Shown: positions 1-64,000 of the stretch, piece by piece
Numbering within the stretch: position 1 is the stretch's first letter
Layout: each line of letters starts with the position of its first letter
Assembly: GCA_035378955.1 (NCBI GenBank)
Contig: DAOSUS010000001.1
Location: forward strand, 20,580 to 84,579
Length of the DNA stretch: 64,000 bases
Direction of reading: 5' to 3'
From: Candidatus Hydrogenedens sp.
GTDB lineage: Bacteria; Hydrogenedentota; Hydrogenedentia; Hydrogenedentales; Hydrogenedentaceae
Notes under the pieces: generated by a model
What the model saw: the letters and a program-made list of their open reading frames with translations, nothing else
Told to the model about the DNA's origin: nothing
Database searches by the model: none
Made by a program: the position numbers and the translations under genes

Positions 1-605
1 ATAATTGTCCAGATACTGGGAGGAAGAAAAGCCATTACGGTAATGATAAGGAAAAAAGTTGGGATAACCAACATCAGCTCAATAAATCGTAAGACCACCG
101 TATCTACCCATTTCCCAAAATATCCCGAAAGTGAGCCTAATATTACACCGATAATCACAGCTATCCCAACAGCCACGAAACCTACACTCAACGATAAGCG
201 AGAACCCCAAATCATTCGGCTAAGCACATCCCTGCCTCGGTCGTCTGTCCCTAACCAATGATTGCGATTGGGTCCCTGCAAACTTTGCTCCAACTCCTGA
301 TTTAGAGGACCGTGTGGAATGGGTGGTTTTAACATCCATTCCCCGCTGGATGGTTTCCATCGGTCAAAATTCGCATATAAATTCTCTGCTTGTAAATCTG
401 TATATGTAAAAATATTCGGGAATATATATAATTTTCCCCCTTTATATAACAAAATAGGGATGTCATTGGCGATAAAAGGTGCCATTATCGCAATGAGACC
501 TAACAAAACAATAATCAACAAGGCAAAAAGGGAAAGACGATGTTTGCAAAATTCCCGCCAGACTGTATTGTAATAACTATGTGGATTTCCTGATTTCCTG
601 AACAC
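1..605 (-). CDS. ABC transporter permease, OppC/DppC-like. The 5' part is present; the gene runs off the window start.
   Basis: The minus-strand frame reads ...WREFCKHRLSLFALLIIVLLGLIAIMAPFIA...HWLGTDDRGRDVLSRMIWGSRLSL..., which is the classic OppC N-terminus and signature. The start is probably the GTG at 603-605, so the ATG-only ORF track does not list it. It lies directly downstream of oppB. Confidence 0.6.
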   Translation of the reverse strand, partial: MFRKSGNPHSYYNTVWREFCKHRLSLFALLIIVLLGLIAIMAPFIANDIPILLYKGGKLYIFPNIFTYTDLQAENLYANFDRWKPSSGEWMLKPPIPHGPLNQELEQSLQGPNRNHWLGTDDRGRDVLSRMIWGSRLSLSVGFVAVGIAVIIGVILGSLSGYFGKWVDTVVLRFIELMLVIPTFFLIITVMAFLPPSIWTI

Positions 606-613
606 CTGATTTC

Positions 614-1609
614 TTACTCCAATCGAATTCTTGGGTCAACAACGGCATACAAAACATCACTTAAAACAAGACCGATTAAAGTCAAAAAAGTAGAAATGGT
701 AAAAACACCCATAATCAGGGGATAATCTCGGGTTAATACCGCTTCAAAGCCCAATCGTCCCATGCCCGGAATAGAAAAGATGGTTTCAATAATAACACTT
801 CCTCCAATTAGCCCCGGTAAAAGTCCTGCAAATAAAGTAATAATAGGAATTAATGAATTCCGCATAGCATACTTAAAGACAACCATCTTTTCCGAAAATC
901 CGTAAGCCCTTGCCGTTCGAATGTAGTCCTGCCGTATTACATCTAACATACCTGTCCGCATATATCGGGATAAGCCTGCCAAACCTGCATAGGTCATACA
1001 GAACAAAGGCAAGACCATGTGCCAAAGTCGGTCGAGTAGCCAGCCAAACCATGAATAATTCGTAGCATCAATACTATTAATACCATTGACCGGGAACAAA
1101 TTCCACCAATCACCACCTCCTAAAAAAAGAATTAAAAGCATAGCAACCCAGAAACTCGGAAGACTATATAAAAGGAATAGGATAAGCGTAATAATCTGGT
1201 CAGAAATAGTCCGTTGATGGGTTGCCGAATAGGTGCCTAAGGGGATTGCAATGAGATAGATAAGTAAGGTTTCAAGAATGGTAAATTGAAGTGTTATCGG
1301 TAGCGTCTCTGCTATTTTCTCCATTACAGGACGCTGGTCTTTATAACTTTTGCCAAAATCGAGACGAAACATTCGTCCTAACCACAGGGCATACTGGACA
1401 AGGATAGGTTTGTCCAGACCATACAATGCTTTAGTTTGTTCGATTATCTTTTCCGTCTCAATATTTGCACGCATGGCTCCACCTTCTCCGCGTAACTTAA
1501 AAGCCACAGGACTGCCCGGAGCTAACTGGATAATTGCAAAGGTTATCAAACTAACTCCAATAAAGGTCGGAATAATTAATAATAGCCTCTTTAAGATATA
1601 GGCATACAT
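614..1609 (-). CDS. ABC transporter permease, OppB/DppB-like
   Basis: N-terminus MYAYILKRLLLIIPTFIGVSLITFAIIQLAPGSPV; multi-TM BPD_transp_1 architecture; operon with the SBP upstream and the partial oppC downstream. Confidence 0.85.
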   Translation of the reverse strand: MYAYILKRLLLIIPTFIGVSLITFAIIQLAPGSPVAFKLRGEGGAMRANIETEKIIEQTKALYGLDKPILVQYALWLGRMFRLDFGKSYKDQRPVMEKIAETLPITLQFTILETLLIYLIAIPLGTYSATHQRTISDQIITLILFLLYSLPSFWVAMLLILFLGGGDWWNLFPVNGINSIDATNYSWFGWLLDRLWHMVLPLFCMTYAGLAGLSRYMRTGMLDVIRQDYIRTARAYGFSEKMVVFKYAMRNSLIPIITLFAGLLPGLIGGSVIIETIFSIPGMGRLGFEAVLTRDYPLIMGVFTISTFLTLIGLVLSDVLYAVVDPRIRLE

Positions 1610-1615
1610 CCGTCT

Positions 1616-3325
1616 TTAGTTCTCCTTTACATGAACATACCGTTGTAAATGGGTCGGAACAAACCATTCCTTTTCATAAATACCAAAGGGATACACACGA
1701 ATACCATGTATTCGTTTATCCACAGCAACAATCGCTTTCGGCGCCATTAAGAAGGTATAAGGCTGTTCTTCATTCACAATTTCCTGAAATCTACGATATA
1801 ACTGTATCCGTTCCTGACGGTCAAAAGAAACCCGTGCCTGCTCAATAAGTCGGTCTGCTTCCTTATTGACAAATCCCACATAATTGGAACCTTTTTCTGC
1901 CTGACTGGAGTGCCATACCTGATAAGGGTCAGGGTCCGGTGGCATCTGCCAGCCCATTAGAACAGCATCAAAATTGCGTGCATCCACACGCTCTAATAAA
2001 GAAGCCCATTCCATTTGCCGTATTTGCATATTTATCCCTGCCCGTTTCAGGTCTTCCTGATACACCGTCAAAATCTTTTCCGCAATAGGATTACTATTTG
2101 TTGTCATAATCTCAAAGGCAAGGTCTTTTCCTTCTTTATCACGAATTCCATCGCTGTTATGGTCTATCCAGCCAGACCTATCCAGTAATAGTTTCGCTTC
2201 TTCCGGGTTATAGTTCCATCGCTTAATTTCGGAGTGATATTCCGGTGTCCCGGGCATAAACGGACTATCTATCGGCTCTGCCATTCCGAAATACAACCGT
2301 TCAATAATCTGTTGGCGATTAAGCAACATCGTTAAAGCATGGCGAACCGTTTTTTCTTTGAGCACTGGATTACGGGTATTCCAGCCGATATAGTTATAGG
2401 CGGGTCGTGGGTATATGAACATATTAAATTGCTTTTGAAATGTTTCTGACTGTCCTCTTCGCACCCAATCTTCAGGACGAATGGCCATATAGTCCAAATC
2501 GCCACGACGCAATTTCAAAAAAGAAGCATTATCATCCAGAATAATTTGATAAACGATACGGTCAAAATAAGGTTGTCCTTCTTTTTTCCGCCAATAATTC
2601 GGATTTCGTTCCAGAACTAACTGCAAGCCCGTCTGCCATTCCGATAATATATAAGGACCTGAGCCAATAGGTTTTCGATTGTTAGGGTGATTATTAAAGT
2701 CTCCCTGTCCATAAACATGCTCCGGCAAAATTTCTAATAAGCCCAACATTACGGCATGCTGGTAATAAGGTTTTTTACAATGATACCGAACCGTATAATC
2801 ATCTATAACCTCACACGATTCCACATCCATATAATAATTTTTCAAGTGTGGAGCGTCCGTGGTAGGGTCCATCAACTTATCGAAAGTAAACTTAACATCC
2901 TTTGCGGTTAGAGGATGCCCATCGGAAAAACAAACATCCGTCCGCAAGTAAAAAGTATAACTCAGATGGTCCTCCGACACTTCCCATTTATTAGCAACGC
3001 GTGGGATTAACTCCAATGTTTGTGGATTACGGTCTAACAAGCCATCAAATATCCATGCTAACACCAGAGAGGAATACGCATCTGTGCTGGTTATGGGGTT
3101 CAGATGGGGCATTTCCGCAGGTAATCGGGTAATAAGCCAATCTCCTTGAGAAGGGGACATATTTGTCCCAAATTCCGTCAGCCCACGAGTAGTATTTTCA
3201 GAAGAAACCCATGACTGCCCTTCCGAAAAACAACCCGGAAATAGAACCGTTCCCGCAAAAAAGAATATCAGGTAAATTAGAACAAATGGTTTTGTCATAG
3301 CACTACTGCTTTTTATATTTTTCAT
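1616..3325 (-). CDS. ABC transporter substrate-binding protein, family 5 (OppA/DppA-like)
   Basis: Roughly 570 aa secreted protein with a hydrophobic signal (MKNIKSSSAMTKPFVLIYLIFFFAG) and SBP_bac_5-like composition. The likely true start is the Met at 3325 rather than 3382. Confidence 0.8.
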   Translation of the reverse strand: MKNIKSSSAMTKPFVLIYLIFFFAGTVLFPGCFSEGQSWVSSENTTRGLTEFGTNMSPSQGDWLITRLPAEMPHLNPITSTDAYSSLVLAWIFDGLLDRNPQTLELIPRVANKWEVSEDHLSYTFYLRTDVCFSDGHPLTAKDVKFTFDKLMDPTTDAPHLKNYYMDVESCEVIDDYTVRYHCKKPYYQHAVMLGLLEILPEHVYGQGDFNNHPNNRKPIGSGPYILSEWQTGLQLVLERNPNYWRKKEGQPYFDRIVYQIILDDNASFLKLRRGDLDYMAIRPEDWVRRGQSETFQKQFNMFIYPRPAYNYIGWNTRNPVLKEKTVRHALTMLLNRQQIIERLYFGMAEPIDSPFMPGTPEYHSEIKRWNYNPEEAKLLLDRSGWIDHNSDGIRDKEGKDLAFEIMTTNSNPIAEKILTVYQEDLKRAGINMQIRQMEWASLLERVDARNFDAVLMGWQMPPDPDPYQVWHSSQAEKGSNYVGFVNKEADRLIEQARVSFDRQERIQLYRRFQEIVNEEQPYTFLMAPKAIVAVDKRIHGIRVYPFGIYEKEWFVPTHLQRYVHVKEN

Positions 3326-3414
3326 GCTAAATAATATATAATTATCGCATTCCCATGCGAATTGATAACACCTAAAAACCATAACAGATATTACATAAGG
3401 AAGATGGATATCCT

Positions 3415-4323
3415 ATGTCTCAAATAGAAAAAACAGATATTCAGAAAATAAATACAATAACAACACTGCTTGAAACTACAACAAAGATTATGAGTAACGA
3501 AATAGAAGAGACTTCTATAAATTCTATGTTTAATGAAACAAACCCATTATGGGTTCGAACGGTTGACAATCAATTTTGTGGAATAATCAATGATAGCAAT
3601 GATATAAAACTGATTCTTTCTACCGCACAAAGAAAATCCGAAAAAGGGTCGCCTATATTTGTTCAGCAAGGGATAGAAGGAAAAACCTGCTATCTTATCG
3701 GTTATCGTATGTCCTATCATTTTTTCCCTGTAGAAATATTCGGTGTTGAGTTTATCCCAGGGAATTATCGTATTCCTCGATTGCTCTGGTTGCCTGTAGA
3801 ATTTTCCGGGAAAGAATTAAAAGGGATAACAGAAAAAGCCAAAGAAGTTTCACGAAATCTTCCCATCGGCTATTACGGAATCTTATTTGAGTTTATCGTA
3901 AATGCACAAGGTATATTTTTATCCTTTATTGACCTATTTTTCCAGCCAGATGAGGAAATGTGCCAGATATGTAAAGAAGGAACCGGCATAGATTTAATGC
4001 AAATACATCAGACTATTGAAAACCATGGAATTCCCAATTCAGTCCCTACACGAGAATTAGGATGTGCTATAGCATGGATTATTCCGCATAGTGGCATTGT
4101 GCAAAGTATTAAGAATATCGAGAAGGTGCAAAATACCGAAGGGATTAAACAGGTGCAGGTAAAAGTGCATGAGGGGGATTCTCTCACCCATGTAACAGAT
4201 ATAGAGTCCCGCAATAAAACAGGTTATGTAATTGCCATTGGACCCGATGCTTTCACGGCAAGAAATAGGGCGTTATCCGCAGTCTCCCGAATACAAATTA
4301 ATACCCGCAATCTTTTACCGTAA
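3415..4323 (+). CDS. Hypothetical protein, possibly with an ATP-grasp-like fold
   Basis: The central and C-terminal segments (IGYYGILFEFIVNAQGIFLSFIDLF...GYVIAIGPDAFTARNRALSAVSRIQI) resemble ATP-grasp B/C subdomains. No firm family assignment. Confidence 0.3.
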   Translation: MSQIEKTDIQKINTITTLLETTTKIMSNEIEETSINSMFNETNPLWVRTVDNQFCGIINDSNDIKLILSTAQRKSEKGSPIFVQQGIEGKTCYLIGYRMSYHFFPVEIFGVEFIPGNYRIPRLLWLPVEFSGKELKGITEKAKEVSRNLPIGYYGILFEFIVNAQGIFLSFIDLFFQPDEEMCQICKEGTGIDLMQIHQTIENHGIPNSVPTRELGCAIAWIIPHSGIVQSIKNIEKVQNTEGIKQVQVKVHEGDSLTHVTDIESRNKTGYVIAIGPDAFTARNRALSAVSRIQINTRNLLP

Positions 4324-4370
4324 AAGTTTTTCCAAAGTCATACACAACCGTCTTTTCAAAACCTTACAAC

Positions 4371-5396
4371 TTATATTACACTTCCCGTCTTTTTAATGAT
4401 ATTCTCCGCCATGCAAAGGAGCTCGACCCATTGGATATTATAGTAACGGGGATTATGAATATCTGCATTTATACCATTGCGAATTTTACCAACCATAACT
4501 TGAACGGCTTCTTCTACACTAACCTGTGGACGAAAACCTAAAACCTGCTCGGTCTTTTTCGTTGAAACACGATAACTGCGTCCCCGTGTAGAGCCATATT
4601 CCACTTCAATCTCTATATTCATTCCATTCTCACGAAATACCTTACGAACCCAATGGGCTAATTCAAGTATCCTGTAATTCTTATAAGAAAGGTTAAACAC
4701 TTGATTTCCTACAATTTTCAGGTCGGCTTGCAGGCAGGCAATATAAGCACGGGCTATATCCGTTACATCAATTAAAGGACGCCACATTTCGCCTCCACAA
4801 TGAACCGTCAAGCAACCTTTTTCAAATGCAGATTTAACAAAAGTATTCACAACAAGGTCATACCTCATTCGGGGGCTCCATCCATATACCGTTCCCTGCC
4901 GTAATAAAGTCGGACAGAAATCAGGTCCGGATAGCTTTAACAGTTCTCTTTCCGCCTGATATTTGCTTACGGCATACGCAGCACGCGGTTCCACAGGACT
5001 TTCTTCATCCTGCAAAATATCCTCGGCCAATAATCCACGGTCATAAATAGAACAACTGGAGGCAAAGATAAATCGTTTTATACCTCTCCGTTTGCAATGC
5101 TCTCCTAAAATAGCTGTGGCTTCTGTATTCAGTTTTTTATTCGCCTCAGGATTAAATTCCGCCATCGGGTCATTGCTCAAACCTGCCAGATGAATTACAC
5201 CTTCAACACCCTCCAGCCATGTAGCATCCAATTGACATAAATCCCCTTGAATACACTCAATACGATTTTTTACTTCTTCCAGACCTTCATCCCCAAATAG
5301 GAATTTATCAACAACTCGAACGGCAAATCCATGATTTAACAATTCACGAACGGCAACCGCACCAATATAGCCAGAACCACCTGTTACCAATATCAT
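4371..5396 (-). CDS. NAD-dependent epimerase/dehydratase (SDR family sugar-nucleotide enzyme)
   Basis: N-terminal MILVTGGSGYIGAVAVRELLNHGFAVRVVD Rossmann motif (TGGxGxIG); extended SDR with a YxxxK region. Confidence 0.85.
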   Translation of the reverse strand: MILVTGGSGYIGAVAVRELLNHGFAVRVVDKFLFGDEGLEEVKNRIECIQGDLCQLDATWLEGVEGVIHLAGLSNDPMAEFNPEANKKLNTEATAILGEHCKRRGIKRFIFASSCSIYDRGLLAEDILQDEESPVEPRAAYAVSKYQAERELLKLSGPDFCPTLLRQGTVYGWSPRMRYDLVVNTFVKSAFEKGCLTVHCGGEMWRPLIDVTDIARAYIACLQADLKIVGNQVFNLSYKNYRILELAHWVRKVFRENGMNIEIEVEYGSTRGRSYRVSTKKTEQVLGFRPQVSVEEAVQVMVGKIRNGINADIHNPRYYNIQWVELLCMAENIIKKTGSVI

Positions 5397-5434
5397 ATCA
5401 AAATACCTTTCTTCTAATGTTTGTCTTTTTATTA

Positions 5435-7336
5435 TTATGGCACAGAGATAGTTTGCATTTCTTTTTGGGTTAACCCTGCGTAATCTGCAACTATGAAGGT
5501 AATTGTATGTGTGCCGGAGGGTAAATCTTCATCTTGTTCCCAGCGTAATATTCCACGAGGTCCATCGTATTCACTTAATAGCCATTTCTGGTCACAGAAT
5601 ATTTCTGCCCGTGCTATACCACTTCCTATATCAGAAATTACAGCCGATATAGAAGGCCTTTTTGTTGGCTGTTTCGCATCTTTGTTAATAGCGATATTTG
5701 TGATTTGTGGCGGTTCATCGTCTCTTATTAAGGCAAAAGTGCCCCAATCAGATACTTTACCAATAACAAAATCCCTTTCCTTTTGAGAATCTATTCTTGA
5801 CCATGAAGACCCGGATTTCCGATATAAATGTATTCGTTCTTGAGCTTGGACATTATTCCGAATCCGCATTTTAATCGTCACAGCCTCTGCTATCGGCATG
5901 TTGTAAGGTTCTATTTTCCATATATTCGAAGCAATTGTCAAACCTTTAGGAACTTTCTGTGAAGATACCGGAGAAATAGATAGCCAGAGAATACCGTAAG
6001 AGATATGGGAAGGTACATCTATCTGAAAATCATTTAATACGATAGGTGCCATTTTACTTTGTGTCTTAACAGCATACACACTTTTTTCCCATACAGGCAT
6101 AGATGGATGCGAAACTCGAAAAGTATATTTCCCTGATGCCGTAGGTTTCCAGGGAAGTTCGTATATATTACTTGTCCGCTGGACAGGTTTTAGTGAAACA
6201 GTTCCCTGTTCCGAAGTGCAGGTAATTTCCGGTGCTTCTTTGGAAGATGTTGAGGCTAACAAAATCTCTAACACAAGGAATTCCGGCAAATAAGAAATAG
6301 AGATATCACTTTTTTCTATTTTTTTGTTCAAACGATTCGCAGGATTCCCTGTGATATAAAGCGGAACCTGTGTCTTATTTCCCTTAAAATCCTCTACTTC
6401 TATCTGTATATGCTCGTCATCTTCTATGGAAAGCCATTCTTTCCTCACCTGTTTGTAATTGGGCGACTGATTTCCCTGCCACTGCCACAATAACCAATAA
6501 ATCGGATTCGAAATGTAGGGATAAAAAGATACAATAGCATCCCTATAGGTATTGTAATCAAGGCGGTCTTGCTGAATGGTAGATAAAACAGTATCCGTCG
6601 TTTTCAATGAAATTCGGTAAGGTCCCAACTTGCAGGTATCCGATTCATTGTCAATAGTGGAAACACCAAATCCTATTGCTCCTTTTGCGTTAATTAATAT
6701 AGGTAATGCGGTCTTTTCGGTGATAGGGATTTCCAGCGGCAGACAGCGTCCATTAATGGTTGTATCCATACTTCCGGGAATAACGAGGAGGGATGTTATT
6801 TGAGGTTTATTACGGTCAATCCATCGGAAACCATATTCCCATGGGTTCAGGCATGTAATTCCATCTTTTGTGCGAAGTTCAAAGTGCAAATGAGGTGCTT
6901 TTGTCCCGGACTGACCTGTATATGCAATCAAAGCCCCTTTTTTCACAGGCAGTTCGTTTTCTTTTAGTGTCAGGTCCACTGTGAAGGACTCTTTTTGATG
7001 TTGCACCTTTCGCAAATAAGACTGATACGGCTCTGCAAATGAATGGAGATGTGCATAAATCCCCATAATTCCAGAATGAAATTGAATATATAACACACGA
7101 CCATATCCCCAGGGACTACAACGCATTCGTGCCACATAACCATCATCTATGGCATAGACAGGCGTTCCAATGGTAGCACGATAATCTACACCCATATGAA
7201 AGCGTCCATCCCGATATTCGCCAAAGGAAGAGGTAGCAAATAAGTCTCCTTTCAGAGGAAGGATAAAAGACTCCCCTGCTGAAAGGAAAGGGATACATAC
7301 AAAAATAAATGGAATGAATAAAGGTAAAAACTTCAT
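5435..7336 (-). CDS. Secreted M23-family (LytM-type) metallopeptidase with a large C-terminal domain
   Basis: Signal peptide; HMGVDY (HxxxD) and HLH (HxH) zinc motifs near the N-terminus. Its stop overlaps the SurA-like gene start by 1 nt. Confidence 0.8.
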   Translation of the reverse strand: MKFLPLFIPFIFVCIPFLSAGESFILPLKGDLFATSSFGEYRDGRFHMGVDYRATIGTPVYAIDDGYVARMRCSPWGYGRVLYIQFHSGIMGIYAHLHSFAEPYQSYLRKVQHQKESFTVDLTLKENELPVKKGALIAYTGQSGTKAPHLHFELRTKDGITCLNPWEYGFRWIDRNKPQITSLLVIPGSMDTTINGRCLPLEIPITEKTALPILINAKGAIGFGVSTIDNESDTCKLGPYRISLKTTDTVLSTIQQDRLDYNTYRDAIVSFYPYISNPIYWLLWQWQGNQSPNYKQVRKEWLSIEDDEHIQIEVEDFKGNKTQVPLYITGNPANRLNKKIEKSDISISYLPEFLVLEILLASTSSKEAPEITCTSEQGTVSLKPVQRTSNIYELPWKPTASGKYTFRVSHPSMPVWEKSVYAVKTQSKMAPIVLNDFQIDVPSHISYGILWLSISPVSSQKVPKGLTIASNIWKIEPYNMPIAEAVTIKMRIRNNVQAQERIHLYRKSGSSWSRIDSQKERDFVIGKVSDWGTFALIRDDEPPQITNIAINKDAKQPTKRPSISAVISDIGSGIARAEIFCDQKWLLSEYDGPRGILRWEQDEDLPSGTHTITFIVADYAGLTQKEMQTISVP

Positions 7337-8487
7337 TACTTCTTTTTTTTCTTGGGTGTTGTTGCCTTTGTTGAAGGTTGTGTCGGCGTAGAAGTTTTAT
7401 CTGCAGAGGCTTTGTCCTGACGGTATAATTTTTCTAAAATAGGGTCAAACGCAAGGAATATTTTTACTTTCTCCGAATCGTTCAAATAGGGTTTACAAAA
7501 CTCAAATATCTTTTCATCTGTCTTCTGTTCGGTTAAAATATTTTTTATCTTTTCTTTGACCTGCTCAAAGGTAACCTTCTCTTCTGCCTCGCGTTCTAAC
7601 AATTTGAACAAATGCCATCCCAGGGGGCTTTTTAAAACAGGACTGAGGTCGCCCGGCTTCATGGTGGGAAGAACCTGTTTCAAAAATGGAGGCAAGGCTT
7701 CTGTAGGTATCCATCCCATATCGCCACCTTTTTGATGGTCCGGTGCTTCGGAAACAGAACGGGCAACCGCTTCAAAACTTTCCCCTGCTTTTATTCGTGC
7801 TAAAGCTTTCTCTACCTCTTTTTGTGTCTCCTGCCATGCCTTTTCATCGGCGGTTTTTGCATTGGGTTTTGGTTGGCGAAATATCTGTTGTAGATGCACC
7901 CGCGAGGGCTTCATGAAAAGGTCAGGATTGCTGTCATAAAACTTTTTTATTTCATCATCCGTAACGGTTATCTTGTTCTCACTCGCTAAGGCTTGTTTCA
8001 TCTTTTTTAATATTAGATTTTTACGCGTCCTTTCGCGAAAAGATTCTACCGTCTCATTTTTGGCTTTTAAGATTTCCTCCATACTGGGAGGGTTCTTTCC
8101 TGCTTTACGGGCATCTTCCTGAATTTCCTTAATTTGCTCATCAACCGCTTTCTTGACCTCATCCTCTGTTACCGAATATTTCCGTTTCAGTGCTTCCTGA
8201 TATAAAATTTCCCGTTGGGCTAAATTAGTAACACAACGGATAGCAATACGGACACGGTCCTCATCCTTAACATCTTTTTGTCCTGTCCCTGCCACATATT
8301 CCAGTAGTTCCATATGATACCTCATCAAAAATTCTTCCTTTGATATAGGCTTACCGAGAACCAACGCTACCGGTCCATCTGGAACTGATTTCTCCACAAT
8401 ATCCATCCTGGACAGGTCGGGAGCCTGCGCCCATAGATATGAAACTAAAATTACGGAAATAACAATAAAAAGCAATTTGCGAAACAT
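7336..8487 (-). CDS. SurA/PpiD-like periplasmic chaperone with a parvulin PPIase domain
   Basis: Signal peptide; parvulin signature GGDMGWIPTEALPPFLKQVL...GWHLFKLLER; S/T/P-rich C-terminal tail ending in five lysines (KKKKK). Confidence 0.75.
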   Translation of the reverse strand: MFRKLLFIVISVILVSYLWAQAPDLSRMDIVEKSVPDGPVALVLGKPISKEEFLMRYHMELLEYVAGTGQKDVKDEDRVRIAIRCVTNLAQREILYQEALKRKYSVTEDEVKKAVDEQIKEIQEDARKAGKNPPSMEEILKAKNETVESFRERTRKNLILKKMKQALASENKITVTDDEIKKFYDSNPDLFMKPSRVHLQQIFRQPKPNAKTADEKAWQETQKEVEKALARIKAGESFEAVARSVSEAPDHQKGGDMGWIPTEALPPFLKQVLPTMKPGDLSPVLKSPLGWHLFKLLEREAEEKVTFEQVKEKIKNILTEQKTDEKIFEFCKPYLNDSEKVKIFLAFDPILEKLYRQDKASADKTSTPTQPSTKATTPKKKKK

Positions 8488-8516
8488 ATAACTATCCTTA
8501 CTGTTTAAAATTATAT

Positions 8517-8858
8517 TTATTCCTGTGTCTTATCTGTTGTCTTTTCTGTTTCTGGGGTAATTTCTTTCGGCGTCGTTTTTATAATCAACAATCCATAATA
8601 AGTCAGGATACCTGATATACCATAAGTAATAACAAAAATTAATGCACATACAATAAACATCGAACCTATAGCAACAGAATATCCACTCAATTGAATCATT
8701 AGAAATACAAATAGGGCAATGAGAGTAAAAAACAACCCGACAATCATTGCAATACGATTCGGTTCCAGATGAACAATAACCTGCTTTCTCGTGTCCAAAA
8801 GAGGTCTTACATCTGGATAATCCAGGTTATGAATGTTATTTGTATTATCCTTCTTCAC
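8517..8858 (-). CDS. Small integral membrane protein (hypothetical)
   Basis: 113 aa with two or three hydrophobic helices; first gene of the SurA-like/M23 operon. Confidence 0.4.
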   Translation of the reverse strand: MKKDNTNNIHNLDYPDVRPLLDTRKQVIVHLEPNRIAMIVGLFFTLIALFVFLMIQLSGYSVAIGSMFIVCALIFVITYGISGILTYYGLLIIKTTPKEITPETEKTTDKTQE

Positions 8859-9252
8859 CTACCAATTTATACCTTGATATTTAATCTATATAATATATAC
8901 AAAATTTTGTCCCTTATTCACATTTTTAAATATACCTCTTTTCTTTTTTATTTTTAACACACCTGGATAATCATTACTTTCTTCTACATCATTTACATAA
9001 AAAAGACGAAAACAATATCCAAAACATGCAATGGATTTTAAATTACTTTCCTCATTCTATTCACAACTTAAAAAATTCAATATTCTTCTGTATTTACTTA
9101 TTATTTATTGATAAAAGATGGGTAAATATTCTATTGTAAATAGAACATGGGCGAAACTGTTGCAACTTATCTCTTTACAAAAGGATTATATTATAATATA
9201 TAGTTTGATGGAAGACCTATTTTCACAAAATTAATAAAAAGGAAATCGTTGC

Positions 9253-9987
9253 ATGTTCAAAGGAAAATTATTTTTTTTATTAGCCGCTTGTATTTTTTGC
9301 TTCACTCTTATCTCATACGCACAAAATAACACGGATACATCCACCATTCCACCTATTCAGCAAAATCTCACATTATGGGATATGATAAAGGCAGGTGGGG
9401 TAATACTCTGGATAATTGGGGTTTTGGGCTTTATTGGATTGGTATGGGCGTTTTATCTCCTGTTGACATTAACACCCCGACGAGAACTACCATCAACCCT
9501 CATTCGACGATTGTTTCATTTGCTACAAGCAGGGGATTACAAAGGGGTACTGGAACTTTGTGAAGGACGGGATAAACTAATTGCCAAAATGGTTTTTGCC
9601 GGTGTGAAATTGGTTGGACACGACCGCTATGTCATTCAAGATGCTATGGAAAGTGAAGGGGAACGAGGCGCAAGTATTTTATGGCAACGCATATCTTATT
9701 TAAATAATATTGCGGTTTTAGCCCCTTTGTTAGGTCTATTAGGGACGGTATGGGGCATGATGCAGGCTTTCGGGGCTATTGCATTTAATGATGCTCAGGT
9801 GAAAGGGCTTACCATGGCATACAGCGTAGCCACAGCGATGGTAACTACCGCAGGAGGTTTGGTCGTTGCTATTCCCGCTATGGCAATTTATTTCTATCTA
9901 CGGGGTAGAGTAAATCGAATTATTGCAGAAGTAGAAGCCATCGCCAGTGAAATGGTAGAACTTATTTTGAGAGGAACACGCGTATGA
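9253..9987 (+). CDS. exbB: MotA/TolQ/ExbB proton-channel protein
   Basis: Characteristic C-terminal TM region LGLLGTVWGMMQAFGAI...TTAGGLVVAIPAMAIYFYL; 4-nt overlap with the following exbD. Confidence 0.85.
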   Translation: MFKGKLFFLLAACIFCFTLISYAQNNTDTSTIPPIQQNLTLWDMIKAGGVILWIIGVLGFIGLVWAFYLLLTLTPRRELPSTLIRRLFHLLQAGDYKGVLELCEGRDKLIAKMVFAGVKLVGHDRYVIQDAMESEGERGASILWQRISYLNNIAVLAPLLGLLGTVWGMMQAFGAIAFNDAQVKGLTMAYSVATAMVTTAGGLVVAIPAMAIYFYLRGRVNRIIAEVEAIASEMVELILRGTRV

Positions 9988-10478
9988 GAATTCGTCGGAA
10001 TTATGAAAATGAACCCGAGCCCATTCAAATGGCTCCATTGATTGATATTGTCTTTTTGACCCTTGTTTTTTTTATGGCAACTACCGTATATGGCGTTCTG
10101 GAATCCGAAATTGACATTACTTTACCAACAGCAGAAACTTCTGTGCCAACAACACGTAGCCAGGGAGAAATTTATATTAACTTAAAAGCCGATGGTTCTA
10201 TTGTCGTTAATAATCGTTCTGTATCCCTATCCGAATTGCAGGAGGTATTGAACAAAGTGTCCCAATTCTTCCCCGGCAGTTCCGTCATTATCCGTGGAGA
10301 CCAGAGTGCTATGTTAGGCAATGCAATACGAGTTTTAGATTGCTGTAGAAAAGCCCATATACAGAATGTAGCCTTTTCCGCAATTAATGAAAAACAAACA
10401 TCTAACTCCGAAGGCACTGTCAAAGCAGATACTCCCACAGATACACTTGCTCCTACCCCAGAGACCCCAAAACAATAG
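9984..10478 (+). CDS. exbD: ExbD/TolR biopolymer transport protein
   Basis: MAPLIDIVFLTLVFFMATT N-terminal TM signature of ExbD/TolR; translationally coupled to exbB. Confidence 0.85.
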   Translation: MRIRRNYENEPEPIQMAPLIDIVFLTLVFFMATTVYGVLESEIDITLPTAETSVPTTRSQGEIYINLKADGSIVVNNRSVSLSELQEVLNKVSQFFPGSSVIIRGDQSAMLGNAIRVLDCCRKAHIQNVAFSAINEKQTSNSEGTVKADTPTDTLAPTPETPKQ

Positions 10479-10491
10479 ACAGGATTGACGC

Positions 10492-12879
10492 ATGATATTT
10501 ACGAAGTATTTATATAAATTGCTTGTTATTCATTTACTATTGGTATATAGTTTTGCATGGACACAATCCCCAGATGCCCTTTCCGATGAAAACACACAAC
10601 TCGATTTTGCTAACGGTCTTTATAGCCGTCAGTTTTTCAAAGAAGCCATCGATGAATATAAAAAGTTTATTGCCCAATATCCCAATTCTCCTAAAATTGG
10701 CGAAGTCTATCTCCGTTTAGGGAAATCTGCTCTCATAGAGAAGCAATATGAAACGGCTATTAGTGCCTTTGACCAGGTAATTAGTAAAGTCTCTGACGCC
10801 AACCAACGAATGGAAGCAATACTTCGCAAAGGGGAATGTTTTTATTATCTCAAACGCTGGGCAGAATGCGGTGAAACATTAAAACCTTTGATTGAGGAAA
10901 CAACACCTCCCGACTATCGTCCTCGGGCTATGTATTTCTACGCCCGTTCTCTTACACAAACTCAAAACTTTGAGTCCGCAATATCTGTATTACAAAACAT
11001 GATAAAAGATTTTCCAGAATATTCATTGACACCCTTCGCAAAATATGTTTTAGGAACTATCTATACCCGTCTTAATCAATTAGAAAATGCAGTATCGGTC
11101 CTTTCTGAAGTGGCATCTAACGAAAAGGTAGACCCTCAATTGCGTATGGAGTGCAACTTCCGCGTTGCAGAGATATACTCCCAGTTAGGCTGGTATGAAA
11201 GCGCCATGAATGCTTATCAAACACTTAAAACACAATTTAAAGAAGGTCCCTATAAAGAAAAATCGGATTTTGGATACTTATGGACACTCTATCAGGCAAA
11301 GAAATTCGCAGAAGCGATAAATGAAGGAAAAACTTTCCTTCAGAATTATCCTCAATCGGAAAAGAAACCTTTTGCCATGTATATCCTTGCCAACTCATTG
11401 CTGGAACAAAACCTGTTAGATGAAGCCCTGTCTTTCTATAATTCCTTACGACAACAATACGCTGATACCTCCTACGCAACTGAAGCACTCTACAAAATAG
11501 CATGGATACACTTTTTAAAGAATGACTCTACCACGGCAAAAACGACTGTAACAGAGTTTCTGGATAAAGCCCGTGAGTCTCCATTGCGACCCGATGCTTA
11601 CTTTTTATTAGGTTCATTATATACAGCCGAAGGGAATTATGAAGATGCGATGGAAGAGTTCCAAATGGTATACGAGAAATATCCAACCTCTAAATTTGCC
11701 CCTGAGGCATTATATAAATCGGCAGAATGTGCAGAATTGTTAGGCATTACGAAACCTGCAATTCAATTATACAATCGTTTTATCCAGACCTATCCCCAGC
11801 ATACATTAATTGTTTCTGCTTATCTTCGTTATGGCGATTTACAGGGCAAAGATGGAAATTGGGAAGAAGCATTGAAAACATATCTCCAAGCAAAGGAAAT
11901 TTCGGAAAATAATCCCCTACAAGAGCAGGTATTTATACGACTGGCTAGCTGTTACGAACAATTGCATAAAAGAGAAGAAGCCTTTCAAACCTATCAAGAT
12001 TTTATAAATAAATTTCCGCAATCCCAATACGCCCCGGATATGAAATTAAAATTAGGAACTTATTATCTAAAAGAAAAGAAAGACCCTATTAAATCCATTG
12101 ATTCCTTGCAAAGTTTATTATCTCAAAATCCTCCCCCAATAATTGCAGGACAAACATGGCTGGCAATTAGCATCGCTTATTATGAAGTAAAAGACTACGA
12201 AAAATCTGCAGAAGCATTATTTAAAACCATTTCAGATTATCCTCAGGTTACGGTTGGAGAAGAACAGTTTGCCTGGTTAGCCCAGTATTATCTGGATGCT
12301 AAAAAATGGGACCTGGCTCGTCAGGTGTTAAAACGAATGCAAGAGGTATTGAAAGATTATCCCGCTCCTCAAAGATTACAGTTCCGTTATGCAGAATGTA
12401 TCCATAATTTAGGAAAGTTAGATGAAGCCATCAAAGAATACCAAAAGGTTGTAGATATGGCTCCCTCTTCCACATCTGCGACAGAATCTTTATATCGCAT
12501 AGCCCAGATTTATGAACAAACAAATCAGCTTCCTCAAGCACTGGAATTTTATGAACGCTGTGCTAATAATGGAGGAAGTGAAACGAGCGCCCGTGCCCAA
12601 TTTCGACTCTCAGAAATTTACGAAAACAAAGGTGAGATTGAAAAAGCCGGAAAAAATTATCTGAAAGTGGCTATCCTTTATCTTCATCCCGAACTTTCTC
12701 CCGAAGCATTATGGCGTTCTGGAAATTGTTATTTAAAGATTAATGAAAAAGAAAACGCTCAAAGAGCGTTTCAAGAACTATTAGACGATTTTCCTTCGCA
12801 TCCTCTGGCGGAAAAGGTAAAAAGTATGTTGTCCAGCGAAAAAGAAAATACAGCGGCTTTATCGACAGAACCGAGGTAG
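10492..12879 (+). CDS. Large tetratricopeptide-repeat protein (secreted/periplasmic)
   Basis: 795 aa with a signal peptide and many TPR-like helical repeats (YxxA...G...A patterns throughout). Confidence 0.8.
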   Translation: MIFTKYLYKLLVIHLLLVYSFAWTQSPDALSDENTQLDFANGLYSRQFFKEAIDEYKKFIAQYPNSPKIGEVYLRLGKSALIEKQYETAISAFDQVISKVSDANQRMEAILRKGECFYYLKRWAECGETLKPLIEETTPPDYRPRAMYFYARSLTQTQNFESAISVLQNMIKDFPEYSLTPFAKYVLGTIYTRLNQLENAVSVLSEVASNEKVDPQLRMECNFRVAEIYSQLGWYESAMNAYQTLKTQFKEGPYKEKSDFGYLWTLYQAKKFAEAINEGKTFLQNYPQSEKKPFAMYILANSLLEQNLLDEALSFYNSLRQQYADTSYATEALYKIAWIHFLKNDSTTAKTTVTEFLDKARESPLRPDAYFLLGSLYTAEGNYEDAMEEFQMVYEKYPTSKFAPEALYKSAECAELLGITKPAIQLYNRFIQTYPQHTLIVSAYLRYGDLQGKDGNWEEALKTYLQAKEISENNPLQEQVFIRLASCYEQLHKREEAFQTYQDFINKFPQSQYAPDMKLKLGTYYLKEKKDPIKSIDSLQSLLSQNPPPIIAGQTWLAISIAYYEVKDYEKSAEALFKTISDYPQVTVGEEQFAWLAQYYLDAKKWDLARQVLKRMQEVLKDYPAPQRLQFRYAECIHNLGKLDEAIKEYQKVVDMAPSSTSATESLYRIAQIYEQTNQLPQALEFYERCANNGGSETSARAQFRLSEIYENKGEIEKAGKNYLKVAILYLHPELSPEALWRSGNCYLKINEKENAQRAFQELLDDFPSHPLAEKVKSMLSSEKENTAALSTEPR

Positions 12880-12883
12880 ATTT

Positions 12884-14710
12884 ATGTCCAGGGCGAACAT
12901 AAAAAATAATCGTTCTATATCTTCAGGAACCATCGAATTCCTGAGGAGTAAACGCGTTCGCTTCTGGGTTAGCGTTATCATTAGCCTCATCTTATACTTC
13001 TCAATCATTTATTCCTCTCAATATATCCCCTTATTTGTAACAGGACCGAATCGAATTCCTCTAAACATCCGCGTCAAATTAGTTGATGAAAAAATAACTG
13101 TTTCCCAACAAATGGAGGAACCTATCAGCACATCCCTGTCTACCCGTCCTATTTCGTTCCAGAAATTTATAGATGAAATACTTCCATCTACAGAGATACC
13201 CGAACCTCCTCATGCTTCATCCTTACAAAAGGAAGAATTAGCCAAACAGGCCGTAACAGAACTTATTGACCGACCCACAGAAACTTCTACACCGGACGAA
13301 GTTATCCAGCAAGTAGAAGAGCGAATCCTTATGATTGAAAAAGAATCCGAAAAGGATACCGTAGATGTTGCCCGTCGAATACTACCGCCACCCGAAGAAA
13401 ATATAATAAAACCCGACGAAACGCCTACCTTCTCCCTGGATAACACAGTCCTATCCTCACAGGGAACGCCAATTTCCTCGTCGGATATACCGCGTATAAT
13501 TGGGACTTCACCCGCTACCGAACAAACCTCTTCGGAAACTACAGAAACAAATCAAGCCCCCGTTGTATTAGTACCCGAATTAGAACCCATAGAACCCCCC
13601 ATCCCAATAGAACAAGTTTTAGAACAGGAAATTATTGAACAACCTATCATGGAAGAAACTCAAAAAGAAAAAGAAAGCCGTCCGTATGAATTCTGGGATG
13701 ACCTATTTGAATTACAGTTAAAAACATATTACGAACAAGATAAAAAGCAGGGGTTCTTTCAATTGGTTATCTCCCCTAAAAAAGAGGCTAAAATCACTCC
13801 ATTGCAAAAACAGGTTGCTTTTATTATTGACAGTTCCGCAAGTATAGGACAGCGGAAATTAGACCAAACAATAAAGGGCGTTCGTGAGGCATTGCAGCAA
13901 CTTCGTAAGGAAGACCTTTTTAATATTATTCTATTCCGTGAACGGGCTTCATTTTTTGCAGAAGGATATATAAAGGCAACATCAGAAAATAAAAATTCGG
14001 CTCAAAAATTTTTGCAACAAATACCTTCAACCGGACAAACCGATGTTTTTAACTCCGTTCGCCAAATAATACAAATTCCTACAACCCCCGGATTGCCTAA
14101 TATCCTCTGGTTATACTCCGATGGAAAACCGACTATTGGCCTTCGCGATACCCGTGCCATTATTGCTAATCTTACATTAGAAAATCAGGGCAAATATGAA
14201 ATATTTACAACAGGTGGAGGAAACACGGTTGACCGATACCTTCTGGAATTGCTTGCTTACTTAAATCGTGGGTTTTGTGTAATTCGGAACAATATAGACC
14301 AGTTTTCCACAGCGATACCGCAAGCATTCCAAAAAATACAAAACCCCATACTTATTGATGTATCTATGGACTTTGGTGCAATACCTCGCGATAACATATA
14401 TCCTTTCATCTTTCCTAACTTTTATCAGGGTGTCCCTGTTTCTATCTTCGGAAAGTTTAATCCGGAGACCCAGAAAAATTTCGTATTCCGTCTTCAAGGA
14501 AATGCGGCAGGCAAACGAAAGGAAATTATTTTCCGCGCCGATTTATCCCAATCCAGTTCGGGCGATTTTGATATTGCACAAAAATGGGCTTTTCATAAGG
14601 CTTTTTATATAATAGGTAGAATCGTCCGTGAGGGCGAAAAACCTGAATTATTACAAATATTAAACGAACTTAAAGAAAAATATAACATTAAAACAACTTA
14701 TACGCCATGA
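12884..14710 (+). CDS. Membrane-anchored protein with a TonB-like N-terminal TM and Pro/Glu-rich linker, followed by a von Willebrand factor A domain
   Basis: TM at about residues 25-45; Pro/Glu-rich linker (PEPPHASS, PPPEENIIKPDETP, PELEPIEPPIPIEQ); VWA MIDAS motif VAFIIDSSASIG. Confidence 0.7.
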   Translation: MSRANIKNNRSISSGTIEFLRSKRVRFWVSVIISLILYFSIIYSSQYIPLFVTGPNRIPLNIRVKLVDEKITVSQQMEEPISTSLSTRPISFQKFIDEILPSTEIPEPPHASSLQKEELAKQAVTELIDRPTETSTPDEVIQQVEERILMIEKESEKDTVDVARRILPPPEENIIKPDETPTFSLDNTVLSSQGTPISSSDIPRIIGTSPATEQTSSETTETNQAPVVLVPELEPIEPPIPIEQVLEQEIIEQPIMEETQKEKESRPYEFWDDLFELQLKTYYEQDKKQGFFQLVISPKKEAKITPLQKQVAFIIDSSASIGQRKLDQTIKGVREALQQLRKEDLFNIILFRERASFFAEGYIKATSENKNSAQKFLQQIPSTGQTDVFNSVRQIIQIPTTPGLPNILWLYSDGKPTIGLRDTRAIIANLTLENQGKYEIFTTGGGNTVDRYLLELLAYLNRGFCVIRNNIDQFSTAIPQAFQKIQNPILIDVSMDFGAIPRDNIYPFIFPNFYQGVPVSIFGKFNPETQKNFVFRLQGNAAGKRKEIIFRADLSQSSSGDFDIAQKWAFHKAFYIIGRIVREGEKPELLQILNELKEKYNIKTTYTP

Positions 14711-16368
14711 TGATACTCGCAAGTAAATGGATTGAATTTCTTCTCTCAAATTCTACAGAACAGAAGAGATTTCTCTCTAACACCTATGGTAATGCAGGGC
14801 AAGAACGAATTAAATTAATTATTCAGACCTTGCAAAAATTTATTGATACATTGGGTGATAAACATGTTTTCATCACAAGATGTCCCGGTAGAATAAACCT
14901 TCGTGGAATGCATATAGATACACACGGGGGGTTTTTAAACCTGATGACCATTGAACAAGAACTTGTTTTAATAGGACACCCCCGTGATGATGATAAGTTT
15001 TGTATATACAATTTAGAAACCAAACACAAACCCTTTCTTTCCTCTTTCCGCTCTTTGCAAAAGGAATATCCCCTCCAATCCTCATGGAAAGATATTTGCC
15101 ATCATGCTCAAAATCGCACCGATACTTCCAGCCATTGGCACCAATATATTATCGGCACACTTCTTCGTTTTGCCCAACAAACAAAAAGACCTCTGACAAC
15201 AGGTATCGAAGTTGTCGTGGGTGGGGATATTCCCGAAGGTTCTGCATTAAGTTCCTCGCATGCTTTATGTATTGTTTTGCTTCAGGCTCTTATGTATAAC
15301 AGTCATGATAATTTTGAGATAACAACTCAATTGAAAATGGTTCAGGATGCGGAATGGTTTACCGGAGCAAGAAGTGGACTTAGTGACCAGACAGCGGAGT
15401 TATTAGGGAAAAAGGATACTTTATTAGGCGTTCGTCTTAATCCCGAAACAGCAGAAATATTAGAAATGAATTATCATCCCTTTCCGAACGATGTTTCTGT
15501 AATTATTACCAATTCCAGAACGCAACGAGACATCAGTTCAACCCATGCTGTTTCCTATATTAAAAATCGCTTCGCCTATTCCGTAGCATTAACGATATTA
15601 AAGGAAATTTTGAAATCACAAGGAGTAGACGCAGATACATTAAAAAATTTCCAGTCTCTTGCCGATTTTTCACCAGAACGACTTGGTGGAATTCGAAACC
15701 TTTATACACTATTTCGTGCCATTCCTCATGCTTTGCCCGTCAAAACATTACTTGAAGATTTTGATATTCCCGGTATTCATGAAACTTTCGAACGATATTA
15801 CGGACATCTTCCCCAAGAAGAACATCCCAAAGTAGTTCCTATACGCGGACCTTTAGTTTTTGGTATTTGCGAATCTATTCGAGCCCGATATTTCTTCGAA
15901 GCCATACAACAGGGCGACATATTAATGGCAGGCTATTTAATGACATTAGGACATAATGGCGACCGTATTCTTGATACCTCAGGCAATCCCTTCCATCGAG
16001 AAGTAACCGACGATATGTTATTCGTGTATGAAGACCTTCAAATTGCACCTTACTCCCTCATAGGTGATTTCGGTGCCAGCACCCCTGTCCTCGACAAATT
16101 AGTGGATATAGCGAACGAGAACGGGGCTTTGGGCTCATCCCTCACAGGTGCAGGATTAGGCGGAGTTGTATTAAGTCTTTGCAAAAAGGAAGATACCCCT
16201 ACCATAAAAAAGGCATTACAAAACTGGCTTTGCTCGGATGAGTATGCACAACTTTTAAACCGCCCATCACCACTCTCACCTGAAGAATCTGAAAAATCTA
16301 TGTTTGTCCATAACTCCACTCAAGGGGCAAATGTAATACCTGCTCCGAATTTATCTCTTGTTCACTAA
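14707..16368 (+). CDS. GHMP-family sugar kinase (galactokinase-like), with long extensions
   Basis: GRINLRGMHIDTHGG (galactokinase-type signature) and VVGGDIPEGSALSSSHAL (the GHMP ATP-binding PxGSGLSSSA motif). 4-nt start overlap with the VWA gene. Confidence 0.75.
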   Translation: MMILASKWIEFLLSNSTEQKRFLSNTYGNAGQERIKLIIQTLQKFIDTLGDKHVFITRCPGRINLRGMHIDTHGGFLNLMTIEQELVLIGHPRDDDKFCIYNLETKHKPFLSSFRSLQKEYPLQSSWKDICHHAQNRTDTSSHWHQYIIGTLLRFAQQTKRPLTTGIEVVVGGDIPEGSALSSSHALCIVLLQALMYNSHDNFEITTQLKMVQDAEWFTGARSGLSDQTAELLGKKDTLLGVRLNPETAEILEMNYHPFPNDVSVIITNSRTQRDISSTHAVSYIKNRFAYSVALTILKEILKSQGVDADTLKNFQSLADFSPERLGGIRNLYTLFRAIPHALPVKTLLEDFDIPGIHETFERYYGHLPQEEHPKVVPIRGPLVFGICESIRARYFFEAIQQGDILMAGYLMTLGHNGDRILDTSGNPFHREVTDDMLFVYEDLQIAPYSLIGDFGASTPVLDKLVDIANENGALGSSLTGAGLGGVVLSLCKKEDTPTIKKALQNWLCSDEYAQLLNRPSPLSPEESEKSMFVHNSTQGANVIPAPNLSLVH

Positions 16369-17463
16369 AAATGATTTAATCCCTTCGACAACATACGCTA
16401 CCTCTTCAGGAGTCATTTCGGGATAGATAGGTAACGCCAACACCTCCTGAGAGGCTTTTTCTGCTTGCGGATATTTTTCCTGTGATGAAGCAAATGGACG
16501 GAAGCAGGGTTGCAGATGAATTGGAATGGGATAAAACACAGCCGTAGAAATACCTCGCTCCTGAAGAAACTGCCGTGCCTTATCACGGTCAGGAATACGA
16601 ATAACATATTGATGATATATAGCATAACTACCTTCCCGTTCCACAGGAAGTTGCAATTCCGAAATTTCTTTCAAATGTTCCGTATAATAACGGGCTATCT
16701 CCCTTCGTTTCTCATTCCATTCCTGCAAATAACGAAGTTTTACACTTAATATACCTGCCTGTAATGTATGTAAATGGCTGTTATAACCAATGCACTCATG
16801 CTCATAAGTCTTTTTAGAGCCATGACAACGCAATAACAAAATTCGTTCTGCTATTTGTTTATCATTTGTCGTAATCAATCCCCCTTCTCCCATAGCTCCT
16901 AAATTTTTTGTCGGGTAAAAACTAAAAGCACCTGCATCACCCCAATTGCCTGCCTTTTTTTCAAATAAATGGGCTCCCATGGCTTGGGCAGAATCCTCAA
17001 GAATAGAAAGGGAATATCGTTTCGCTAAACTTACAAAAGCTCCCATGTCTACACATTGACCATACAAATGAACAGGAAGTAAAATTTTCGTTCGCTCGGA
17101 AATTTTCTTTTCTACTTCTTGGGGATTTAAATGATAGGTATCAGGTTCAATATCTGCAAACACAGGGATACCTCCCGCCAACACAATGCTACTGGCAGTA
17201 GCGATAAAAGAAAACGGTGTAGTAATTACCTCATCACCCGATTGTAAACCTAAAGCCTTTAATCCAATTACCAGTGCATCCGTTCCCGAGCCCACACCTA
17301 TAGCATAAGAACATTGAATAAACGCCTTTACCTCTTCCTCAAACCGTGCAAGAACATTACCCCCCCGAAATTGTTGTGTTTCCAGAACCTCCTCTATGGC
17401 TTTTAAAATCTCTTCTTTCATGTGTCTATATTGAGCCTTTAAGTTTAACATCGGAACTTGCAT
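16351..17463 (-). CDS. DegT/DnrJ/EryC1/StrS-family PLP-dependent sugar aminotransferase
   Basis: Family-typical N-terminus (MQVPMLNLKAQY...), SFYPTKNLGAMGEGG lysine motif. Its 3' end overlaps the convergent kinase gene by 18 nt. Confidence 0.85.
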   Translation of the reverse strand: MQVPMLNLKAQYRHMKEEILKAIEEVLETQQFRGGNVLARFEEEVKAFIQCSYAIGVGSGTDALVIGLKALGLQSGDEVITTPFSFIATASSIVLAGGIPVFADIEPDTYHLNPQEVEKKISERTKILLPVHLYGQCVDMGAFVSLAKRYSLSILEDSAQAMGAHLFEKKAGNWGDAGAFSFYPTKNLGAMGEGGLITTNDKQIAERILLLRCHGSKKTYEHECIGYNSHLHTLQAGILSVKLRYLQEWNEKRREIARYYTEHLKEISELQLPVEREGSYAIYHQYVIRIPDRDKARQFLQERGISTAVFYPIPIHLQPCFRPFASSQEKYPQAEKASQEVLALPIYPEMTPEEVAYVVEGIKSFLVNKR

Positions 17464-17632
17464 AAAACAAAACTATCCTCCATTTGCCAATAATAGAATT
17501 CCTAGGAGAGATATCTCATGAAACAAAACATATATATAGAGCAAATACATGTCTACCTTCTCCCCTTTTATTACTAAAAAGCATTTATTAAAATTTTCAA
17601 TTCATTTTTAATAAATAAAAGAATAGAGACGA

Positions 17633-19150
17633 TTACATTTTTTGCATACTATTCAAGAAATCAGCGTTGTTCTTTGTTTTCTTTAACTTTTCAATCAGCA
17701 ATTCTGTTGCTTCAACAGTATCCAGCGGACTTAATACACGCAGTAATAACCAAATTTTTTCAAGGTCTTCTTTAGCAATAAGCAATTCTTCTTTTCGTGT
17801 CCGTGAAAGCATCACATTAATTGCTGGGAATATCCGTTTTTCCATCAAACGACGATCTAAATGGATTTCCATATTCCCCGTGCCTTTAAATTCTTCAAAG
17901 ATAACATCGTCCATACGACTGCCTGTATCAATTAATGCGGTGGAAAGGATAGTTAAACTTCCACCTTCTTCTACCTTTCTTGCAGCACCGAAAAACCGTT
18001 TCGGTTTTTGTAATGCGTTGGCTTCAATACCACCCGATAACACTTTTCCGCTGGATGGCACAAGCACATTATAGGCACGGGCAAGGCGTGTCATTGAGTC
18101 CAACAAAATTACCACATCTTTTTTATGCTCCACAAGTCGTTTGGCTTTGTTCAAAACCATCTCTGCCACCTGAACATGCCTATCCGGGGGCTCATCGAAA
18201 GTAGATGCAATAACTTCCGCAGCAACGGAACGCCTCATATCCGTAACTTCTTCAGGTCTTTCATCAATAAGCAATACAATAATAGTAACCTCCGGATGAT
18301 TTTTGGTAATACTATTAGCTATTTTCTGCAGCAAAACGGTTTTCCCGGTAAATGGTGCGGCAACAATAAGCCCGCGTTGTCCTTTGCCGATAGGGGAAAT
18401 AAGGTCCATAATCCGCATGGCTATTTCATCCGAGGTCGTTTCAAGATAGAACCGTTCATTGGGATGAAGGGGAGTTAAACTATCAAAAAGCAATCGCTGA
18501 TGAGCAATTTCGGGAGGGTCCCCATTTACAGATTCTACCTTCAACAGAGCAAAATACCGTTCCCCTTCTTTCGGTGGGCGAACATGCCCACGGATAGTAT
18601 CCCCCGTCCACAATCCAAATTTGCGTATCTGAGACGGGGACACATATATATCATCCGGTCCCGGAAGATATGAAGCATCCGGAGAACGCAAAAAACCATA
18701 ATTATCAGGCAATATTTCCAGTGTCCCTTCACCAACAACAGAACCGGAATGCTCAAAACTTTTTTGTAAAATCTTGAAGATAAGGTCTTGTTTTTTTAGT
18801 GAACCTGGGTCATCAATTGCCAAATTTCCCGCTATTTCACTTAATTGAGGGACAGACATCTTTTTCAAATCTGCAATCGAAATTTCAGGTCCGTCTGTCC
18901 GAATTTCATCAAATTCCTCTTCTGCCACATCCAGCACAGGAGGCCTTTTCGTTGGATTTTGATGATTGTTTCGATTGTTCCGATTGTTTCGGACATTTCG
19001 GTTTGAATTTTGATGAGAGTTTGAACGATGTGAGTAAGTCTTTTTGTTGCCCATAGTTCCAAACTTCCGTTGTTCATGTTGTTTGTTGTTTACTGTTGTT
19101 CGATAATCATTCATAAAAAATTCCTTATTTTCTAATAGCGAAAGACACAT
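17633..19150 (-). CDS. rho: Transcription termination factor Rho with an N/Q/R-rich N-terminal extension
   Basis: Near-identical blocks to canonical Rho (YFALLKV, Walker [40 protein letters not shown]). About 70 aa low-complexity N-terminus ([18 protein letters not shown]). The exact start is uncertain (Mets at 19150, 19114, 19054). Confidence 0.9.
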
Positions 19151-19178
19151 TCGCTATTATTTCCAAATCTTACATATA

Positions 19179-29468: not shown

Positions 29469-30040
29469 CCTATAGGAGATAAAGAATACATAGATTTTAG
29501 AGTCCTCATAATACCATAAAGGATACAAAAACACGAATGAAGAAGGAAAGAAAATCTCTTCCAACTTGACATACACTATTTTTTCTCTTTGTAGATTGGA
29601 TTTCAATTGGTCAAAAAATTATCACCACGAATTACACAAATAGACACGAATAAAAACAAATGGAAAAAAATCTATCATCCATTATTTCATTTAATGAACG
29701 GAACCGTCCTCGCTTCGGGTATTTTTAATTGGATAAATCTTTCAACCACAAAAGATACAAAGATTTTGCACAGAGTTCACAATGTAGGAGCGAAATATGT
29801 TTCGCTCGCACCTTCTCTGTGGTTTTTGTGTGAAATTTCCTTCGTGTCCTCTGTGATTAATTCTTTTTTACTACGAAGAGCACAGAGCTCTTGCACAAAG
29901 TGTACAAAGATGAAAGATCCCGAAGCAGGGATGCTTCATCTACAATCTTCTTGTCCTTATAGTCTTGTCAGGGCATGGCATGCCATGCCCTTACGATTGG
30001 AAAGAAAGAAAGTATAAATCTGCTACCTATCTCCTATAGG
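29469..30040. repeat. Region bounded by a perfect 12-bp inverted repeat (CCTATAGGAGAT at 29469-29480 / ATCTCCTATAGG at 30029-30040), enclosing a ~100-bp repeat element and a 20-bp palindrome
   Basis: Read directly from the sequence. The CCTATAGG core is itself palindromic. Confidence 0.5.
29971..29990. repeat. 20-bp perfect palindrome GGGCATGGCATGCCATGCCC
   Basis: Exactly self-complementary; GC-rich within an AT-rich intergenic region. Confidence 0.8.
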
Positions 30041-30108
30041 TTATCAAATAGGATATCTCTACTAAAACGGAAAGGAAATTATAAATCTATTACCTATGTT
30101 CTATTACC
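30014..30108 (+). promoter_or_regulatory. Array of direct repeats containing TACCTAT upstream of the hdr promoter
   Basis: ATAAATCTGCTACCTAT (30014-30030) and ATAAATCTATTACCTAT (30071-30087); tandem TTACCTATGTTCTA x2 (30081-30108). Confidence 0.45.
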
Positions 30109-30179
30109 TATGTTCTATAGAATTTATTTATTACGATATTTTGTTTTTAATATTTTAAATATAATTATTTTATATTTAT

Positions 30180-30209
30180 TTGACAATATATAGATAATAT
30201 TACTATAAT
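30180..30209 (+). promoter_or_regulatory. Candidate sigma70-type promoter of the hdr-mvh operon
   Basis: TTGACA (30180-30185), an 18-bp spacer, then TATAAT (30204-30209), about 65 nt upstream of the hdrC start. The region is AT-rich, so a chance match is possible. Confidence 0.3.
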
Positions 30210-30273
30210 ACAATATATTATTAGATATATATTTAAAAATAAAAAATTATAATTGTTTTTTATATAAAAAATT

Positions 30274-30873
30274 ATGGCGCAAGAACTAACCACTAAATCA
30301 GTATTATACGAAAGACAGTTAGATGCAAATTTTGCCAACCTAATACAATCGATGCCTGGAGGCGAAAATTTGAGAAGGTGTATTCAATGTGGGACTTGTA
30401 GTGCTACTTGCCCATTTTCCCATGTTATGGATTATACACCTCGCAAGATTATCTATTTAATTAGGGAAGGCTTTAAAGAAGAAGTCATGTCCAGTTTTAC
30501 ACCGTGGCTTTGTGCAAGTTGTTTTTCATGTAGAGTCCGCTGTCCAAAGGAAATTAAAATAACGGATTTAATGTATCTAATAAAGAGAGAAGCAATAAAG
30601 GATAACCATTATCCCCAAAAAGCACCTATTGTGCTTCTAACAAAAGAATCGGTGAAAATGATTCATAAAAACGGTAGAATTTCTGAAAGTTATTTAATGG
30701 GAATTGTTCTACTTAAAGTTAGTTTTCTAAAGTTGCTTCGCATGTCGGGTTTAGGATTAAAAATGCTGTTAACAGGTAGATTTACCTTAATCCCAGAAAA
30801 AATAAAAAGTCGTGGAGAACTAAAGAAAATATTAGCCTTCTCAAATAAAAAAGTAGAGGAAAACAGTAAATGA
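30274..30873 (+). CDS. hdrC: Heterodisulfide reductase subunit C-like (2x[4Fe-4S] ferredoxin domain)
   Basis: Two CxxCxxCxxxCP motifs (CIQCGTCSATCP and CASCFSCRVRCP); first gene of a translationally coupled six-gene operon. Confidence 0.8.
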   Translation: MAQELTTKSVLYERQLDANFANLIQSMPGGENLRRCIQCGTCSATCPFSHVMDYTPRKIIYLIREGFKEEVMSSFTPWLCASCFSCRVRCPKEIKITDLMYLIKREAIKDNHYPQKAPIVLLTKESVKMIHKNGRISESYLMGIVLLKVSFLKLLRMSGLGLKMLLTGRFTLIPEKIKSRGELKKILAFSNKKVEENSK

Positions 30874-31739
30874 AATACTTTTACTATCCAGGTTGCTCTT
30901 TAAGAGGTATGGGAAAGGCATATGAAGAATCATGGTTAAAAGTGTGCCAAAAAATAGGTCTTCAATTAGAAGAAGTTAAAGATTGGAATTGTTGTGGTTC
31001 TACAACTTACCTTGGGTTCGATGAAATTAAATCATTAGTTTTGGTTTCAAGAAACCTTGCTATGTTAGAGAAAGAAGGGGGTAGTGAGGTTATTACACCC
31101 TGTATTGCTTGTTATTATCTCTTTAATAGGACAAATCATAATTTAAGGGACTATCCTCAATTAAAAACAGAAACAAATAAGATGTTACAAGAAGTAGGAT
31201 TAACCTATTCTGGAAATGTCAAAGTTAGGCACCCTTTAGATATCTTAGTTAATGATGGCTGGATGGAGAAAATATCTCAAAACATAGAAAAGCGACTGGA
31301 GCGTTTTAAAGCTGTTTGTTATTATGGCTGTCAACTTCTCAGACCCTATTGCGAGTTTGATAACCCGAGCAATCCTAAAAATATGGATATATTAGTTGGC
31401 CTCACAGGAGTTGATGTTTTAGATTATCCATTAAAGACTAAATGTTGTGGAGCAATTATAACTTCAAATATTCCCGAAAAAGGACTTGAACTTGTTTATG
31501 TTTTATTAAAGGAAGCAAAGAAAAGAAATGCGGATTTTATCGTGGTTACATGTCCTTTATGTCAATTTAATTTAGAATTTCAGCAAGAAAAGATTATGAA
31601 AATATATGAGGAAGATATTGGGTTACCCATATTGTATTACACACAAGTTCTGGGGTTGGCAATGGGTCTCTCCTTAAAAGAGTTAGGAATTAGACGTTGT
31701 TTAACACTAACACCAGAATTTGAGCGAGCTTTAATATGA
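30870..31739 (+). CDS. hdrB: Heterodisulfide reductase subunit B-like (two CCG domains)
   Basis: Cys-rich CCG motifs (NCCGSTTY..., CYYGCQ...KCCGA); 4-nt overlaps on both sides. Confidence 0.8.
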   Translation: MKYFYYPGCSLRGMGKAYEESWLKVCQKIGLQLEEVKDWNCCGSTTYLGFDEIKSLVLVSRNLAMLEKEGGSEVITPCIACYYLFNRTNHNLRDYPQLKTETNKMLQEVGLTYSGNVKVRHPLDILVNDGWMEKISQNIEKRLERFKAVCYYGCQLLRPYCEFDNPSNPKNMDILVGLTGVDVLDYPLKTKCCGAIITSNIPEKGLELVYVLLKEAKKRNADFIVVTCPLCQFNLEFQQEKIMKIYEEDIGLPILYYTQVLGLAMGLSLKELGIRRCLTLTPEFERALI

Positions 31740-33727
31740 AAACAAATAACAAGGAAATACGAATCGGTTTTTATATCTGTCATTGTGGGACAAATATTGC
31801 AGGCGTAGTAGATGTAGACAAAGTAAGAGAGTTTATAGTGAAAAAAGATAATGTTGTGGTGTCACGTAACTACAAATATATGTGTTCTGACCCAGGTCAG
31901 GAGTTAATACAAAAAGATATTCAAGAACATAGGTTAAACAGAATTGTTGTGGCGTCCTGCTCGCCATTACTTCATGAAAAAACTTTTAGAAATACTTTAG
32001 AAAAAGCAGGTTTAAATCCATTCTATCTTCAAATGGTTAATGTTAGAGAACATGTAGCTTGGGTTCATTCAGATAATGAAAAAGCCACTGAAAAAGCAAA
32101 GGCTTTGTGCAATGCAGCAATAAATAGGGTTAGGCATAATAAACCTCTTGAGAAAAAAAGAGTATCATTTCACCAAGATGTTTTAATTATAGGAGGGGGT
32201 ATTGCAGGCATACATTCTGCTTTGACATTAGCCTCTGGTGGCAAGAAGGTTTATCTCGTTGAGAAAAAGCCTACCATTGGTGGACACATGGCAATGTTCG
32301 ACAAAACATTCCCTACTCTGGACTGTGCCGCTTGCATTTTAACTCCTAAAATGTCTGCCATTAAAGAAAATAAAAATATAATACTCTGGACCAATTCAGA
32401 AGTGATAAAGATAGAAGGATATGTGGGAAACTTCAAAGTTACGATTAAGAGAAATCCTCGATATGTTAGGGAAGATTTGTGTATAGGATGTGGGCAATGT
32501 GTAGAAAATTGTTTCTATAAAGAGGCAAAATTTCCCGATGAGTTTAATTTAGGCTTAAGCAAGCGAAAACCTATTTACATACCTTTTCCACAAGCCATAC
32601 CCAATTCCGCCATAATTGATGATAAGACATGCATCCATTTCAAGACGGGAAAATGTAAACAGATGTGCCTATCTGCCTGTGAACGCAATGCTATTGATTT
32701 CAATCAAAAAGAAGAGTTAAGAGAAATTCAGGTTGGTGCTATTATTGTTGCCACCGGCTTCAAAACATACGATCCTATAAAGGAGCCCGAATATGGTTAT
32801 GGAGTTTATCCTAATGTATATACTTCACTTGAAGTAGAAAGACTGATTAATGCGTCGGGTCCCACTGCCGGTGAGGTAATATTAAGAGATGGGACAAAAC
32901 CCAAATCAATTGGTATTATTCATTGCATTGGTTCACGCAGTGAAAAAGCCAATAAATGGTGTTCTCGTGTTTGTTGTATGTACTCTTTGAAACTTGCCTA
33001 TTTACTAAAAAAACATACTCATGCAGAAATTTACAATTTCTATATTGATATGCGTACCCCGGGTAAAATGTATGAAGAATTTTATGATAGGCTTTTAACA
33101 GAGGGGGTACATTTTATCCGTGGGAAGGTTGCCGAAGTAACAGATATTTCCCTTGTGAAGGAAGAAGAGGGAAAACTAATATTAAGAGTTGAAGATACTT
33201 TAGCAAGTGTCATTAGGAGAATCCCTGTAGATATGGTAGTTCTATCAGTAGGTTTGGAACCCTCCGAAGACACACAAAAACTCGCACATATATTAAACAT
33301 AGGTCTTTCCGCTGAAGGCTTTTTCCAGGAAAGGCACCCTAAATTGGCTCCTGTCAGTACCTTTTCAGAGGGCATTTTTATTGCTGGATGTTGTCAAGGA
33401 CCTAAAGACATCCCTGATACCGTAGCGCAAGCAGGTGCTTCTGCTGCGGAGGCAATGGCTATGATTGATGCAGGATATTTTGAAATAGAACCCATTACTG
33501 CTTATGTGCTGGATGAATTTTGTAGTGGATGTAAATCCTGCATTAATATTTGTCCTTACTCTGCTATTTCTTATGACGAATCGAAGAAAAAAGTATTTGT
33601 AAATGAGACTTTATGCAAAGGATGCGGTACTTGTAGTGCTACTTGTCCGAGTGGTGTTATGAAACAAAATCTTTTCGAGGATGAACAAATATTGAATGAA
33701 ATTGAAGGACTTCTTGTGTATGAGTGA
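31736..33727 (+). CDS. hdrA: Heterodisulfide reductase subunit A-like flavoprotein (FAD plus multiple FeS clusters)
   Basis: FAD-binding motif VLIIGGGIAGIHSA; several CxxCxxCxxxCP ferredoxin motifs; the N-terminal Cys cluster typical of HdrA. Confidence 0.85.
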   Translation: MKTNNKEIRIGFYICHCGTNIAGVVDVDKVREFIVKKDNVVVSRNYKYMCSDPGQELIQKDIQEHRLNRIVVASCSPLLHEKTFRNTLEKAGLNPFYLQMVNVREHVAWVHSDNEKATEKAKALCNAAINRVRHNKPLEKKRVSFHQDVLIIGGGIAGIHSALTLASGGKKVYLVEKKPTIGGHMAMFDKTFPTLDCAACILTPKMSAIKENKNIILWTNSEVIKIEGYVGNFKVTIKRNPRYVREDLCIGCGQCVENCFYKEAKFPDEFNLGLSKRKPIYIPFPQAIPNSAIIDDKTCIHFKTGKCKQMCLSACERNAIDFNQKEELREIQVGAIIVATGFKTYDPIKEPEYGYGVYPNVYTSLEVERLINASGPTAGEVILRDGTKPKSIGIIHCIGSRSEKANKWCSRVCCMYSLKLAYLLKKHTHAEIYNFYIDMRTPGKMYEEFYDRLLTEGVHFIRGKVAEVTDISLVKEEEGKLILRVEDTLASVIRRIPVDMVVLSVGLEPSEDTQKLAHILNIGLSAEGFFQERHPKLAPVSTFSEGIFIAGCCQGPKDIPDTVAQAGASAAEAMAMIDAGYFEIEPITAYVLDEFCSGCKSCINICPYSAISYDESKKKVFVNETLCKGCGTCSATCPSGVMKQNLFEDEQILNEIEGLLVYE

Positions 33728-34196
33728 ACAAAACTGGGAACCTAAAATCATTGCGTTTTTCTGTAATTGGTGTACTTATACCGCTGCAGACCTGGCAGGA
33801 GTATCTAAGTTATCCTATGCCCCCAATGTGAGGATAATTAGAGTAATGTGCTCAGGTAGAGTAGACCCTCAATTTGTATTGTCTGCCTTTGCGAATGGAG
33901 CCGACGGCGTTTTAATCGGGGGCTGTCACCCTGGAGATTGCCACTATAGCGAGGGAAATTATAAAACTCTCCGAAGAATCTCTTTGCTAAAGAAAATGTT
34001 AACTCAATTTGGAATTGAATATGATAGGGTGCGACTGGAATGGATATCCGGTGCAGAAGGTGAAAAGGTAAAGACTGTTATAAACGAAATGACAGACAAA
34101 ATAAGAAAATTAGGACCACTAAATCTACCTGAAAAATTTATTACCTGGGATAGAGAATTAGAAAAACTAGACAGAGAGTCTGAATATATAAATTGA
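33720..34196 (+). CDS. mvhD: Methyl-viologen-reducing hydrogenase delta subunit
   Basis: MvhD/FlpD pattern (IIAFFCNWCTYTAADLAG...RVMCSGRVDP...GGCHPGDCHY). The start is likely the ATG at 33720, giving an 8-nt overlap with hdrA. Confidence 0.8.
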   Translation: MSEQNWEPKIIAFFCNWCTYTAADLAGVSKLSYAPNVRIIRVMCSGRVDPQFVLSAFANGADGVLIGGCHPGDCHYSEGNYKTLRRISLLKKMLTQFGIEYDRVRLEWISGAEGEKVKTVINEMTDKIRKLGPLNLPEKFITWDRELEKLDRESEYIN

Positions 34197-34208
34197 GGAA
34201 ATAGAACA

Positions 34209-35186
34209 ATGTCTTCAAAGCCGAAAGTAGCATTTTATTGGTGTGCTTCTTGTGGAGGTTGTGAAGAAGCAGTAGTTGATTTGGCAGAAGATATACTTGA
34301 AGTTGTAAAGTTAGTAGACATTGTATTTTGGCCAGTTGCCATGGACTTTAAAAAGAGAGATGTGGAAGCATTACCAGATAAATCAATTAATATTGCATTT
34401 ATTAATGGGGCAATTCGAACCTCCGAACAAAAAGAAATTGCTCATTTATTGAGAGAAAAGTCCCATTTAATTGTAGCCTTTGGCTCTTGTGCCTGTTTTG
34501 GTGGCATTCCTGCTCTTGCTAACCTCTACAGTAAGTTTGAAGTTTTAAATGATGTTTATATTGAGTCTCCAACTGTTGATAACGATACTAAATTGCTCCC
34601 TCAAACTACATCTGCTGATAATAATGGAAAACAGTTAGAATTACCTAAATTTTATAACCAGGTAAGGGCTTTAGATGAGGTCATTTCGGTAGATTATTAC
34701 CTGCCGGGTTGTGCTCCAACACCGAAATTAATAGCTAATGCTGTAAATACATTACTCGGTGGTAATTTGCCAGCTGCAGGTTCTACATTACTACCGGACA
34801 TAGCCCTTTGTGAAGAATGCCCGAGAAAAGACTCTAAACCCACAGACCTTTCGATTACAGAATATAAAAGGATTTGTGAAAATCTTGTGGACTCTGAAAA
34901 ATGTTTATTGGCTCAAGGGTTTCTATGCTTGGGTCCCGTAACTCGTGGTGGCTGCGAGGCTCTATGTATAAATGGAAATATGCCTTGTACAGGATGTACT
35001 GGTCCCACATCGAGAATAGTAGACTTTGGCGCAAAAGCAGTATCTATGTTTGCATCGTTGTCCAGTGGAAAAAACGAAGAGGAAATAGAGAAAAACTATG
35101 CACAAATAATAGACCCTGTAGGCACTTTTTATAGATATCATCTTTCAAAAAGTTTATTAAAAGGAAAACTTGAGAGGGGAATATAG
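34209..35186 (+). CDS. mvhG: [NiFe] hydrogenase small subunit (MvhG-type)
   Basis: N-terminal Cys cluster WCASCGGCEE and a further FeS Cys set; it sits immediately upstream of the large subunit. Confidence 0.8.
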   Translation: MSSKPKVAFYWCASCGGCEEAVVDLAEDILEVVKLVDIVFWPVAMDFKKRDVEALPDKSINIAFINGAIRTSEQKEIAHLLREKSHLIVAFGSCACFGGIPALANLYSKFEVLNDVYIESPTVDNDTKLLPQTTSADNNGKQLELPKFYNQVRALDEVISVDYYLPGCAPTPKLIANAVNTLLGGNLPAAGSTLLPDIALCEECPRKDSKPTDLSITEYKRICENLVDSEKCLLAQGFLCLGPVTRGGCEALCINGNMPCTGCTGPTSRIVDFGAKAVSMFASLSSGKNEEEIEKNYAQIIDPVGTFYRYHLSKSLLKGKLERGI

Positions 35187-35189
35187 AGT

Positions 35190-36662
35190 ATGGAACAACA
35201 ACTAAAAAGGAAAGTCTCTATTGACCCGATTACTCGTTTAGAAGGGCATGGAAGAATAGAAATATTTTTTGATGATAATAAAAATGTCGAAAAAGCATAT
35301 TTACAGATTCCTGAGTTAAGAGGTTTTGAAAAATTTTGTGAAGGTAGACTTCCGGAAGATATGCCCCAAATAACTTCGAGAATTTGTGGTGTGTGTCCAA
35401 CCGCACATCACATAGCAAGTGCAAAGACGCTTGATAAATTATTTAATGTAGAGTCTACTCCTACTGCGAAAAAAATAAGGGAACTCGTTTACAATGCATT
35501 TATGTTTGAAGACCATGCTCTTCACTTCTACATTCTCGGAGGTCCTGATTTTATTGTTGGCACCGGCGCACCAAAAGAATTAAGAAATGTAATTGGTGTA
35601 ATTCAAAAAGTAGGAACTGATATTGCAAAACAACTAATTTCTATTCGAAAGAGAAATCGGGAACTTATTTCTTATTTAGGGGGTAAAGTAATACATCCCG
35701 TATTAGGTTTACCAGGTGGAGTGGCTAAAGGTATTGATGAAGATGAGTTATCAAAAATTAAGCAATTGGCTCAGGATAACTTAGAATTTGCCCTTTTTAC
35801 TCTTGACACATTTAAGCGAATCATACTTGAAAACCACGAGTATTTAAATTTAGTTACTTCTCCGGCATATACTCATCAGACTTACTATATGGGGATGGTA
35901 GACTCTGGAAATAGAGTAAACTTTTACGACGGAATGATAAGGGTTGTAGACCCAAATGGAAAAGAGTATGTAAAATTCGACCCTCGGGAATACCGAAACC
36001 ATATAGGTGAACATGTAGAGCCTTGGACATATATAAAGTTTTGCTATCTTAAAAATGTTGGTTGGAAAGGCTTCAAAGATGGCATAGACAGTGGAATTTA
36101 TTGCGTAGCCCCACTTGGGCGATTAAACGCATGTGAAAGTATGGCTACTCCTAAGGCACAACAGGCTTATGAAGAGTATATAAAAACTTTAGGTAAACCG
36201 GTGCATTACACACTTGCTACTCATTGGGCACGGATTATTGAAATAATATATGCAAGCGAACGAATGATAGAACTTGTAAATGACCCTGAGATAACGGGAA
36301 AAGATTTGAGAAATATTCCTTCTAAAGTGGGAGAAATTGGAATTGCAGCAGTTGAAGCCCCTAGAGGCACTTTATTCCACCATTATGAAACAGACTCAAA
36401 AGGTTTACTTAGGAAAGTCAACCTCATCGTGGCTACACAAAATAACGCGGGGAGAATATCTCTTAGTATAGATAAATCTGCAAAGGAGTTAATGAAAAAT
36501 GGGGATGGGAGTATTACTGAGGAACTGCTCAATAAAATAGAAATGGCTTTTAGAGCCTATGACCTCTGTTTTGGCTGTGCTACCCATTACCTTCCAAGCA
36601 AACTTCCTTTCATAATTATCCTGCGAAATTCGCAAGGAAAAATAATAAAGAGAATTTTCTAA
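35190..36662 (+). CDS. mvhA: [NiFe] hydrogenase large subunit (MvhA-type)
   Basis: N-terminal RxCGxC (RICGVCPTAHH) and C-terminal DLCFGCATH Ni-binding motifs, with a C-terminal extension for endopeptidase processing. Confidence 0.9.
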   Translation: MEQQLKRKVSIDPITRLEGHGRIEIFFDDNKNVEKAYLQIPELRGFEKFCEGRLPEDMPQITSRICGVCPTAHHIASAKTLDKLFNVESTPTAKKIRELVYNAFMFEDHALHFYILGGPDFIVGTGAPKELRNVIGVIQKVGTDIAKQLISIRKRNRELISYLGGKVIHPVLGLPGGVAKGIDEDELSKIKQLAQDNLEFALFTLDTFKRIILENHEYLNLVTSPAYTHQTYYMGMVDSGNRVNFYDGMIRVVDPNGKEYVKFDPREYRNHIGEHVEPWTYIKFCYLKNVGWKGFKDGIDSGIYCVAPLGRLNACESMATPKAQQAYEEYIKTLGKPVHYTLATHWARIIEIIYASERMIELVNDPEITGKDLRNIPSKVGEIGIAAVEAPRGTLFHHYETDSKGLLRKVNLIVATQNNAGRISLSIDKSAKELMKNGDGSITEELLNKIEMAFRAYDLCFGCATHYLPSKLPFIIILRNSQGKIIKRIF

Positions 36663-36886
36663 AAAATCATTCCTTAATGTTTCAAAATTATAAACCTAAA
36701 TAGGAGCGGTAAGAAAAAACAGCGCTTTTTACCTTCAATTCTCTGCTTTTACCTCTCCAATTCTATAAAAAATAAAACATAGGTAACAGGTTTATATTTT
36801 CTCGGATAATGAATCCAGTTTACATTCCCACTCAAACTTAAATAAAGAATAAAGTAGGTATTACCTATAATCTATAAAGATTCTTG

Positions 36887-39805
36887 TTATTTGATGTCTA
36901 TCTGGACATCGGAGGGTGTAGTGATGAGAGACCAGAGCGTTTTCCAATCGGCGTTGATGTAGAAAATAGGTGCTAAATTCATGTTGGGCGTTGTTAAAAG
37001 TAATGAAACGGTTGCTTGATTATCCTTAAATCCTACGGTCAATTCTCCATTGGTAAACGGTTTCGGGTCTTCTTTTCCTAATAATTTTTCTAATTGCTTT
37101 TGAACGATACTAACATTCTGTAAATATAAAATTAATCGAAGAAGAACATCACGGTTAATGGTCAATCCCTCGGGACATAGAAGACTAAAATTCCCCTCGA
37201 CAAGTTGTCCCTGCGTAAAATTTATATTTGCATCAAAATTACCATTAGCCCGTCCAGAAAGATTGACCCATGGAGGTTGAACTTCCGCAGTAAATTGAGA
37301 CAAATCAACACCTGCATATTCACCCGCAATGTTCCCTATAAGTGAACCCTCTTTTTTCTGAACAATCCCTTGTGTATCCAATTTGCCTTTCCATAAATTT
37401 CCATTCATGCGGGTTATTTCTATTTCGGGAGGTAGGAATTTTAATCGCAAACTATTTTCTATTTGAGAAATCTTCACTTTCTGTAAGGCAATCTCATCTA
37501 TTTTTATATCAACGGCTAAATCTGTATTCCTTAAATTTTGAGGCTGTAATTGTGATACAAAATTATTTACCTGTATTTGCCATGCAGGTATGCCCAATTT
37601 TGAGATATTCACATTCCATTCTATCTCTCCATTTTTGACCTGATTATCTTTATATTCAAAATTTTTCAAAGAGAGATAATAAGTTCCCTGGCTCTCTTGC
37701 GAAATTCCCCAATCCTGTAAATCGTTAAAAGTTCCTTTAACATCCAGATTTTGAATGTTTACAGCAAGGTTGGGGTTATCCGAAGTCAGGAGTATCCTGC
37801 CTTTTTGAATTTTTGCCAGTTCACAATTCTTAAATCCCAACATTAAATTCTCAATCTCAAATGTATAATCCGAAAAATCCCCAGTTATATCCGTATTAAA
37901 ACATAAAGGAATTCCTTCTGGAAGCATATATCCACCTATGCCTAAACCTTCTCCAGAACCTGACCCCTGTATTTTAATTCTCAAACTTCCATTCCAATGA
38001 AGTTTCCCATGAAACTCCGCTTTGCCCGGAATATAAAAAGGAAGGAATTCCGAAGAAAGGGTCGAAAGATAAATTTTTGTTTTCATATCCCCTTCTAACG
38101 ATACTGGAAACATATATAATTTGCAAGGATTTAATTCAAAATCAGTAGAATTCTCGGAGGAGAGCCGAAAAGCACCCACAACCGTTTCCAAGTTCTGAAT
38201 TATTCCCTGAAAACCAAATTCCGACGGCACAATAGGTAGATATTCTTCATCCTCTTTTTCTGGTGATAACACCCCTTTGAATTGTAAGTCTACCTTATTC
38301 CATTCCTTCCCTTTTATATCCACTTCTATATCTGCAAGTGTTGTTTCTAATGCCTTCTTTACTAAGGAAGGAGTTAACAACTGTATAAATTTTGCTGGAA
38401 ACTTCTCTGTTTGAATATGCGAAATAAAAGTGGTAAAAGGAATCCATTCAGCCGAAAAATGAATAGGATAGGAGAGGACATTCACATCACCCGACCATTT
38501 TATTTGGTTAGAACCCTTATTATCCGCAATAAATTTTACATCACTATTAAGTCGGATACTATCTATATTAGGAATTGATAGTTTCCCCTGAGTGTTCCCT
38601 TCCAGAACAGGTAAAATCCCTTGAAGCGCCAAAGAACATTCTACAGAAAAAGGCTCTATTTGTTTGAGTAATAGTGTATTGTATAAATAAGGGGATACCT
38701 CCTGAATAGTTTTCCCTTGTATAGTCCCACAAGAAAAATCTAAATAGGTATTCTGGTTAACATGATTATATTTCCAGTTCATCTTCCATACAGGGGCTTT
38801 ATCGCTATTCATTACCACTTCGGTTGCTTTCTCATCTTCCTTGTATTGAGAATGGATATGTATTTCAGAAGTATATCGGAGCCATGGTTTTTCTTTATCA
38901 CCTATTGTTAATGAAGAAAAGAACATTTCCCCGTTAATATTCTCAGGTATCCACCGAGCACCTTGATAATAAACACTACCCTGAAGATGGGATACCTGAA
39001 TTTTTTGCCAGTCGACAGGTAAAGAAAACATAGAATAGATTAACGGCGACAAGGATTGAGATACATTTTCATCAAGGGACAAGGACATATCTTCTATATT
39101 CACTCTTTGCATAGAGTTATCAAAGTTTACTTTTCCCTGTGCAAGCATATAAGGTGCGAACTGGATATTCATTCCTATTTCTTGAGACTCCTTCTGGAGT
39201 TGGTAATGTATATCCACCGTACCTGTAAGCGATTCTTTCTGCCCATTATAGGTAACTTCCATAATAGCACCCGTAGAGGAAAGGGAAATAAGGTTTTGGG
39301 CTTTGTCAATAGTAAGTGGAATACCTGATACAAACAATGTCCTTTCGTGATTATTAACAAACATAGAAATATTCTTAACAAACAACTTTTGAGGTAGATA
39401 GGTAAAAAAAGATTGGAAATTAGGAACATTCGTTTCTTGATTGGTTTTCCTTTCTTCCTTCAGTTTATTTGAAAATGGAGATGTTGTATCAACATGAATA
39501 TTACACGATTCAATGGAAACACATAACTTTTGTGGCTTTCTTAAAGATAATTGTATCTGAATATTTTGAAACTCTAAATCTGTGTTATAATCATTCAATT
39601 GAACAGAAATATTTTTTAGAGAAATATTAGGAAAAATAGAGAGACCTGATAACTTAATGAAAATATTTTTTGTGGGTTTAAAAGATACAGAGTCTTTTAT
39701 TAAAAATAGTGACCAAACGCCGAAAACAGATATAATAATTATAGATAAGAAAACAACAATGCTGATGGCGGTATATTTTATTATTTGAATTAACTTTTTT
39801 CTCAC
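36887..39805 (-). CDS. Giant envelope protein with an N-terminal TM anchor, AsmA/TamB-like (putative outer-membrane biogenesis/lipid transport)
   Basis: 972 aa, a single N-terminal TM (ISIVVFLSIIIISVFGVW), then long beta-rich repetitive sequence typical of the AsmA family. No catalytic motif. Confidence 0.45.
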   Translation of the reverse strand: MRKKLIQIIKYTAISIVVFLSIIIISVFGVWSLFLIKDSVSFKPTKNIFIKLSGLSIFPNISLKNISVQLNDYNTDLEFQNIQIQLSLRKPQKLCVSIESCNIHVDTTSPFSNKLKEERKTNQETNVPNFQSFFTYLPQKLFVKNISMFVNNHERTLFVSGIPLTIDKAQNLISLSSTGAIMEVTYNGQKESLTGTVDIHYQLQKESQEIGMNIQFAPYMLAQGKVNFDNSMQRVNIEDMSLSLDENVSQSLSPLIYSMFSLPVDWQKIQVSHLQGSVYYQGARWIPENINGEMFFSSLTIGDKEKPWLRYTSEIHIHSQYKEDEKATEVVMNSDKAPVWKMNWKYNHVNQNTYLDFSCGTIQGKTIQEVSPYLYNTLLLKQIEPFSVECSLALQGILPVLEGNTQGKLSIPNIDSIRLNSDVKFIADNKGSNQIKWSGDVNVLSYPIHFSAEWIPFTTFISHIQTEKFPAKFIQLLTPSLVKKALETTLADIEVDIKGKEWNKVDLQFKGVLSPEKEDEEYLPIVPSEFGFQGIIQNLETVVGAFRLSSENSTDFELNPCKLYMFPVSLEGDMKTKIYLSTLSSEFLPFYIPGKAEFHGKLHWNGSLRIKIQGSGSGEGLGIGGYMLPEGIPLCFNTDITGDFSDYTFEIENLMLGFKNCELAKIQKGRILLTSDNPNLAVNIQNLDVKGTFNDLQDWGISQESQGTYYLSLKNFEYKDNQVKNGEIEWNVNISKLGIPAWQIQVNNFVSQLQPQNLRNTDLAVDIKIDEIALQKVKISQIENSLRLKFLPPEIEITRMNGNLWKGKLDTQGIVQKKEGSLIGNIAGEYAGVDLSQFTAEVQPPWVNLSGRANGNFDANINFTQGQLVEGNFSLLCPEGLTINRDVLLRLILYLQNVSIVQKQLEKLLGKEDPKPFTNGELTVGFKDNQATVSLLLTTPNMNLAPIFYINADWKTLWSLITTPSDVQIDIK

Positions 39806-39865
39806 GCTGTTTCCTTTAACAAGATATATTAATATAAACTATTATTAGTTATATTTTAATCACGA

Positions 39866-42382
39866 GTGCCTATGAAAAAGAAACCTTCAACAGAAAAAGA
39901 ATCCCTATCAGAATTAGAAGAAGCAGAAAATTCTGAGGTAGATAATAGCGGAAGTTCCATAAATACTTCTTCCGAAAATACGCCATTTTCATCTAAATTG
40001 TATCGTGTGCTTTCTGTTCAACCTCAACAAGGACCTCATCAATCCCTTTTCCCAGCAATATTAGAACATCTTCCCGAATGCCACATTGACCGCGTATATT
40101 CTGTAAAAGAAGTGATGGACTATATAAAGGTCTTTGTGCCGGATTGTTTGATTATTGATTGCACTCTCGGAGATGAATCCTGTCTTACATTATGCCGGTA
40201 TTGGAAAACCTCCCTAAACACTTCAAAAATCCCTATATTGCTTATTGTCAATTACGATATATCTACCTCACGTCGATGGGAATTGATGGCTGCGGGGATA
40301 GATGACTTTCTAATGTATCCTTGCGATATAACAGAATTGATAACCCGCATTCGTATCTTGCTACGAATGAAACAAGCAGAAGTGGGACTCTGGGAAACGA
40401 ACCGTAGATTGATGGAACTGGCAGAAGAGCGGTCCCGTGCCTTGTTTGTATACGATTCTTTAAACCGCTTCTTATTAGATAATTGCAGTAATCCGGTATT
40501 AATCTTTGAGCTGAACGACAATATACGGGAAAGTCGTTTCCTGGATGCCAATAATTTTGTATTTCGAATGACCGGTTTTACACGCGAAGAGTTTCTCCAA
40601 CTCCGCCTTCGGGATATCATTCCTAAAAATCGCATTGATGGAATACAGGGCAGAATTGAAACTATTCTCCAACATCAGCAGGTATCTTTTGAAACTGTAA
40701 TTTTAGCCAAAGACGGCAGACAAATCCCGATAGAAGTTCAAGCACAGAGTTTTAATACAGACAACCAGCCCTGCATCATCGCCATAGGACAACCTTTAGA
40801 AGACACGCAAAGCATCACTTCAGAGCGTGTTTCTGAAAGTATTTCTCGCTATCGTATTTTAGCCGCACAAACCGGTATGATGATTTATGACTGCAACCTC
40901 CATTCGGGTAAAGTTAAATGGGGAGGAGCCGTAACTCAGGTAACAGGCTACCTCCTGCGAGAATTAGACACAATCAATTTACAACGATGGATGGACCATA
41001 TCCATATTGAAGACCTACCGCGTGTCAAGGCACATATTGAAGTAGCAAAACAGGAGATTGGAAAATTTCGTGTAGAATACCGATTGCGACATAAAAGTGG
41101 TGATTATCGTTATGTAGAAGACCAGGGTGTTGTCCTACCTGATGCGACAGGCGAAGCCTACAGAATATTAGGTTCCATAAAAGATATAACCATCCAAAAA
41201 CAGGAAGAAGAAGAACGCAGAAGGGCTGAACAACAGGTTCAACATTCACAGCGATTGGAAAGTTTAGGCGTTTTAGCAGGAGGAATTGCTCACGATTTTA
41301 ACAATCTGTTAGCCGTTATCATCGGTCTAACAGACATGGCCATCAATGAAGTGCCTAAAAAAACACCTCTACACGAAGACCTGAAAGAGGTATTACAGGC
41401 GGCACATCGTGCAAAAGACCTTGTAAAGCAGATTCTAACATTTAGCCGACAAACCGGCGAAGAAAGCAGTCCTTTATATTTACATGTTATTGCACGGGAA
41501 GCCCTGAAACTCCTTAGAGCAACGACTTCACCTACCATTGATATTATTGATAATGTAGATGTTCATTCCGGAGCAATTATGGGCAATCCCTCACAAATAC
41601 ATCAAGTTGTAATGAATTACTGCACCAATGCCATTCAGGCAATGCCCAAAGGTGGAAAATTGGAAGTGGAAGTGAGGGATGTTACCTTAGATAGCGATGC
41701 TTCACAAATCCATCCCAAACTAAAACCTGGAGCCTATGTAAAATTAACCGTGCGCGATAACGGACATGGGATGGAACCCCCTATTTTAGAGCGTATCTTT
41801 GACCCTTTCTTCACTACAAAAAAGCCCGGCGAAGGAACCGGTATGGGATTAGCTGTTGTGCATGGTATCGTAACGGCACACGGAGGAACTATTATTGTAG
41901 AAAGCAAACCAGGAATGGGCTCCACTTTCTACACTTATTTCCCGCGAATTGACAATCCTATTGTTCTTGAGAAAAAGCAAGATGAAGAACCCTTAGAAGG
42001 ACAAGAGCGTATCCTCTTTGTAGATGATGAAGAATCTGTTTGTAAATTAGGAAAAAGAGTACTAACCCAATGGGGATATAATGTTGAAGTATGCCAAAAT
42101 GCCTTAGCTGCTTTAGCAGTCTTTACACAAAACCCGGACCGTTTTGACCTTGTCGTAACAGACCAAGCAATGCCCAAAATGTCCGGTGAAGTTTTAGCAC
42201 GATGGGTTAAAGAACTTCGTCCCGATATACCTGTAATTCTCTTCACAGGTTTCAGCGGAGAATTCTCATCCGAAGAATTATCCCGTTTAGGAATTGACGA
42301 AATCGTGATGAAGCCCATCGTAGCCCGCGACCTTGCCCGTCGAATTCGAAAAGTCTTAGACCAACAAAAGAAAACTTTCTAA
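39866..42382 (+). CDS. Hybrid sensor histidine kinase/response regulator with PAS domains
   Basis: N-terminal receiver-like domain, PAS/PAC region, HisKA H-box AGGIAHDFNNLL, HATPase_c (GxGxG: GEGTGMGL), C-terminal receiver (ILFVDDEE...DLVVTDQAMPKMSG). Confidence 0.85.
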   Translation: MPMKKKPSTEKESLSELEEAENSEVDNSGSSINTSSENTPFSSKLYRVLSVQPQQGPHQSLFPAILEHLPECHIDRVYSVKEVMDYIKVFVPDCLIIDCTLGDESCLTLCRYWKTSLNTSKIPILLIVNYDISTSRRWELMAAGIDDFLMYPCDITELITRIRILLRMKQAEVGLWETNRRLMELAEERSRALFVYDSLNRFLLDNCSNPVLIFELNDNIRESRFLDANNFVFRMTGFTREEFLQLRLRDIIPKNRIDGIQGRIETILQHQQVSFETVILAKDGRQIPIEVQAQSFNTDNQPCIIAIGQPLEDTQSITSERVSESISRYRILAAQTGMMIYDCNLHSGKVKWGGAVTQVTGYLLRELDTINLQRWMDHIHIEDLPRVKAHIEVAKQEIGKFRVEYRLRHKSGDYRYVEDQGVVLPDATGEAYRILGSIKDITIQKQEEEERRRAEQQVQHSQRLESLGVLAGGIAHDFNNLLAVIIGLTDMAINEVPKKTPLHEDLKEVLQAAHRAKDLVKQILTFSRQTGEESSPLYLHVIAREALKLLRATTSPTIDIIDNVDVHSGAIMGNPSQIHQVVMNYCTNAIQAMPKGGKLEVEVRDVTLDSDASQIHPKLKPGAYVKLTVRDNGHGMEPPILERIFDPFFTTKKPGEGTGMGLAVVHGIVTAHGGTIIVESKPGMGSTFYTYFPRIDNPIVLEKKQDEEPLEGQERILFVDDEESVCKLGKRVLTQWGYNVEVCQNALAALAVFTQNPDRFDLVVTDQAMPKMSGEVLARWVKELRPDIPVILFTGFSGEFSSEELSRLGIDEIVMKPIVARDLARRIRKVLDQQKKTF

Positions 42383-42397
42383 AATACAAATAAAAAA

Positions 42398-42435
42398 CCC
42401 TTTGAAAAATCTTGGGGTATTAATTTTTCAAAGGG
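42398..42435. terminator. Rho-independent terminator hairpin between convergent genes
   Basis: 13-bp stem CCCTTTGAAAAAT / ATTTTTCAAAGGG with a 12-nt loop. An A-run at 42392-42397 gives a T-tract for the minus-strand transcript of the 135-aa gene. Confidence 0.5.
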
Positions 42436-42441
42436 GATTAA

Positions 42442-42849
42442 TTACACTAATATATCTAATGAATGATTGTCTTTTTCTGCCACTTTCGGGGTTTCAATTT
42501 TTACATCTTGTTCAGATGCAGGTGCTTGTTCGGATTTCTGTTCTTCCTGCTTCTTTTCTACCTTTTGCGGTAGGAGTGCTTGATTATTAGAAGGAATTAC
42601 CTCAACCTCTAATGGCTTCTCTTCTTTGGGCAGAACCAATTCCCGCGGGATAAAAATGGAACCCGTTGGTATAATGGGAACAACACCTAACCCGATGGGA
42701 AGTTCTCCCTCTTCGTAGCGGGCAGAAGTTGCATTCTCATTCTTACGGACTGCAGGTTCTTCTAATTTCTGCTCTTTTCCTGTCAGCCCGCTTACTGGCT
42801 TTACAATCCCTGTTATTATATTTTCCATCATAATGTTCATAAGCCTCAT
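42442..42849 (-). CDS. Hypothetical K/E-rich protein
   Basis: ORF with a charged low-complexity C-terminal half. A terminator lies just downstream. No family assignment. Confidence 0.35.
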   Translation of the reverse strand: MRLMNIMMENIITGIVKPVSGLTGKEQKLEEPAVRKNENATSARYEEGELPIGLGVVPIIPTGSIFIPRELVLPKEEKPLEVEVIPSNNQALLPQKVEKKQEEQKSEQAPASEQDVKIETPKVAEKDNHSLDILV

Positions 42850-43023
42850 CCTTGAGTTTTCTACATATCCTTCATCTATTTTATCGGCATAATTTATATA
42901 AACTTTAGCAAAATTTTTATAATTCCATATAATAATTGTTTTTAGTAAAACTTTTTTCTTTTAAATCGTTTATAATAGGTGTAGACAAAGAACAATTAAA
43001 AAAATATATGCTGGCACTTAATT

Positions 43024-43512
43024 ATGTCTGTAGATTTAAGAAAATATGTAAAACCAACTACTGTTTGTGTATATCGTGAGCCTCTCTCTAAACATTCTGT
43101 AATCGAAAAGATAGCAGAACTCGCCTCTATCGGTAGTGAAAACTCTGAAACATTAAAACATTTTATCGCTGGAGCTTTACAGGCACGCGAGATGTTAGGT
43201 TCAACCGCATTGACCCGTGGGCTTGCCCTGCCCCATTGTAGAGTGGAGGGTATTAACGATTTCATTGTAGGTATACTTGTTTCACCCGAAGGCGTCGCTT
43301 ATGGCTCTCTTGATGGAAAATTGAGCCGAGTATTTTTTTTCATCATCGCTCCAAAAGAAAATGTAGAAGAACATCTAAATATTATGTCCGAGATTGGTGC
43401 TTTTCTTAACAAAGAAGAAAATATCATATCGTTAGCGGAAAGCAGAGACAGTGAGACCCTGTATCAGAAATTTTTAAAACTCTGGGAAAAGTATACCGAA
43501 AATCTCATTTAA
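43024..43512 (+). CDS. ptsN: PTS EIIA type-2 domain protein, PtsN (EIIA-Ntr)-like
   Basis: AREMLGSTALTRGLALPH (conserved His region of EIIA-Ntr) and RVFFFIIAPKEN, colinear with E. coli PtsN. Confidence 0.7.
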   Translation: MSVDLRKYVKPTTVCVYREPLSKHSVIEKIAELASIGSENSETLKHFIAGALQAREMLGSTALTRGLALPHCRVEGINDFIVGILVSPEGVAYGSLDGKLSRVFFFIIAPKENVEEHLNIMSEIGAFLNKEENIISLAESRDSETLYQKFLKLWEKYTENLI

Positions 43513-43514
43513 AG

Positions 43515-45179
43515 ATGACTATGGATTGCGATTCAAATTCATGTAGCATCCAGAAAGATGTAGGCATAATTTCGGGTATCAAATCCCTGATGACACATCC
43601 CCATTCAAAATGTCCTACATGGAATGCTTTTCTGATTGCAATTGTTATATCTGTATTTGGGCAGGTAGTATATTTTGATTTTATCTATTATGATGATTAT
43701 CTGTATACTGTCGCCAAAGCGGAAAAGGGAAGTGTATGGACATACTCTTTTTTATCGTGGGCTATGACCTCCACTGATGATGGTTTCTGGGCACCTATAA
43801 CAAAAATATCTCATAGAATAGACACACATTTATTTGGTAATAAAGCAGGTGGACACCATGCGATAAATATTTTAATTCATATTATTAACTCACTCCTTTT
43901 GTGGAGATTTCTTTGTAAAATTACTGGGGACAGATTCGTGCAATTCCTATCTGTTTGCCTGTTCGCTATCCATCCAATGCGTGTAGAGACCGTATCATGG
44001 ATAGCCAGCAGAAAAGACCTACTCTGCACTCTCTTTCTTCTTCTCATGTTGTTGGAATACATTAATTGGATAGAGACAAGAAAAAAGAAATTTTACCTGC
44101 TTTCTTTCCTTTTCTTTCTTTGTTCTGCTATGTCCAAACCTATAAGTATGGTTTTCCCTTTGTTTCTTCCTGTTATAGATTTCATGTTATTAAAGAAAGA
44201 AAATTTCCCTCTTATAAAAAAACTTCTATCTTATGTCCCCTTTTTTGTTTTTTCTTTATTCCTTATATTTATAACCATCCATTCGGAGCAGGAAGCAATT
44301 ATACCTGTATCTATAACTATAAAAGAAAAAGTATCACGGATAATTGTTTCTTTATCTCTTTATTTCATCCTTACCTTTTTCCCTACAACTTTGCACATCC
44401 CTTATGGAGCCGAATATTACCCTTTTTTTGGTTATACCAAAGGTATTCCTGTATATGATAGGCTTGACATTGTTATAGTCTCTGCAATTGTAGTTTTGCT
44501 TTTCATTTCGACCTGGATTTTGATAAGAAAACAATACAAGAAAAACCTACTTTCACTTGCTTTTTTCTTATTGCCTCTGGTTCCTGTGATTGGATTTATT
44601 CCATTCGGAGACCATCTTATAGCAGACCGTTTTACATATATACCGCATATAGGCTTGTGTATATTAATCTGCACATTTCTATCCGAAGTTAAAATGAAAA
44701 CCTATAAAATATCCAATATTATTTTGACCCTGATAGTTATCGTCTTTTCCGTGATTTCTATATCTTATGCTTCTGTATGGGAAAATAGTGAAAAACTTTT
44801 CAGAACTACTTTGAAGTATGAACCCAATAGCTATATAGCACTTTGTAATTTAGGTAGTTCATTAGTTAAACAGGGACGATATGTAGAAGCCATTCCACAC
44901 CTACAAAAGGCGATAGAAATTTATCCTTTAAGAGCAGGGCCCTATAATGACCTTGCATCTTCCTATCTTTACTTAGGCAGATATAATGCGGCTCTTTCTC
45001 TATTCGAAAAATCACTGCAAATCTCTAATCAAGACCCAGAAATATATAGTAATATTGCTTTTCTCTTCTACAAAATGGACAATTATGAAATGTCAAAGGA
45101 GTATGCAGAAAAAGCCTTAAAAATGAACGCAGAACTGGTAAATGCAAAGAAGATACTTGAATTGCTAAAAAACAGGTGA
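43515..45179 (+). CDS. Polytopic membrane protein with C-terminal TPR repeats, TMTC/PMT_2-like (putative glycosyltransferase family 39-like)
   Basis: N-terminal DDY...HHAINILIHIINSLLLW...AIHPMRVETVSW pattern of DUF1736/TMTC proteins; 10 or more TMs; C-terminal TPRs (YNDLASSYLYLGRYNAAL...). Confidence 0.5.
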   Translation: MTMDCDSNSCSIQKDVGIISGIKSLMTHPHSKCPTWNAFLIAIVISVFGQVVYFDFIYYDDYLYTVAKAEKGSVWTYSFLSWAMTSTDDGFWAPITKISHRIDTHLFGNKAGGHHAINILIHIINSLLLWRFLCKITGDRFVQFLSVCLFAIHPMRVETVSWIASRKDLLCTLFLLLMLLEYINWIETRKKKFYLLSFLFFLCSAMSKPISMVFPLFLPVIDFMLLKKENFPLIKKLLSYVPFFVFSLFLIFITIHSEQEAIIPVSITIKEKVSRIIVSLSLYFILTFFPTTLHIPYGAEYYPFFGYTKGIPVYDRLDIVIVSAIVVLLFISTWILIRKQYKKNLLSLAFFLLPLVPVIGFIPFGDHLIADRFTYIPHIGLCILICTFLSEVKMKTYKISNIILTLIVIVFSVISISYASVWENSEKLFRTTLKYEPNSYIALCNLGSSLVKQGRYVEAIPHLQKAIEIYPLRAGPYNDLASSYLYLGRYNAALSLFEKSLQISNQDPEIYSNIAFLFYKMDNYEMSKEYAEKALKMNAELVNAKKILELLKNR

Positions 45180-45206
45180 GTTTAGTAATTTACTTTCTTT
45201 CTTCTT

Positions 45207-46031
45207 CTACACATTTATCGGCGGAAATTCCGGCTTTATTATTTCCTGACCCAATACCATCTCTATCATTCCAAACTTTTCATAGCGGAACTGTTCTGCG
45301 TGCTTATAACCAGGAACTTTCCCCTTCTCTGCGGTATAGTCCTTTACTGCATTTGCAATGATTTGATTTCTTACATCTCTATCTACATTCGCAAAACCTG
45401 ATATATCAATACCTAATGTTTCCGCCTCCAACTTTATTGAATCAAATGTAAGTTCCATTTGTGTTTCGTGCTTTAACAAAGATTCTATTTTCTTATCAAT
45501 ACTATCTGTAATATCAACAAAGGTAAATGCATTCTCTGGCTTTTTAGCAAACCAATACGCTTCCGAAACAAAATGAGGTGGATAAATTCCTGGTGTCCCA
45601 AAGTTTGGATTGCTACTAAAAGATATAGCCTCGTATGTTGCCATTGCTGTAACTCTATGATCTGGATGGTCCTCTCCAGCAGCAAAAGGGTCCCAACTTA
45701 AAACTATATTCGCTTTTACTTCCCTTATCATATCTATAATAATATTTCTTATATGTTTTCTTGGTATATCTTCCAATTCTCCATCTATAAAATTACCAAA
45801 CCTTACCTCCCTTAACCCAAGCACCTTACCTGCTTCAATCGCCTCCTCCTTTGACCTAATAATAATCTCACTTTCCTTTAATGTATATGTTCCCTTCCTA
45901 TTGTCTGTTAATATGAGTTCATAAGCAGGAAAATTGTACTCCTTCATCCATCTATACACCGTCCCTGCACACATAAACTCCATATCATCTCCGTGAGCAA
46001 CAACAACAAGAACCGTTTTCATATCTGCCAA
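45207..46031 (-). CDS. PIG-L/LmbE-family N-acetylglucosaminyl deacetylase
   Basis: N-terminal VLVVVAHGDDMEF (a variant of AHPDDE) and a downstream HPDH motif. Confidence 0.7.
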   Translation of the reverse strand: MADMKTVLVVVAHGDDMEFMCAGTVYRWMKEYNFPAYELILTDNRKGTYTLKESEIIIRSKEEAIEAGKVLGLREVRFGNFIDGELEDIPRKHIRNIIIDMIREVKANIVLSWDPFAAGEDHPDHRVTAMATYEAISFSSNPNFGTPGIYPPHFVSEAYWFAKKPENAFTFVDITDSIDKKIESLLKHETQMELTFDSIKLEAETLGIDISGFANVDRDVRNQIIANAVKDYTAEKGKVPGYKHAEQFRYEKFGMIEMVLGQEIIKPEFPPINV

Positions 46032-46218
46032 ACCTTCTTTTCAATTAAATTATTAACAATTTTTCCACAAACACTGTTAATAAATCAAAAAACAATCAAA
46101 AAATCATCTACAATATGCATAAATAAAGACTTATAAATAAAAAACTTAACTAAAATAAGTAGAGATTTTAATAAAGAAACAAATAAAACTAACTTTATTC
46201 ACAAGTTTTCCACAAATA

Positions 46219-47325
46219 CTATAATTTCACAGGCATTATAATATTTATATATCTCTCATCTCCTTCCGCCTCAGGAGTTAATGGCTTTATAACACAAGGA
46301 CTACCTCCATCTTTCATAGACATTACTAATTTATCTGATGTTATATGGTCAACAATATCTACCAAATATTCAATGTTAAATCCTGTTTTAACTTCATCTC
46401 CTTCATATTCAACTTCTACTGTATCTGAAAATTCACCAACTTCTGGATTTTGAACCTCTATATCCATACGACCTTTCTGGACAAGAACCTTCACAGACAT
46501 AAACTTCATCGCTTCCGCCCTCCTCAAAACGGATTTCCACTCCTCCGCCTTTATTATTACATGCTTACTATAATCCCTTGGTATAACAACTTCATAATTC
46601 GGGAATGTCCCTTCTATCAAACTACTTGTTAACCTTGTTTTATTAAACACAAATGATACCCTTGATTCACCATCAAACACCTTTATATCTCCTGTCCCAT
46701 CCATCTGGCTCATTAGTTCCTTCACCGTCCTCTCCGGTATCGTTATACGAACATTCCTTTTTACAGGTACACATTCCCTTTCTCTCCTAAGACTCATTCT
46801 CTTCCCATCCGTTGCAACCACAGTAAGATTTCCACCATTTATCTCAAACAAAACCCCTGTCAACGCATATCTTGATTCCTCAGTACACACTGCAAACGCT
46901 ACCTTACGAAACATATCCAACAACAATGACTCCGAAATAACTATAGGTTCCACATCATCTACAAACATTACAGGTGGAAATTCATCGGGAGGCATTGTTA
47001 CATATTTCACTTCTGTCCGACCACTCTTAACTACTACTGAAGTTTCACTCATAGATTTAATAATCACATCACCTTTTGGTAAATTAGAAAGCAAATTCGA
47101 AAATAGATGAGCCCTTAATGTAACCCTTCCTTCTTCTTCTATCTCACATTCATCTAACTCTTGCTCAATAGTCATCCGTAAATCTGTGCTTGTTAATTTT
47201 AATAAACCATCTTCTGCAGTTATTAAAATAGAAGATAGAATTGGTAATGATGATTTTGCAGGAACTGCGTTTCTCACCTTTGATAATGCTTCATTTAATT
47301 TTTCCTGTTTTACTGTTATTTTCAT
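46219..47325 (-). CDS. dnaN: DNA polymerase III beta sliding clamp
   Basis: MKITVKQEKLNEALSKV...LPILSSILI typical DnaN N-terminus; three-domain length (368 aa). Confidence 0.9.
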   Translation of the reverse strand: MKITVKQEKLNEALSKVRNAVPAKSSLPILSSILITAEDGLLKLTSTDLRMTIEQELDECEIEEEGRVTLRAHLFSNLLSNLPKGDVIIKSMSETSVVVKSGRTEVKYVTMPPDEFPPVMFVDDVEPIVISESLLLDMFRKVAFAVCTEESRYALTGVLFEINGGNLTVVATDGKRMSLRRERECVPVKRNVRITIPERTVKELMSQMDGTGDIKVFDGESRVSFVFNKTRLTSSLIEGTFPNYEVVIPRDYSKHVIIKAEEWKSVLRRAEAMKFMSVKVLVQKGRMDIEVQNPEVGEFSDTVEVEYEGDEVKTGFNIEYLVDIVDHITSDKLVMSMKDGGSPCVIKPLTPEAEGDERYINIIMPVKL

Positions 47326-47600
47326 ATTTTTCCTCCAACAGTTACTTTCTTCTTCTTACTTCTTATTATATTTAAAAATATCGTAGTAGTAACAGTAGTA
47401 TATGTTTATTTATGGATAACTATAAAAGATTATCCTTTTTTCATATTCAAAAGCAACTTTTTATTGTTGATATGTTATGAATTTTTTTGTTGATAAATTT
47501 ATCTTTTCCACAAAAGTAAAAAATAAAAAATTTTCATGTTAGTATTTTGTTAATAAAAATAAAAAAATTCACAAGAAAGTAACAACTTTTCCATAGTAAA

Positions 47601-49565
47601 TTATAGCCTTACAACTCTTAAAAATTCTTCAGGCGTAACAATACCTTCTTTAATTTTTTCTCTACAATGGTCTGCCATTGTTTTCATTTTTGCCGTTTGT
47701 GCAATAACTTCAGGAGTAGCACCTTCTGCAATTAACTTCCTAATTTGTGGTGTAATTTCTAATATTTCAAAAATCCCCGTTCTTCCTTTATATCCAGTGT
47801 GATAACAATTATTACATCCCTTACCGTGATACAAAGTTTTCACAGTTGTAGGCAATCCAACTTCTTTAAGTATGGAAGTGCTTGGTTTATAGGGAACTTT
47901 GCATTCTTCATAAATCTTCCTGACCAACCTTTGGGCAATAACTGCTGTTAATGCACTTGAAATGAGGTAGGAAGGTATCCCCATATTCCTTAACGTATTA
48001 ATAGCATCAGGTGCATCGTTAGTATGAAGCGTGCTGAATACAAGATGCCCTGTCATTGCAGCTCTTATGGCTATGTGTGCTGTTTCCGTATCGCGTATTT
48101 CTCCCACGAGGATAACATCTACATCCTGTCTCAAAGCGGCTCTTAAAGTATTCGCAAATGTAACATTAATATCTGGGTCTATCTGAACCTGATTAATGCC
48201 AGATAACTGATATTCTACAGGGTCTTCCAGAGTAACGATACTTTCAGTCATAACATTCTTCTGGTTTAGCGCCGCATAGAGGGTTGTTGTTTTACCGCTC
48301 CCCGTAGGTCCTGTGACAAGTATCATGCCATAAGGTTGTGCAATAAGTTTTATAAGGCGGCTTTGTTCTTTCTCCGATATACCCAAGTCGCCAATCCCTG
48401 ATAAAACAGCCGATTGGTCTAACAATCGCAATACAACACGCTCACCTAAAAATGTAGGTAATGTTGCAACTCTTATATCCAGTTCTCTTCCTTCAACTTC
48501 AAGGTTCATGTGTCCATCCTGTGGATGTCTTGTTTCTGTTATGTCAAGGTCAGAAAGTATTTTTACACGGGATACAACGGCGTTTTGCATAGAAGGAGGA
48601 ATGCTCATAACATCGTGTAATATACCATCAATACGATAACGAACACGCATTTCGGGCTCCTGAGGGTCAAGATGAATATCCGTTGCCCCTGCTTTCACCG
48701 CACCTTCAAGAATTGTTTTCACCGTATTAATAGCAGATGTCCCGGATGCTTCTTTCGCTATCTGCTCAAATCTTTTATCTACTTCATTGCTTTTCACCTC
48801 AACCTTCTTTACTTTCACATCAGCATCCATAGCCTTATCCTTTCTCTTGGGTTCTTCTACTTTCTCCACTCTTTTTACTTCTTTCATTACAGGCTTCACA
48901 TCTACATTATTGTTTTCATTAACCGATGTTATTCCTCGATACCACTTTTCTATAACAGCCGTCATATCCTCAACCGCTGTTAACATAGGGTAAATTCGTT
49001 TTCCGGTGAGTACAGATAAGTCCTTTGTCTTTTGAACATTCTGTGGTGTAGAGATAAGAACGCTCACTTTATCTCCTTCAACATATATAGGAAGTACTTG
49101 ATAACGACGAGCCAGAGCCTCTGAAATCGTGTTCAATGCGGCAGGGTCTGGTTTTACCGTTCGTATATCCACATATTCAAGATTATGTTGTTTTGCAAGT
49201 GTTTTGCTTATATCTTCTCTGGTGACATACCCAAGTTCGAGAAGAATATTTCCTAACAAACGGTTCGTTCGCTTCTGCACCCGAAGTGCTTCCTCTAACT
49301 GCCCTTTTGTAATTACACCATCATCAAGAAGAGCCATACCTAAAGATTTATGCTTTTCTTGTGTATCCTTCGAATGCCATTCATAGCGGAGGACATCCTC
49401 AATAACCGAGAAGGTAACCTTTCCCATCTGAATAAGTTGTTTATGCCAGGGAACACCGCTGGTCTTTTCTCGTTCACGGACCCTTTCTAACTCCTCCTGA
49501 GTGATATACTCACCTTTTACAAGACCTTCTGCTATCCTGTTTTCGTTGTTTCTTTCATCGGACAT
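47601..49565 (-). CDS. GspE/PilB-family secretion ATPase (type II secretion / type IV pilus assembly) with N-terminal MshEN/GspII domains
   Basis: Walker A LVTGPTGSGKTTTL, Asp and His boxes, a tetracysteine motif (CNNC...C); K/E-rich inserted linker. The likely start is the Met at 49565. Confidence 0.85.
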   Translation of the reverse strand: MSDERNNENRIAEGLVKGEYITQEELERVREREKTSGVPWHKQLIQMGKVTFSVIEDVLRYEWHSKDTQEKHKSLGMALLDDGVITKGQLEEALRVQKRTNRLLGNILLELGYVTREDISKTLAKQHNLEYVDIRTVKPDPAALNTISEALARRYQVLPIYVEGDKVSVLISTPQNVQKTKDLSVLTGKRIYPMLTAVEDMTAVIEKWYRGITSVNENNNVDVKPVMKEVKRVEKVEEPKRKDKAMDADVKVKKVEVKSNEVDKRFEQIAKEASGTSAINTVKTILEGAVKAGATDIHLDPQEPEMRVRYRIDGILHDVMSIPPSMQNAVVSRVKILSDLDITETRHPQDGHMNLEVEGRELDIRVATLPTFLGERVVLRLLDQSAVLSGIGDLGISEKEQSRLIKLIAQPYGMILVTGPTGSGKTTTLYAALNQKNVMTESIVTLEDPVEYQLSGINQVQIDPDINVTFANTLRAALRQDVDVILVGEIRDTETAHIAIRAAMTGHLVFSTLHTNDAPDAINTLRNMGIPSYLISSALTAVIAQRLVRKIYEECKVPYKPSTSILKEVGLPTTVKTLYHGKGCNNCYHTGYKGRTGIFEILEITPQIRKLIAEGATPEVIAQTAKMKTMADHCREKIKEGIVTPEEFLRVVRL

Positions 49566-49753
49566 ATTTCCTGCTCCCACATGATTACAAAACAAATTTA
49601 ATCATATCAATGGTTGTATTAAAAGAAATTATATATGCAATATACAAATTATAGAAGAAAAAAGTCAAGAATTTTTTTGTTATTATATTATCTTATTGCA
49701 AAACGGCATGAATAATCAGTAATATTCTTACAGAATTTTTATAAGGACTGGTA

Positions 49754-51568
49754 ATGAAGATACTCGGAATTTCTGCATTTTATCATGACAGTGCCGCAGC
49801 ATTACTTATTGATGGCGAAATTATCGCCGCTGCACAAGAGGAGCGGTTTACACGAAAGAAGCATGACCCGCGCTTTCCCAAAAATGCGATTGAATATTGC
49901 TTAAAAGAAGGAAATATTGGAATATCCAATATTGATTGTATCGCCTTTTACGATAAGCCTTTTCTAAAATTTGAACGATTGCTAATGACCTATCTCGGCA
50001 CTGCTCCTGCGGGTATATCCTCTTTCTTTGTTCAAATGCCCTCGTGGCTTTCTGAAAAATTAAACATGCGAGGAACCATTCGAAGAGAATTGAATTATGA
50101 AGGAGAAATATTATTTTCAACACATCACCTATCCCATGCAGCGTCCGCATTTTATCCAAGTCCCTTCGAAGAAAGTGCTATCATCACTTTAGATGGCGTT
50201 GGAGAATGGGCGACATCTGCCTATGGTATCGGTCAGGGGAATAAGATAAAGTTATTAAAGGAAATTCGTTTTCCACATTCCTTAGGATTGCTTTATTCTG
50301 CCTTTACCTATTTTACAGGTTTCAAAGTAAATAGTGGCGAATATAAATTGATGGGGCTGGCTCCTTATGGAGAACCGAAGTATGTAGATGTGATAAAGAG
50401 AGAACTTGTGGATATACATGAGGATGGTTCGTTCCGCCTCAATCTGAAATATTTTGATTACTGTGCCGGTTTGAAAATGACTAACAATCGGTTTGCTAAA
50501 CTTTTTGGTGGTCCTCCACGAAAGCCGGAATCAAAGATTACACAAAGGGAAATGGATTTAGCAAAATCCATACAAATCGTTACGGAAGAGATTGTCCTGA
50601 AAATTGCAAGACATGTGTATAAAGAAACAGGTTTGAAAAAGTTAGCCATGTCCGGCGGTGTTACACTTAATTGTGTGGCAAATGGTAGATTGTTGCGGGA
50701 AGGACCTTTTGAGGAAATCTGGATACAGCCCTGTGCCAGTGATGGAGGCAATGCGTTAGGTTGTGCTTTATTGGCGTGGCATCAAGTCTATGGCAAAGAA
50801 CGCATAGCCCACTCACGCCGACAAAAAGCCAGTTACTTAGGTCCTTCGTTTTCCGATGAGGATATTGAAAAGTTCCTAAAAGAGGAAAACATTCCTTACG
50901 AAAAACTTTCAGAAAAAGAGATTGCAACACGCGTTGCTCAACTTATAGATGAAGGGAAGGTGGTGGGTTGGTTTCAGGGGCGAATGGAATTCGGTCCGCG
51001 TGCCTTGGGAGCAAGAAGTATTTTGGGTGATGCCCGTTCTCGGGAAATGCAATCTGTGCTAAATCTTAAAATAAAATTCCGTGAATCGTTTCGTCCGTTT
51101 GCTCCTACCGTATTATACGAACATGCCGATGAGTATTTTGAACTAAATGGCGTAGAAAGTCCGTATATGTTGTTGGTTGCGAATGTTCGAAAAGAACGCC
51201 TGCGTGAACTCACAGAGGAAGAAAAGAAAGCCACAGGATTTGATAAATTAAAGGTAATTCGTTCGGACATTCCTGCGGTTACACATGTGGATAATTCTGC
51301 TCGTATACAGACCATTCGCCGAGAAGACCATCCGCGATATTATGACATGATAAAAGCCTTTTATGAAAAAACAGGGTGTCCTGTTATTATCAATACCTCT
51401 TTTAATGTTCGGGGTGAACCTATCGTATGCACACCTAAAGAAGCATATACTTGCTTTATGAGAACCAATATGGATTACCTTTGCATGGGTTCATTCCTTC
51501 TGGATAAAACAAAACAAAAACCGTGGAAAGATGAAGTGGACTGGAAAAAAGAATTTGAATTGGATTAA
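49754..51568 (+). CDS. NodU/CmcH-family carbamoyltransferase
   Basis: MKILGISAFYHDSAAALLIDGEIIAAAQEERFTRKKHD N-terminus typical of O-carbamoyltransferases; about 600 aa. Confidence 0.85.
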   Translation: MKILGISAFYHDSAAALLIDGEIIAAAQEERFTRKKHDPRFPKNAIEYCLKEGNIGISNIDCIAFYDKPFLKFERLLMTYLGTAPAGISSFFVQMPSWLSEKLNMRGTIRRELNYEGEILFSTHHLSHAASAFYPSPFEESAIITLDGVGEWATSAYGIGQGNKIKLLKEIRFPHSLGLLYSAFTYFTGFKVNSGEYKLMGLAPYGEPKYVDVIKRELVDIHEDGSFRLNLKYFDYCAGLKMTNNRFAKLFGGPPRKPESKITQREMDLAKSIQIVTEEIVLKIARHVYKETGLKKLAMSGGVTLNCVANGRLLREGPFEEIWIQPCASDGGNALGCALLAWHQVYGKERIAHSRRQKASYLGPSFSDEDIEKFLKEENIPYEKLSEKEIATRVAQLIDEGKVVGWFQGRMEFGPRALGARSILGDARSREMQSVLNLKIKFRESFRPFAPTVLYEHADEYFELNGVESPYMLLVANVRKERLRELTEEEKKATGFDKLKVIRSDIPAVTHVDNSARIQTIRREDHPRYYDMIKAFYEKTGCPVIINTSFNVRGEPIVCTPKEAYTCFMRTNMDYLCMGSFLLDKTKQKPWKDEVDWKKEFELD

Positions 51569-51573
51569 GTAAT

Positions 51574-51987
51574 ATGGCTTTAAAGATGGATTATACCGAC
51601 AAAAAAGAACAGCGTAAATTTGGTTTGCTTGTTGGTGCCGTTTTTATCATAATCGGTGCCTTACGCTGGGCTATTCATGGCTTTATTGGGATACCTTATA
51701 TATGGTGGGGTATTGGAGGAACCTTAATTCTTTTAGGTATCCTCTTCCCGAAAATCCTGCAACCTGTTTTCTTCCTGTGGATGAAATTAGCAGAAGCATT
51801 AAACTGGGTAATGACACGGCTTTTTTTGTTGGTTACTTTTTATCTTGTCATCGCTCCCATAGGTATCCTTTATCGCTTGTTTAAAGAAGACCCTTTGAAC
51901 CGCCAATGGCTTTCTAAGGATGAAACCTACTGGAATGAGGTGGAAATGCAACCTGAAAATATAGATGAATTTCGCAGGCAATTTTAA
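51574..51987 (+). CDS. Small membrane protein linked to the carbamoyltransferase (SxtJ-like?)
   Basis: 137 aa with two or three TMs, 6 nt after the carbamoyltransferase stop. Similarity to SxtJ is inferred from context only. Confidence 0.35.
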   Translation: MALKMDYTDKKEQRKFGLLVGAVFIIIGALRWAIHGFIGIPYIWWGIGGTLILLGILFPKILQPVFFLWMKLAEALNWVMTRLFLLVTFYLVIAPIGILYRLFKEDPLNRQWLSKDETYWNEVEMQPENIDEFRRQF

Positions 51988-52023
51988 TTTAACATACAAC
52001 CTAACAGGATAGGAGGTACTATT

Positions 52024-53202
52024 ATGGAACATATTGTTATTACATCAGGTATTCGCACGGCAATTGGTTCTTTCGGTGGAAGTTTAAAAGATTACCCGGC
52101 GCCTGACCTTGCAGGTCTCGTTGTAAAAGAAGCCCTTCAACGAAGTAAAGTAGAGCCGGATGCCGTCGGCGATGTGATTATTGGGCAATGCATGCAACGA
52201 ACCGATGAATTACCGACAGGTAGGCTCGCTGCCTTGAAAGCAGGTTTGCCTATCCAGGTGCCCGGTGTTACCATCCAGCGGAACTGTGCATCAGGAATGC
52301 AAGCCATTGTTTACGCGGCACAGCAAATTATGCTTGGCGATATGGACATTGCTGTAGCAGGCGGTGTAGAAATTATGAGCCGTGTCCCTTATACTGTGGA
52401 TAAAGCACGCTGGGGTATCCGCCTGCAGCATGCAACACTTGCAGATGGTGTTTGGGATGGACTTACGGATTCATGGAGCGGTCTTATTATGGGTCTGACC
52501 GCAGAAAATCTTGCAGAAAAGTATCATATTACCCGTGAGGAACAGGATACCATAGCGTTAAAATCCCACAATTGCGCTGAAAAAGCCATAAAGGAAGGAA
52601 AATTCAAGGAGGAAATTATCCCCGTCGAGATTAAAGGAAAAAAAGGAAGTGTTACCCTTTTCGAGCAGGATGAACATGTGCGTATGGGCTTAACAATAGA
52701 ACAATTAGCCTCTCTAAAGCCTTCTTTTAAGAAAGATGGCACTGTTACTGCAGGCAATGCCTCTGGTATCAATGATGCCGCGTGTGCGGTTGTTCTAATG
52801 AGTGAAAAAGAAGCCAATCGCAGGGGATTGGAACCGTTAGGTCGGCTTGTTTCATATGCCGTAGCCGGGGTTGAACCGGAACTTATGGGATATGGTCCTG
52901 TGCCCGCTACAAAGAAGGCATTAGAAAAAGCAAAAATGAAATTAGATGATATTGAACTGATAGAACTAAACGAAGCCTTTGCGGCTCAATATCTCGCATG
53001 TGAAAAATTGTTAGGTCTAAATCGTGATATTACTAATGTAAATGGTTCGGGTATCGCTTTAGGTCATCCCGTTGGTTGTACCGGTGCCCGTATTGTATTG
53101 TCTTTGCTCAATGAAATGAAACGAAGAAACCTCAAATATGGTCTCGCTACATTATGCGTCGGTGGTGGTATGGGAATGACAACAATTTGGGCACGCGACT
53201 AA
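52024..53202 (+). CDS. Acetyl-CoA C-acetyltransferase (thiolase II)
   Basis: Active-site Cys region (NRNCASGMQA), NVNGSGIALGHPVGCTGARIV C-terminal signature. Confidence 0.9.
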   Translation: MEHIVITSGIRTAIGSFGGSLKDYPAPDLAGLVVKEALQRSKVEPDAVGDVIIGQCMQRTDELPTGRLAALKAGLPIQVPGVTIQRNCASGMQAIVYAAQQIMLGDMDIAVAGGVEIMSRVPYTVDKARWGIRLQHATLADGVWDGLTDSWSGLIMGLTAENLAEKYHITREEQDTIALKSHNCAEKAIKEGKFKEEIIPVEIKGKKGSVTLFEQDEHVRMGLTIEQLASLKPSFKKDGTVTAGNASGINDAACAVVLMSEKEANRRGLEPLGRLVSYAVAGVEPELMGYGPVPATKKALEKAKMKLDDIELIELNEAFAAQYLACEKLLGLNRDITNVNGSGIALGHPVGCTGARIVLSLLNEMKRRNLKYGLATLCVGGGMGMTTIWARD

Positions 53203-53428
53203 GTTAGTGTAATTAAAATATATCCATATTTATGAATAGATAGTAACACTACCCCTTATGCCTATGATTTCTTTTTAAAATGGGCATAACCTATTAAGGT
53301 TTGAGAAAATTTATTTTTACTTTATAATATACAATATCATTCAAAACATAAAAAATTTTGGAACGAAAATAGAAAATTTTCCATAACATATTATAAGTAC
53401 ATAATAATTAAAAAATGGAATTAGACTT

Positions 53429-54916
53429 ATGAAAAACCTGCGAATTGTAGTATTTTTGTTCCTTTTTATCTGCGTCCTATCTTTATGGGTCGGTTGCACA
53501 CGAACACGCATACCCCTTACAAAAATTGAAGTCCCTATGGTGGCTGTGCCTCTACCCGAATTGCCCTTACCCTTACCCAAAATACCCTTATTGATGAGTG
53601 GTGAAGGGGATTATCGGCTATTACCATGGAAAAAGGCGTTTTATAGGCTTTGTGACCAGATTGAACGCGAGTATCCATATACAGAGTGGAAAAATATAAA
53701 TTGGGATGAGTTGCGGTCAAAATATTCGGAAAAAATAGCACAGGCAAAAGAAAAAAAGAACCGCGATGGCTACTATCTTGCCCTCCGTGAATTTATGTAT
53801 TCCATACCCGATGCCAATGTCCGTATAGAGACCCATGAATCTATTCGTGCTTCGGTTATAGGTGGTGGTTATGGCTTTGCAATGACCAAAACTGAAGATG
53901 GGGAATACATTGTTTTTTATATCCACCCAAATAGTTACGCGGACAAAGCAGGTATGAAAATCGGTGCAAAACTTTTACAGTGGAATAACAAGCCGATAGA
54001 ACAAGCCGTTCTGGAAACACCAGTTTTATGGGCAGATAATCCGCCAGCAACAAACGAAGGCAGATTATACGAGCAATGTAAACTTATGGGTAGGGCTCCG
54101 ATAGATACAGAAGTAGAAGTGTCTTTTGTAAACCCCTCACAAACGGAACCTGTGGTGGCAAAATTAAAAGCACAAAAAGACGACTATGCTACCTTACAAC
54201 TTCCTGTGTGGGATAAAGTTAGTGTTGGTCCAATGGATAGTCCATTACAGAAGAAAAAACTGGAAGAAACTTACGGCTATGTCCGTATTCTTTTCTTCTC
54301 TCCCAGTATCAACACCCCCTTTCCTGCACAAGCATTCCAAAAAATCGTTAGCGATTTTGTCCGTGATGGTGTGCCCGGTATTATCATAGACCTACGCGGA
54401 AATACAGGTGGTGACCCAGAATTAATTCCACGATTTGCAGGTTACTTCGTTGAGGAGGAAACCTTTTTACAAGACCTTGCTTTTTATAGCAAAAAGGAAA
54501 AGAGTTTTAAAGTAAGTCCAGGTGATAGGGTCGTTGTTAAACCATTTCCCATACGCTATCGGGGGAAGGTTGTTATCCTTGTTGATTATGGAACTGCAGG
54601 CTGTGCCGAAGGATTTGTTTCTGTTTTGAGTAAGCAAAAGAATGTCCAGATAATTGGAATGTGCCATACAAGAGGTGCGATGGGTGTTCCCGGCGGTGAT
54701 GTGCGTATGCCCGATGGTATCACCGTTTCGTATCCAGTGGCTCGCTCGCTGGATAAAGATGGAAATGTCCAGATTGAAGCCAATGCAAAAGGTGAAGGTG
54801 GAATTGCTCCGACAATAAGAATTCCTATCAATACGGACAATTTACAGAAAATCTTTGTAGATAAAAAAGACATTGTATTAGAACAGGCAATAGAATATCT
54901 GAAGAACAATAAATAA
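53429..54916 (+). CDS. S41-family peptidase (lipoprotein)
   Basis: Lipobox-like LSLWVGC; S41 signature IIDLRGNTGGD. Confidence 0.8.
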   Translation: MKNLRIVVFLFLFICVLSLWVGCTRTRIPLTKIEVPMVAVPLPELPLPLPKIPLLMSGEGDYRLLPWKKAFYRLCDQIEREYPYTEWKNINWDELRSKYSEKIAQAKEKKNRDGYYLALREFMYSIPDANVRIETHESIRASVIGGGYGFAMTKTEDGEYIVFYIHPNSYADKAGMKIGAKLLQWNNKPIEQAVLETPVLWADNPPATNEGRLYEQCKLMGRAPIDTEVEVSFVNPSQTEPVVAKLKAQKDDYATLQLPVWDKVSVGPMDSPLQKKKLEETYGYVRILFFSPSINTPFPAQAFQKIVSDFVRDGVPGIIIDLRGNTGGDPELIPRFAGYFVEEETFLQDLAFYSKKEKSFKVSPGDRVVVKPFPIRYRGKVVILVDYGTAGCAEGFVSVLSKQKNVQIIGMCHTRGAMGVPGGDVRMPDGITVSYPVARSLDKDGNVQIEANAKGEGGIAPTIRIPINTDNLQKIFVDKKDIVLEQAIEYLKNNK

Positions 54917-55036
54917 AGGAATTTGTCTAAAACTCCAACTTGTCCAACAGGTCTAACACATCCAGCACCCCCTTAAAAAATTTGACAATAACCCTACCTA
55001 TGTGCATTATAATAGAAAAAGACCCAAGGACCTGAT

Positions 55037-57268
55037 ATGGAGAAAATTCGGAACAACGGTTATGTCTGCTTAATTCTGATTATCTCAATTTCTCTTTTTC
55101 CCACAAATGTTTTTTCGGATGAAGCAAAACCCCAAACCGATGAAAAAACAAACGAATACTATCAGACCCTTTTGCAAGCAATAAATCTCATCAACTTTTC
55201 CCTCAATCGAATCTGTTCTACTTCAAGCATTTCTATGATAAAAGCAGAATATACCTATATCCTTAATAACATTGATTTAGATAAAGTTAATTTTCCTGAA
55301 GAAATAAAAAATACTTATCAAGAGATTATCAACTCCCTTTCCGAATTGAAAACCGCAAAAGGAAAACTATCAGAAGGAATAGACCTTTTAGAAAGGGAAC
55401 ACTATTTACGACTGGATAAACCGTCTTCTGAATTAGTGCATTCTTTGATTAATCTTCAAGAAATGAATAGGGATACCCGTCATTCCCTAATGAATTGTAG
55501 CAAAATACTATATTATCGCTGTTTGTTTGATAACCGTTTTTATAATTACGAATCGTGTAGTTACCCGCCTGATGAACTGAATGAAGAGTTTAGAAGAACT
55601 GTTTCAAGTGTTAAAAAAGAATGGATGGAAGTAATAAAACCTTATTTTTATAATCAAATTTTACCAAAATTACCCGATGCCTTGTTGGTAGAAGATAGAA
55701 TGGTTCAGTTGCTTTTAAGGAATTTCTATGCAAAGGATTTTGGTTTATGTCTGCAATCGTTTAATGACATGCAAAAGACAGAAAAGGGGATAGTTCAAAC
55801 ACCCATTTATTGGTTGTTATATGCCTTTTCAGCCAGCACAGGGAAAAATAATGAAGTAACGGAAATATGTATGGATAAGTTTTTGGAATGTTACGAAAGC
55901 GTGTTGAAAAAAGATATCTTTCTTGAAGTTATTTATATTCGTAAGTTAGAACACCTCCTCCAAAAAAATCCAGAGTTAAAAGATGAAAGTATTAATCAAA
56001 AAATGCTGGCTATTGCAGAAAATGCCTATAAATATGTTAATGACAAAAACATACTTTATAAAATCTACTTAGCCGCAATATTTTACAGACTAAATAAGAT
56101 GGAAAAAACTCAAGAAATATTATCAGGAATAAACCCGGAATTTGTAGATAAGGAAAATAGAGCTGAGTATGGATTTTATCAACTTGCCATGTATGATTTA
56201 AATCATGGTTATGATGTTTTTGACCATATGAGATTATTGGCAAAAATCCTGGAATGGGAACCTGTAAATCTTGAACAGTTAGAAGAAATAAAGGAGGCTA
56301 AAATTCCAGAAGCGTTTCTTTACTTAGGGCGTAAATATATCTATGGAAAGGAAAATAAAGACAGGGATAAAGGATTGGCATATATGGAAGAAGCCAGCGA
56401 GTTGGGAAGTGAAGAAGCAACCTCTTATCTCGCGTATAGATATATGTATGGTTATCTACCGGGAATGAAAAAAGACGAAAAGAAAGGTTTAGCATACTTT
56501 CAAAAGCTGGCAGAAAAAGGAGACCAGAAAGCCCTCTGCGAGATTGGTAGATGTTACTATATAGGAATTGCTGTTCCACAGGATTTTAATAAAGCAAAAG
56601 AATACTTTGAGAAATCTGGAAAAGATGGCAAATATTGGTTAGGATTGATGTATAGCAAAGGTGACGGTGTTCCACGAGATTATCAAAAAGCATACGAATG
56701 TTTTTATGATGTAATACGAGACGATCTTTCTTATGGTGGATATCAAAATCATTATAGTTCTTATAGTCATGAAGCAAATATGGCTATTGGAGATTTGTAT
56801 TTTACCGGGAAAATTGATGTTGTAAATTACATAAAGGCTATGGAATATTATCAGAGAGCAAGTTCTCTCCCCGAAGCACAGGTAAAAATGGGTTACATTT
56901 ACGAAAACGGCTATGAAATACAGAAGAGTTATACAAAAGCCAAAGAATGTTATGAAAAAGCAGGAAGTCAAGGAAATTTAGAAGCAATACTTCGTTTAGG
57001 CGATTTTTATCTTTATGGATTGGCAGGAAAAAAAGATTATGTATTATCTTATGCACATTATACACTGGTAATACGATTAGTAAATGAAGGAAGTGACCAT
57101 CCACAAGCCAAAGAATTAGCCCAACAAGCAGAACAGACACGCAAAAAACTCCTACCCAATATCTGGAATTTCTGGTCAGGACTAACTCCCGAGGAAATCA
57201 AAGAAGCCGAAGAACTCGCCAACTCCTGGAAGCCCTACTCCATCCTCACAAGAAAAAAAATTAAGTGA
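55037..57268 (+). CDS. Secreted Sel1-like repeat (SLR) protein
   Basis: Signal peptide; repeated Sel1 motifs (GLAYMEEASELGSEEATSYLAYRYMYG, GLAYFQKLAEKGDQKALCEIGRCYYIG, etc.). Confidence 0.75.
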   Translation: MEKIRNNGYVCLILIISISLFPTNVFSDEAKPQTDEKTNEYYQTLLQAINLINFSLNRICSTSSISMIKAEYTYILNNIDLDKVNFPEEIKNTYQEIINSLSELKTAKGKLSEGIDLLEREHYLRLDKPSSELVHSLINLQEMNRDTRHSLMNCSKILYYRCLFDNRFYNYESCSYPPDELNEEFRRTVSSVKKEWMEVIKPYFYNQILPKLPDALLVEDRMVQLLLRNFYAKDFGLCLQSFNDMQKTEKGIVQTPIYWLLYAFSASTGKNNEVTEICMDKFLECYESVLKKDIFLEVIYIRKLEHLLQKNPELKDESINQKMLAIAENAYKYVNDKNILYKIYLAAIFYRLNKMEKTQEILSGINPEFVDKENRAEYGFYQLAMYDLNHGYDVFDHMRLLAKILEWEPVNLEQLEEIKEAKIPEAFLYLGRKYIYGKENKDRDKGLAYMEEASELGSEEATSYLAYRYMYGYLPGMKKDEKKGLAYFQKLAEKGDQKALCEIGRCYYIGIAVPQDFNKAKEYFEKSGKDGKYWLGLMYSKGDGVPRDYQKAYECFYDVIRDDLSYGGYQNHYSSYSHEANMAIGDLYFTGKIDVVNYIKAMEYYQRASSLPEAQVKMGYIYENGYEIQKSYTKAKECYEKAGSQGNLEAILRLGDFYLYGLAGKKDYVLSYAHYTLVIRLVNEGSDHPQAKELAQQAEQTRKKLLPNIWNFWSGLTPEEIKEAEELANSWKPYSILTRKKIK

Positions 57269-57329
57269 GTATAAAATATCATTCACAAATAAGATAGAAA
57301 AATAAGGAAGTGAGAGCGTAAAATCTTTC

Positions 57330-57467
57330 GCCCCATTCCCCCCATTCGTCCCATAGTCCCCTATGTCCCATGTGTCTCATAGTCCCATTCGTCCCACAGT
57401 CCCATCAGTCCCATTCGTCCCATGGTCCCATTCGTCCCACAGTCCCATAGTCCCATTCGTCCCATAT
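57330..57467. repeat. GC-rich tandem repeat of a degenerate 8-9 bp unit (GTCCCATTC / GTCCCACAG / GTCCCATAG), about 16 copies
   Basis: Read directly: ...CCCCATTCGTCCCATAGTCCC...TCCCATTCGTCCCACAGTCCCATAGTCCCATTCGTCCCATAT, in the convergent intergenic region. Confidence 0.8.
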
Positions 57468-57491
57468 ATACCAATGATCGAATATCTGTGG

Positions 57492-64000: not shown

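What the first reader, a model, noticed from the sequence alone, without database searches (positions are those of the whole stretch)
9253..16368. ExbB-ExbD motor operon with a giant TPR protein, a TonB-like anchored VWA-domain protein and a translationally coupled GHMP sugar kinase
Five genes are co-oriented and mostly translationally coupled: exbB/exbD with a 4-nt overlap, 13 nt and 4 nt gaps before the next two genes, and a 4-nt overlap between the VWA and kinase genes. The fourth protein has the architecture of TonB (N-terminal TM plus a Pro/Glu-rich periplasm-spanning linker) but carries a VWA/MIDAS domain (DSSAS) in place of a TonB C-terminal domain. A cytoplasmic GHMP-family kinase with long extensions is fused into the same operon. 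I do not recognise this combination as a described Ton/Tol or Bat-type module. It may be a PMF-driven envelope machine that uses a VWA domain as its periplasmic/outer-membrane contact.
Basis: partly seen in the sequence, partly recalled or inferred. Interest (0 to 1): 0.65.

Follow-up and report, generated by a model that had tools for sequence, protein, structure and literature searches.

The report
Proton motor with VWA-tipped TonB-like arm
A Hydrogenedens chromosome carries a tightly conserved four-gene set: a TolQ/ExbB-TolR/ExbD proton motor, a giant TPR protein, and a membrane-anchored protein built like TonB but ending in a metal-binding VWA domain. This kind of machine was first proposed from sequence analysis in 2025 and has never been tested, and the neighbouring sugar kinase is only an occasional passenger.

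Summary

The organism is Candidatus Hydrogenedens. The first four genes form a real module. In 47 of 47 non-redundant related loci with enough upstream DNA, the order ExbB-ExbD-TPR-VWA is kept, down to about 30% VWA identity. The kinase is adjacent in only 18 of 49 loci and is not core.

The VWA protein has no cryptic TonB C-terminal domain. Its C-terminal 340 residues fold like inter-alpha-inhibitor heavy chain, and the MIDAS residues are invariant in 60 diverse relatives. Its membrane helix carries the TonB/TolA S-x3-H signature across the family, but this clade has Tyr in place of His. A conserved F/I-R/K-V "motor box" candidate follows the helix.

The concept is not new. Mol Biol Evol 2025 (msaf138) proposed TonB-like vWA "force transducers" next to tolQR and a TPR gene. 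The published Tichowtungia exemplar is only marginally similar, lacks a DxSxS MIDAS motif, and sits beside two TolR genes.

Verdict: a new variant of a recently proposed, experimentally untested kind. Function is unknown and interest is moderate.

The parts
9253..9987 (+). ExbB/TolQ-type proton-channel subunit (244 aa). It has an N-terminal signal peptide and a short periplasmic extension.
   Evidence: PF01618 2.3e-28. The best NCBIfam hit is TolQ at 82 bits against ExbB at 54, both below the equivalog cut-offs. T165 and T199 align with the pore threonines of E. coli TolQ. Present upstream in 47 of 47 non-redundant loci.
9984..10478 (+). ExbD/TolR-type subunit (164 aa), present as a single copy.
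   Evidence: PF02472 7.2e-25. D21 in 'PLIDIVF' aligns with E. coli ExbD D25. It overlaps exbB by 4 nt.
10492..12879 (+). 795-aa secreted TPR protein. It contains about 8 CpoB/YbgF-like (BamD-like) TPR units, and a conserved 'Q-x-DFANGLY' motif follows the signal peptide.
   Evidence: TIGR02795 tol_pal_ybgF 296 bits in 8 stretches, and YfiO/BamD-like hits. A TPR gene lies directly upstream of the VWA gene in 83 of 84 loci. The N-terminal motif is conserved across loci, and there is no consistent lipobox.
12884..14710 (+). TonB-like anchored VWA protein (608 aa): cytoplasmic N-terminus, TM helix, ~220-residue acidic Pro/Glu/Thr/Ser linker, and an ITIH-like VWA module.
   Evidence: The family holds 1144 50%-identity clusters at E<=1e-30.
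12950..13021 (+). TM helix (residues 23-46) with S34-x3-Y38 in the register of the TonB/TolA S-x3-H motif.
   Evidence: AF2 helix at residues 23-46. Of 151 family representatives, 109 have S-x3-H and 22 have x3-Y. The alignment register is shown. H, Y and N all occur at this position among cassette loci.
13067..13090 (+). Candidate 'motor box' strand I62-R-V-K-L-V-D-E69, located ~16 residues after the TM helix.
   Evidence: The consensus 'F-[RK]-V' is conserved at this position across the 60-sequence alignment. V64 is invariant in close relatives. It is not predicted as a strand in the monomer model, where pLDDT is below 50, so this assignment is an inference.
13676..14707 (+). Folded C-terminal module (residues 265-608): two beta-strands, a VWA Rossmann fold, a beta-sandwich and two helices.
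13829..13843 (+). MIDAS motif D316-S-S318-A-S320. T386 and D413 complete the site.
   Evidence: D316, S318, S320, T386 and D413 are invariant in 60 diverse family members at a mean column identity of 25%.
14707..16368 (+). Galactokinase-family GHMP sugar kinase (553 aa). It is an accessory, clade-specific operon neighbour.
   Evidence: Pfam GalKase_gal_bdg, GHMP_kinases_N and GHMP_kinases_C. TIGR00131 scores 132 bits, below the 226 cut-off. The best PDB sequence matches are galactokinases. It is adjacent in 18 of 49 non-redundant loci.
16351..17463 (-). Convergent DegT/PseC-type sugar aminotransferase whose 3' end overlaps the kinase gene by 18 nt. It travels with the kinase, not with the core module.
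   Evidence: NCBIfam PseC-like 262 bits, below cut-off. It recurs in 14 of 75 non-redundant loci, always after the kinase.

Best explanation
Genes 1-4 encode one envelope machine. ExbB and ExbD form a TolQR/ExbBD-type 5:2 proton-driven stator in the inner membrane.

The 608-aa protein is the motor's transducer arm. Its single TM helix (S34-x3-Y38, the family equivalent of the TonB/TolA S-x3-H) docks on the outside of the ExbB pentamer. The short conserved I/F-R/K-V segment after the helix engages the periplasmic ExbD dimer. The ~220-residue acidic, proline-rich linker spans the periplasm. The ITIH/integrin-like VWA head uses an intact MIDAS metal site to grip an acidic residue of a partner, so that the proton-motive force pulls on that partner.

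The secreted 795-aa CpoB/BamD-like TPR protein is an obligate periplasmic partner, either a scaffold or the MIDAS ligand itself.

What is shown: the domain identities, the conserved catalytic and MIDAS residues, the invariant synteny, and the TonB-type helix signature in the family. What is inferred: physical coupling, force transduction and the ligand. The biological role is unknown; an outer-membrane or cell-wall tethering role like Tol is my leading guess.

The GHMP kinase and the convergent DegT aminotransferase form a sugar-metabolism pair. They are co-transcribed with the module in Hydrogenedens but are not part of the machine.
For: - **Synteny.** ExbB-ExbD-TPR-VWA is kept in the same order in 47 of 47 non-redundant loci with >=4.8 kb upstream (54 of 54 with duplicates). 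The TPR-to-VWA spacing is mostly -3 to +14 nt. The flanking genes differ between loci.
- **No other recurrent partners.** All-vs-all clustering of ORFs in 75 loci finds no other recurrent family except the kinase (28 loci) and DegT (14 loci).
- **Motor residues are intact.** ExbD D21 corresponds to ExbD D25, and ExbB T165 and T199 correspond to the TolQ pore threonines.
- **TonB-type helix.** The TM helix is S-x3-H in 109 of 151 family representatives and Y in 22. It is followed by a conserved F-[RK]-V motif.
- **Adhesion site.** MIDAS residues D316, S318, S320, T386 and D413 are invariant in 60 sequences at 25% mean identity.
- **Fold.** The model has a TM helix, a disordered linker and a confident ITIH-like VWA module.
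- **Published precedent.** An independent paper proposed the same architecture class, with AF3 models placing the helix at the TonB site (PMC12204202).
Against: - No experiment exists for any member. The paper states that no deletion phenotypes have been reported.
- In this protein the key His is Tyr, so the one residue considered essential in TonB is absent.
- The motor-box segment is not predicted as a strand in the monomer model.
- Distant homologues in Kiritimatiellia and Verrucomicrobia, which do have S-x3-H, sit next to rho with no motor gene nearby. Adjacency is therefore not universal.
- A test for co-variation between the H/Y state and ExbB or ExbD columns did not rise above phylogenetic background.
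- No outer-membrane partner gene is linked.
Confidence: 0.6

Rival explanations
1. ExbB and ExbD are an ordinary Ton or Tol stator that serves a canonical TonB or TolA encoded elsewhere. The TPR and VWA proteins are a static, inner-membrane-anchored periplasmic scaffold or adhesion pair, co-expressed with the motor but not pulled by it.
For: This protein lacks the His. Kiritimatiellia homologues are unlinked to motors. tonB genes are often unlinked from exbBD (general knowledge). The co-variation test gave no signal.
Against: The four-gene order is kept in 47 of 47 loci with near-zero spacing across very diverged sequences. Most family members have a TonB-type S-x3-H helix and a post-helix conserved motif, which a passive anchor would not need. 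The 64-kb window holds no TonB, TolA, TolB, Pal or TonB-dependent receptor.
Confidence: 0.22
2. All five genes, kinase included, form one functional unit. The cytoplasmic GHMP kinase supplies or senses a phospho-sugar needed by the envelope machine.
For: A 4-nt ATGA overlap joins the VWA gene to the kinase gene here and in all close relatives. The kinase is adjacent down to 33% VWA identity in some lineages (L014, L031, L040, L075).
Against: The kinase is adjacent in only 18 of 49 non-redundant loci, displaced by 1.7-3 kb in 4, and absent from the flank in 27. It travels with a convergent DegT aminotransferase, which points to a sugar-nucleotide or envelope-glycan pathway. It has ordinary galactokinase motifs.
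Confidence: 0.1
3. It is a Bat-type (Bacteroides aerotolerance) or MoxR-VWA module, or an anti-phage system of the Zorya (MotAB-like) kind.
Against: No BatA or BatB NCBIfam hit was found for the VWA protein. No MoxR or DUF58 family recurs among 75 loci. There are no PADLOC hits for any of the five proteins. The module lies in a conserved chromosomal, housekeeping context.
Confidence: 0.04

Closest known systems
vWA 'force transducers' next to tolQR-like motors and a TPR gene (Mol Biol Evol 2025, msaf138, PMC12204202; exemplar Tichowtungia aerotolerans)
   Same: Both have a TMH, a disordered or Pro-rich linker and a C-terminal vWA fold. Both are adjacent to a TolQ/ExbB-TolR/ExbD motor and co-occur with an uncharacterised TPR gene. 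The TM helix carries an S-x3-H signature across the family, and a short conserved segment follows the helix.
   Different: Sequence relation to the published exemplar is marginal: hhalign aligns 47 columns at 85% probability, and BLASTP gives E 0.003.
- The exemplar is 476 aa with a ~100-residue linker and reads 'FIDADKR' where DxSxS would be, so it has no canonical MIDAS. The window family is ~590 aa, ITIH-like, and has an invariant MIDAS.
- There is one ExbD here, against two heterologous TolR genes in the exemplar locus.
- The order here is motor-TPR-vWA, against TPR-motor-vWA.
- This clade has Tyr in place of His.
- Hydrogenedentota is not mentioned in the paper.
TonB / TolA (Ton and Tol-Pal systems)
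   Same: Both have an N-terminal single TM helix, a periplasm-spanning linker and a globular head. Both are encoded beside ExbBD or TolQR. The family helix is S-x3-H. CpoB-like TPR repeats sit next door, as in tol-pal.
   Different: There is no TonB_C or TolA domain III, so target binding by beta-strand addition is replaced by a MIDAS site. TolB, Pal and TonB-dependent receptors are not linked.
Inter-alpha-inhibitor heavy chains / VIT-VWA proteins (including the 'marine proteobacterial sortase target' TIGR03788)
   Same: These are the best structural and sequence match for residues ~265-608, which comprise the VWA fold with MIDAS plus flanking beta-sandwich and helices.
   Different: Those proteins are secreted or surface proteins with an N-terminal VIT domain. 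Here the N-terminus is a TonB-like anchor and linker, and no VIT Pfam hit was found.
TolQ-only 'trans-pore-helix' vWA proteins (second family in msaf138)
   Same: A VWA head is tethered to a TolQ-like motor.
   Different: That family lacks tolR/exbD and has an Asp-bearing ExbD-like helix. Here ExbD is present and the VWA protein's helix has no Asp.
Bat (aerotolerance) operon BatA-E
   Same: Membrane-anchored VWA proteins occur together with TPR proteins of unknown function.
   Different: There are no MoxR or DUF58 neighbours, no BatA or BatB family hits, and a proton motor is present instead.

Membership tests
TonB/TolA force transducers | C-terminal TonB_C (PF03544/PF13103) or TolA domain III | tested here: not met
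TonB/TolA force transducers | N-terminal TM helix with the SHLS motif, including the essential His | tested here: not met
   The window protein has S34-x3-Y38, so His is replaced by Tyr. In the wider family 109 of 151 have S-x3-H.
TonB/TolA force transducers | Encoded with or served by an ExbBD/TolQR motor, with a periplasm-spanning linker | tested here: met
   Adjacency holds in 47 of 47 non-redundant loci. The linker, residues 47-280, is 15% Glu and 12% Pro and is disordered in the model.
vWA force transducers (msaf138, family 1) | TMH, disordered or Pro-rich linker, and a C-terminal vWA fold | tested here: met
vWA force transducers (msaf138, family 1) | Synteny with tolQ/tolR-like motor genes and a TPR gene | tested here: met
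   The gene order and the ExbD copy number differ from the PVC pattern described.
vWA force transducers (msaf138, family 1) | SHLS-type TM helix with conserved His, and a 'motor box' strand after it | tested here: inconclusive
   The register is conserved but this protein has His to Tyr. The conserved I/F-R/K-V motif is present but is not predicted as a strand in the monomer model.
vWA force transducers (msaf138, family 1) | Sequence homology to the Tichowtungia exemplar | tested here: inconclusive
   hhalign gives 85% probability and E 6e-6 over only 47 columns of the VWA core. BLASTP gives E 0.003. The exemplar lacks DxSxS.
TolQ-only trans-pore-helix vWA proteins (msaf138, family 2) | No tolR/exbD gene, and a VWA protein helix carrying the proton-binding Asp | tested here: not met
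   ExbD is present with D21. The VWA protein's helix, residues 23-46, has no Asp.
MotA/TolQ/ExbB and ExbD/TolR stator | Family domains plus the pore Thr residues (ExbB) and the TM Asp (ExbD) | tested here: met
   PF01618 and PF02472. T165 and T199 align with the TolQ pore threonines, and D21 with ExbD D25. Scores fall below the NCBIfam equivalog cut-offs for tolQ, exbB, tolR and exbD, so the proteins cannot be assigned to Tol versus Ton.
Tol-Pal system | tolB and pal linked to tolQRA, with CpoB | tested here: not met
   No TolB or Pal occurs in the window or among the recurrent families of 75 loci. Only CpoB-like TPR repeats are present. The rest of the genome was not searched.
Bat aerotolerance operon | BatA/BatB-type VWA proteins with MoxR ATPase and DUF58 neighbours | tested here: not met
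ITIH / VIT-VWA proteins | VWA with MIDAS plus flanking beta-sandwich, and an N-terminal VIT domain | tested here: inconclusive
   The fold and MIDAS are met. No VIT Pfam hit was found. Only two strands precede the VWA fold.
Galactokinase (GHMP) | Galactose-binding signature and GHMP N and C domains, scoring above the equivalog cut-off | tested here: inconclusive
   All three Pfam domains are present. The motifs PGRINL, PEGSALSSS and GLSDQ can be read in the sequence. TIGR00131 scores 132 bits against a 226 cut-off, so the protein is a family member whose sugar specificity is unknown.
Anti-phage defence (Zorya and others) | Match to a PADLOC model | tested here: not met
   No hits for any of the five proteins.

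The most novel reading that the evidence does not exclude
This cassette is the Hydrogenedentota counterpart of Tol-Pal. It would be a PMF-driven, MIDAS-dependent outer-membrane or cell-wall tether acting at division. The VWA head would reversibly grip the giant CpoB-like TPR protein, or an outer-membrane partner, through a metal-coordinated acidic residue instead of beta-strand addition. A Tyr-for-His motor contact would show that the 'essential' TonB histidine is dispensable in nature.
Probability: 0.15. Interest if true: 0.75.

Novelty: new variant of a known kind. Interest (0 to 1): 0.45.

Why it matters
Only TonB and TolA are established arms of ExbBD/TolQR motors, and both grip their targets by beta-strand addition. 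A third kind of arm, ending in an integrin/ITIH-like metal-dependent adhesion domain, would widen what 5:2 proton motors are known to do in the envelope.

This window gives that idea its cleanest comparative support so far:
- a large family of more than 1,000 sequence clusters;
- an invariant MIDAS;
- a four-gene order kept in every locus that could be checked;
- natural His-to-Tyr and His-to-Asn variants at the motor-contact position.

It also defines concrete mutants and complexes to test. It does not reveal the function. The kinase that made the operon look exotic is only a neighbour.

Tried and rejected
- **The search for homologous proteins with a 60-sequence alignment.** The word index returned only the same 14 close relatives.
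- **Genome-contig scan.** The patterns used were narrow and returned only Hydrogenedentota-type records. The phyletic range of the cassette outside that phylum is therefore undetermined.
- **Taxonomy of distant cassette loci (L083, L088-L095).** Cluster look-ups gave no names for these. Named distant homologues from Phycisphaeraceae and Kiritimatiellia do not match any cassette locus closely.
- **Direct link to the published family through Kiritimatiellia homologues.** Their genes sit after coaE-rho with no motor nearby. The exemplar sequence recovered from the paper's supplement is only marginally similar.
- **Co-variation between the H/Y state of the helix and ExbB or ExbD columns.** The top columns are scattered, including the VWA C-terminus. 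The best membrane position, ExbB 62, has MI 0.55 against a 95th percentile of 0.50. This is indistinguishable from shared ancestry.
- **Promoter and terminator scans.** The counts were no higher than in shuffled sequence.
- **AFDB50 fold search.** The library was unavailable.
- **Defence and Bat readings.** Both were rejected.
Full report
**1.

The five ORFs lie exactly where stated, all on the + strand. Their spacings are a 4-nt overlap, a 13-nt gap, a 4-nt gap and a 4-nt overlap.

Pfam identifies them as follows:
- MotA_ExbB, 2.3e-28;
- ExbD, 7.2e-25;
- a 795-aa protein that is TPR from end to end;
- a 608-aa protein with a VWA domain at residues 310-465;
- a 553-aa protein with the galactokinase signature and both GHMP domains.

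NCBIfam adds three points. ExbB and ExbD score slightly better against TolQ and TolR than against ExbB and ExbD, but fall below every equivalog cut-off. The TPR protein contains eight CpoB/YbgF-like units (TIGR02795, 297 bits). The C-terminal 325 residues of the VWA protein resemble the VIT-VWA 'sortase target' family. The DSSAS motif is at residues 316-320.

Named homologues place the window in Candidatus Hydrogenedens, phylum Hydrogenedentota.

**2. What is conserved and what is not.**

In named Hydrogenedentota records the whole set recurs while the upstream flanks differ. The set is ExbB, ExbD, TPR, VWA, kinase and a convergent DegT aminotransferase. It is kept down to 33% VWA identity.

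A profile of the VWA protein run against 1.84 billion representative proteins finds 1144 clusters at E<=1e-30. Most are 540-610 aa with the same layout.

A metagenome scan with a 60-sequence alignment returned 80 loci. I called ORFs in all 95 loci and searched them with the six window proteins. The results are:
- Every locus with at least 4.8 kb upstream has ExbB-ExbD-TPR-VWA in that order. This is 54 of 54 loci, or 47 of 47 after removing duplicates.
- 83 of 84 loci with at least 300 bp upstream have the TPR gene directly upstream, mostly -3 to +14 nt away.
- The kinase is adjacent in 18 of 49 non-redundant loci, lies 1.7-3 kb away in 4, and is absent from the flank in 27.

All-vs-all clustering of ORFs from 75 non-redundant loci finds no further recurrent family except DegT, which follows the kinase in 14 loci. 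The module therefore has four genes. The kinase-DegT pair is a lineage-specific neighbour.

**3. Anatomy of the VWA protein.**

AlphaFold2, run with nine relatives, gives three regions: a TM helix at residues 23-46, a low-confidence region at 47-262 with a few short helices, and a confident module at 265-608.

In a 60-sequence alignment with 25% mean identity, the five MIDAS residues D316, S318, S320, T386 and D413 are invariant. Metal-dependent ligand binding is thus the selected function of the head.

**4. The anchor is TonB-like in more than topology.**

Among 151 family representatives, 109 have an S-x3-H helix, the core of the TonB/TolA SHLS motif. Another 22 have Tyr at the His position, and the remainder are N-terminally truncated fragments.

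The window protein reads S34-L-I-L-Y38 and belongs to the Tyr group. Two cassette loci have Asn. From memory, and not checked here, E. coli TonB H20N is functional, so polar substitutes are plausible.

About 16-25 residues after the helix, the family keeps an F/I-R/K-V motif; the window has I62-R-V64. A further motif, 'S-R-P-x-S-x-x-x-L-L', follows. The first motif is in the position of the 'motor box' strand that binds ExbD or TolR, as cited. In the monomer model it is not a strand, so this assignment is an inference.

The motor looks competent. ExbD D21 aligns with E. coli ExbD D25, and ExbB T165 and T199 align with the TolQ pore threonines.

**5. Comparison with what is known.**

The one relevant paper in the library is Mol Biol Evol 2025;42:msaf138 (PMC12204202). 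[quoted passage not shown] These lie next to tolQ-like and tolR-like genes and an uncharacterised TPR gene. They were found in Proteobacteria, PVC, Bacteroidetes and Rhodothermaeota, with no phenotypes known. Hydrogenedentota is not mentioned.

I recovered the Tichowtungia exemplar from the paper's supplement. It is 476 aa, has S-x3-H and a ~100-residue linker, and reads 'FIDADKR' where DxSxS would be. Against the window family it aligns over only 47 columns (hhalign probability 85%; BLASTP E 0.003).

The window system is therefore the same architectural idea built on a different VWA family. It is ITIH-like with an intact MIDAS. It has one ExbD rather than two TolR genes, the order motor-TPR-vWA, and Tyr in place of His.

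It does not fit three other readings:
- It is not the paper's second, TolQ-only family, because ExbD is present and the helix has no Asp.
- It is not a Bat module, because there are no MoxR or DUF58 neighbours and no BatA or BatB hits.
- It is not a known defence system.

**6. Limits and counter-evidence.**

More distant S-x3-H/VWA homologues in Kiritimatiellia and Verrucomicrobia hit the window profile at E 4e-63. They are encoded after coaE-rho with no motor nearby. Adjacency therefore holds for the nearer relatives only.

A mutual-information test between the H/Y state and ExbB or ExbD columns did not exceed phylogenetic background.

The 64-kb window contains no TonB, TolA, TolB, Pal or TonB-dependent receptor. 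The rest of the genome could not be searched, so I cannot say whether this is the only such motor.

Hints towards an envelope or division role are weak:
- the TPR repeats are CpoB-like;
- a divergent M23-peptidase/SurA-like pair lies upstream in the window;
- murC-ftsQ-ftsZ lies just upstream of the cassette in 7 of 75 loci.

**7. Verdict.**

It is wrong to include the kinase, and wrong that the combination is undescribed.

The most likely mechanism, at confidence 0.6, is a PMF-driven stator pulling a TonB-like arm. The arm's MIDAS head grips an acidic ligand, possibly on the co-encoded TPR protein. The function is unknown.

I rate this a new variant of a recently proposed, experimentally untested kind, with interest 0.45.

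Noticed in passing
L014 1648-5437; also L020, L040, L058, L070, L074, L076: In 7 of 75 non-redundant loci the end of the dcw cluster (murC-ftsQ-ftsZ in L014) lies 1.2-2.8 kb upstream of exbB. The FtsZ sequences among these loci are well diverged. This may hint at a division-linked role like Tol-Pal, or it may be one lineage's gene order.
   Followed up: partly
L096-L099 (Kiritimatiellia/Verrucomicrobia); window 17633-21890: Distant S-x3-H/VWA homologues sit in a conserved array of 5'-3' exonuclease, Dpy19-like, coaE, rho and VWA, with only 6-30 bp between rho and the VWA gene. In the window, rho and polA also lie within 3 kb of the cassette but on the opposite strand. This could be an ancestral linkage or a coincidence.
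   Followed up: partly
window 16351-17463 (-) and 21976-24974 (-): A DegT-type aminotransferase and a Gfo/Idh/MocA oxidoreductase lie close together, the latter wedged between lpxB and an lpxA-like acyltransferase. This resembles the GnnB/GnnA pair that makes UDP-GlcNAc3N for 2,3-diamino lipid A (recalled from memory, not tested). DegT may therefore belong to lipid A synthesis rather than to the kinase.
   Followed up: no
L033 and L034 (VWA gene N-termini): Two cassette loci have Asn at the TonB-His position ('SMLANGIL', 'ALLLNGAF'), alongside many with Tyr. The position tolerates H, Y and N in nature.
   Followed up: partly
window 10492-10640 and TPR genes of loci L001-L095: The TPR proteins share a sharply conserved motif 'Q-x-DFANGL[FY]-x-R' directly after the signal peptide, and they have no consistent lipobox. 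Its conserved Asp is a speculative candidate for the MIDAS ligand.
   Followed up: no
window 5435-8858 (-): The divergent upstream operon encodes a 633-aa protein with an N-terminal M23 peptidase domain (weak DipM/EnvC/Pgp3-like hits), a SurA-like PPIase, and a 113-aa ORF with no family hit. These are envelope functions, but they are not conserved next to the cassette in other loci.
   Followed up: partly
window 30274-36662 (+): A heterodisulfide-reductase-like (HdrC/B/A), MvhD and NiFe-hydrogenase small and large subunit cluster. This is consistent with the hydrogen metabolism that gives Hydrogenedens its name.
   Followed up: no
window 36887-39805 (-): A 972-aa ORF with no Pfam hit at E<=1e-5.
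   Followed up: no
window 60001-64000: The GC content drops to 0.29-0.32. Two adjacent, overlapping N6/N4 DNA methyltransferase genes lie at 62143-63033 and 63005-63808. This may be a restriction-modification or mobile island.
   Followed up: no
window 44001-49595: dnaN (46219-47325, -) sits in a low-GC stretch (0.32-0.34) with the strongest negative GC skew in the window, and the cumulative skew turns near 50 kb. The replication origin may be nearby.
   Followed up: no
L009, L012, L014 (genome contigs record titles): Three MAG records titled 'uncultured Nitrospirales bacterium' carry the Hydrogenedentota-type cassette. L012 is the same contig as a Hydrogenedentota-like hit. The taxonomic labels look unreliable.
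   Followed up: no

What the first reader, a model, noticed from the sequence alone, without database searches (positions are those of the whole stretch)
29469..30110. Repeat-dense regulatory region upstream of the hdr operon: 12-bp inverted repeats, direct-repeat iterons with a TACCTAT core, and a 20-bp perfect palindrome
- A perfect inverted pair CCTATAGGAGAT / ATCTCCTATAGG (29469-29480 and 30029-30040) brackets about 570 bp.
- Inside lies a GC-rich 20-bp perfect palindrome, GGGCATGGCATGCCATGCCC (29971-29990).
- Downstream are 17-bp direct repeats ATAAATCT(G/A)(C/T)TACCTAT (30014, 30071) and a tandem TTACCTATGTTCTA x2 (30081-30108), about 70 nt upstream of a candidate -35/-10.
- TACCTATGT-like cores recur at 36861-36870 (the other island border) and at 54998-55006 (upstream of the Sel1 gene).
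This looks like a transcription-factor binding array (iterons) controlling hydrogenase expression, or the remains of a MITE-like element.
Basis: seen in the sequence. Interest (0 to 1): 0.5.

Follow-up and report, generated by a model that had tools for sequence, protein, structure and literature searches.

The report
Small mobile element upstream of hdr
The repeats upstream of the hdr-hydrogenase operon are the ends and inner hairpins of a 588-bp non-coding mobile element (a MITE) that a close relative lacks, so they are selfish DNA and not an hdr control array.

Summary
All the reported repeats exist; three coordinates are off by 3-10 nt. They are not specific to hdr.

- **What it is.** Window 29461-30048 is a discrete 588-bp non-coding element. 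It has imperfect terminal inverted repeats, 23 nt clear and about 40 nt in better-preserved paralogues. A TA dinucleotide flanks each end.
- **Empty site.** A close relative (L131, 94% DNA identity across the operon) lacks exactly this block and keeps both flanks.
- **Other copies.** Paralogous elements with the same ends lie at unrelated loci in Hydrogenedentes metagenomes. L163 is 74% identical over 544 nt. There are about 16 distinct sequence variants of the right end at roughly 15 genomic places, and similarity between copies always stops at ...CCTATAGGTTATCAnn|TA.
The 'iteron' (TATAAATCTnYTACCTAT...) is the terminal repeat. The 20-bp palindrome is a conserved hairpin just inside the right end.
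- **Other terminal-repeat copies.** 30054-30120 is an older lone copy carrying a recent 14-nt tandem duplication. 36757-36885 is a short relic between two convergent genes. The 54998 site is chance.
- **The hdr promoter.** A perfect sigma-70 consensus (30180-30209) lies outside the element and is conserved in the relative.
- **No partner found.** No transposase gene was located. The TA flanks suggest an IS630-type partner.
- **In passing.** The internal CACAGAG-octamer hairpin belongs to inverted arms found in many phyla. In four loci these arms tightly bracket a single GxxExxY nuclease gene.

The parts
29459..29460 (.). TA flanking the left end (putative copy of the duplicated target)
   Evidence: Sequence. 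The same TA-element-TA arrangement is seen in L163. L131 has one TA near the empty junction.
29461..30048 (+). 588-bp non-coding MITE-like element
   Evidence: Absent from relative L131 with both flanks retained. 74% identical over 544 nt to a copy at an unrelated locus in L163. No Pfam hit for its ORFs.
29461..29505 (+). Left terminal inverted repeat, degenerate.
   Evidence: Inverted-repeat pair I2, 23 nt at 87%. Weak nhmmer hit to the terminal-repeat profile at 29462-29481. End-to-end comparison.
29624..29658 (+). CACGAAT-type half arm (CACCACGAATTACACAAATAGACACGAAT)
   Evidence: Sequence. Aligned with L163.
29701..29719 (+). GAACCGTCCTCGCTTCGGG, the 5' partner of an outer stem with 29919-29937
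   Evidence: Inverted-repeat pair I7, 19 nt at 79%. Paired in both minimum-energy folds. The same module is present at 61356-61374 and in L068.
29739..29869 (+). Long imperfect hairpin unit built from CACAGAG/CACAAAG/CACGAAG octamer arms. A REP-like GTAG-hairpin sits at its tip (29785-29812).
   Evidence: 72% identical to 61356-61520. nhmmer E=2e-38, with dozens of copies in Hydrogenedentes loci. Consensus hairpin across 13 copies. Fold z-scores -5.3 and -5.6. The arm core occurs in genomes of many phyla.
29873..29915 (+). Extra copy of the left-arm type (CGAAGAGCACAGAGCTCTTGCACAAAGTGTACAAAGATG)
   Evidence: Direct repeats D1 and D11. nhmmer hit at 29865-29909.
29919..29937 (+). CCCGAAGCAGGGATGCTTC, the 3' partner of the outer stem. 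It is also a small terminator-like hairpin on the minus strand.
29967..29994 (.). Subterminal G+C-rich palindrome (core 29971-29990)
   Evidence: Conserved at a similar distance (about 15-25 nt) from the right terminal repeat in paralogues. Pair changes on both sides are seen: CG to UA in 2 copies and GC to AU in 1.
29995..30048 (+). Right terminal inverted repeat (TACGATTGGAAAGAAAG-TATAAATCTGCTACCTATCTCCTATAGGTTATCAAA).
   Evidence: nhmmer E=6e-13 at 30006-30048. The right limit of similarity among non-orthologous copies is always +33 to +40 after TATAAATCT.
30049..30050 (.). TA flanking the right end
   Evidence: TA sits at this fixed offset in 7 of 16 distinct right ends, against a background of about 0.08-0.11; P about 1e-4 to 1e-3.
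30054..30120 (+).
   Evidence: nhmmer hits at 30073-30104 (E=3.5e-6) and 30100-30120. L131 has one degenerate copy and no duplication.
30180..30209 (+). Consensus sigma-70-type promoter TTGACA-18-TATAAT of hdrC (start codon at 30274). It lies outside the element.
   Evidence: 12 of 12 consensus matches. Conserved in L131.
36757..36885 (.). Probable relic of about 125 nt with its interior deleted: two facing terminal-repeat-like ends (36772-36802 on the minus strand, 36856-36885 on the plus strand). It lies between the convergent ends of mvhA and a 972-aa ORF.
   Evidence: blastn 87% over 31 nt. nhmmer E=6.5e-8 for 36772-36802. Core-motif pair 80 nt apart. Sequence. The right-hand end is weak.
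61394..61522 (+). Second copy of the octamer-arm hairpin unit in the window, with no MITE terminal repeat beside it
   Evidence: No terminal-repeat hit in that spacer.

Best explanation
**What it is.** The 1138-bp spacer between a divergent sodium:solute symporter gene and hdrC was originally about 550 bp. It was enlarged when a 588-bp non-autonomous transposable element (a MITE) inserted at 29461-30048.

**Shown.**
- The element has imperfect terminal inverted repeats. The consensus, seen best in paralogues, is about 40 nt: TGA(T/A)(A/C)A(C/A)CTAT(A/G)G(G/T)ACATAGGTAACA..AGATTT(T/A)TA.
- It is flanked by TA on both sides and encodes no recognisable protein.
- It is packed with hairpins: a G+C-rich palindrome just inside the right end, and a roughly 130-nt hairpin made of CACAGAG-type octamers.
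- It is multi-copy in Hydrogenedentes genomes and is absent from the same site in a close relative.
One is the element's right end (30012-30048). One is an older lone copy just downstream (30073-30120), with a recent slipped-strand duplication of 14 nt. One is a relic at the 3' end of the operon (36772-36802).

**Inferred.**
- A transposase encoded elsewhere in the genome bound the terminal repeats and moved the element by cut-and-paste into a TA, duplicating it. This is the signature of IS630/Tc1-mariner-type enzymes.
- The element is selfish DNA and is essentially neutral for hdr. It landed about 130 nt upstream of an intact consensus promoter and 325 nt from the symporter start codon.
- Its hairpins may incidentally insulate the two divergent genes or block read-through.
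- The octamer-arm hairpin is a separate palindromic unit that became nested in, or captured by, the MITE. It also occurs without the terminal repeats (61394-61522).
For: **Empty site.** L131 is 94.1% identical over 6.6 kb of the operon. It aligns to 29345-29414 (83%) and 30054-30283 (76%) but lacks about 29461-30050. When that block is removed, the window sequence is collinear with L131, with a junction of GTTGTTTATT--TAGGATATCTC against GTTGTTTATTCATCTTATATCTC.

**Paralogues at unrelated loci.**
- L163, between an H+-pyrophosphatase gene and a 292-aa ORF I did not annotate, is 74% identical over 544 nt. It has both terminal repeats and TA on both sides.
- L143/L148, next to fliQ, are 68-70% identical over 400 nt.
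- L144/L158, L162 and L164 are 480-520-nt elements with clear terminal repeats of about 40 nt.

**Sharp common end.** A metagenome scan with the terminal-repeat pattern gave 26 stretches, with about 16 distinct end sequences at roughly 15 places. Pairwise similarity between non-orthologous copies always ends at +33 to +40.

**TA flanks.** TA lies at the fixed junction offset in 7 of 16 right ends and 7 of 10 ends of full copies. P is about 1e-3 to 1e-5.

**No coding content.** No Pfam family matches any ORF in the spacer.

**No known RNA.** No Rfam family matches.

**Assembly behaviour.** Contigs of the same species break inside or beside the repeats. L008 starts at 29790, and L131 ends just before 36757.

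**Promoter.** It lies outside the element and is conserved.
Against: - No autonomous partner (a transposase gene flanked by the same terminal repeats) was found.
- The TA flanks are degraded in several copies (L158, L162, L164 on one side). In AT-rich DNA, TA could belong to the terminus and not be a duplicated target.
- The L131 empty site differs from the reconstructed one by small indels. Flanks are only 72-83% identical, so the junction is defined to about +/-5 nt.
- The window's own left terminal repeat is degenerate (nhmmer E=0.9).
- At 588 bp with repeats of about 40 nt, the element is above the sizes called typical for prokaryotic MITEs: under 500 bp, with repeats of about 4-30 bp (PMC10969869).
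- Copies differ in how far similarity extends inward from the right end (-38, -105, -230 or -500 nt). That mosaic make-up also recalls REP/BIME-type clusters.
Confidence: 0.76

Rival explanations
1. A REP/BIME-like mosaic. The spacer would be a cluster of short palindromic modules (GTAG + hairpin units, octamer arms and other pieces) spread by a REP-associated Y1 (RAYT / IS200-IS605-type) transposase acting on single-stranded hairpins. On this view it is not a cut-and-paste MITE bounded by terminal repeats, and the apparent terminal repeats are just two modules in opposite orientation.
For: - Many modules begin with GTAG followed by a G+C-rich hairpin. Examples are GTAGGGGCACGGCATGCCGTGCCC, GTAGGGGCGAAACATGTTTCGCCC and GTAGAGGCGAAAAATCTTTCGCCTCTAC. 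From my own knowledge (Nunvar 2010; Ton-Hoang 2012), this is the hallmark of REP sequences.
- Modules occur in variable combinations and as lone copies.
- The 1.3-kb spacer in AWNW01000027 is a junkyard of such modules.
Against: - Five full-length copies share both ends in inverted orientation, about 40 nt long, at a consistent 480-590 nt spacing.
- The outer boundary is sharp and TA is enriched at the junction.
- The empty site in L131 matches the whole 588-bp unit, not a single module.
- No Y1 transposase gene was seen, though the search was very limited.
Confidence: 0.12
2. A transcription-factor binding array. The repeated TATAAATCTnYTACCTAT motifs upstream of the hdr promoter would be operator or activator sites for a regulator of the hdr-mvh operon, possibly co-opted from transposon ends.
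For: - Three motif copies lie within 110 nt (30012-30120), about 60-170 nt upstream of the -35 hexamer.
- A further copy lies at the other end of the operon.
- MITEs are known to supply regulatory sites in other bacteria, for example the IHF site and promoters of Correia elements (PMC10969869).
Against: - The motif is found at roughly 15 unrelated places.
- The copy at 36772-36802 lies between two convergent gene ends, where no promoter is expected.
- L131 keeps the promoter but has only one degenerate copy, with 13 of 16 core bases matching, which is no better conserved than the surrounding spacer.
- L134 has only a 95-nt spacer; I saw no motif in it and nhmmer found none.
- The tandem 14-mer is a lineage-specific duplication.
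Confidence: 0.07
3. A family of structured non-coding RNA genes. The hairpin-rich block would be transcribed and act as an sRNA or cis-acting RNA element, for example as a stabiliser, a terminator or an RNase III target.
For: - Very stable predicted folds, with z-scores of -5.3 and -5.6.
- A conserved long hairpin across 13 copies, and a palindrome with a few compensatory changes.
Against: - Both strands fold about equally well, so no transcribed strand can be assigned.
- Almost no covariation: only 1 of 25-26 pairs changes on both sides.
- No Rfam match.
- No convincing promoter or terminator inside the element: 8 promoter-like sites against 7.3 expected, and one weak terminator-like site on the minus strand.
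- The transposon hallmarks explain the conservation.
Confidence: 0.05

Closest known systems
RUP (repeat unit of pneumococcus) and Nezha: bacterial MITEs thought to be mobilised by IS630-family transposases
   Same: - Non-coding, multi-copy and intergenic.
- Terminal inverted repeats.
- TA at both junctions.
- Insertion/empty-site polymorphism between relatives.
- RUP clusters with other small repeats and inserts into them (PMC10969869). Here terminal-repeat copies likewise lie next to each other.
   Different: - RUP is about 107 bp and Nezha about 130 bp (from my own knowledge). This element is 480-590 bp with longer terminal repeats of about 40 nt.
- No IS630-like partner with matching ends was found here.
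- No sequence similarity was tested or expected.
Correia repeat-enclosed elements (CREE/NEMIS) of Neisseria
   Same: - A small element bounded by terminal inverted repeats, with a TA duplication (from my own knowledge).
- Often sits just upstream of genes.
- Transcripts fold into long hairpins.
- Can carry promoters, IHF sites and RNase III sites (PMC10969869).
   Different: - Correia elements are about 100-200 bp, with outward promoters that have been demonstrated experimentally.
- Here the hdr promoter is outside the element and older than the insertion.
- No outward consensus promoter was detected.
BrickBuilt MITE of Porphyromonas gingivalis (a MITE with an internal minisatellite; PMC4596501) and the modular BOX elements of pneumococcus
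   Same: A MITE whose interior is made of short repeated modules.
   Different: Here the internal modules are inverted octamer arms forming hairpins, not a head-to-tail minisatellite. I did not read the details of that paper.
REP / BIME / REPIN elements mobilised by RAYT transposases
   Same: - GTAG + G+C-rich hairpin modules.
- Mosaic clusters in intergenic spacers and between convergent genes.
   Different: - REP units are about 35 nt, lack long terminal inverted repeats and leave no TA flanks.
- The unit that is present or absent at the hdr site is 588 bp.
- RAYT gene: not found, and barely searched.
Intervening sequences of 23S rRNA and hairpin-flanked small ORFs (four-helix-bundle 'S23p' proteins; GxxExxY/PDDEXK_3 proteins)
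   Same: The internal octamer arms are the same sequence family that brackets GxxExxY ORFs in Acidobacteriota, Bacteroidota and Planctomycetota loci. The layout is a long inverted stem enclosing a small ORF, as in Leptospira rRNA intervening sequences (from my own knowledge).
   Different: - The window copies carry no ORF and are not in rRNA.
- A link between these arms and rRNA intervening sequences was recalled, not tested.

Membership tests
MITE (miniature inverted-repeat transposable element) | Terminal inverted repeats at both ends | tested here: met
   23 nt at 87% in the window. About 40 nt in paralogues L163, L158, L162 and L164.
MITE (miniature inverted-repeat transposable element) | Flanking target-site duplication | tested here: inconclusive
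   TA lies on both sides in the window and in L163. It is found at 7 of 10 ends of full copies and 7 of 16 right ends, P about 1e-3 to 1e-5. A 2-nt repeat in AT-rich DNA cannot be proven to be a duplication. L131 has a single TA near the empty junction.
MITE (miniature inverted-repeat transposable element) | Small and without a transposase gene | tested here: met
   588 bp. ORFs of 136, 72 and 70 aa have no Pfam hit. This is slightly above the 'typically under 500 bp' of PMC10969869.
MITE (miniature inverted-repeat transposable element) | Multiple copies at unrelated genomic sites | tested here: met
   About 16 distinct end sequences at roughly 15 places, and at least 5 full-length copies, in Hydrogenedentes metagenomes and AWNW01 contigs.
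MITE (miniature inverted-repeat transposable element) | Presence/absence polymorphism with an intact empty site | tested here: met
   L131 lacks 29461-30050 and keeps both flanks.
MITE (miniature inverted-repeat transposable element) | Autonomous partner element with matching terminal repeats | tested here: not met
   None found in the loci held, in the window ORFs tested, or in viral, phage and plasmid collections. The whole genome could not be searched.
IS630 / Tc1-mariner-derived element | TA target, duplicated on insertion | tested here: inconclusive
   TA is enriched at junctions. From my own knowledge, some IS5-group elements also give 2-3-nt duplications containing TA.
IS630 / Tc1-mariner-derived element | Terminal repeats similar to those of a DDE (DD34-35E/D) transposase-encoding IS630 member | not testable with these tools
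   No ISfinder-type library is available and no partner element was found.
Iteron / transcription-factor operator array | Repeats specific to, and conserved in, the orthologous regulatory region | tested here: not met
   L131 has one degenerate copy. L134 has a 95-nt spacer in which I saw no copy and nhmmer found none. The motif occurs at many unrelated loci.
Iteron / transcription-factor operator array | A cognate DNA-binding protein | not testable with these tools
   This needs DAP-seq or EMSA.
REP/BIME (RAYT-associated) | Unit of about 35 nt: GTAG followed by an imperfect palindrome | tested here: met
   Several modules have this form. The defining consensus is from my own knowledge.
REP/BIME (RAYT-associated) | A RAYT (Y1 transposase) gene in the genome, flanked by the REPs | not tested
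   Only a few window ORFs were scanned, with no Y1_Tnp hit.
Any Rfam RNA family | Match at the family's gathering score | tested here: not met
   No hits in the window or in 18 related loci. Only chance-level hits appeared at E<=5 in the spacer.

The most novel reading that the evidence does not exclude
The roughly 130-nt octamer-arm hairpin inside the element (29739-29869, and again at 61394-61522) may be an ORF-less miniature of an undescribed, cross-phylum class of tiny selfish cassettes.

In their complete form these cassettes consist of one GxxExxY (PD-(D/E)XK, PDDEXK_3) gene. It is enclosed between 30-33-nt inverted arms made of three tandem CACAGAGG octamers ending in TTAA. The nuclease would recognise or cut the hairpin or cruciform formed by its own arms and so mobilise both the full and the miniature forms.

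On this reading the hdr spacer holds two nested generations of selfish DNA.
Probability: 0.25. Interest if true: 0.7.

Novelty: new member of a known kind. Interest (0 to 1): 0.3.

Why it matters
**For the hdr-mvh operon it matters little.** The repeats should not be read as hydrogenase regulatory logic. The conserved control region is the roughly 220 nt downstream of 30054, which includes a perfect sigma-70 promoter.

**For annotation of Hydrogenedentes MAGs it helps.**
- It defines a previously unannotated repeat family, with its terminal-repeat consensus, subterminal palindrome and internal hairpin.
- The family breaks assemblies, inflates spacers to about 1.1 kb and generates spurious ORFs. 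The peptides 'GHGMPCPY' and 'TEDTKE' are two of these reading-frame artefacts.

**The side observation could matter more.** The same octamer arms bracket GxxExxY genes in distant phyla. GxxExxY/PDDEXK_3 is a large family of unknown function, and a conserved inverted-arm context gives a testable hypothesis for what it does.

Tried and rejected
- **hdr-mvh as cargo of a composite transposon bounded by the 31-nt inverted copies at 30075-30105 and 36771-36801.** Rejected. Both copies point their outer ends (…GGTTATCA|TA) toward the operon, so the operon lies outside both elements. Other loci (L156, L159) show the same back-to-back arrangement around unrelated genes.
- **Deletion in L131 instead of insertion in the window.** Unlikely. 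The missing block coincides with the inverted repeats, and whole paralogous copies exist elsewhere.
- **Known RNA families.** Rfam at gathering scores on the window and on 18 loci, and an E-value scan of the spacer, gave nothing.
- **Assigning a transcribed strand from G-U against A-C asymmetry.** Both orientations of the 13-copy alignment fold, with consensus energies of -11.7 and -23.1 kcal/mol. No strand could be assigned.
- **Promoter inside the terminal repeat.** I saw no acceptable -35/-10 spacing by eye, and the scan found no excess of promoter-like sites. A sigma-54 reading of the palindrome fails at the -12 element (by eye).
- **Search for an autonomous partner.**
  - Inverted terminal-repeat pairs 0.3-4 kb apart: only the 437-475-nt MITEs turned up.
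  - ORFs next to terminal repeats are ordinary genes.
  - The one multi-copy ORF family near terminal repeats is type IV pilin-like (prepilin N-terminus), not a transposase.
  - Viral contigs, plasmids and phages gave no match.
- **Literature.** Nothing was found on the repeat sequences, GxxExxY, PDDEXK_3 or TIGR04256 beyond a catalogue entry of 'function unknown'.
- **The 54995-55003 motif.** It lies inside the spacer of a promoter-like site and has no match to the terminal-repeat profile. I treat it as chance.
- **Sharp drop in identity at the repeat borders, which would suggest an 'island'.** Not real. The 94% figure is dominated by coding DNA; intergenic DNA on both sides of the terminal-repeat copies is 72-83% identical.
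Full report
**1. Observation.**

The finding lies in the 1138-bp spacer 29136-30273. On one side is a sodium:solute symporter gene (27567-29135, minus strand). On the other is hdrC, the first gene of an hdrCBA-mvhDGA operon that ends at 36662.
- the 12-nt inverted pair (29469-29480 and 30029-30040);
- the 20-nt palindrome (29971-29990);
- two direct repeats of about 33 nt (30005-30037 and 30072-30104, 82% identical);
- a tandem 14-mer (30086-30113).

Three coordinates are off by 3-10 nt: 30071 should be 30081; 30081-30108 should be 30090-30117; 54998 should be 54995.

Statistically, the 12-nt inverted pair is unremarkable on its own. 18% of shuffles of the spacer reach 12 nt. It extends to 23 nt at 87%. 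The palindrome is unusual: 1% of shuffles give a palindrome of at least 20 nt, and the exact sequence never occurs in shuffled windows.

**2. Source.**

The window comes from MAG GCA_964588155.1. It is 99.2% identical to a contig of Candidatus Hydrogenedens terephthalaticus (AWNW01000038) over 1.4 kb. Seven other assemblies of the same species carry the same spacer at 99.6% identity or better, so they say nothing about conservation.

**3. The repeats are not specific to hdr.**

A self-comparison showed two things:
- 29701-29865 is 72% identical to 61356-61520, in another 1.1-kb spacer.
- 30075-30105 matches 36771-36801 on the opposite strand at 87%.

Contigs of H. terephthalaticus carry further copies of both kinds of sequence. 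These include the palindrome together with the 'iteron' as one contiguous module (L068, L095, L016).

A metagenome scan with the pattern TATAMAYCTNYTACCTATNTYYTAT returned 26 stretches from a handful of metagenomes. They give about 16 distinct end sequences at roughly 15 genomic places. The usual layout in these copies, read left to right, is:
- an octamer arm;
- (A)AGTAGGGGCACGGCATGCCGTGCCC;
- TTCTACGATTGGGAAGAAAG;
- TATAAATCTGTTACCTATGTCCTATAGGTTATCA.

After that point the flanks differ between copies. Pairwise similarity among non-orthologous copies ends at +33 to +40 after TATAAATCT in essentially every pair. That is a sharp common terminus.

**4. A discrete element with an empty site.**

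L131 comes from a close relative: HdrB is 95% identical, and DNA is 94.1% identical over 30102-36720. It aligns with 29345-29414 and with 30054-30283 but lacks the block in between. Removing 29461-30050 from the window makes the two sequences collinear. The junction reads GTTGTTTATT--TAGGATATCTC in the edited window against GTTGTTTATTCATCTTATATCTC in L131.

L163 holds a paralogue that is 74% identical over 544 nt. It sits between an H+-pyrophosphatase gene and a 292-aa ORF I did not annotate, and it has both ends. L143/L148 (next to fliQ), L144/L158, L162 and L164 hold related elements of 480-520 nt.

Setting left ends beside reverse-complemented right ends gives a terminal inverted repeat of about 40 nt: TGA(T/A)(A/C)A(C/A)CTAT(A/G)G(G/T)ACATAGGTAACA…AGATTT(T/A)TA.

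In the window and in L163, TA directly flanks both ends: TA|ATTGAGTACC…GGTTATCAAA|TA and TA|TTTGAATAAC…GATTATCAAG|TA. Across all copies, TA sits at that fixed offset in 7 of 10 ends of full copies and 7 of 16 distinct right ends. The background frequency is 0.08-0.11, giving P of about 1e-3 to 1e-5.

No ORF in the spacer matches Pfam. These are the defining features of a MITE as summarised in PMC10969869. The size (588 bp) and the repeat length are above what that review calls typical.

**5. Interior.**

The element holds the following, from left to right:
- a CACGAAT-type half arm (29624-29658);
- an outer stem (29701-29719 pairing with 29919-29937);
- a roughly 130-nt hairpin (29739-29869) whose arms are tandem CAC(A/G)(A/G)AG octamers, tipped by a GTAG + hairpin unit (29785-29812);
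- an extra arm copy (29873-29915);
- the subterminal palindrome (29967-29994).

Evidence on these structures:
- Folding is far more stable than for shuffled sequence on both strands (z = -5.3 and -5.6).
- Thirteen copies of the hairpin unit share the long stem. Only one pair shows a change on both sides, and both orientations fold, so no RNA strand can be inferred.
- The palindrome keeps its pairing through a few double changes, for example GGCATGG/CCATGCC against GGCACGG/CCGTGCC.
- The hairpin unit also occurs without any terminal repeat (61394-61522). It is therefore an independent unit nested in the MITE.

**6. The octamer arms are cross-phylum (side finding).**

By my estimate, about 4 would be expected by chance (1.2e12 positions / 4^19). 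The hits come from many phyla: Verrucomicrobiota, Acidobacteriota, Planctomycetota, Gemmatimonadota, Chloroflexota, Fibrobacterota, Bacteroidota, Nitrospirota, Chlamydiota and others.

- In 38 hits a matching left arm lies 60-170 nt upstream, forming an ORF-less hairpin.
- In four loci (L047, L063, L067, and L107 from Limnoglobus roseus) the arms enclose a single 123-127-aa ORF. The layout is TTAACCACAGAGGACACAGAGGnnCACAGAGG … CCTCTGTGnnCCTCTGTGTCCTCTGTGGTTAA, with the left arm ending at or within about 35 nt of the start codon (abutting it in L047 and L063).
- That ORF is a GxxExxY protein (TIGR04256, E = 2e-44).
- I found no Rfam family and no paper describing this. PF13366/PDDEXK_3 is listed as 'function unknown' in PMC3424549.

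**7. The other motif sites.**

- 30054-30120 is a lone copy of the terminal repeat that predates the split from L131, which has one degenerate copy. The 14-nt tandem duplication is specific to the window lineage.
- 36772-36802 (minus strand) and a weaker copy at 36856-36885 (plus strand) face each other as left and right ends about 100 nt apart. They lie between two convergent genes and are probably a relic with its interior deleted.
- The outer ends of the copies at 30.1 kb and 36.8 kb both point at the operon, so the operon is not transposon cargo.
- The 54995 site has no match to the terminal-repeat profile and sits in a promoter-like spacer. I treat it as chance.

**8. Mechanism and effect.**

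Shown: the anatomy, the copy number, the empty site, and the position relative to the promoter.

Inferred:
- The element moved by cut-and-paste through a transposase supplied in trans. TA target duplication points to the IS630/Tc1-mariner type.
- The effect on hdr is neutral. The perfect TTGACA-18-TATAAT promoter at 30180-30209 lies 130 nt beyond the element and is conserved in L131.
- The hairpins might incidentally block read-through between the divergent genes. One terminator-like site lies on the minus strand at 29917-29932.

**9. Rivals.**

- **REP/BIME-type mosaic (0.12).** It fits the GTAG hairpins and the modular make-up. It does not fit the long terminal repeats, the TA junctions or the 588-bp empty site.
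- **Operator or iteron array (0.07).** It fails on specificity and on conservation.
- **ncRNA family (0.05).** It lacks strand bias, covariation and transcription signals.

**10. Limits.**

- No autonomous partner was found.
- The empty-site junction is resolved only to about +/-5 nt.
- The TA duplication cannot be proven from two nucleotides.

Verdict: the repeats are real and belong to an ordinary kind of element. This is a new MITE family in a poorly studied phylum, not an hdr control array.

Noticed in passing
L047, L063, L067, L107 (arms around a 123-127-aa ORF); L011-L130 generally; window 29739-29869 and 61394-61522: Inverted arms of three tandem CACAGAGG octamers ending in TTAA occur in genomes of many bacterial phyla. 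In four loci the arms tightly bracket a single GxxExxY (TIGR04256/PDDEXK_3) gene. In 38 others they form ORF-less hairpins of 60-170 nt. There is no Rfam family and I found no paper. Other loci pair the arm with different tandem 7-8-mers (ACAGGAT, TTTGCGA, GATCACGA, CAGTGGT, AGATTTGA).
   Followed up: partly
window 61022-62142: A second 1.1-kb spacer, lying between a PASTA/GLUG-domain gene and a DNA methylase gene. It holds a hairpin unit (61394-61522) and a perfect REP-like hairpin, GTAGAGGCGAAAAATCTTTCGCCTCTAC (61302-61330). Synteny with H. terephthalaticus contig AWNW01000038 (99.2% identity) stops abruptly at 61548, just after the repeat. That suggests a rearrangement or an assembly breakpoint.
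   Followed up: partly
L068:1-700 and L042:7300-8000 (AWNW01000027, about 23.4-24.7 kb): A 1.3-kb spacer made almost entirely of the same modules: octamer arms, GTAG hairpins, a CCTTGCCAGGCAGGC hairpin and a terminal-repeat copy. It also holds a run of tandem (T)ATGGGAC(n) octamers. It lies upstream of a 423-aa ORF that looks like a phage portal protein (not tested).
   Followed up: no
window, 24 sites listed: The 7-mer TACCTAT occurs 24 times against 8.4 expected; no shuffle out of 100 reaches 24. Only about 7 of these sites lie in terminal-repeat copies. The rest are in coding DNA and remain unexplained.
   Followed up: no
L140, L149, L156, L159 (ORFs of 296-345 aa next to terminal-repeat copies): A multi-copy family of type IV pilin-like proteins lies beside several terminal-repeat copies. 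They share the N-terminus GFTLIELLVVIAIIGILAAILLPAL and a C-terminal HxxxGGxNVLYxDGH motif. They are not transposases, and the association may be coincidental.
   Followed up: partly
window 36887-39805 (minus strand): A 972-aa ORF immediately downstream of the operon and the relic has no Pfam match at all.
   Followed up: no
window 46219-47325 (minus strand): dnaN (DNA polymerase III beta subunit) is in the window, so the chromosomal origin region may be nearby. This is unrelated to the repeats.
   Followed up: no
L134:4389-4520: In a more distant relative (HdrB 63% identical), hdrC and hdrB are separated by a 130-nt gap, and the operon continues into flavin reductase and flavo-diiron genes next to an Rrf2 regulator. 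Upstream of hdrC there is only a 95-nt spacer after a Zip transporter gene.
   Followed up: no

What the first reader, a model, noticed from the sequence alone, without database searches (positions are those of the whole stretch)
29766..29865. Dispersed ~100-bp intergenic repeat element, copy 1 (second copy at 61421-61520)
Two non-coding segments share an alignable ~100-bp element. One example is TTTGTGTGAAATTTCCTTCGTGTCCTCTGTGATTAATTCTT (29825-29865) against TTTGTATAAAATTTCTTTTGTGTCCTCTGTGGTTAATTCTT (61480-61520), which is 36/41 identical. Upstream similarity TGCACAGAGTTCACAATGTAGGAG / TGCACAAAGTCCAAAAAGTAGAGA gives roughly 75-80% over about 100 bp overall. One copy sits in the hdr island leader and the other in the long non-coding stretch upstream of the methyltransferase locus. 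Both loci look horizontally acquired, so the element could be a small RNA gene, a MITE, or a recombination or integration scar.
Basis: seen in the sequence. Interest (0 to 1): 0.5.

Follow-up and report, generated by a model that had tools for sequence, protein, structure and literature searches.

The report
ORF-less palindromic intergenic repeat element
The two look-alike non-coding segments are real copies of a small palindromic repeat. Its two ends are the same kind of "arms" that, in at least a dozen bacterial phyla, bracket a tiny gene for an uncharacterised nuclease (GxxExxY), so this is most likely a gene-less relic or hitch-hiker of a widespread and apparently undescribed selfish DNA cassette, not a small-RNA gene.

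Summary
The repeat is real. Window 29701-29865 and 61356-61520 align over about 165 nt (70% ungapped; blastn 86 bits against at most 32 for shuffles). Each copy is an imperfect palindrome. The left arm holds CACAAAG/CACAGAG boxes, then a centre, then the complementary right arm ending GTGRTTAATTC. A third, degenerate element abuts copy 1.

The window comes from Candidatus Hydrogenedens, 99% identical to AWNW01 of Ca. H. terephthalaticus. In that genome such elements are multi-copy and mixed with GTAG hairpins and other short repeats.

The 20-nt right end occurs in more than 120 loci from at least 12 phyla, usually abutting a stop codon. In 80 loci chosen only because they encode a GxxExxY (PF13366, PD-(D/E)XK) protein, the ORF is typically bracketed by the same oriented arms. 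At one orthologous operon spacer, ORF-bearing and ORF-less states alternate.

No Rfam family matches, there is no covariation, and there is no G·U bias. The signal is therefore DNA-level inverted repeats rather than a structured RNA.

Best reading (confidence about 0.6): a non-autonomous, MITE-like member of a GxxExxY-cassette family. Mobility and the nuclease's role are inferred, not shown. I found no published description.

The parts
29701..29739 (+). Module C of copy 1: a small hairpin (GAACCGTCCTCGCTTC), a T-run, and a degenerate arm end (..TTGGATAAATC). It forms the left third of the 165-nt alignable unit.
   Evidence: It aligns with 61356-61394. The same module precedes left arms in L076, L094, L064 and L067. 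It is also part of a 148-nt strain indel.
29745..29784 (+). Copy 1 left arm: ACCACAAAAG-ATACAAAG-ATTTTG-CACAGAG-TT-CACAATG (four CRCNRAG-type boxes).
   Evidence: The layout, two boxes then (T)ATTG then two boxes, matches the arms that flank GxxExxY ORFs in L066 and L210.
29784..29807 (+). Central GTAG + palindrome hairpin (GTAG GAGCGAAA tatg TTTCGCTC), REP-like.
   Evidence: 2 matches in the window against 0.03 expected. The same hairpin sits at the centre of the elements in L094 (three times), L064, L076 and L041.
29815..29865 (+). Copy 1 right arm: CTCTGTG-G-TTTTTGTG-TGAAATTTC-CTTCGTG-TC-CTCTGTG-ATTAATTC.
   Evidence: About 29/40 complementary to the left arm. The terminal 20-mer is the cross-phylum motif.
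29870..29969 (+). A second, degenerate element abutting copy 1: left arm ACTACGAAGAGCACAGAGCTCTTGCACAAAGTGTACAAAG, centre hairpin 29910-29939, decayed right arm 29940-29969.
   Evidence: the repeat finder family D5 and coordinates. Tandem abutting elements of this kind also occur in L094 and L041.
29970..29991 (.). Perfect 22-nt palindrome AGGGCATGGCATGCCATGCCCT, followed by the module ACGATTGG..TATAAATCTGCTACCTAT (29993-30046).
   Evidence: Homologous GTAG-GGGCACGGCATGCCGTGCCC + ACGATTGGG modules occur in L067 and L064.
61301..61328 (+). GTAG hairpin (GTAGAGGCGAAA aatc TTTCGCCTCTAC) + T-run. It is the same module as the centre of copy 1, but here it lies upstream of copy 2.
   Evidence: 12-bp stem, terminator-like on both strands.
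61356..61394 (+). Module C of copy 2 (GAAGCGTCCTGGCTTC + T-run + ..GTAGTTAAATC).
61400..61439 (+). Copy 2 left arm: ACCACAAAG-AACAAAAAG-TCCCTG-CACAAAG-TC-CAAAAAG.
61470..61520 (+). Copy 2 right arm: CTCTGTG-TC-CTTTGTA-TAAAATTTC-TTTTGTG-TC-CTCTGTG-GTTAATTC. The centre (61440-61469) has no hairpin.
   Evidence: It is 100% identical in AWNW01000038 (L080), and homology is lost 10-28 nt downstream.

Best explanation
Each copy is a non-coding, non-autonomous member of a family of small palindromic DNA elements. The ends ('arms') of these elements are inverted arrays of two to four 8-10-nt boxes: CRCNRAG(G) on one side and its complement on the other, finishing in TTNACC / GGTNAA. In many other bacteria the same arms bracket a ~125-aa GxxExxY protein (PF13366, PD-(D/E)XK nuclease fold). 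These cassettes sit tightly between a host gene's stop codon and the next start codon. The window's copies are the ORF-less form, either hairpin relics or MITE-like derivatives. In Ca. Hydrogenedens they have multiplied and accumulate, together with GTAG (REP-like) hairpins and other short repeat modules, in long intergenic regions that vary between strains.

Shown: family membership, arm architecture, multi-copy status, cross-phylum distribution, the ORF association, the alternation of ORF-bearing and ORF-less states at one orthologous site, and strain-level turnover of the repeat mosaic.

Inferred: that the elements spread as selfish DNA, that spread acts through the DNA-level inverted repeats, and that a GxxExxY-type nuclease, or another enzyme supplied in trans, is responsible. 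In the ORF-bearing form the purine-rich arm probably doubles as the ribosome-binding region of the ORF.
For: (1) The repeat is real.
(2) It is multi-copy in the same lineage. The window is 99.2% identical to AWNW01000038. Seven AWNW01 loci carry 9 exact copies of the 20-nt right end and at least 15 nhmmer hits, often in tandem arrays. One contig (L006) breaks inside copy 1.
(3) It is cross-phylum. They come from Acidobacteriota, Verrucomicrobiota, Planctomycetota, Chloroflexota, Gemmatimonadota, Hydrogenedentota, Fibrobacterota, Bacteroidota, Nitrospirota, Spirochaetota, Abditibacteriota and Pseudomonadota. Most have a partner arm 50-150 nt away. The outer end of 83 arms that the search pattern did not constrain is TTAAC|CACAGAGG.
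(4) ORF association. Seven arm pairs 300-630 nt apart enclose a GxxExxY ORF. In the reverse, unbiased test, 80 loci were picked by protein alone. Of the 76 with enough flank, 53 have an inverted repeat across the ORF (score >=30 against shuffle maxima of 17-27). Of 77 loci scored, 55 have >=4 boxes in the two flanks, 5.1 on average against 0.47 in an equal length of ORF. The boxes are specific in position and orientation: 2.7 and 2.9 in the adjacent 140 nt against 0.2-0.6 further out. Cultured isolates show it too: Bacteroides finegoldii radA-[arms+ORF]-next gene, and Sphingomonas fabD-[arms+ORF]-fabG.
(5) The window's arm subtype (box-box-ATTG-box-box) is the one that flanks GxxExxY in L066 and L210.
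(6) ORF-less and ORF-bearing states share a site. The thiolase -> acyl-CoA-dehydrogenase spacer carries the cassette in L034, L068, L140, L141 and L144-L146, but only a ~170-nt arm element in L024.
(7) The signal is DNA-level rather than RNA-level. Arms are 84.5% complementary, but transition mismatches show no G·U excess on the ORF strand (60 vs 69, p = 0.48). There is no Rfam match and essentially no covariation.
(8) The repeat mosaic turns over within the species. A 148-nt indel between L340 and L341 is made of module C, a GTCCCAT array and a GTAG hairpin.
(9) In the window both copies lie between divergent genes, where a terminator or 3'-UTR role has no obvious client.
Against: No transposition event of an arm element was observed. 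The one indel seen in this species involves neighbouring modules, not the arms. No target-site duplication is visible, because the flanks continue the palindrome (TTCACC...GGTGAA). No GxxExxY gene was found in the window, in 10 kb beyond its left end, or in ~42 kb of AWNW01 loci, so no candidate mobilising enzyme is known in this genome. One identical GxxExxY protein seen on 75 contigs always had the same neighbours. Protein clade and arm box type (CAC vs CGC) do not co-vary (57.8% vs 56.8% identity), which argues against a simple protein-end recognition code. The window's arms are only ~72% complementary, and copy 2 folds no better than shuffles. GxxExxY is not a known transposase and its activity is untested. 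In other phyla the tight association with stop codons, together with long-term retention at one operon spacer, could reflect a host function.
Confidence: 0.6

Rival explanations
1. The element is a host-useful hairpin acting on transcripts. It would be a (bidirectional) terminator, an mRNA 3'-end stabiliser, or an RNase III processing/insulator site placed at gene ends, conserved because it works and not because it moves.
For: In other phyla 71 of 126 hits have an ORF of >=90 aa ending within -7..+60 nt of the arm, and 24 use the TAA inside TTAACC as their stop codon. Flanks are A-rich on one side and T-rich on the other, and copy 1 is followed by TTCTTTTTT. Copy 1 folds better than shuffles (z = -2.5). 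23S rRNA IVS elements with 28-bp terminal stems are cut by RNase III (PMC4990558). The thiolase spacer has kept the element across species.
Against: Both window copies lie between divergently transcribed genes, with nothing upstream to terminate. ORF-bearing cassettes sit inside operons such as fabD-fabG, where termination would be harmful. The pairing shows no G·U over A·C bias on the sense strand and almost no compensatory changes in the local family. The terminator scan does not call the main hairpin. A generic terminator has no need for cross-phylum sequence identity.
Confidence: 0.2
2. The arms are arrays of binding sites (operators or iterons) for a DNA- or RNA-binding protein. In that case the two window copies would co-regulate the hdr-mvh and methylase loci. 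Alternatively, the purine-rich arm could be a portable ribosome-binding or translation-coupling module.
For: The arms are tandem 8-10-nt boxes with an invariant CRC..AG skeleton. Both window copies have the same orientation upstream of + strand operons. In IMG/VR contigs solitary purine-rich arms lie 5-8 nt after a stop codon and 0-15 nt before a start codon. In cassettes the ORF start follows the arm directly, and the boxes contain GAGG/GGAG.
Against: The window copies end 409 and 623 nt upstream of the downstream start codons, which is too far for an RBS role. Their boxes (CACAAAG, CACAGAG-T) have lost the GG. No candidate regulator is known. The neighbouring genes are unrelated housekeeping genes in different phyla, which does not fit a regulon.
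Confidence: 0.12
3. The element is a small non-coding RNA gene, or a cis-regulatory RNA, present in two paralogous copies.
For: It is intergenic, has hairpin potential, and the second-best-conserved block lies next to a T-run. Module C and the 61301-61328 hairpin look like terminators.
Against: No Rfam family matches at gathering score or at E<=1 over the elements. RNAalifold gives -5.7 kcal/mol with a positive covariation term (a penalty); only one of 17 pairs has a compensatory change, in one sequence. Copy 2 has z = -0.85. No promoter-terminator pair frames the element. The centre is replaced between copies. Relatives enclose protein genes instead of a conserved RNA core.
Confidence: 0.05
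4. The similarity is chance, or a single ancient segmental duplication confined to these two loci.
For: Only two full copies lie in this 64-kb window, and their identity is modest (~70%).
Against: Shuffles never exceed 32 bits against 86 observed. Many further copies exist in AWNW01 and in other phyla.
Confidence: 0.01

Closest known systems
MITEs (miniature inverted-repeat transposable elements; e.g. Correia/NEMIS of Neisseria, RUP, Nezha, Chunjie)
   Same: They are small (100-170 nt) and non-coding, with terminal inverted repeats. They are multi-copy, intergenic, often close to gene ends, and able to form long hairpins. Longer relatives exist that share the ends and carry an ORF.
   Different: No target-site duplication is seen. 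The ends are built from tandem 8-10-nt sub-repeats. The ORF of the longer relatives is a ~125-aa PD-(D/E)XK protein (GxxExxY), not a recognised transposase. Near-identical ends span at least 12 phyla. Transposition has not been observed.
23S rRNA intervening sequences (IVS) with an internal small ORF (S23p / PF05635), e.g. Coxiella burnetii and Leptospira (PMC4990558)
   Same: These are ~430-450-nt insertions bounded by ~28-bp complementary termini that enclose one small ORF of unknown function. They are regarded as selfish, sporadically distributed and horizontally spread, and ORF-less versions exist. This matches the overall anatomy of the GxxExxY cassettes.
   Different: IVSs lie in rRNA helices and are excised by RNase III. 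The elements here lie between protein-coding genes. The ORF family is different (PF13366, not PF05635). No RNA-level signature was found here. Whether the arm sequences are related was not tested.
REP / BIME elements and their RAYT transposases
   Same: They are extragenic palindromes clustered in mosaics. The GTAG-plus-palindrome hairpins inside and beside the window's elements (29784-29807, 61301-61328) fit the REP signature. They lie downstream of genes, and they break assemblies.
   Different: The arms themselves lack the 5' GTAG and are about 40 nt of tandem boxes rather than a single 20-40-nt palindrome. REP sequences are species-specific, whereas these arms are shared across phyla. No RAYT gene was looked for or found.
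Free-standing homing-endonuclease genes of phages (Seg/Mob type), and the PD-(D/E)XK homing endonuclease I-Ssp6803I (from my own knowledge)
   Same: A small nuclease-fold ORF is inserted between conserved host genes in the same orientation, and it persists at the same intergenic site across related genomes.
   Different: No cleavage activity or homing has been shown for GxxExxY. Classical free-standing HEGs have no palindromic arms and no ORF-less hairpin derivatives.
Integron attC sites
   Same: They are imperfect palindromes immediately 3' of ORFs. The outer cores resemble RYYYAAC / GTTRRRY (AATTAAC / GTTAATT).
   Different: The arms flank the ORF on both sides. There are no same-orientation cassette arrays and no intI nearby. 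The arms show no evident extrahelical-base asymmetry (not examined systematically). The neighbours are housekeeping operons.

Membership tests
MITE | Small (<~600 bp) and without a transposase ORF | tested here: met
   The elements are 120-165 nt. The only ORF across copy 1 (29607-30017) has no Pfam match and no counterpart at copy 2.
MITE | Terminal inverted repeats | tested here: met
   The ~40-nt arms are about 29/40 complementary in both window copies. Across 55 ORF-bearing relatives the arms are 84.5% complementary over ~37 nt.
MITE | Multiple dispersed copies in the genome | tested here: met
   There are 2 full copies and 1 degenerate copy in the window, and at least 15 hits in 7 AWNW01 loci. 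No whole-genome count was possible.
MITE | Target-site duplication flanking each copy | tested here: not met
   No direct repeat was found. The flanks continue the inverted repeat (TTNACC...GGTNAA, A-rich/T-rich). TTAA is itself a palindrome and so is uninformative.
MITE | A cognate autonomous element with the same ends that encodes the transposase | tested here: inconclusive
   ORF-bearing relatives with the same arms exist. Their product, however, is a GxxExxY PD-(D/E)XK protein of unknown activity, and none was found in Hydrogenedens DNA.
MITE | Insertion polymorphism (filled vs empty sites) | tested here: inconclusive
   ORF-bearing and ORF-less states occur at one orthologous spacer, and a 148-nt indel of neighbouring repeat modules separates two strains. 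No clean empty site for an arm element was found.
REP/BIME | A 20-40-nt imperfect palindrome preceded by GT[AG]G | tested here: met
   This is met only for the accessory hairpins: GTAGGAGCGAAAtatgTTTCGCTC (29784-29807) and GTAGAGGCGAAAaatcTTTCGCCTCTAC (61301-61328). It is not met for the arms.
REP/BIME | An associated RAYT (Y1 transposase) gene flanked by REPs | not tested
The window's ORFs were not all scanned.
23S rRNA IVS-type element | Inserted in a 23S rRNA helix and excised by RNase III | tested here: not met
   There are no rRNA or Rfam matches in the window, and the elements lie between protein-coding genes. RNase III cleavage cannot be tested here.
23S rRNA IVS-type element | ~28-bp complementary termini enclosing an optional small ORF | tested here: met
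   Arms of 27-40 nt enclose either nothing or a ~125-aa ORF. The ORF family differs (PF13366).
Structured sRNA / Rfam family | A match to a curated covariance model | tested here: not met
   There were 0 hits at gathering score in the window and in 20 related loci. At E<=1 the only hits are unrelated and weak: one elsewhere in the locus-1 spacer, and two around the accessory hairpin and module C upstream of copy 2's arms.
Structured sRNA / Rfam family | Compensatory base changes supporting a conserved fold | tested here: inconclusive
   With 7 local copies, the pairs are nearly invariant and the covariation term is +1.25. In 55 cassettes there is no G·U over A·C bias.
Integron attC | R''/R' cores, strand asymmetry, cassette arrays next to intI | tested here: not met
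   Only the 5-nt TTAAC/GTTAA resemblance holds. Most 8-kb loci contain a single element or widely spaced elements beside housekeeping genes.
Intrinsic terminator | A G+C-rich stem immediately followed by a U-tract, downstream of a gene | tested here: not met
   The main hairpin is not called by the scan, and both copies lie in divergent spacers. Only the accessory hairpins 61301-61328 and 61356-61371 look terminator-like.

The most novel reading that the evidence does not exclude
The arms plus the GxxExxY ORF would define a previously undescribed, cross-phylum class of selfish mini-cassette. It would be a free-standing PD-(D/E)XK nuclease gene that carries its own palindromic ends. The purine-rich arm would double as a multi-SD ribosome-binding region, and the complementary arm would act as a fold-back or DNA-hairpin partner. 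The cassette would settle between a stop codon and the next start codon inside housekeeping operons and phage gene blocks. It would leave behind thousands of ORF-less hairpins and solitary arms, including those in this window. That would give a first functional context to the large orphan family PF13366/TIGR04256. It would also suggest that 23S rRNA IVS elements are one special case of a broader kind of insertion.
Probability: 0.4. Interest if true: 0.8.

Novelty: new variant of a known kind. Interest (0 to 1): 0.62.

Why it matters
For this window, the finding replaces 'possible sRNA' with a concrete identity. The long hdr and methylase leaders are repeat dumps of a palindromic element family, and copy 2 marks the edge of a strain-variable segment.

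More broadly, a 20-nt non-coding motif shared almost exactly by at least 12 phyla and by many IMG/VR contigs is unusual. It links three things that are normally annotated separately or not at all: anonymous hairpins at gene ends, solitary purine-rich spacers between cistrons, and the orphan GxxExxY nuclease family, which is found in up to thousands of metagenomic variants.

If the cassette is mobile, it is a new vehicle of gene-sized selfish DNA that lives inside operons. If it is not, it is a widely conserved intercistronic device.

Either way, the elements break assemblies, create spurious ORFs (for example LTTEDTE peptides), extend or supply stop codons of housekeeping genes, and deserve a model in repeat and RNA/DNA-motif libraries.

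Tried and rejected
- **Rfam.** Gathering score on the window and on 20 loci, and E<=1 on both spacers: nothing relevant.
- **tRNA/tmRNA.** None found.
- **Literature.** Searches by sequence strings and by GxxExxY/PDDEXK_3/TIGR04256/IVS terms found no description of the arms.
- **RNA structure.** RNAalifold on 7 local copies was weak, with almost no covariation. The G·U vs A·C strand test was negative.
- **Common neighbouring gene family.** Rejected: the adjacent proteins do not cluster, and sampled ones resemble uvrC, thiolase, purF, proC, mutS, argC and trpC by my reading of their sequences, not by a family search.
- **Target-site duplication / TTAA target.** Rejected, because non-palindromic ends are inverted (TTCACC/GGTGAA).
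- **Protein clade vs box type co-variation.** None found.
- **Ideas dropped by inspection.** Integron attC, sigma-70 / extended -10 promoter, DnaA box (TTATCCACA vs TTAACCACA), CsrA or Hfq sponge, dif/Xer site. Spacing, context or orientation did not fit in each case.
- **AlphaFold2 of GxxExxY.** With a shallow 30-sequence alignment the mean pLDDT was 46.8, so no fold search was run.
- **PDB sequence search.** No hit.
- **PADLOC.** Only marginal Cas4 similarity.
- **P0048.** It looked as if it lay on the window's 24,490-nt contig, but that was a coincidence of contig length.
- **P0085.** Present on 75 contigs, always in one genomic context, so it gives no evidence of recent transposition.
- **Methylase look-ups.** Neither methylase is on record.
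- **GxxExxY in the window's organism.** None in the window, in 10 kb beyond its left end, or in AWNW01 loci.
Full report

The quoted strings are at the stated coordinates, and 29825-29865 against 61480-61520 is 36/41 identical. The alignable unit is longer than reported. Window 29701-29865 matches 61356-61520: 116/165 ungapped, 72% in blastn with E = 7e-20, and 79% mean column identity in a 220-nt MAFFT alignment. The two intergenic regions score 86 bits, against at most 31.9 for 100 shuffles.

Both copies lie in ~1.1-kb spacers between divergently transcribed genes. One spacer separates an SSF symporter (27567-29135, -) from hdrC-hdrB-hdrA-mvhD-mvhG-mvhA (30274-36662, +). The other separates a PASTA/GLUG protein (59018-61021, -) from two N6_N4 DNA methylases (62143-63808, +).

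**2. Anatomy**

Each copy is an imperfect palindrome (coordinates).

- Copy 1 left arm, 29745-29784: ACCACAAAAG-ATACAAAG-ATTTTG-CACAGAG-TT-CACAATG.
- Copy 1 centre, 29784-29807: a GTAG + hairpin (GTAGGAGCGAAAtatgTTTCGCTC).
- Copy 1 right arm, 29815-29865: CTCTGTG..TTTTTGTG..CTTCGTG-TC-CTCTGTG-ATTAATTC.
- Copy 2, 61400-61520, has the same arms but a different centre without a hairpin.

In both copies the arms are about 29/40 complementary. Both are preceded by a shared module C (29701-39 and 61356-94), a small hairpin followed by a T-run.

A third, degenerate element abuts copy 1 (29870-29969). It is followed by a perfect 22-nt palindrome and a further shared module. The GTAG hairpin recurs upstream of copy 2 (61301-61328); the pattern has 2 matches in the window against 0.03 expected.

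Copy 1 folds into a long hairpin (-43.5 kcal/mol, z = -2.5). Copy 2 does not beat shuffles (z = -0.85).

**3. Organism and local family**

L080, which is AWNW01000038 of Candidatus Hydrogenedens terephthalaticus, is 99.2% identical to window 60123-61548. The window is therefore from Ca. Hydrogenedens, at or near this species.

AWNW01 loci contain many more copies, often head-to-tail. L094, for example, has three elements in the ~900-nt leader of rpsF. These copies are interleaved with a recurring set of modules: GTAG hairpins, module C, CACGAA-type direct repeats, GGGAC(N3-4) tandem arrays, and a TATAAATCTGTTACCTATGT motif.

The mosaic is unstable within the species. Two strains differ by a 148-nt indel made of a GTCCCAT array, module C and a GTAG hairpin, bounded by a duplicated 40-nt hairpin.

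Copy 2 sits at a strain boundary. Identity with AWNW01 is 100% through the element and is lost 10-28 nt after its right end. AWNW01 then carries a predicted 440-aa ORF (not checked against any family library) in place of the methylases. Two independent assemblies end at 61673/4. One contig (L006) breaks inside copy 1.

**4. The arms are not specific to Hydrogenedens**

By my rough estimate from database size and pattern length, only a handful would be expected by chance. The loci come from Acidobacteriota, Verrucomicrobiota, Planctomycetota, Chloroflexota, Gemmatimonadota, Hydrogenedentota, Fibrobacterota, Bacteroidota, Nitrospirota, Spirochaetota, Abditibacteriota and several Pseudomonadota. 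They include cultured Limnoglobus roseus and Pedobacter ginsenosidimutans.

The general form is (A-rich)TTAAC-CACAGAGGA-CACAGAGRR-CACAGAG, then 40-120 nt, then CTCTGTG-YYCTCTGTG-TCCTCTGTG-GTTAA(T-rich).

- Most loci have an L-R arm pair 50-150 nt apart.
- About three boxes (27-30 nt) pair. The core is usually unrelated between elements.
- The outer end of 83 arms not constrained by my pattern is T(56)T(55)A(55)A(73)C(69) | CACAGAGG.
- 71 of 126 hits have an ORF of >=90 aa on the opposite strand ending within -7..+60 nt. In 24 of these the stop codon is the TAA inside TTAACC.
- The adjacent proteins do not cluster with one another. From their sequences, sampled ones look like UvrC, thiolase, PurF, ProC, MutS, ArgC, TrpC and others; this is my reading, not a family search.
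- Other box sequences occur in the same architecture: CGCAAAG, CACGGAT, CACGAAG and more.

**5. Link to a protein family**

Arm pairs 300-630 nt apart often enclose one ORF. In L034, L046, L062, L066, L068, L072 and L106 that ORF is a GxxExxY protein (TIGR04256, E = 8.5e-45; PF13366 PDDEXK_3, E = 4e-43). The alignment shows the D...ExK signature.

I then ran the reverse test, which is unbiased with respect to the arms. Eighty metagenomic loci were chosen only by similarity to GxxExxY.

- Of the 76 loci with enough flank, 53 show an inverted repeat between the 130 nt upstream and the 130 nt downstream of the ORF. The local score is >=30, against shuffle maxima of 17-27.
- Of 77 loci scored, 55 have >=4 CRCNNAG boxes in the two flanks. 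The mean is 5.1, against 0.47 in the same length of ORF.
- The boxes are specific in position and orientation. There are 2.7 sense boxes in the 140 nt just upstream and 2.9 antisense boxes just downstream, against 0.2-0.6 in bins further out.
- Box sequence varies: CACAGAG, CGCAGAG, CGCCGAG, CGCAAAG, CACGAAG, CACGGAG and others. The skeleton and the TTNACC/GGTNAA ends are kept.
- The start codon follows the left arm directly, and the boxes contain GAGG/GGAG.

Annotated isolates show the same layout inside operons. In Bacteroides finegoldii it is radA-TAG-GTTCACC ACAGAGGA CGCAGAGGA CACGGAGG...ATG[GxxExxY]TAA...CTCTGTGA CCTCTGTGT CCTCTGTGGTGAA...ATG(next gene). In Sphingomonas parapaucimobilis it is fabD-[arms+GxxExxY]-fabG-acpP-fabF.

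The window's arm subtype, two boxes then (T)ATTG then two boxes, is the one found around GxxExxY in L066 and L210.

**6. ORF-bearing and ORF-less forms are states of one thing**

In Acidobacteriota the spacer between a thiolase gene and the following gene, a 599-aa ORF that I take to be an acyl-CoA dehydrogenase, is syntenic across loci; the flanking proteins are 55-87% identical between loci. The spacer carries the full cassette in L034, L068 (plus an extra hairpin), L140, L141 and L144-L146. In L024 the same spacer is ~170 nt, with a four-box left arm fused to the thiolase stop codon, a decayed right arm, and no ORF.

**7. RNA or DNA?**

Across 55 cassettes the arms align over ~37 nt and are 84.5% complementary. 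Among transition-type mismatches, G·U on the ORF strand (60) is no more frequent than A·C (69) (p = 0.48). There is thus no sign of selection for RNA pairing on either strand.

The local family gives a weak consensus fold with almost no compensatory changes. Rfam has nothing. The signal is that of DNA-level inverted repeats.

Protein clade and box class do not co-vary, so there is no evidence for a simple protein-end recognition code.

**8. Other contexts**

IMG/VR holds at least 120 contigs with the right-arm 16-mer. In 115 of 127 matches the arm is solitary. In the purine-rich orientation, 70 of these 115 follow an ORF stop codon closely (mostly 5-8 nt upstream of the arm, or inside its TTAA), and 42 are followed by a same-strand ORF start, most often within 0-15 nt. 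This suggests that the purine-rich arm can serve as an intercistronic ribosome-binding spacer. That is an inference.

**9. Interpretation for the window**

*Shown.* The two segments are members of a multi-copy palindromic repeat family. Their arms are homologous in architecture to arms that bracket GxxExxY genes in many phyla. They carry no ORF and match no known RNA family. They lie where no terminator is needed. The surrounding repeat mosaic and the segment next to copy 2 vary between strains.

*Inferred.* They are non-autonomous or relic copies of a selfish cassette, spread or maintained through DNA-level inverted repeats, and acted on by a nuclease supplied in trans. Confidence in this reading is about 0.6.

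*What is missing.* There is no observed transposition, no empty site, no target-site duplication, and no GxxExxY gene in the ~116 kb of Hydrogenedens DNA that I could inspect.

*Rivals.* A host-useful transcript hairpin (about 0.2), binding-site arrays or portable RBS modules (about 0.12), an sRNA gene (about 0.05), and chance (about 0.01).

**10. Comparison with known systems**

Functionally the elements resemble MITEs and, in the ORF-bearing form, 23S rRNA intervening sequences. Those are ~430-nt insertions with 28-bp terminal stems and one small ORF, regarded as selfish and cut by RNase III (PMC4990558).

Membership fails on defining points in both cases. For MITEs there is no target-site duplication and no recognised transposase. 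For IVS elements the location is not in rRNA and the ORF family is different.

The accessory GTAG hairpins fit the REP signature, but the arms do not. Integron attC, terminator and sRNA classifications were tested and are not met.

I found no paper describing the arms or any genomic context for GxxExxY. PF13366 is listed as 'function unknown, multiple transfers' (PMC3424549). My recollection that NCBI's family note links GxxExxY to IVS-type proteins is from memory and unverified.

**11. Verdict**

As a window feature it is a new member of a palindromic repeat family. The family itself, cross-phylum tandem-box arms tied to an orphan nuclease gene, appears to be a new variant of known kinds of selfish insertion and merits follow-up.

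Noticed in passing
window 57327-57469 (convergent spacer between the Sel1-repeat gene 55037-57268 and the ceramidase-like gene 57492-58904): There are about 16 tandem 8/9-nt units of (T)TCGTCCCA / AGTCCCAT, which read GGGAC(N3-4) on the minus strand (TRF score 103-185). The same array type is multi-copy in Ca. Hydrogenedens (L067 294-363, L064). It is also part of a 148-nt strain indel in L341. Its function is unknown. GGGA/GGA-rich repeats on the minus strand could be an RNA-binding-protein sponge or just another repeat module.
   Followed up: partly
window 30075-30105 and 36771-36801; also 30086-30118: A 31-nt inverted repeat (87% complementary), TATAAATCTATTACCTATGTTCTAT, brackets the whole hdrCBA-mvhDGA operon. 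The motif is tandemly duplicated at 30086-30118. It recurs downstream of the repeat arrays in L094 (upstream of rpsF), L067, L064 and L015. It could mark a mobile or invertible segment, or be a promoter or operator motif.
   Followed up: partly
window ~61530-61548 and 61673/61674: Identity with Ca. H. terephthalaticus AWNW01000038 (99-100%) ends 10-28 nt after copy 2. AWNW01 continues with a predicted 440-aa ORF that looked to me like a DegT-type aminotransferase (not checked against a family library), in place of ~600 nt of AT-rich DNA plus two DNA methylases. Two independent metagenome assemblies (ENA, JGI) end at 61673/4. Neither methylase protein is on record elsewhere. The methylase locus therefore looks like a strain-specific island.
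   Followed up: partly
L340 vs L341, locus coordinates ~16720 (about 5 kb left of the window start): A 148-nt insertion/deletion separates two strains of the window's organism. It consists of a GTCCCAT array, module C (hairpin + T-run) and a GTAG hairpin, and it is bounded by two copies of the 40-nt hairpin ACAGAAGGAAAACACAGACAAGtATGTCTGTGCTACATTA. This looks like repeat-mediated gain or loss.
   Followed up: yes
window 30180-30209: A perfect sigma-70-type promoter match (TTGACA, 18 nt, TATAAT) lies 65 nt upstream of the hdrC start. It is downstream of all the repeat modules, so the repeats are probably not in the hdr mRNA leader.
   Followed up: no
window 61223-61337: A promoter-like site (61223-61250, 9/12 match) is followed by a strong terminator-like hairpin (61301-61328, 12-bp stem, T-run). 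Together they could frame an RNA of roughly 75 nt on the + strand. The only Rfam hit here is an insignificant STnc40 match (E = 0.046, opposite strand).
   Followed up: no
window 59591-60628: The direct-repeat families D2 and D3 from the repeat scan lie inside the PASTA/GLUG protein gene. They are most likely coding repeats of its repeated protein domains and unrelated to the intergenic elements.
   Followed up: no
L010, L017, L103, L116 (Opitutales MAGs): The intergenic regions are dense nested mosaics of many different 7-9-nt tandem repeats (CACAGAGG, CGCAAAG, CACGGAT, GATCACGAT, GGCACAAAG x8, AGGAATT...) arranged as palindromes. This suggests that the arm system is far more elaborate in Verrucomicrobiota.
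   Followed up: no
L214-L333 (IMG/VR contigs), e.g. L291, L293, L247: Viral or proviral contigs carry up to 3-4 solitary arms each, lying between a stop codon and the next start codon. Read in frame, the arms translate as LTTEDTE.. or INHRGHR.., which can create spurious N-terminal extensions in gene calls.
   Followed up: partly
L098 1738-2130 and L048 2670-3080: Arm pairs can also enclose ORFs other than GxxExxY. One is a small ORF in L098 that looked Trm112/YcaR-like to me (not scanned against any library). The other is a 91-aa ORF in L048 with no family match.
   Followed up: no

What the first reader, a model, noticed from the sequence alone, without database searches (positions are those of the whole stretch)
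57300..57491. GC-rich 8-9 bp tandem repeat (~16 units of GTCCCAYNN) between convergent Sel1-protein and hydrolase genes
In a roughly 40% GC genome, this is a 140-bp block of near-perfect short tandem repeats that is about 60% GC. The repeats alternate GTCCCATTC with GTCCCACAG or GTCCCATAG, giving an 17-18 bp higher-order unit. A spurious 74-aa ORF reads through it. Short tandem repeats like this are slippage-prone and could act as a length-variable element. Possible roles are a terminator, spacer or regulator for the two flanking secreted-protein genes, or a protein-binding array (the C-rich strand carries CCCA/TGGG). There is no spacer structure, so it is not a CRISPR array.
Basis: seen in the sequence. 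Interest (0 to 1): 0.5.

Follow-up and report, generated by a model that had tools for sequence, protein, structure and literature searches.

The report
Fast-changing short repeat between two genes
A real, non-coding block of about 16 copies of an 8-9-base unit (GTCCCA plus 2-3 bases) fills the gap between two genes that face each other; it gains and loses copies between close strains. It belongs to a widespread but apparently undescribed family of repeat elements, usually hairpin-forming, that sit just after gene ends.

Summary
Window 57327-57466 holds about 16 head-to-tail units of GTCCCA+N2-3 (C 44%, G 12% on the + strand; 56% GC against 38% for the window). It is the only such array in 64 kb.

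It lies in the 223-nt gap between a Sel1-repeat gene (+) and a ceramidase-family gene (-), and it is non-coding. Copy number varies between lineages:
- about 16 units here;
- about 30 in a lineage whose ceramidase gene is 99.4% identical, through one 130-bp indel;
- about 19 in a 92% lineage;
- none in the 86% and 81% lineages, which keep the same gene pair.

The same GTCCCAT+NN nonamer occurs in Planctomycetota, Verrucomicrobiota, Lentisphaerota, Acidobacteriota and Hydrogenedentota. There it usually forms inverted arrays, [ATGGGAC arm]-loop-[GTCCCAT arm] (63 cases against 11 in the reverse order), that fold into long hairpins close to stop codons.

The window copy is a one-armed, overgrown version. 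The G-rich RNA (ceramidase 3' UTR) folds well (z = -6.1) and ends in a hairpin followed by a U-rich tail. The C-rich RNA (Sel1 3' UTR) is unstructured and looks like a Rho loading site.

I found no Rfam family or paper describing it. The function is inferred, not shown: most likely a transcript-end or insulator element, otherwise a REP-like neutral repeat.

The parts
57327..57466 (+). Tandem array of about 16 units of GTCCCA + 2-3 nt. The C-rich strand is the + strand. The best-preserved run is 57382-57464 (10 exact cores). The left end (57327-57381) is degenerate: GCCCCATTC, CCCCCATTC, GTCCCCTAT, GTCTCATA.
57297..57350 (-). Hairpin predicted on the minus-strand RNA only. The 5' arm is the last degenerate G-rich units (57350-57329). 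The loop is 57328-57319. The 3' arm is the pyrimidine-rich partner CGCUCUCACUUCCUUAUUUUUC (57318-57297). Predicted energy is -17.7 kcal/mol for the 81-nt segment that contains it, and 7 of the 18 pairs are G.U. The partner reads as a degenerate inverted copy of the repeat unit.
   Evidence: The same hairpin is predicted in L129, and a similar one in L130 with pair-preserving changes (G.U to A-U, G.U to G-C), read by eye.
57284..57296 (-). U-rich tail (UAUCUUAUUUGUG) following the hairpin on the minus-strand RNA. It is not a clean U run.
   Evidence: The simple terminator scan did not call it.
57467..57491 (.). Linker between the array and the ceramidase stop codon, beginning with an AT-rich stretch (ATATATACC...). 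Counted from the last exact core (57459-57464), the G-rich repeats start 27 nt after the stop of the minus-strand gene.
55037..57268 (+). Sel1-repeat protein gene (743 aa). Its transcript would carry the C-rich, G-poor, unstructured copy of the array, which starts 59 nt after the stop.
57492..58850 (-). Neutral/alkaline ceramidase-family gene (452 aa from the ATG at 58850). Its transcript would carry the G-rich copy of the array as a 3' UTR.
57363..57587 (+). Spurious 74-aa ORF that reads through the array and into the antisense of the ceramidase gene's 3' end.
   Evidence: Frame-breaking length differences of 130 and 20 nt between lineages.

Best explanation
The block is a non-coding, minisatellite-like array. 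It is one overgrown arm of a REP-like intergenic element built from the nonamer GTCCCAT+NN.

**Family form.** In other phyla, members are usually two inverted arrays: 5'-(NNATGGGAC)n-loop-(GTCCCATNN)m-3'. They fold into long hairpins and sit close to stop codons.

**This lineage.** In this low-GC lineage (probably Candidatus Hydrogenedentes; the name is from memory and from truncated source names) the C-rich arm has grown to about 16 units. The G-rich arm is reduced to a degenerate partner of 1-2 units. The array grows and shrinks by multi-unit block duplication or deletion, so copy number differs between close strains.

**Most likely function (inferred).** It acts as a shared transcript-end module for the two convergent genes.
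- On the minus strand it gives the ceramidase mRNA a G-rich 3' UTR. That UTR ends in a G.U-rich hairpin plus a U-rich tail, which could terminate transcription or protect the 3' end.
- On the plus strand it gives the Sel1 mRNA a 140-nt C-rich, G-poor, unstructured stretch. This is the composition of a Rho loading (rut) site. It would stop read-through into the antisense of the ceramidase gene.

**Shown:** the anatomy, non-coding status, length variation, family membership, architecture bias and predicted strand-specific folding.
**Inferred:** transcription, termination and Rho dependence.
For: **Anatomy and chance**
-.

**Non-coding**
- Mixed 8/9-nt spacing.
- Length differences of 130 and 20 nt between lineages.

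**Length variation at the same locus**
- Gaps of 223, 353, 243, 132 and 104 nt, holding about 16, 30, 19, 0 and 0 units.
- L129 differs from the window by a single 130-bp indel; every other gap base is identical and the ceramidase DNA is 99.4% identical.
- L484 carries 29 units.

**Family**
- Position 7 is T in 77 of 120 loci although the pattern did not force it, while positions 8-9 are near background.
- Adjacent inverted pairs are [G][C] 63 times against [C][G] 11 times (p = 7e-4 and 7e-8).
- The pairs fold into hairpins of -54 to -120 kcal/mol.
- Duplex partners lie 3' of the G-sense array in 46 cases against 18.
- Arrays begin about 0-50 nt after credible stop codons, closer on the G-sense side.

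**Window**
- G-sense RNA: -65.2 kcal/mol, z = -6.1.
- C-sense RNA: -25.2 kcal/mol, z = -1.0.
- The array alone as C-sense RNA: -6.0 kcal/mol over 140 nt, with C 43.6% and G 12.1%.
- Hairpin plus U-rich tail.

**Second locus, probably in the same lineage**
- L402 has tetranucleotide r = 0.959 to the window.
- It shows the same layout: convergent genes, with the array abutting the stop of the G-sense gene. Its C-sense RNA is less structured than shuffles (z = +1.9).
Against: - **Dispensable.** The array is absent from relatives that keep the same gene pair (L132, L134), so it is not needed for these genes.
- **No transcription data** were available.
- **Weak terminator signal.** The window hairpin is modest (about -18 kcal/mol, 10-nt loop, 7 G.U pairs). 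Its tail is not a clean U run, and the terminator scan did not call it.
- **Family hairpins lack U tracts.** Only 2 of 56 have TTTT.
- **Gene context is not exclusively 3'.** With my crude gene calls, family elements are also found between divergent genes (6 of 30 pairs). At least one array lies upstream of a gene start (L394).
- **Orientation argues against a family-wide rut role.** C-sense and G-sense placements after gene ends are about equally frequent (roughly 22 each by my reading).
- **L402 has no hairpin partner**.
- **No control shows the heptamer is special.** Control scans of viral contigs show period-9 arrays of arbitrary hexamers are common, mostly as coding repeats. Raw hit counts therefore do not show that GTCCCA is special.
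Confidence: 0.5

Rival explanations
1. Neutral or selfish repeat. The array is a by-product of replication slippage or unequal recombination on a seed sequence, or of a REP-like mobile element. It is tolerated because the gap between convergent genes carries no promoters, and it does nothing for the flanking genes.
For: - It is absent in the 86% and 81% lineages with the same gene order.
- A block indel separates strains 99.4% identical in the ceramidase gene.
- The units turn over between lineages.
- Arm lengths are unbalanced across the family.
- Spacers are only weakly complementary between arms.
- Gene contexts are mixed, including divergent ones.
- Local recombination mosaicism is seen around the gap.
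Against: - The heptamer core is kept while the 2-nt spacer varies freely, both within arrays and across several phyla.
- There is a strong [G][C] orientation bias.
- Arrays sit close to stop codons.
- Pure slippage predicts identical units and no shared core between phyla.
Confidence: 0.3
2. Binding array. The repeated heptamer ATGGGAC/GTCCCAT, at 8-9-nt spacing, is a multi-site platform for a multimeric protein. The protein would be either RNA-binding (like TRAP or CsrA sponges) or DNA-binding (like the arrays bound by ribbon-helix-helix or MraZ-type proteins). Those comparisons are recalled from memory and were not tested.
For: - The core is conserved and the spacer variable.
- Both direct and inverted arrangements occur.
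- Spacers need not pair.
- The same core is seen across phyla.
Against: - No candidate protein was identified.
- No consistent neighbouring gene was seen; the genes between arrays in four loci are ordinary.
- The arrays are dispensable between close relatives.
- Only one array occurs in 64 kb of this genome.
Confidence: 0.12
3. Non-B nucleic-acid structure. The G-rich strand (15 GGG tracts with 5-6-nt loops) forms G-quadruplexes, and the C-rich strand forms i-motifs. These would block polymerases or drive the repeat instability.
For: - Three non-overlapping canonical G4 motifs lie here, against 4 in the whole 64-kb window on that strand and 0 on the other.
- Length instability is observed.
Against: - ViennaRNA with quadruplex energies keeps the hairpin fold and places no G4.
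- Loops of 5-6 nt give weak G4s (my estimate from the standard ViennaRNA energy model).
- G4 needs only the GGG tracts and does not explain the conserved A/T and AC flanks or the inverted-arm architecture.
Confidence: 0.06
4. Phase-variable contingency locus. Unit-by-unit slippage would switch expression of the Sel1 or ceramidase gene.
For: Copy number differs between lineages.
Against: - The array lies 3' of both genes.
- The one resolved change is a 130-bp block.
- The units are heterogeneous rather than identical.
Confidence: 0.02

Closest known systems
REP / REPIN / BIME elements (repetitive extragenic palindromes; GTAG- and CGTC-tagged families, PMC3733652)
   Same: Both are short extragenic repeats dispersed in intergenic gaps, mostly as inverted doublets that fold into larger hairpins. 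Both lie near gene 3' ends and are variably present between relatives. Proposed roles for REPs are termination and mRNA stabilisation.
   Different: A REP unit is itself a 20-40-nt palindrome with an unpaired GTAG or CGTC tag. Here the unit is a non-palindromic 8-9-mer repeated in tandem, and the hairpin arises only from opposed arrays. No RAYT transposase link was seen. The same heptamer recurs across phyla, whereas REP sequences are mostly lineage-specific.
Cyanobacterial STRR heptamer repeats (from memory) and TAACTGA heptamer direct repeats of Beggiatoaceae, Cyanobacteria and Bacteroidetes (PMC4679880)
   Same: Both are tandem arrays of a very short unit in intergenic DNA. Each genome has many loci, copy number is variable, the same unit is shared by distant lineages, and the function is unknown.
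   Different: Those units are exact 7-mers without a spacer. TAACTGA repeats lie mostly just upstream of start codons, with only one indirect repeat set reported. Here there is a 7-nt core plus a variable 1-2-nt spacer, placement after stop codons, and a predominantly inverted architecture.
Rho-utilisation (rut) sites / Rho-dependent terminators
   Same: On the + strand the array is about 140 nt of C-rich (44%), G-poor (12%), essentially unstructured RNA in a 3' UTR. It faces a convergent gene, which is the setting where Rho suppresses antisense read-through (general knowledge).
   Different: rut sites are not normally tandem repeats. In most family members the C-rich arm is paired in a hairpin. 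Rho dependence is untested.
Intrinsic (hairpin) terminators, including U-tract-less 'I-shaped' hairpins proposed in high-GC bacteria (from memory)
   Same: Both are stable hairpins directly after stop codons, often between convergent genes and usable from both strands.
   Different: The stems here are built from periodic 7-bp blocks separated by 2-nt mismatches. Arms reach 20 units, and U tracts are almost always absent.

Membership tests
CRISPR array | Repeats of about 23-50 nt separated by unique spacers of similar length | tested here: not met
   Units are 8-9 nt and head-to-tail, with only a 2-3-nt variable part.
Coding (collagen-like, 3-residue) repeat | Reading frame preserved through the array and between relatives | tested here: not met
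   Mixed 8/9-nt spacing. Length differences of 130 and 20 nt between lineages. Many GTCCCAC/G-type arrays in other genomes do appear to be coding and form a different class.
REP / REPIN | Each unit is an imperfect palindrome of 20-40 nt | tested here: not met
   The unit GTCCCAYN(N) is not self-complementary. The C-strand array alone folds at only -6 kcal/mol over 140 nt.
REP / REPIN | Unpaired GTAG or CGTC tag at one end of the unit | tested here: not met
   CGTC appears only when a spacer happens to end in C (TTC|GTC). Units with spacers AA, AG or CA lack it.
REP / REPIN | Units predominantly in inverted doublets able to form a larger hairpin | tested here: met
   Across the family, 74 adjacent inverted pairs were found, 63 of them in one orientation, with hairpins of -54 to -120 kcal/mol. 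In the window, the partner arm is only a degenerate 1-2 units.
REP / REPIN | Association with a RAYT (Y1 transposase) gene and many copies per genome | tested here: inconclusive
   The genes between arrays in four loci are ordinary. One array occurs in 64 kb here, plus two more loci in contigs of matching composition. No whole-genome census or transposase search was possible.
STRR / heptamer direct repeats | Exact 7-nt unit repeated without spacer | tested here: not met
   The period is 8-9 nt, made of a 6-7-nt core plus a variable spacer.
Intrinsic terminator | GC-rich hairpin immediately followed by a U tract | tested here: inconclusive
   The minus-strand hairpin 57297-57350 (about -17.7 kcal/mol, 10-nt loop, 7 of 18 G.U pairs) is followed by UAUCUUAUUUGUG. 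The consensus scan did not call it.
Rho-dependent terminator (rut site) | At least about 70-80 nt of C-rich, G-poor, unstructured RNA downstream of a stop codon | tested here: met
   On the + strand: C 43.6%, G 12.1%, MFE -6.0 kcal/mol over 140 nt, starting 59 nt after the Sel1 stop.
Rho-dependent terminator (rut site) | Termination that depends on Rho | not testable with these tools
   Needs transcript 3'-end mapping with and without a Rho inhibitor, or an in-vitro assay.
Phase-variable simple-sequence contingency locus | Repeat tract inside a promoter or the 5' coding region, so that unit changes switch a gene | tested here: not met
   The array lies 3' of both flanking genes.
G-quadruplex motif | Four or more G3+ tracts separated by 1-7 nt | tested here: met
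   The minus strand has 15 GGG tracts and 3 non-overlapping canonical motifs. Folding with quadruplex energies does not use them, so actual formation is unsupported.
Any Rfam RNA family | Match at the family's gathering score | tested here: not met
   There were 0 hits in the window and in 18 family loci. The only match in the permissive E-value scan of the gap is a chance hit (E = 2) to a mammalian lncRNA model.

The most novel reading that the evidence does not exclude
GTCCCAT+NN nonamer arrays may be an undescribed, cross-phylum class of extragenic element. They are found in the PVC group, Acidobacteriota, Hydrogenedentota and others. On this reading, the heptamer is conserved because a widely shared factor reads it, such as a multimeric RNA- or DNA-binding protein or a component of the termination or RNA-decay machinery. 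The fixed 5'-G-arm/3'-C-arm hairpin placed at stop codons would then mark a distinct way of ending or protecting transcripts in phyla where canonical U-tract terminators are scarce.
Probability: 0.2. Interest if true: 0.65.

Novelty: new variant of a known kind. Interest (0 to 1): 0.4.

Why it matters
For this window alone it matters little. The array is a dispensable, strain-variable intergenic repeat.

The wider pattern is more useful:
- The same heptamer core occurs at a 9-nt period in several phyla that are mostly uncultured or poorly studied.
- It is arranged almost always as G-arm then C-arm and sits close to stop codons.
- It has no Rfam model, and no paper in the searched library prints its sequence.

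If these elements end or stabilise transcripts, they would help annotate operon boundaries in Planctomycetota, Verrucomicrobiota, Acidobacteriota and Hydrogenedentota MAGs. They would also point to a conserved factor that reads them.

Practically, the arrays are strain markers (16, 19 or 30 units) and likely assembly break points, since several arrays sit at contig ends.

Tried and rejected
1. **Rfam.** No family matched at gathering score in the window or in 18 family loci. A permissive scan of the gap gave only a chance hit.
2. **Literature.** Searches for the unit, for dimers of the unit, and for REP or tandem-repeat descriptions in these phyla found nothing on this repeat. Only analogues turned up: REP, TAACTGA and STRR.
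3. **Control scans.** Scans of viral contigs with two permuted hexamers gave 37 and more than 120 loci, against 95 for GTCCCA. Period-9 arrays are common there as coding repeats, so this control cannot show that GTCCCA is special. I rely instead on the unforced T at position 7.
4. **Gene context.** Home-made ORF rules (GC3 > GC1 > GC2) gave only a weak excess of convergent over divergent settings. I do not claim strict 3'-end placement.
5. **U tracts.** A test for U tracts after family hairpins was negative.
6. **Spacer pairing.** A test for complementary spacers between arms gave only weak enrichment.
7. **Flank similarity.** An apparent shared right flank (CCAATGA..AATAT) between the window and L402 lies inside L402's coding sequence. 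I dismissed it as coincidence.
8. **Transposase link.** Genes lying between pairs of arrays are ordinary.
9. **G-quadruplex folding.** It was not favoured by the energy model.
10. **Organism name.** Source names are truncated ('Candid...'). The Hydrogenedentes assignment rests on my memory of GCA_000402275.1 and the TA-biofilm sample, and is not verified.
11. **Same-strain samples.** They are clonal, so they say nothing about repeat stability.

Full report
**1. What is there**

Reading 56700-58100 and running Tandem Repeats Finder shows a single array at 57327-57466.
- It has period 9 with 16.1 copies. Higher-order periods of 17, 26 and 43 nt are also reported; period 43 gives 88% matches.
- The units are GTCCCA followed by 2 or 3 bases. 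The spacing string is 8998989989889.
- The right two-thirds (57382-57464) carry ten exact cores. The left end is degenerate: GCCCCATTC, CCCCCATTC, GTCCCCTAT, GTCTCATA.
- The dimer pattern occurs 7 times, against 0.04 expected, and only here.
- On the + strand the array is C 43.6%, G 12.1%, T 27.9% and A 16.4%. That is 56% GC in a window of 38% GC.

The array lies in the 223-nt gap between two convergent genes.
- The first is a Sel1-repeat gene (55037-57268, +).
- The second is a neutral/alkaline-ceramidase-family gene (57492-58850, -). Pfam hits come from the precomputed calls.
- The array starts 59 nt after the Sel1 stop.
- Its last exact core ends 27 nt before the ceramidase stop.

**2. Not coding, not CRISPR, not a known RNA**

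- The mix of 8- and 9-nt units breaks every reading frame.
- The 74-aa ORF 57363-57587 cannot be conserved. The gap differs by 130 nt and by 20 nt in relatives.
- There are no spacers of CRISPR size.
- Rfam gives nothing at gathering score for the window. A permissive scan of the gap gives only a chance hit.

**3. Variation at the locus**

Exact-protein look-ups found the same locus in five other samples.
- Their gap is the same length, with one SNP in one sample.
- The three samples compared show 0 differences over 3.8 kb. They are effectively clonal, so this says nothing about stability.

Homologues of the ceramidase led to related lineages that keep the same gene pair. The identity column is ceramidase DNA identity to the window.

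| Locus | Identity | Gap (nt) | Units |
|---|---|---|---|
| Window | - | 223 | about 16 |
| L128/L129 | 99.4% | 353 | about 30 |
| L484 (metagenome contig) | 99.9% (872-nt part) | 353 | 29 |
| L130 | 91.7% | 243 | about 19 |
| L132/L133 | 86.4% | 132 | none |
| L134 | 80.7% | 104 | none |

- L129 differs from the window by one 130-bp indel inside the array. Every other base of the gap is identical.
- In L130 the cores are mostly intact but the spacers differ (CC, GC, GT).
- The gaps in L132/L133 and L134 are AT-rich.

The array is therefore lineage-specific and dispensable for the gene pair. It changes length by multi-unit blocks faster than the flanking genes accumulate substitutions.

Divergence on the two sides of the gap is discordant.
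- L129 is 92.9% identical in Sel1 and 99.4% in the ceramidase gene.
- L130 is 98.1% identical in Sel1 and 91.7% in the ceramidase gene.
- Recombination has therefore shuffled this region.

**4. The same unit elsewhere**

One scan of metagenome contigs with a related pattern did the same. Parsing them separates two classes.

- **Class 1: GTCCCAC/G/A units.** These often lie inside long ORFs. Examples are GTCCCACNG, which reads as Gly-Pro-Thr, in actinobacterial or Bacteroidota loci. They look like coding 3-residue repeats. Control scans of viral contigs with permuted hexamers show such period-9 arrays are common.
- **Class 2: GTCCCAT+NN units.**
  - These are mostly intergenic.
  - They occur in Planctomycetota, Verrucomicrobiota, Lentisphaerota/Victivallales, Kiritimatiellia, Acidobacteriota (including Thermoanaerobaculia), Hydrogenedentota and a few others (titles).
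  - T at position 7 was not forced by the search pattern. It is nevertheless the majority base in 77 of 120 loci, in genomes with about 19% T.
  - Positions 8-9 are close to background.

**5. Architecture of the family**

- In the G-rich orientation, a strongly complementary partner lies downstream far more often than upstream: 46 against 18. The median duplex energy is -24 against -18 kcal/mol.
- Adjacent inverted pairs run [ATGGGAC arm]-loop-[GTCCCAT arm] 31 against 9 times in the genome set and 32 against 2 in the metagenome set.
- They fold into long hairpins, for example L096 at -107 kcal/mol and L460 at -101 kcal/mol. Several of the loops listed have an AT-rich centre.
- Arms are often unequal, for example 14/5, 21/7 or 4/10 units.
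- The 2-nt spacers are only weakly complementary between arms: at least 75% match in 31% of pairs, against 13% in a shuffled null. The stems are therefore 7-bp blocks separated by small internal loops.
- U tracts are essentially absent (2 of 56).
- With crude ORF rules, arrays start about 0-50 nt after credible stop codons, and closer on the G-sense side. In L499, two hairpins follow two successive co-directional genes by 18 and 1 nt.
- Some elements appear between divergent genes (6 of 30), and one array lies upstream of a start codon (L394). I therefore do not claim exclusive 3'-end placement.
- The genes between arrays are ordinary, and no transposase was seen.
- No Rfam family matches 18 such loci. 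No paper in the searchable library prints the unit dimers.

**6. The window copy in that light**

The window has no inverted core pair. The sequence just left of the array (GGAAGTGAGAGCG, 57308-57320) reads as a degenerate inverted unit.

Folding is strongly strand-specific.

| RNA | MFE (kcal/mol) | z against shuffles |
|---|---|---|
| Whole gap, minus strand (G-rich, ceramidase 3' UTR) | -65.2 | -6.1 |
| Whole gap, plus strand | -25.2 | -1.0 |
| Array alone, C-rich RNA (140 nt) | -6.0 | not computed |

- The minus-strand fold ends in a hairpin at 57297-57350.
  - The last degenerate G units pair with CGCUCUCACUUCCUUAUUUUUC.
  - Seven of the 18 pairs are G.U.
  - A U-rich tail follows.
- The same hairpin is predicted in L129. 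A similar one is predicted in L130, where the differences I could align by eye preserve pairing (G.U to A-U, G.U to G-C). That is one comparison and weak evidence.

The window copy thus keeps the family order, G-arm then C-arm on either strand. Its C-arm has grown to 16 units and its G-arm has nearly vanished.

A second locus, L402, comes from the same reactor sample as L129.
- Its tetranucleotide correlation to the window is 0.959. Known relatives give 0.97-0.98, and most unrelated low-GC loci give 0.71-0.83.
- It repeats the layout: convergent genes and a one-armed array of about 24 units, with the first G-sense unit supplying the stop codon of a 647-aa ORF.
- Its C-sense RNA is less structured than shuffles (z = +1.9).

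L458 has a 4-unit array and shares another dispersed repeat with the window.

**7. How it most likely works**

Shown:
- the anatomy and non-coding status;
- block-wise length change;
- family membership and the arm-order bias;
- the predicted strand-specific folding.

Inferred: a role at transcript ends.
- **Ceramidase mRNA.** The array would be a G-rich 3' UTR closed by a hairpin and a U-rich tail. This could terminate transcription or protect the 3' end.
- **Sel1 mRNA.** The array would be a long, C-rich, G-poor, unstructured stretch. That is the composition expected of a Rho loading site. It is placed so that Rho would act before RNA polymerase runs far into the antisense of the ceramidase gene.

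I put about 0.5 on this package. My confidence is high for the structural and evolutionary description and about 0.35-0.4 for the functional part.

The main rival, at 0.3, is that the array is a tolerated REP-like or slippage by-product with no role. Supporting it are the array's absence in near relatives, its rapid turnover and the mixed gene contexts of the family. Against it are the conserved core beside a free spacer, the same core in several phyla, and the strong arm-order bias.

The lesser rivals:
- A binding platform for a multimeric protein (0.12) would explain the conserved core, but it has no candidate protein.
- G-quadruplex or i-motif formation (0.06) is motif-positive: 3 of the 4 canonical motifs in 64 kb lie here. 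The folding model does not favour it.
- Promoter-type phase variation (0.02) does not fit a position 3' of both genes.

**8. Comparison with known systems**

- It works most like REP/REPIN/BIME elements and hairpin terminators.
- It resembles STRR and TAACTGA heptamer repeats (PMC4679880) in being a very short unit shared by distant lineages.
- It is not a member of any of these. The unit is not a palindrome, has no GTAG or CGTC tag (PMC3733652), is not a spacer-less heptamer, and is not followed by U tracts.
- The + strand meets the compositional definition of a rut site. Rho dependence cannot be tested here.

**9. Verdict**

This is a real feature, correctly spotted. It is non-coding and variable in length between strains. 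It is an overgrown member of a widespread family of GTCCCAT-nonamer elements that I could not find described.

I rate it a new variant of a known kind (extragenic repeat or hairpin elements), with interest 0.4. The window's own copy is ordinary and dispensable. The family-level regularities are the part worth following up.

Noticed in passing
window 29700-30050 and 61300-61530 (core match 29810-29865 vs 61465-61520): A second, unrelated dispersed intergenic repeat, 82% identical over 56 nt. It contains internal inverted motifs (ACCACAAAGA / CACAGAG ... CTCTGTG / TTTGTGTG). Several copies also occur in metagenome contig L458 from the TA-biofilm sample. It looks like a REP- or MITE-like element of this lineage.
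   Followed up: partly
window 55037-58850 compared with L129, L130 and L484: Divergence is discordant on the two sides of the gap. L129 is 92.9% identical in Sel1 but 99.4% in the ceramidase gene. L130 is 98.1% in Sel1 but 91.7% in the ceramidase gene. In L484, identity jumps from about 89% to 100% inside Sel1 near 56600-56900. Recombination breakpoints therefore lie in or near this region.
   Followed up: partly
L402 5270-5490 (contig JGI11944J13513_1000023): A second one-armed array of about 24 units, with TTTT-containing variants, lies in a contig whose composition matches the window's lineage. The first G-sense unit (ATGAGAC) supplies the TGA stop of a 647-aa ORF. No hairpin partner is present.
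   Followed up: partly
L011, L046, L054, L078, L102 and others (genome loci): Variant cores of the same period-9 family (TTCCCAT, GTCGCAT, GTCCGAT, GTCCTAT, GTCTCAC) occur in the same loci as GTCCCAT arrays. Sometimes the core switches within one array, for example GTCGCATAG x13 followed by GTCCCATAG. Almost all period-9 arrays in these 0.94 Mb belong to this family or are one-base variants (131 of 152 are family).
   Followed up: partly
L052, L082, L394, L446, L497 and others: Several arrays sit at the very ends of contigs. This suggests these repeats break short-read assemblies and that their copy numbers in MAGs are underestimated.
   Followed up: no
window 59595-60487: Five copies of a 32-nt repeat, spaced 78-81 nt apart in two clusters, lie inside the 667-aa Glug/PASTA-domain gene (59018-61021, -). 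These are coding domain repeats unrelated to the finding.
   Followed up: no
window about 30000: GC skew changes sign near 30 kb, from negative before to positive for about 6 kb after. This coincides with a low-GC (31.5%) stretch and the dispersed repeat noted above.
   Followed up: no
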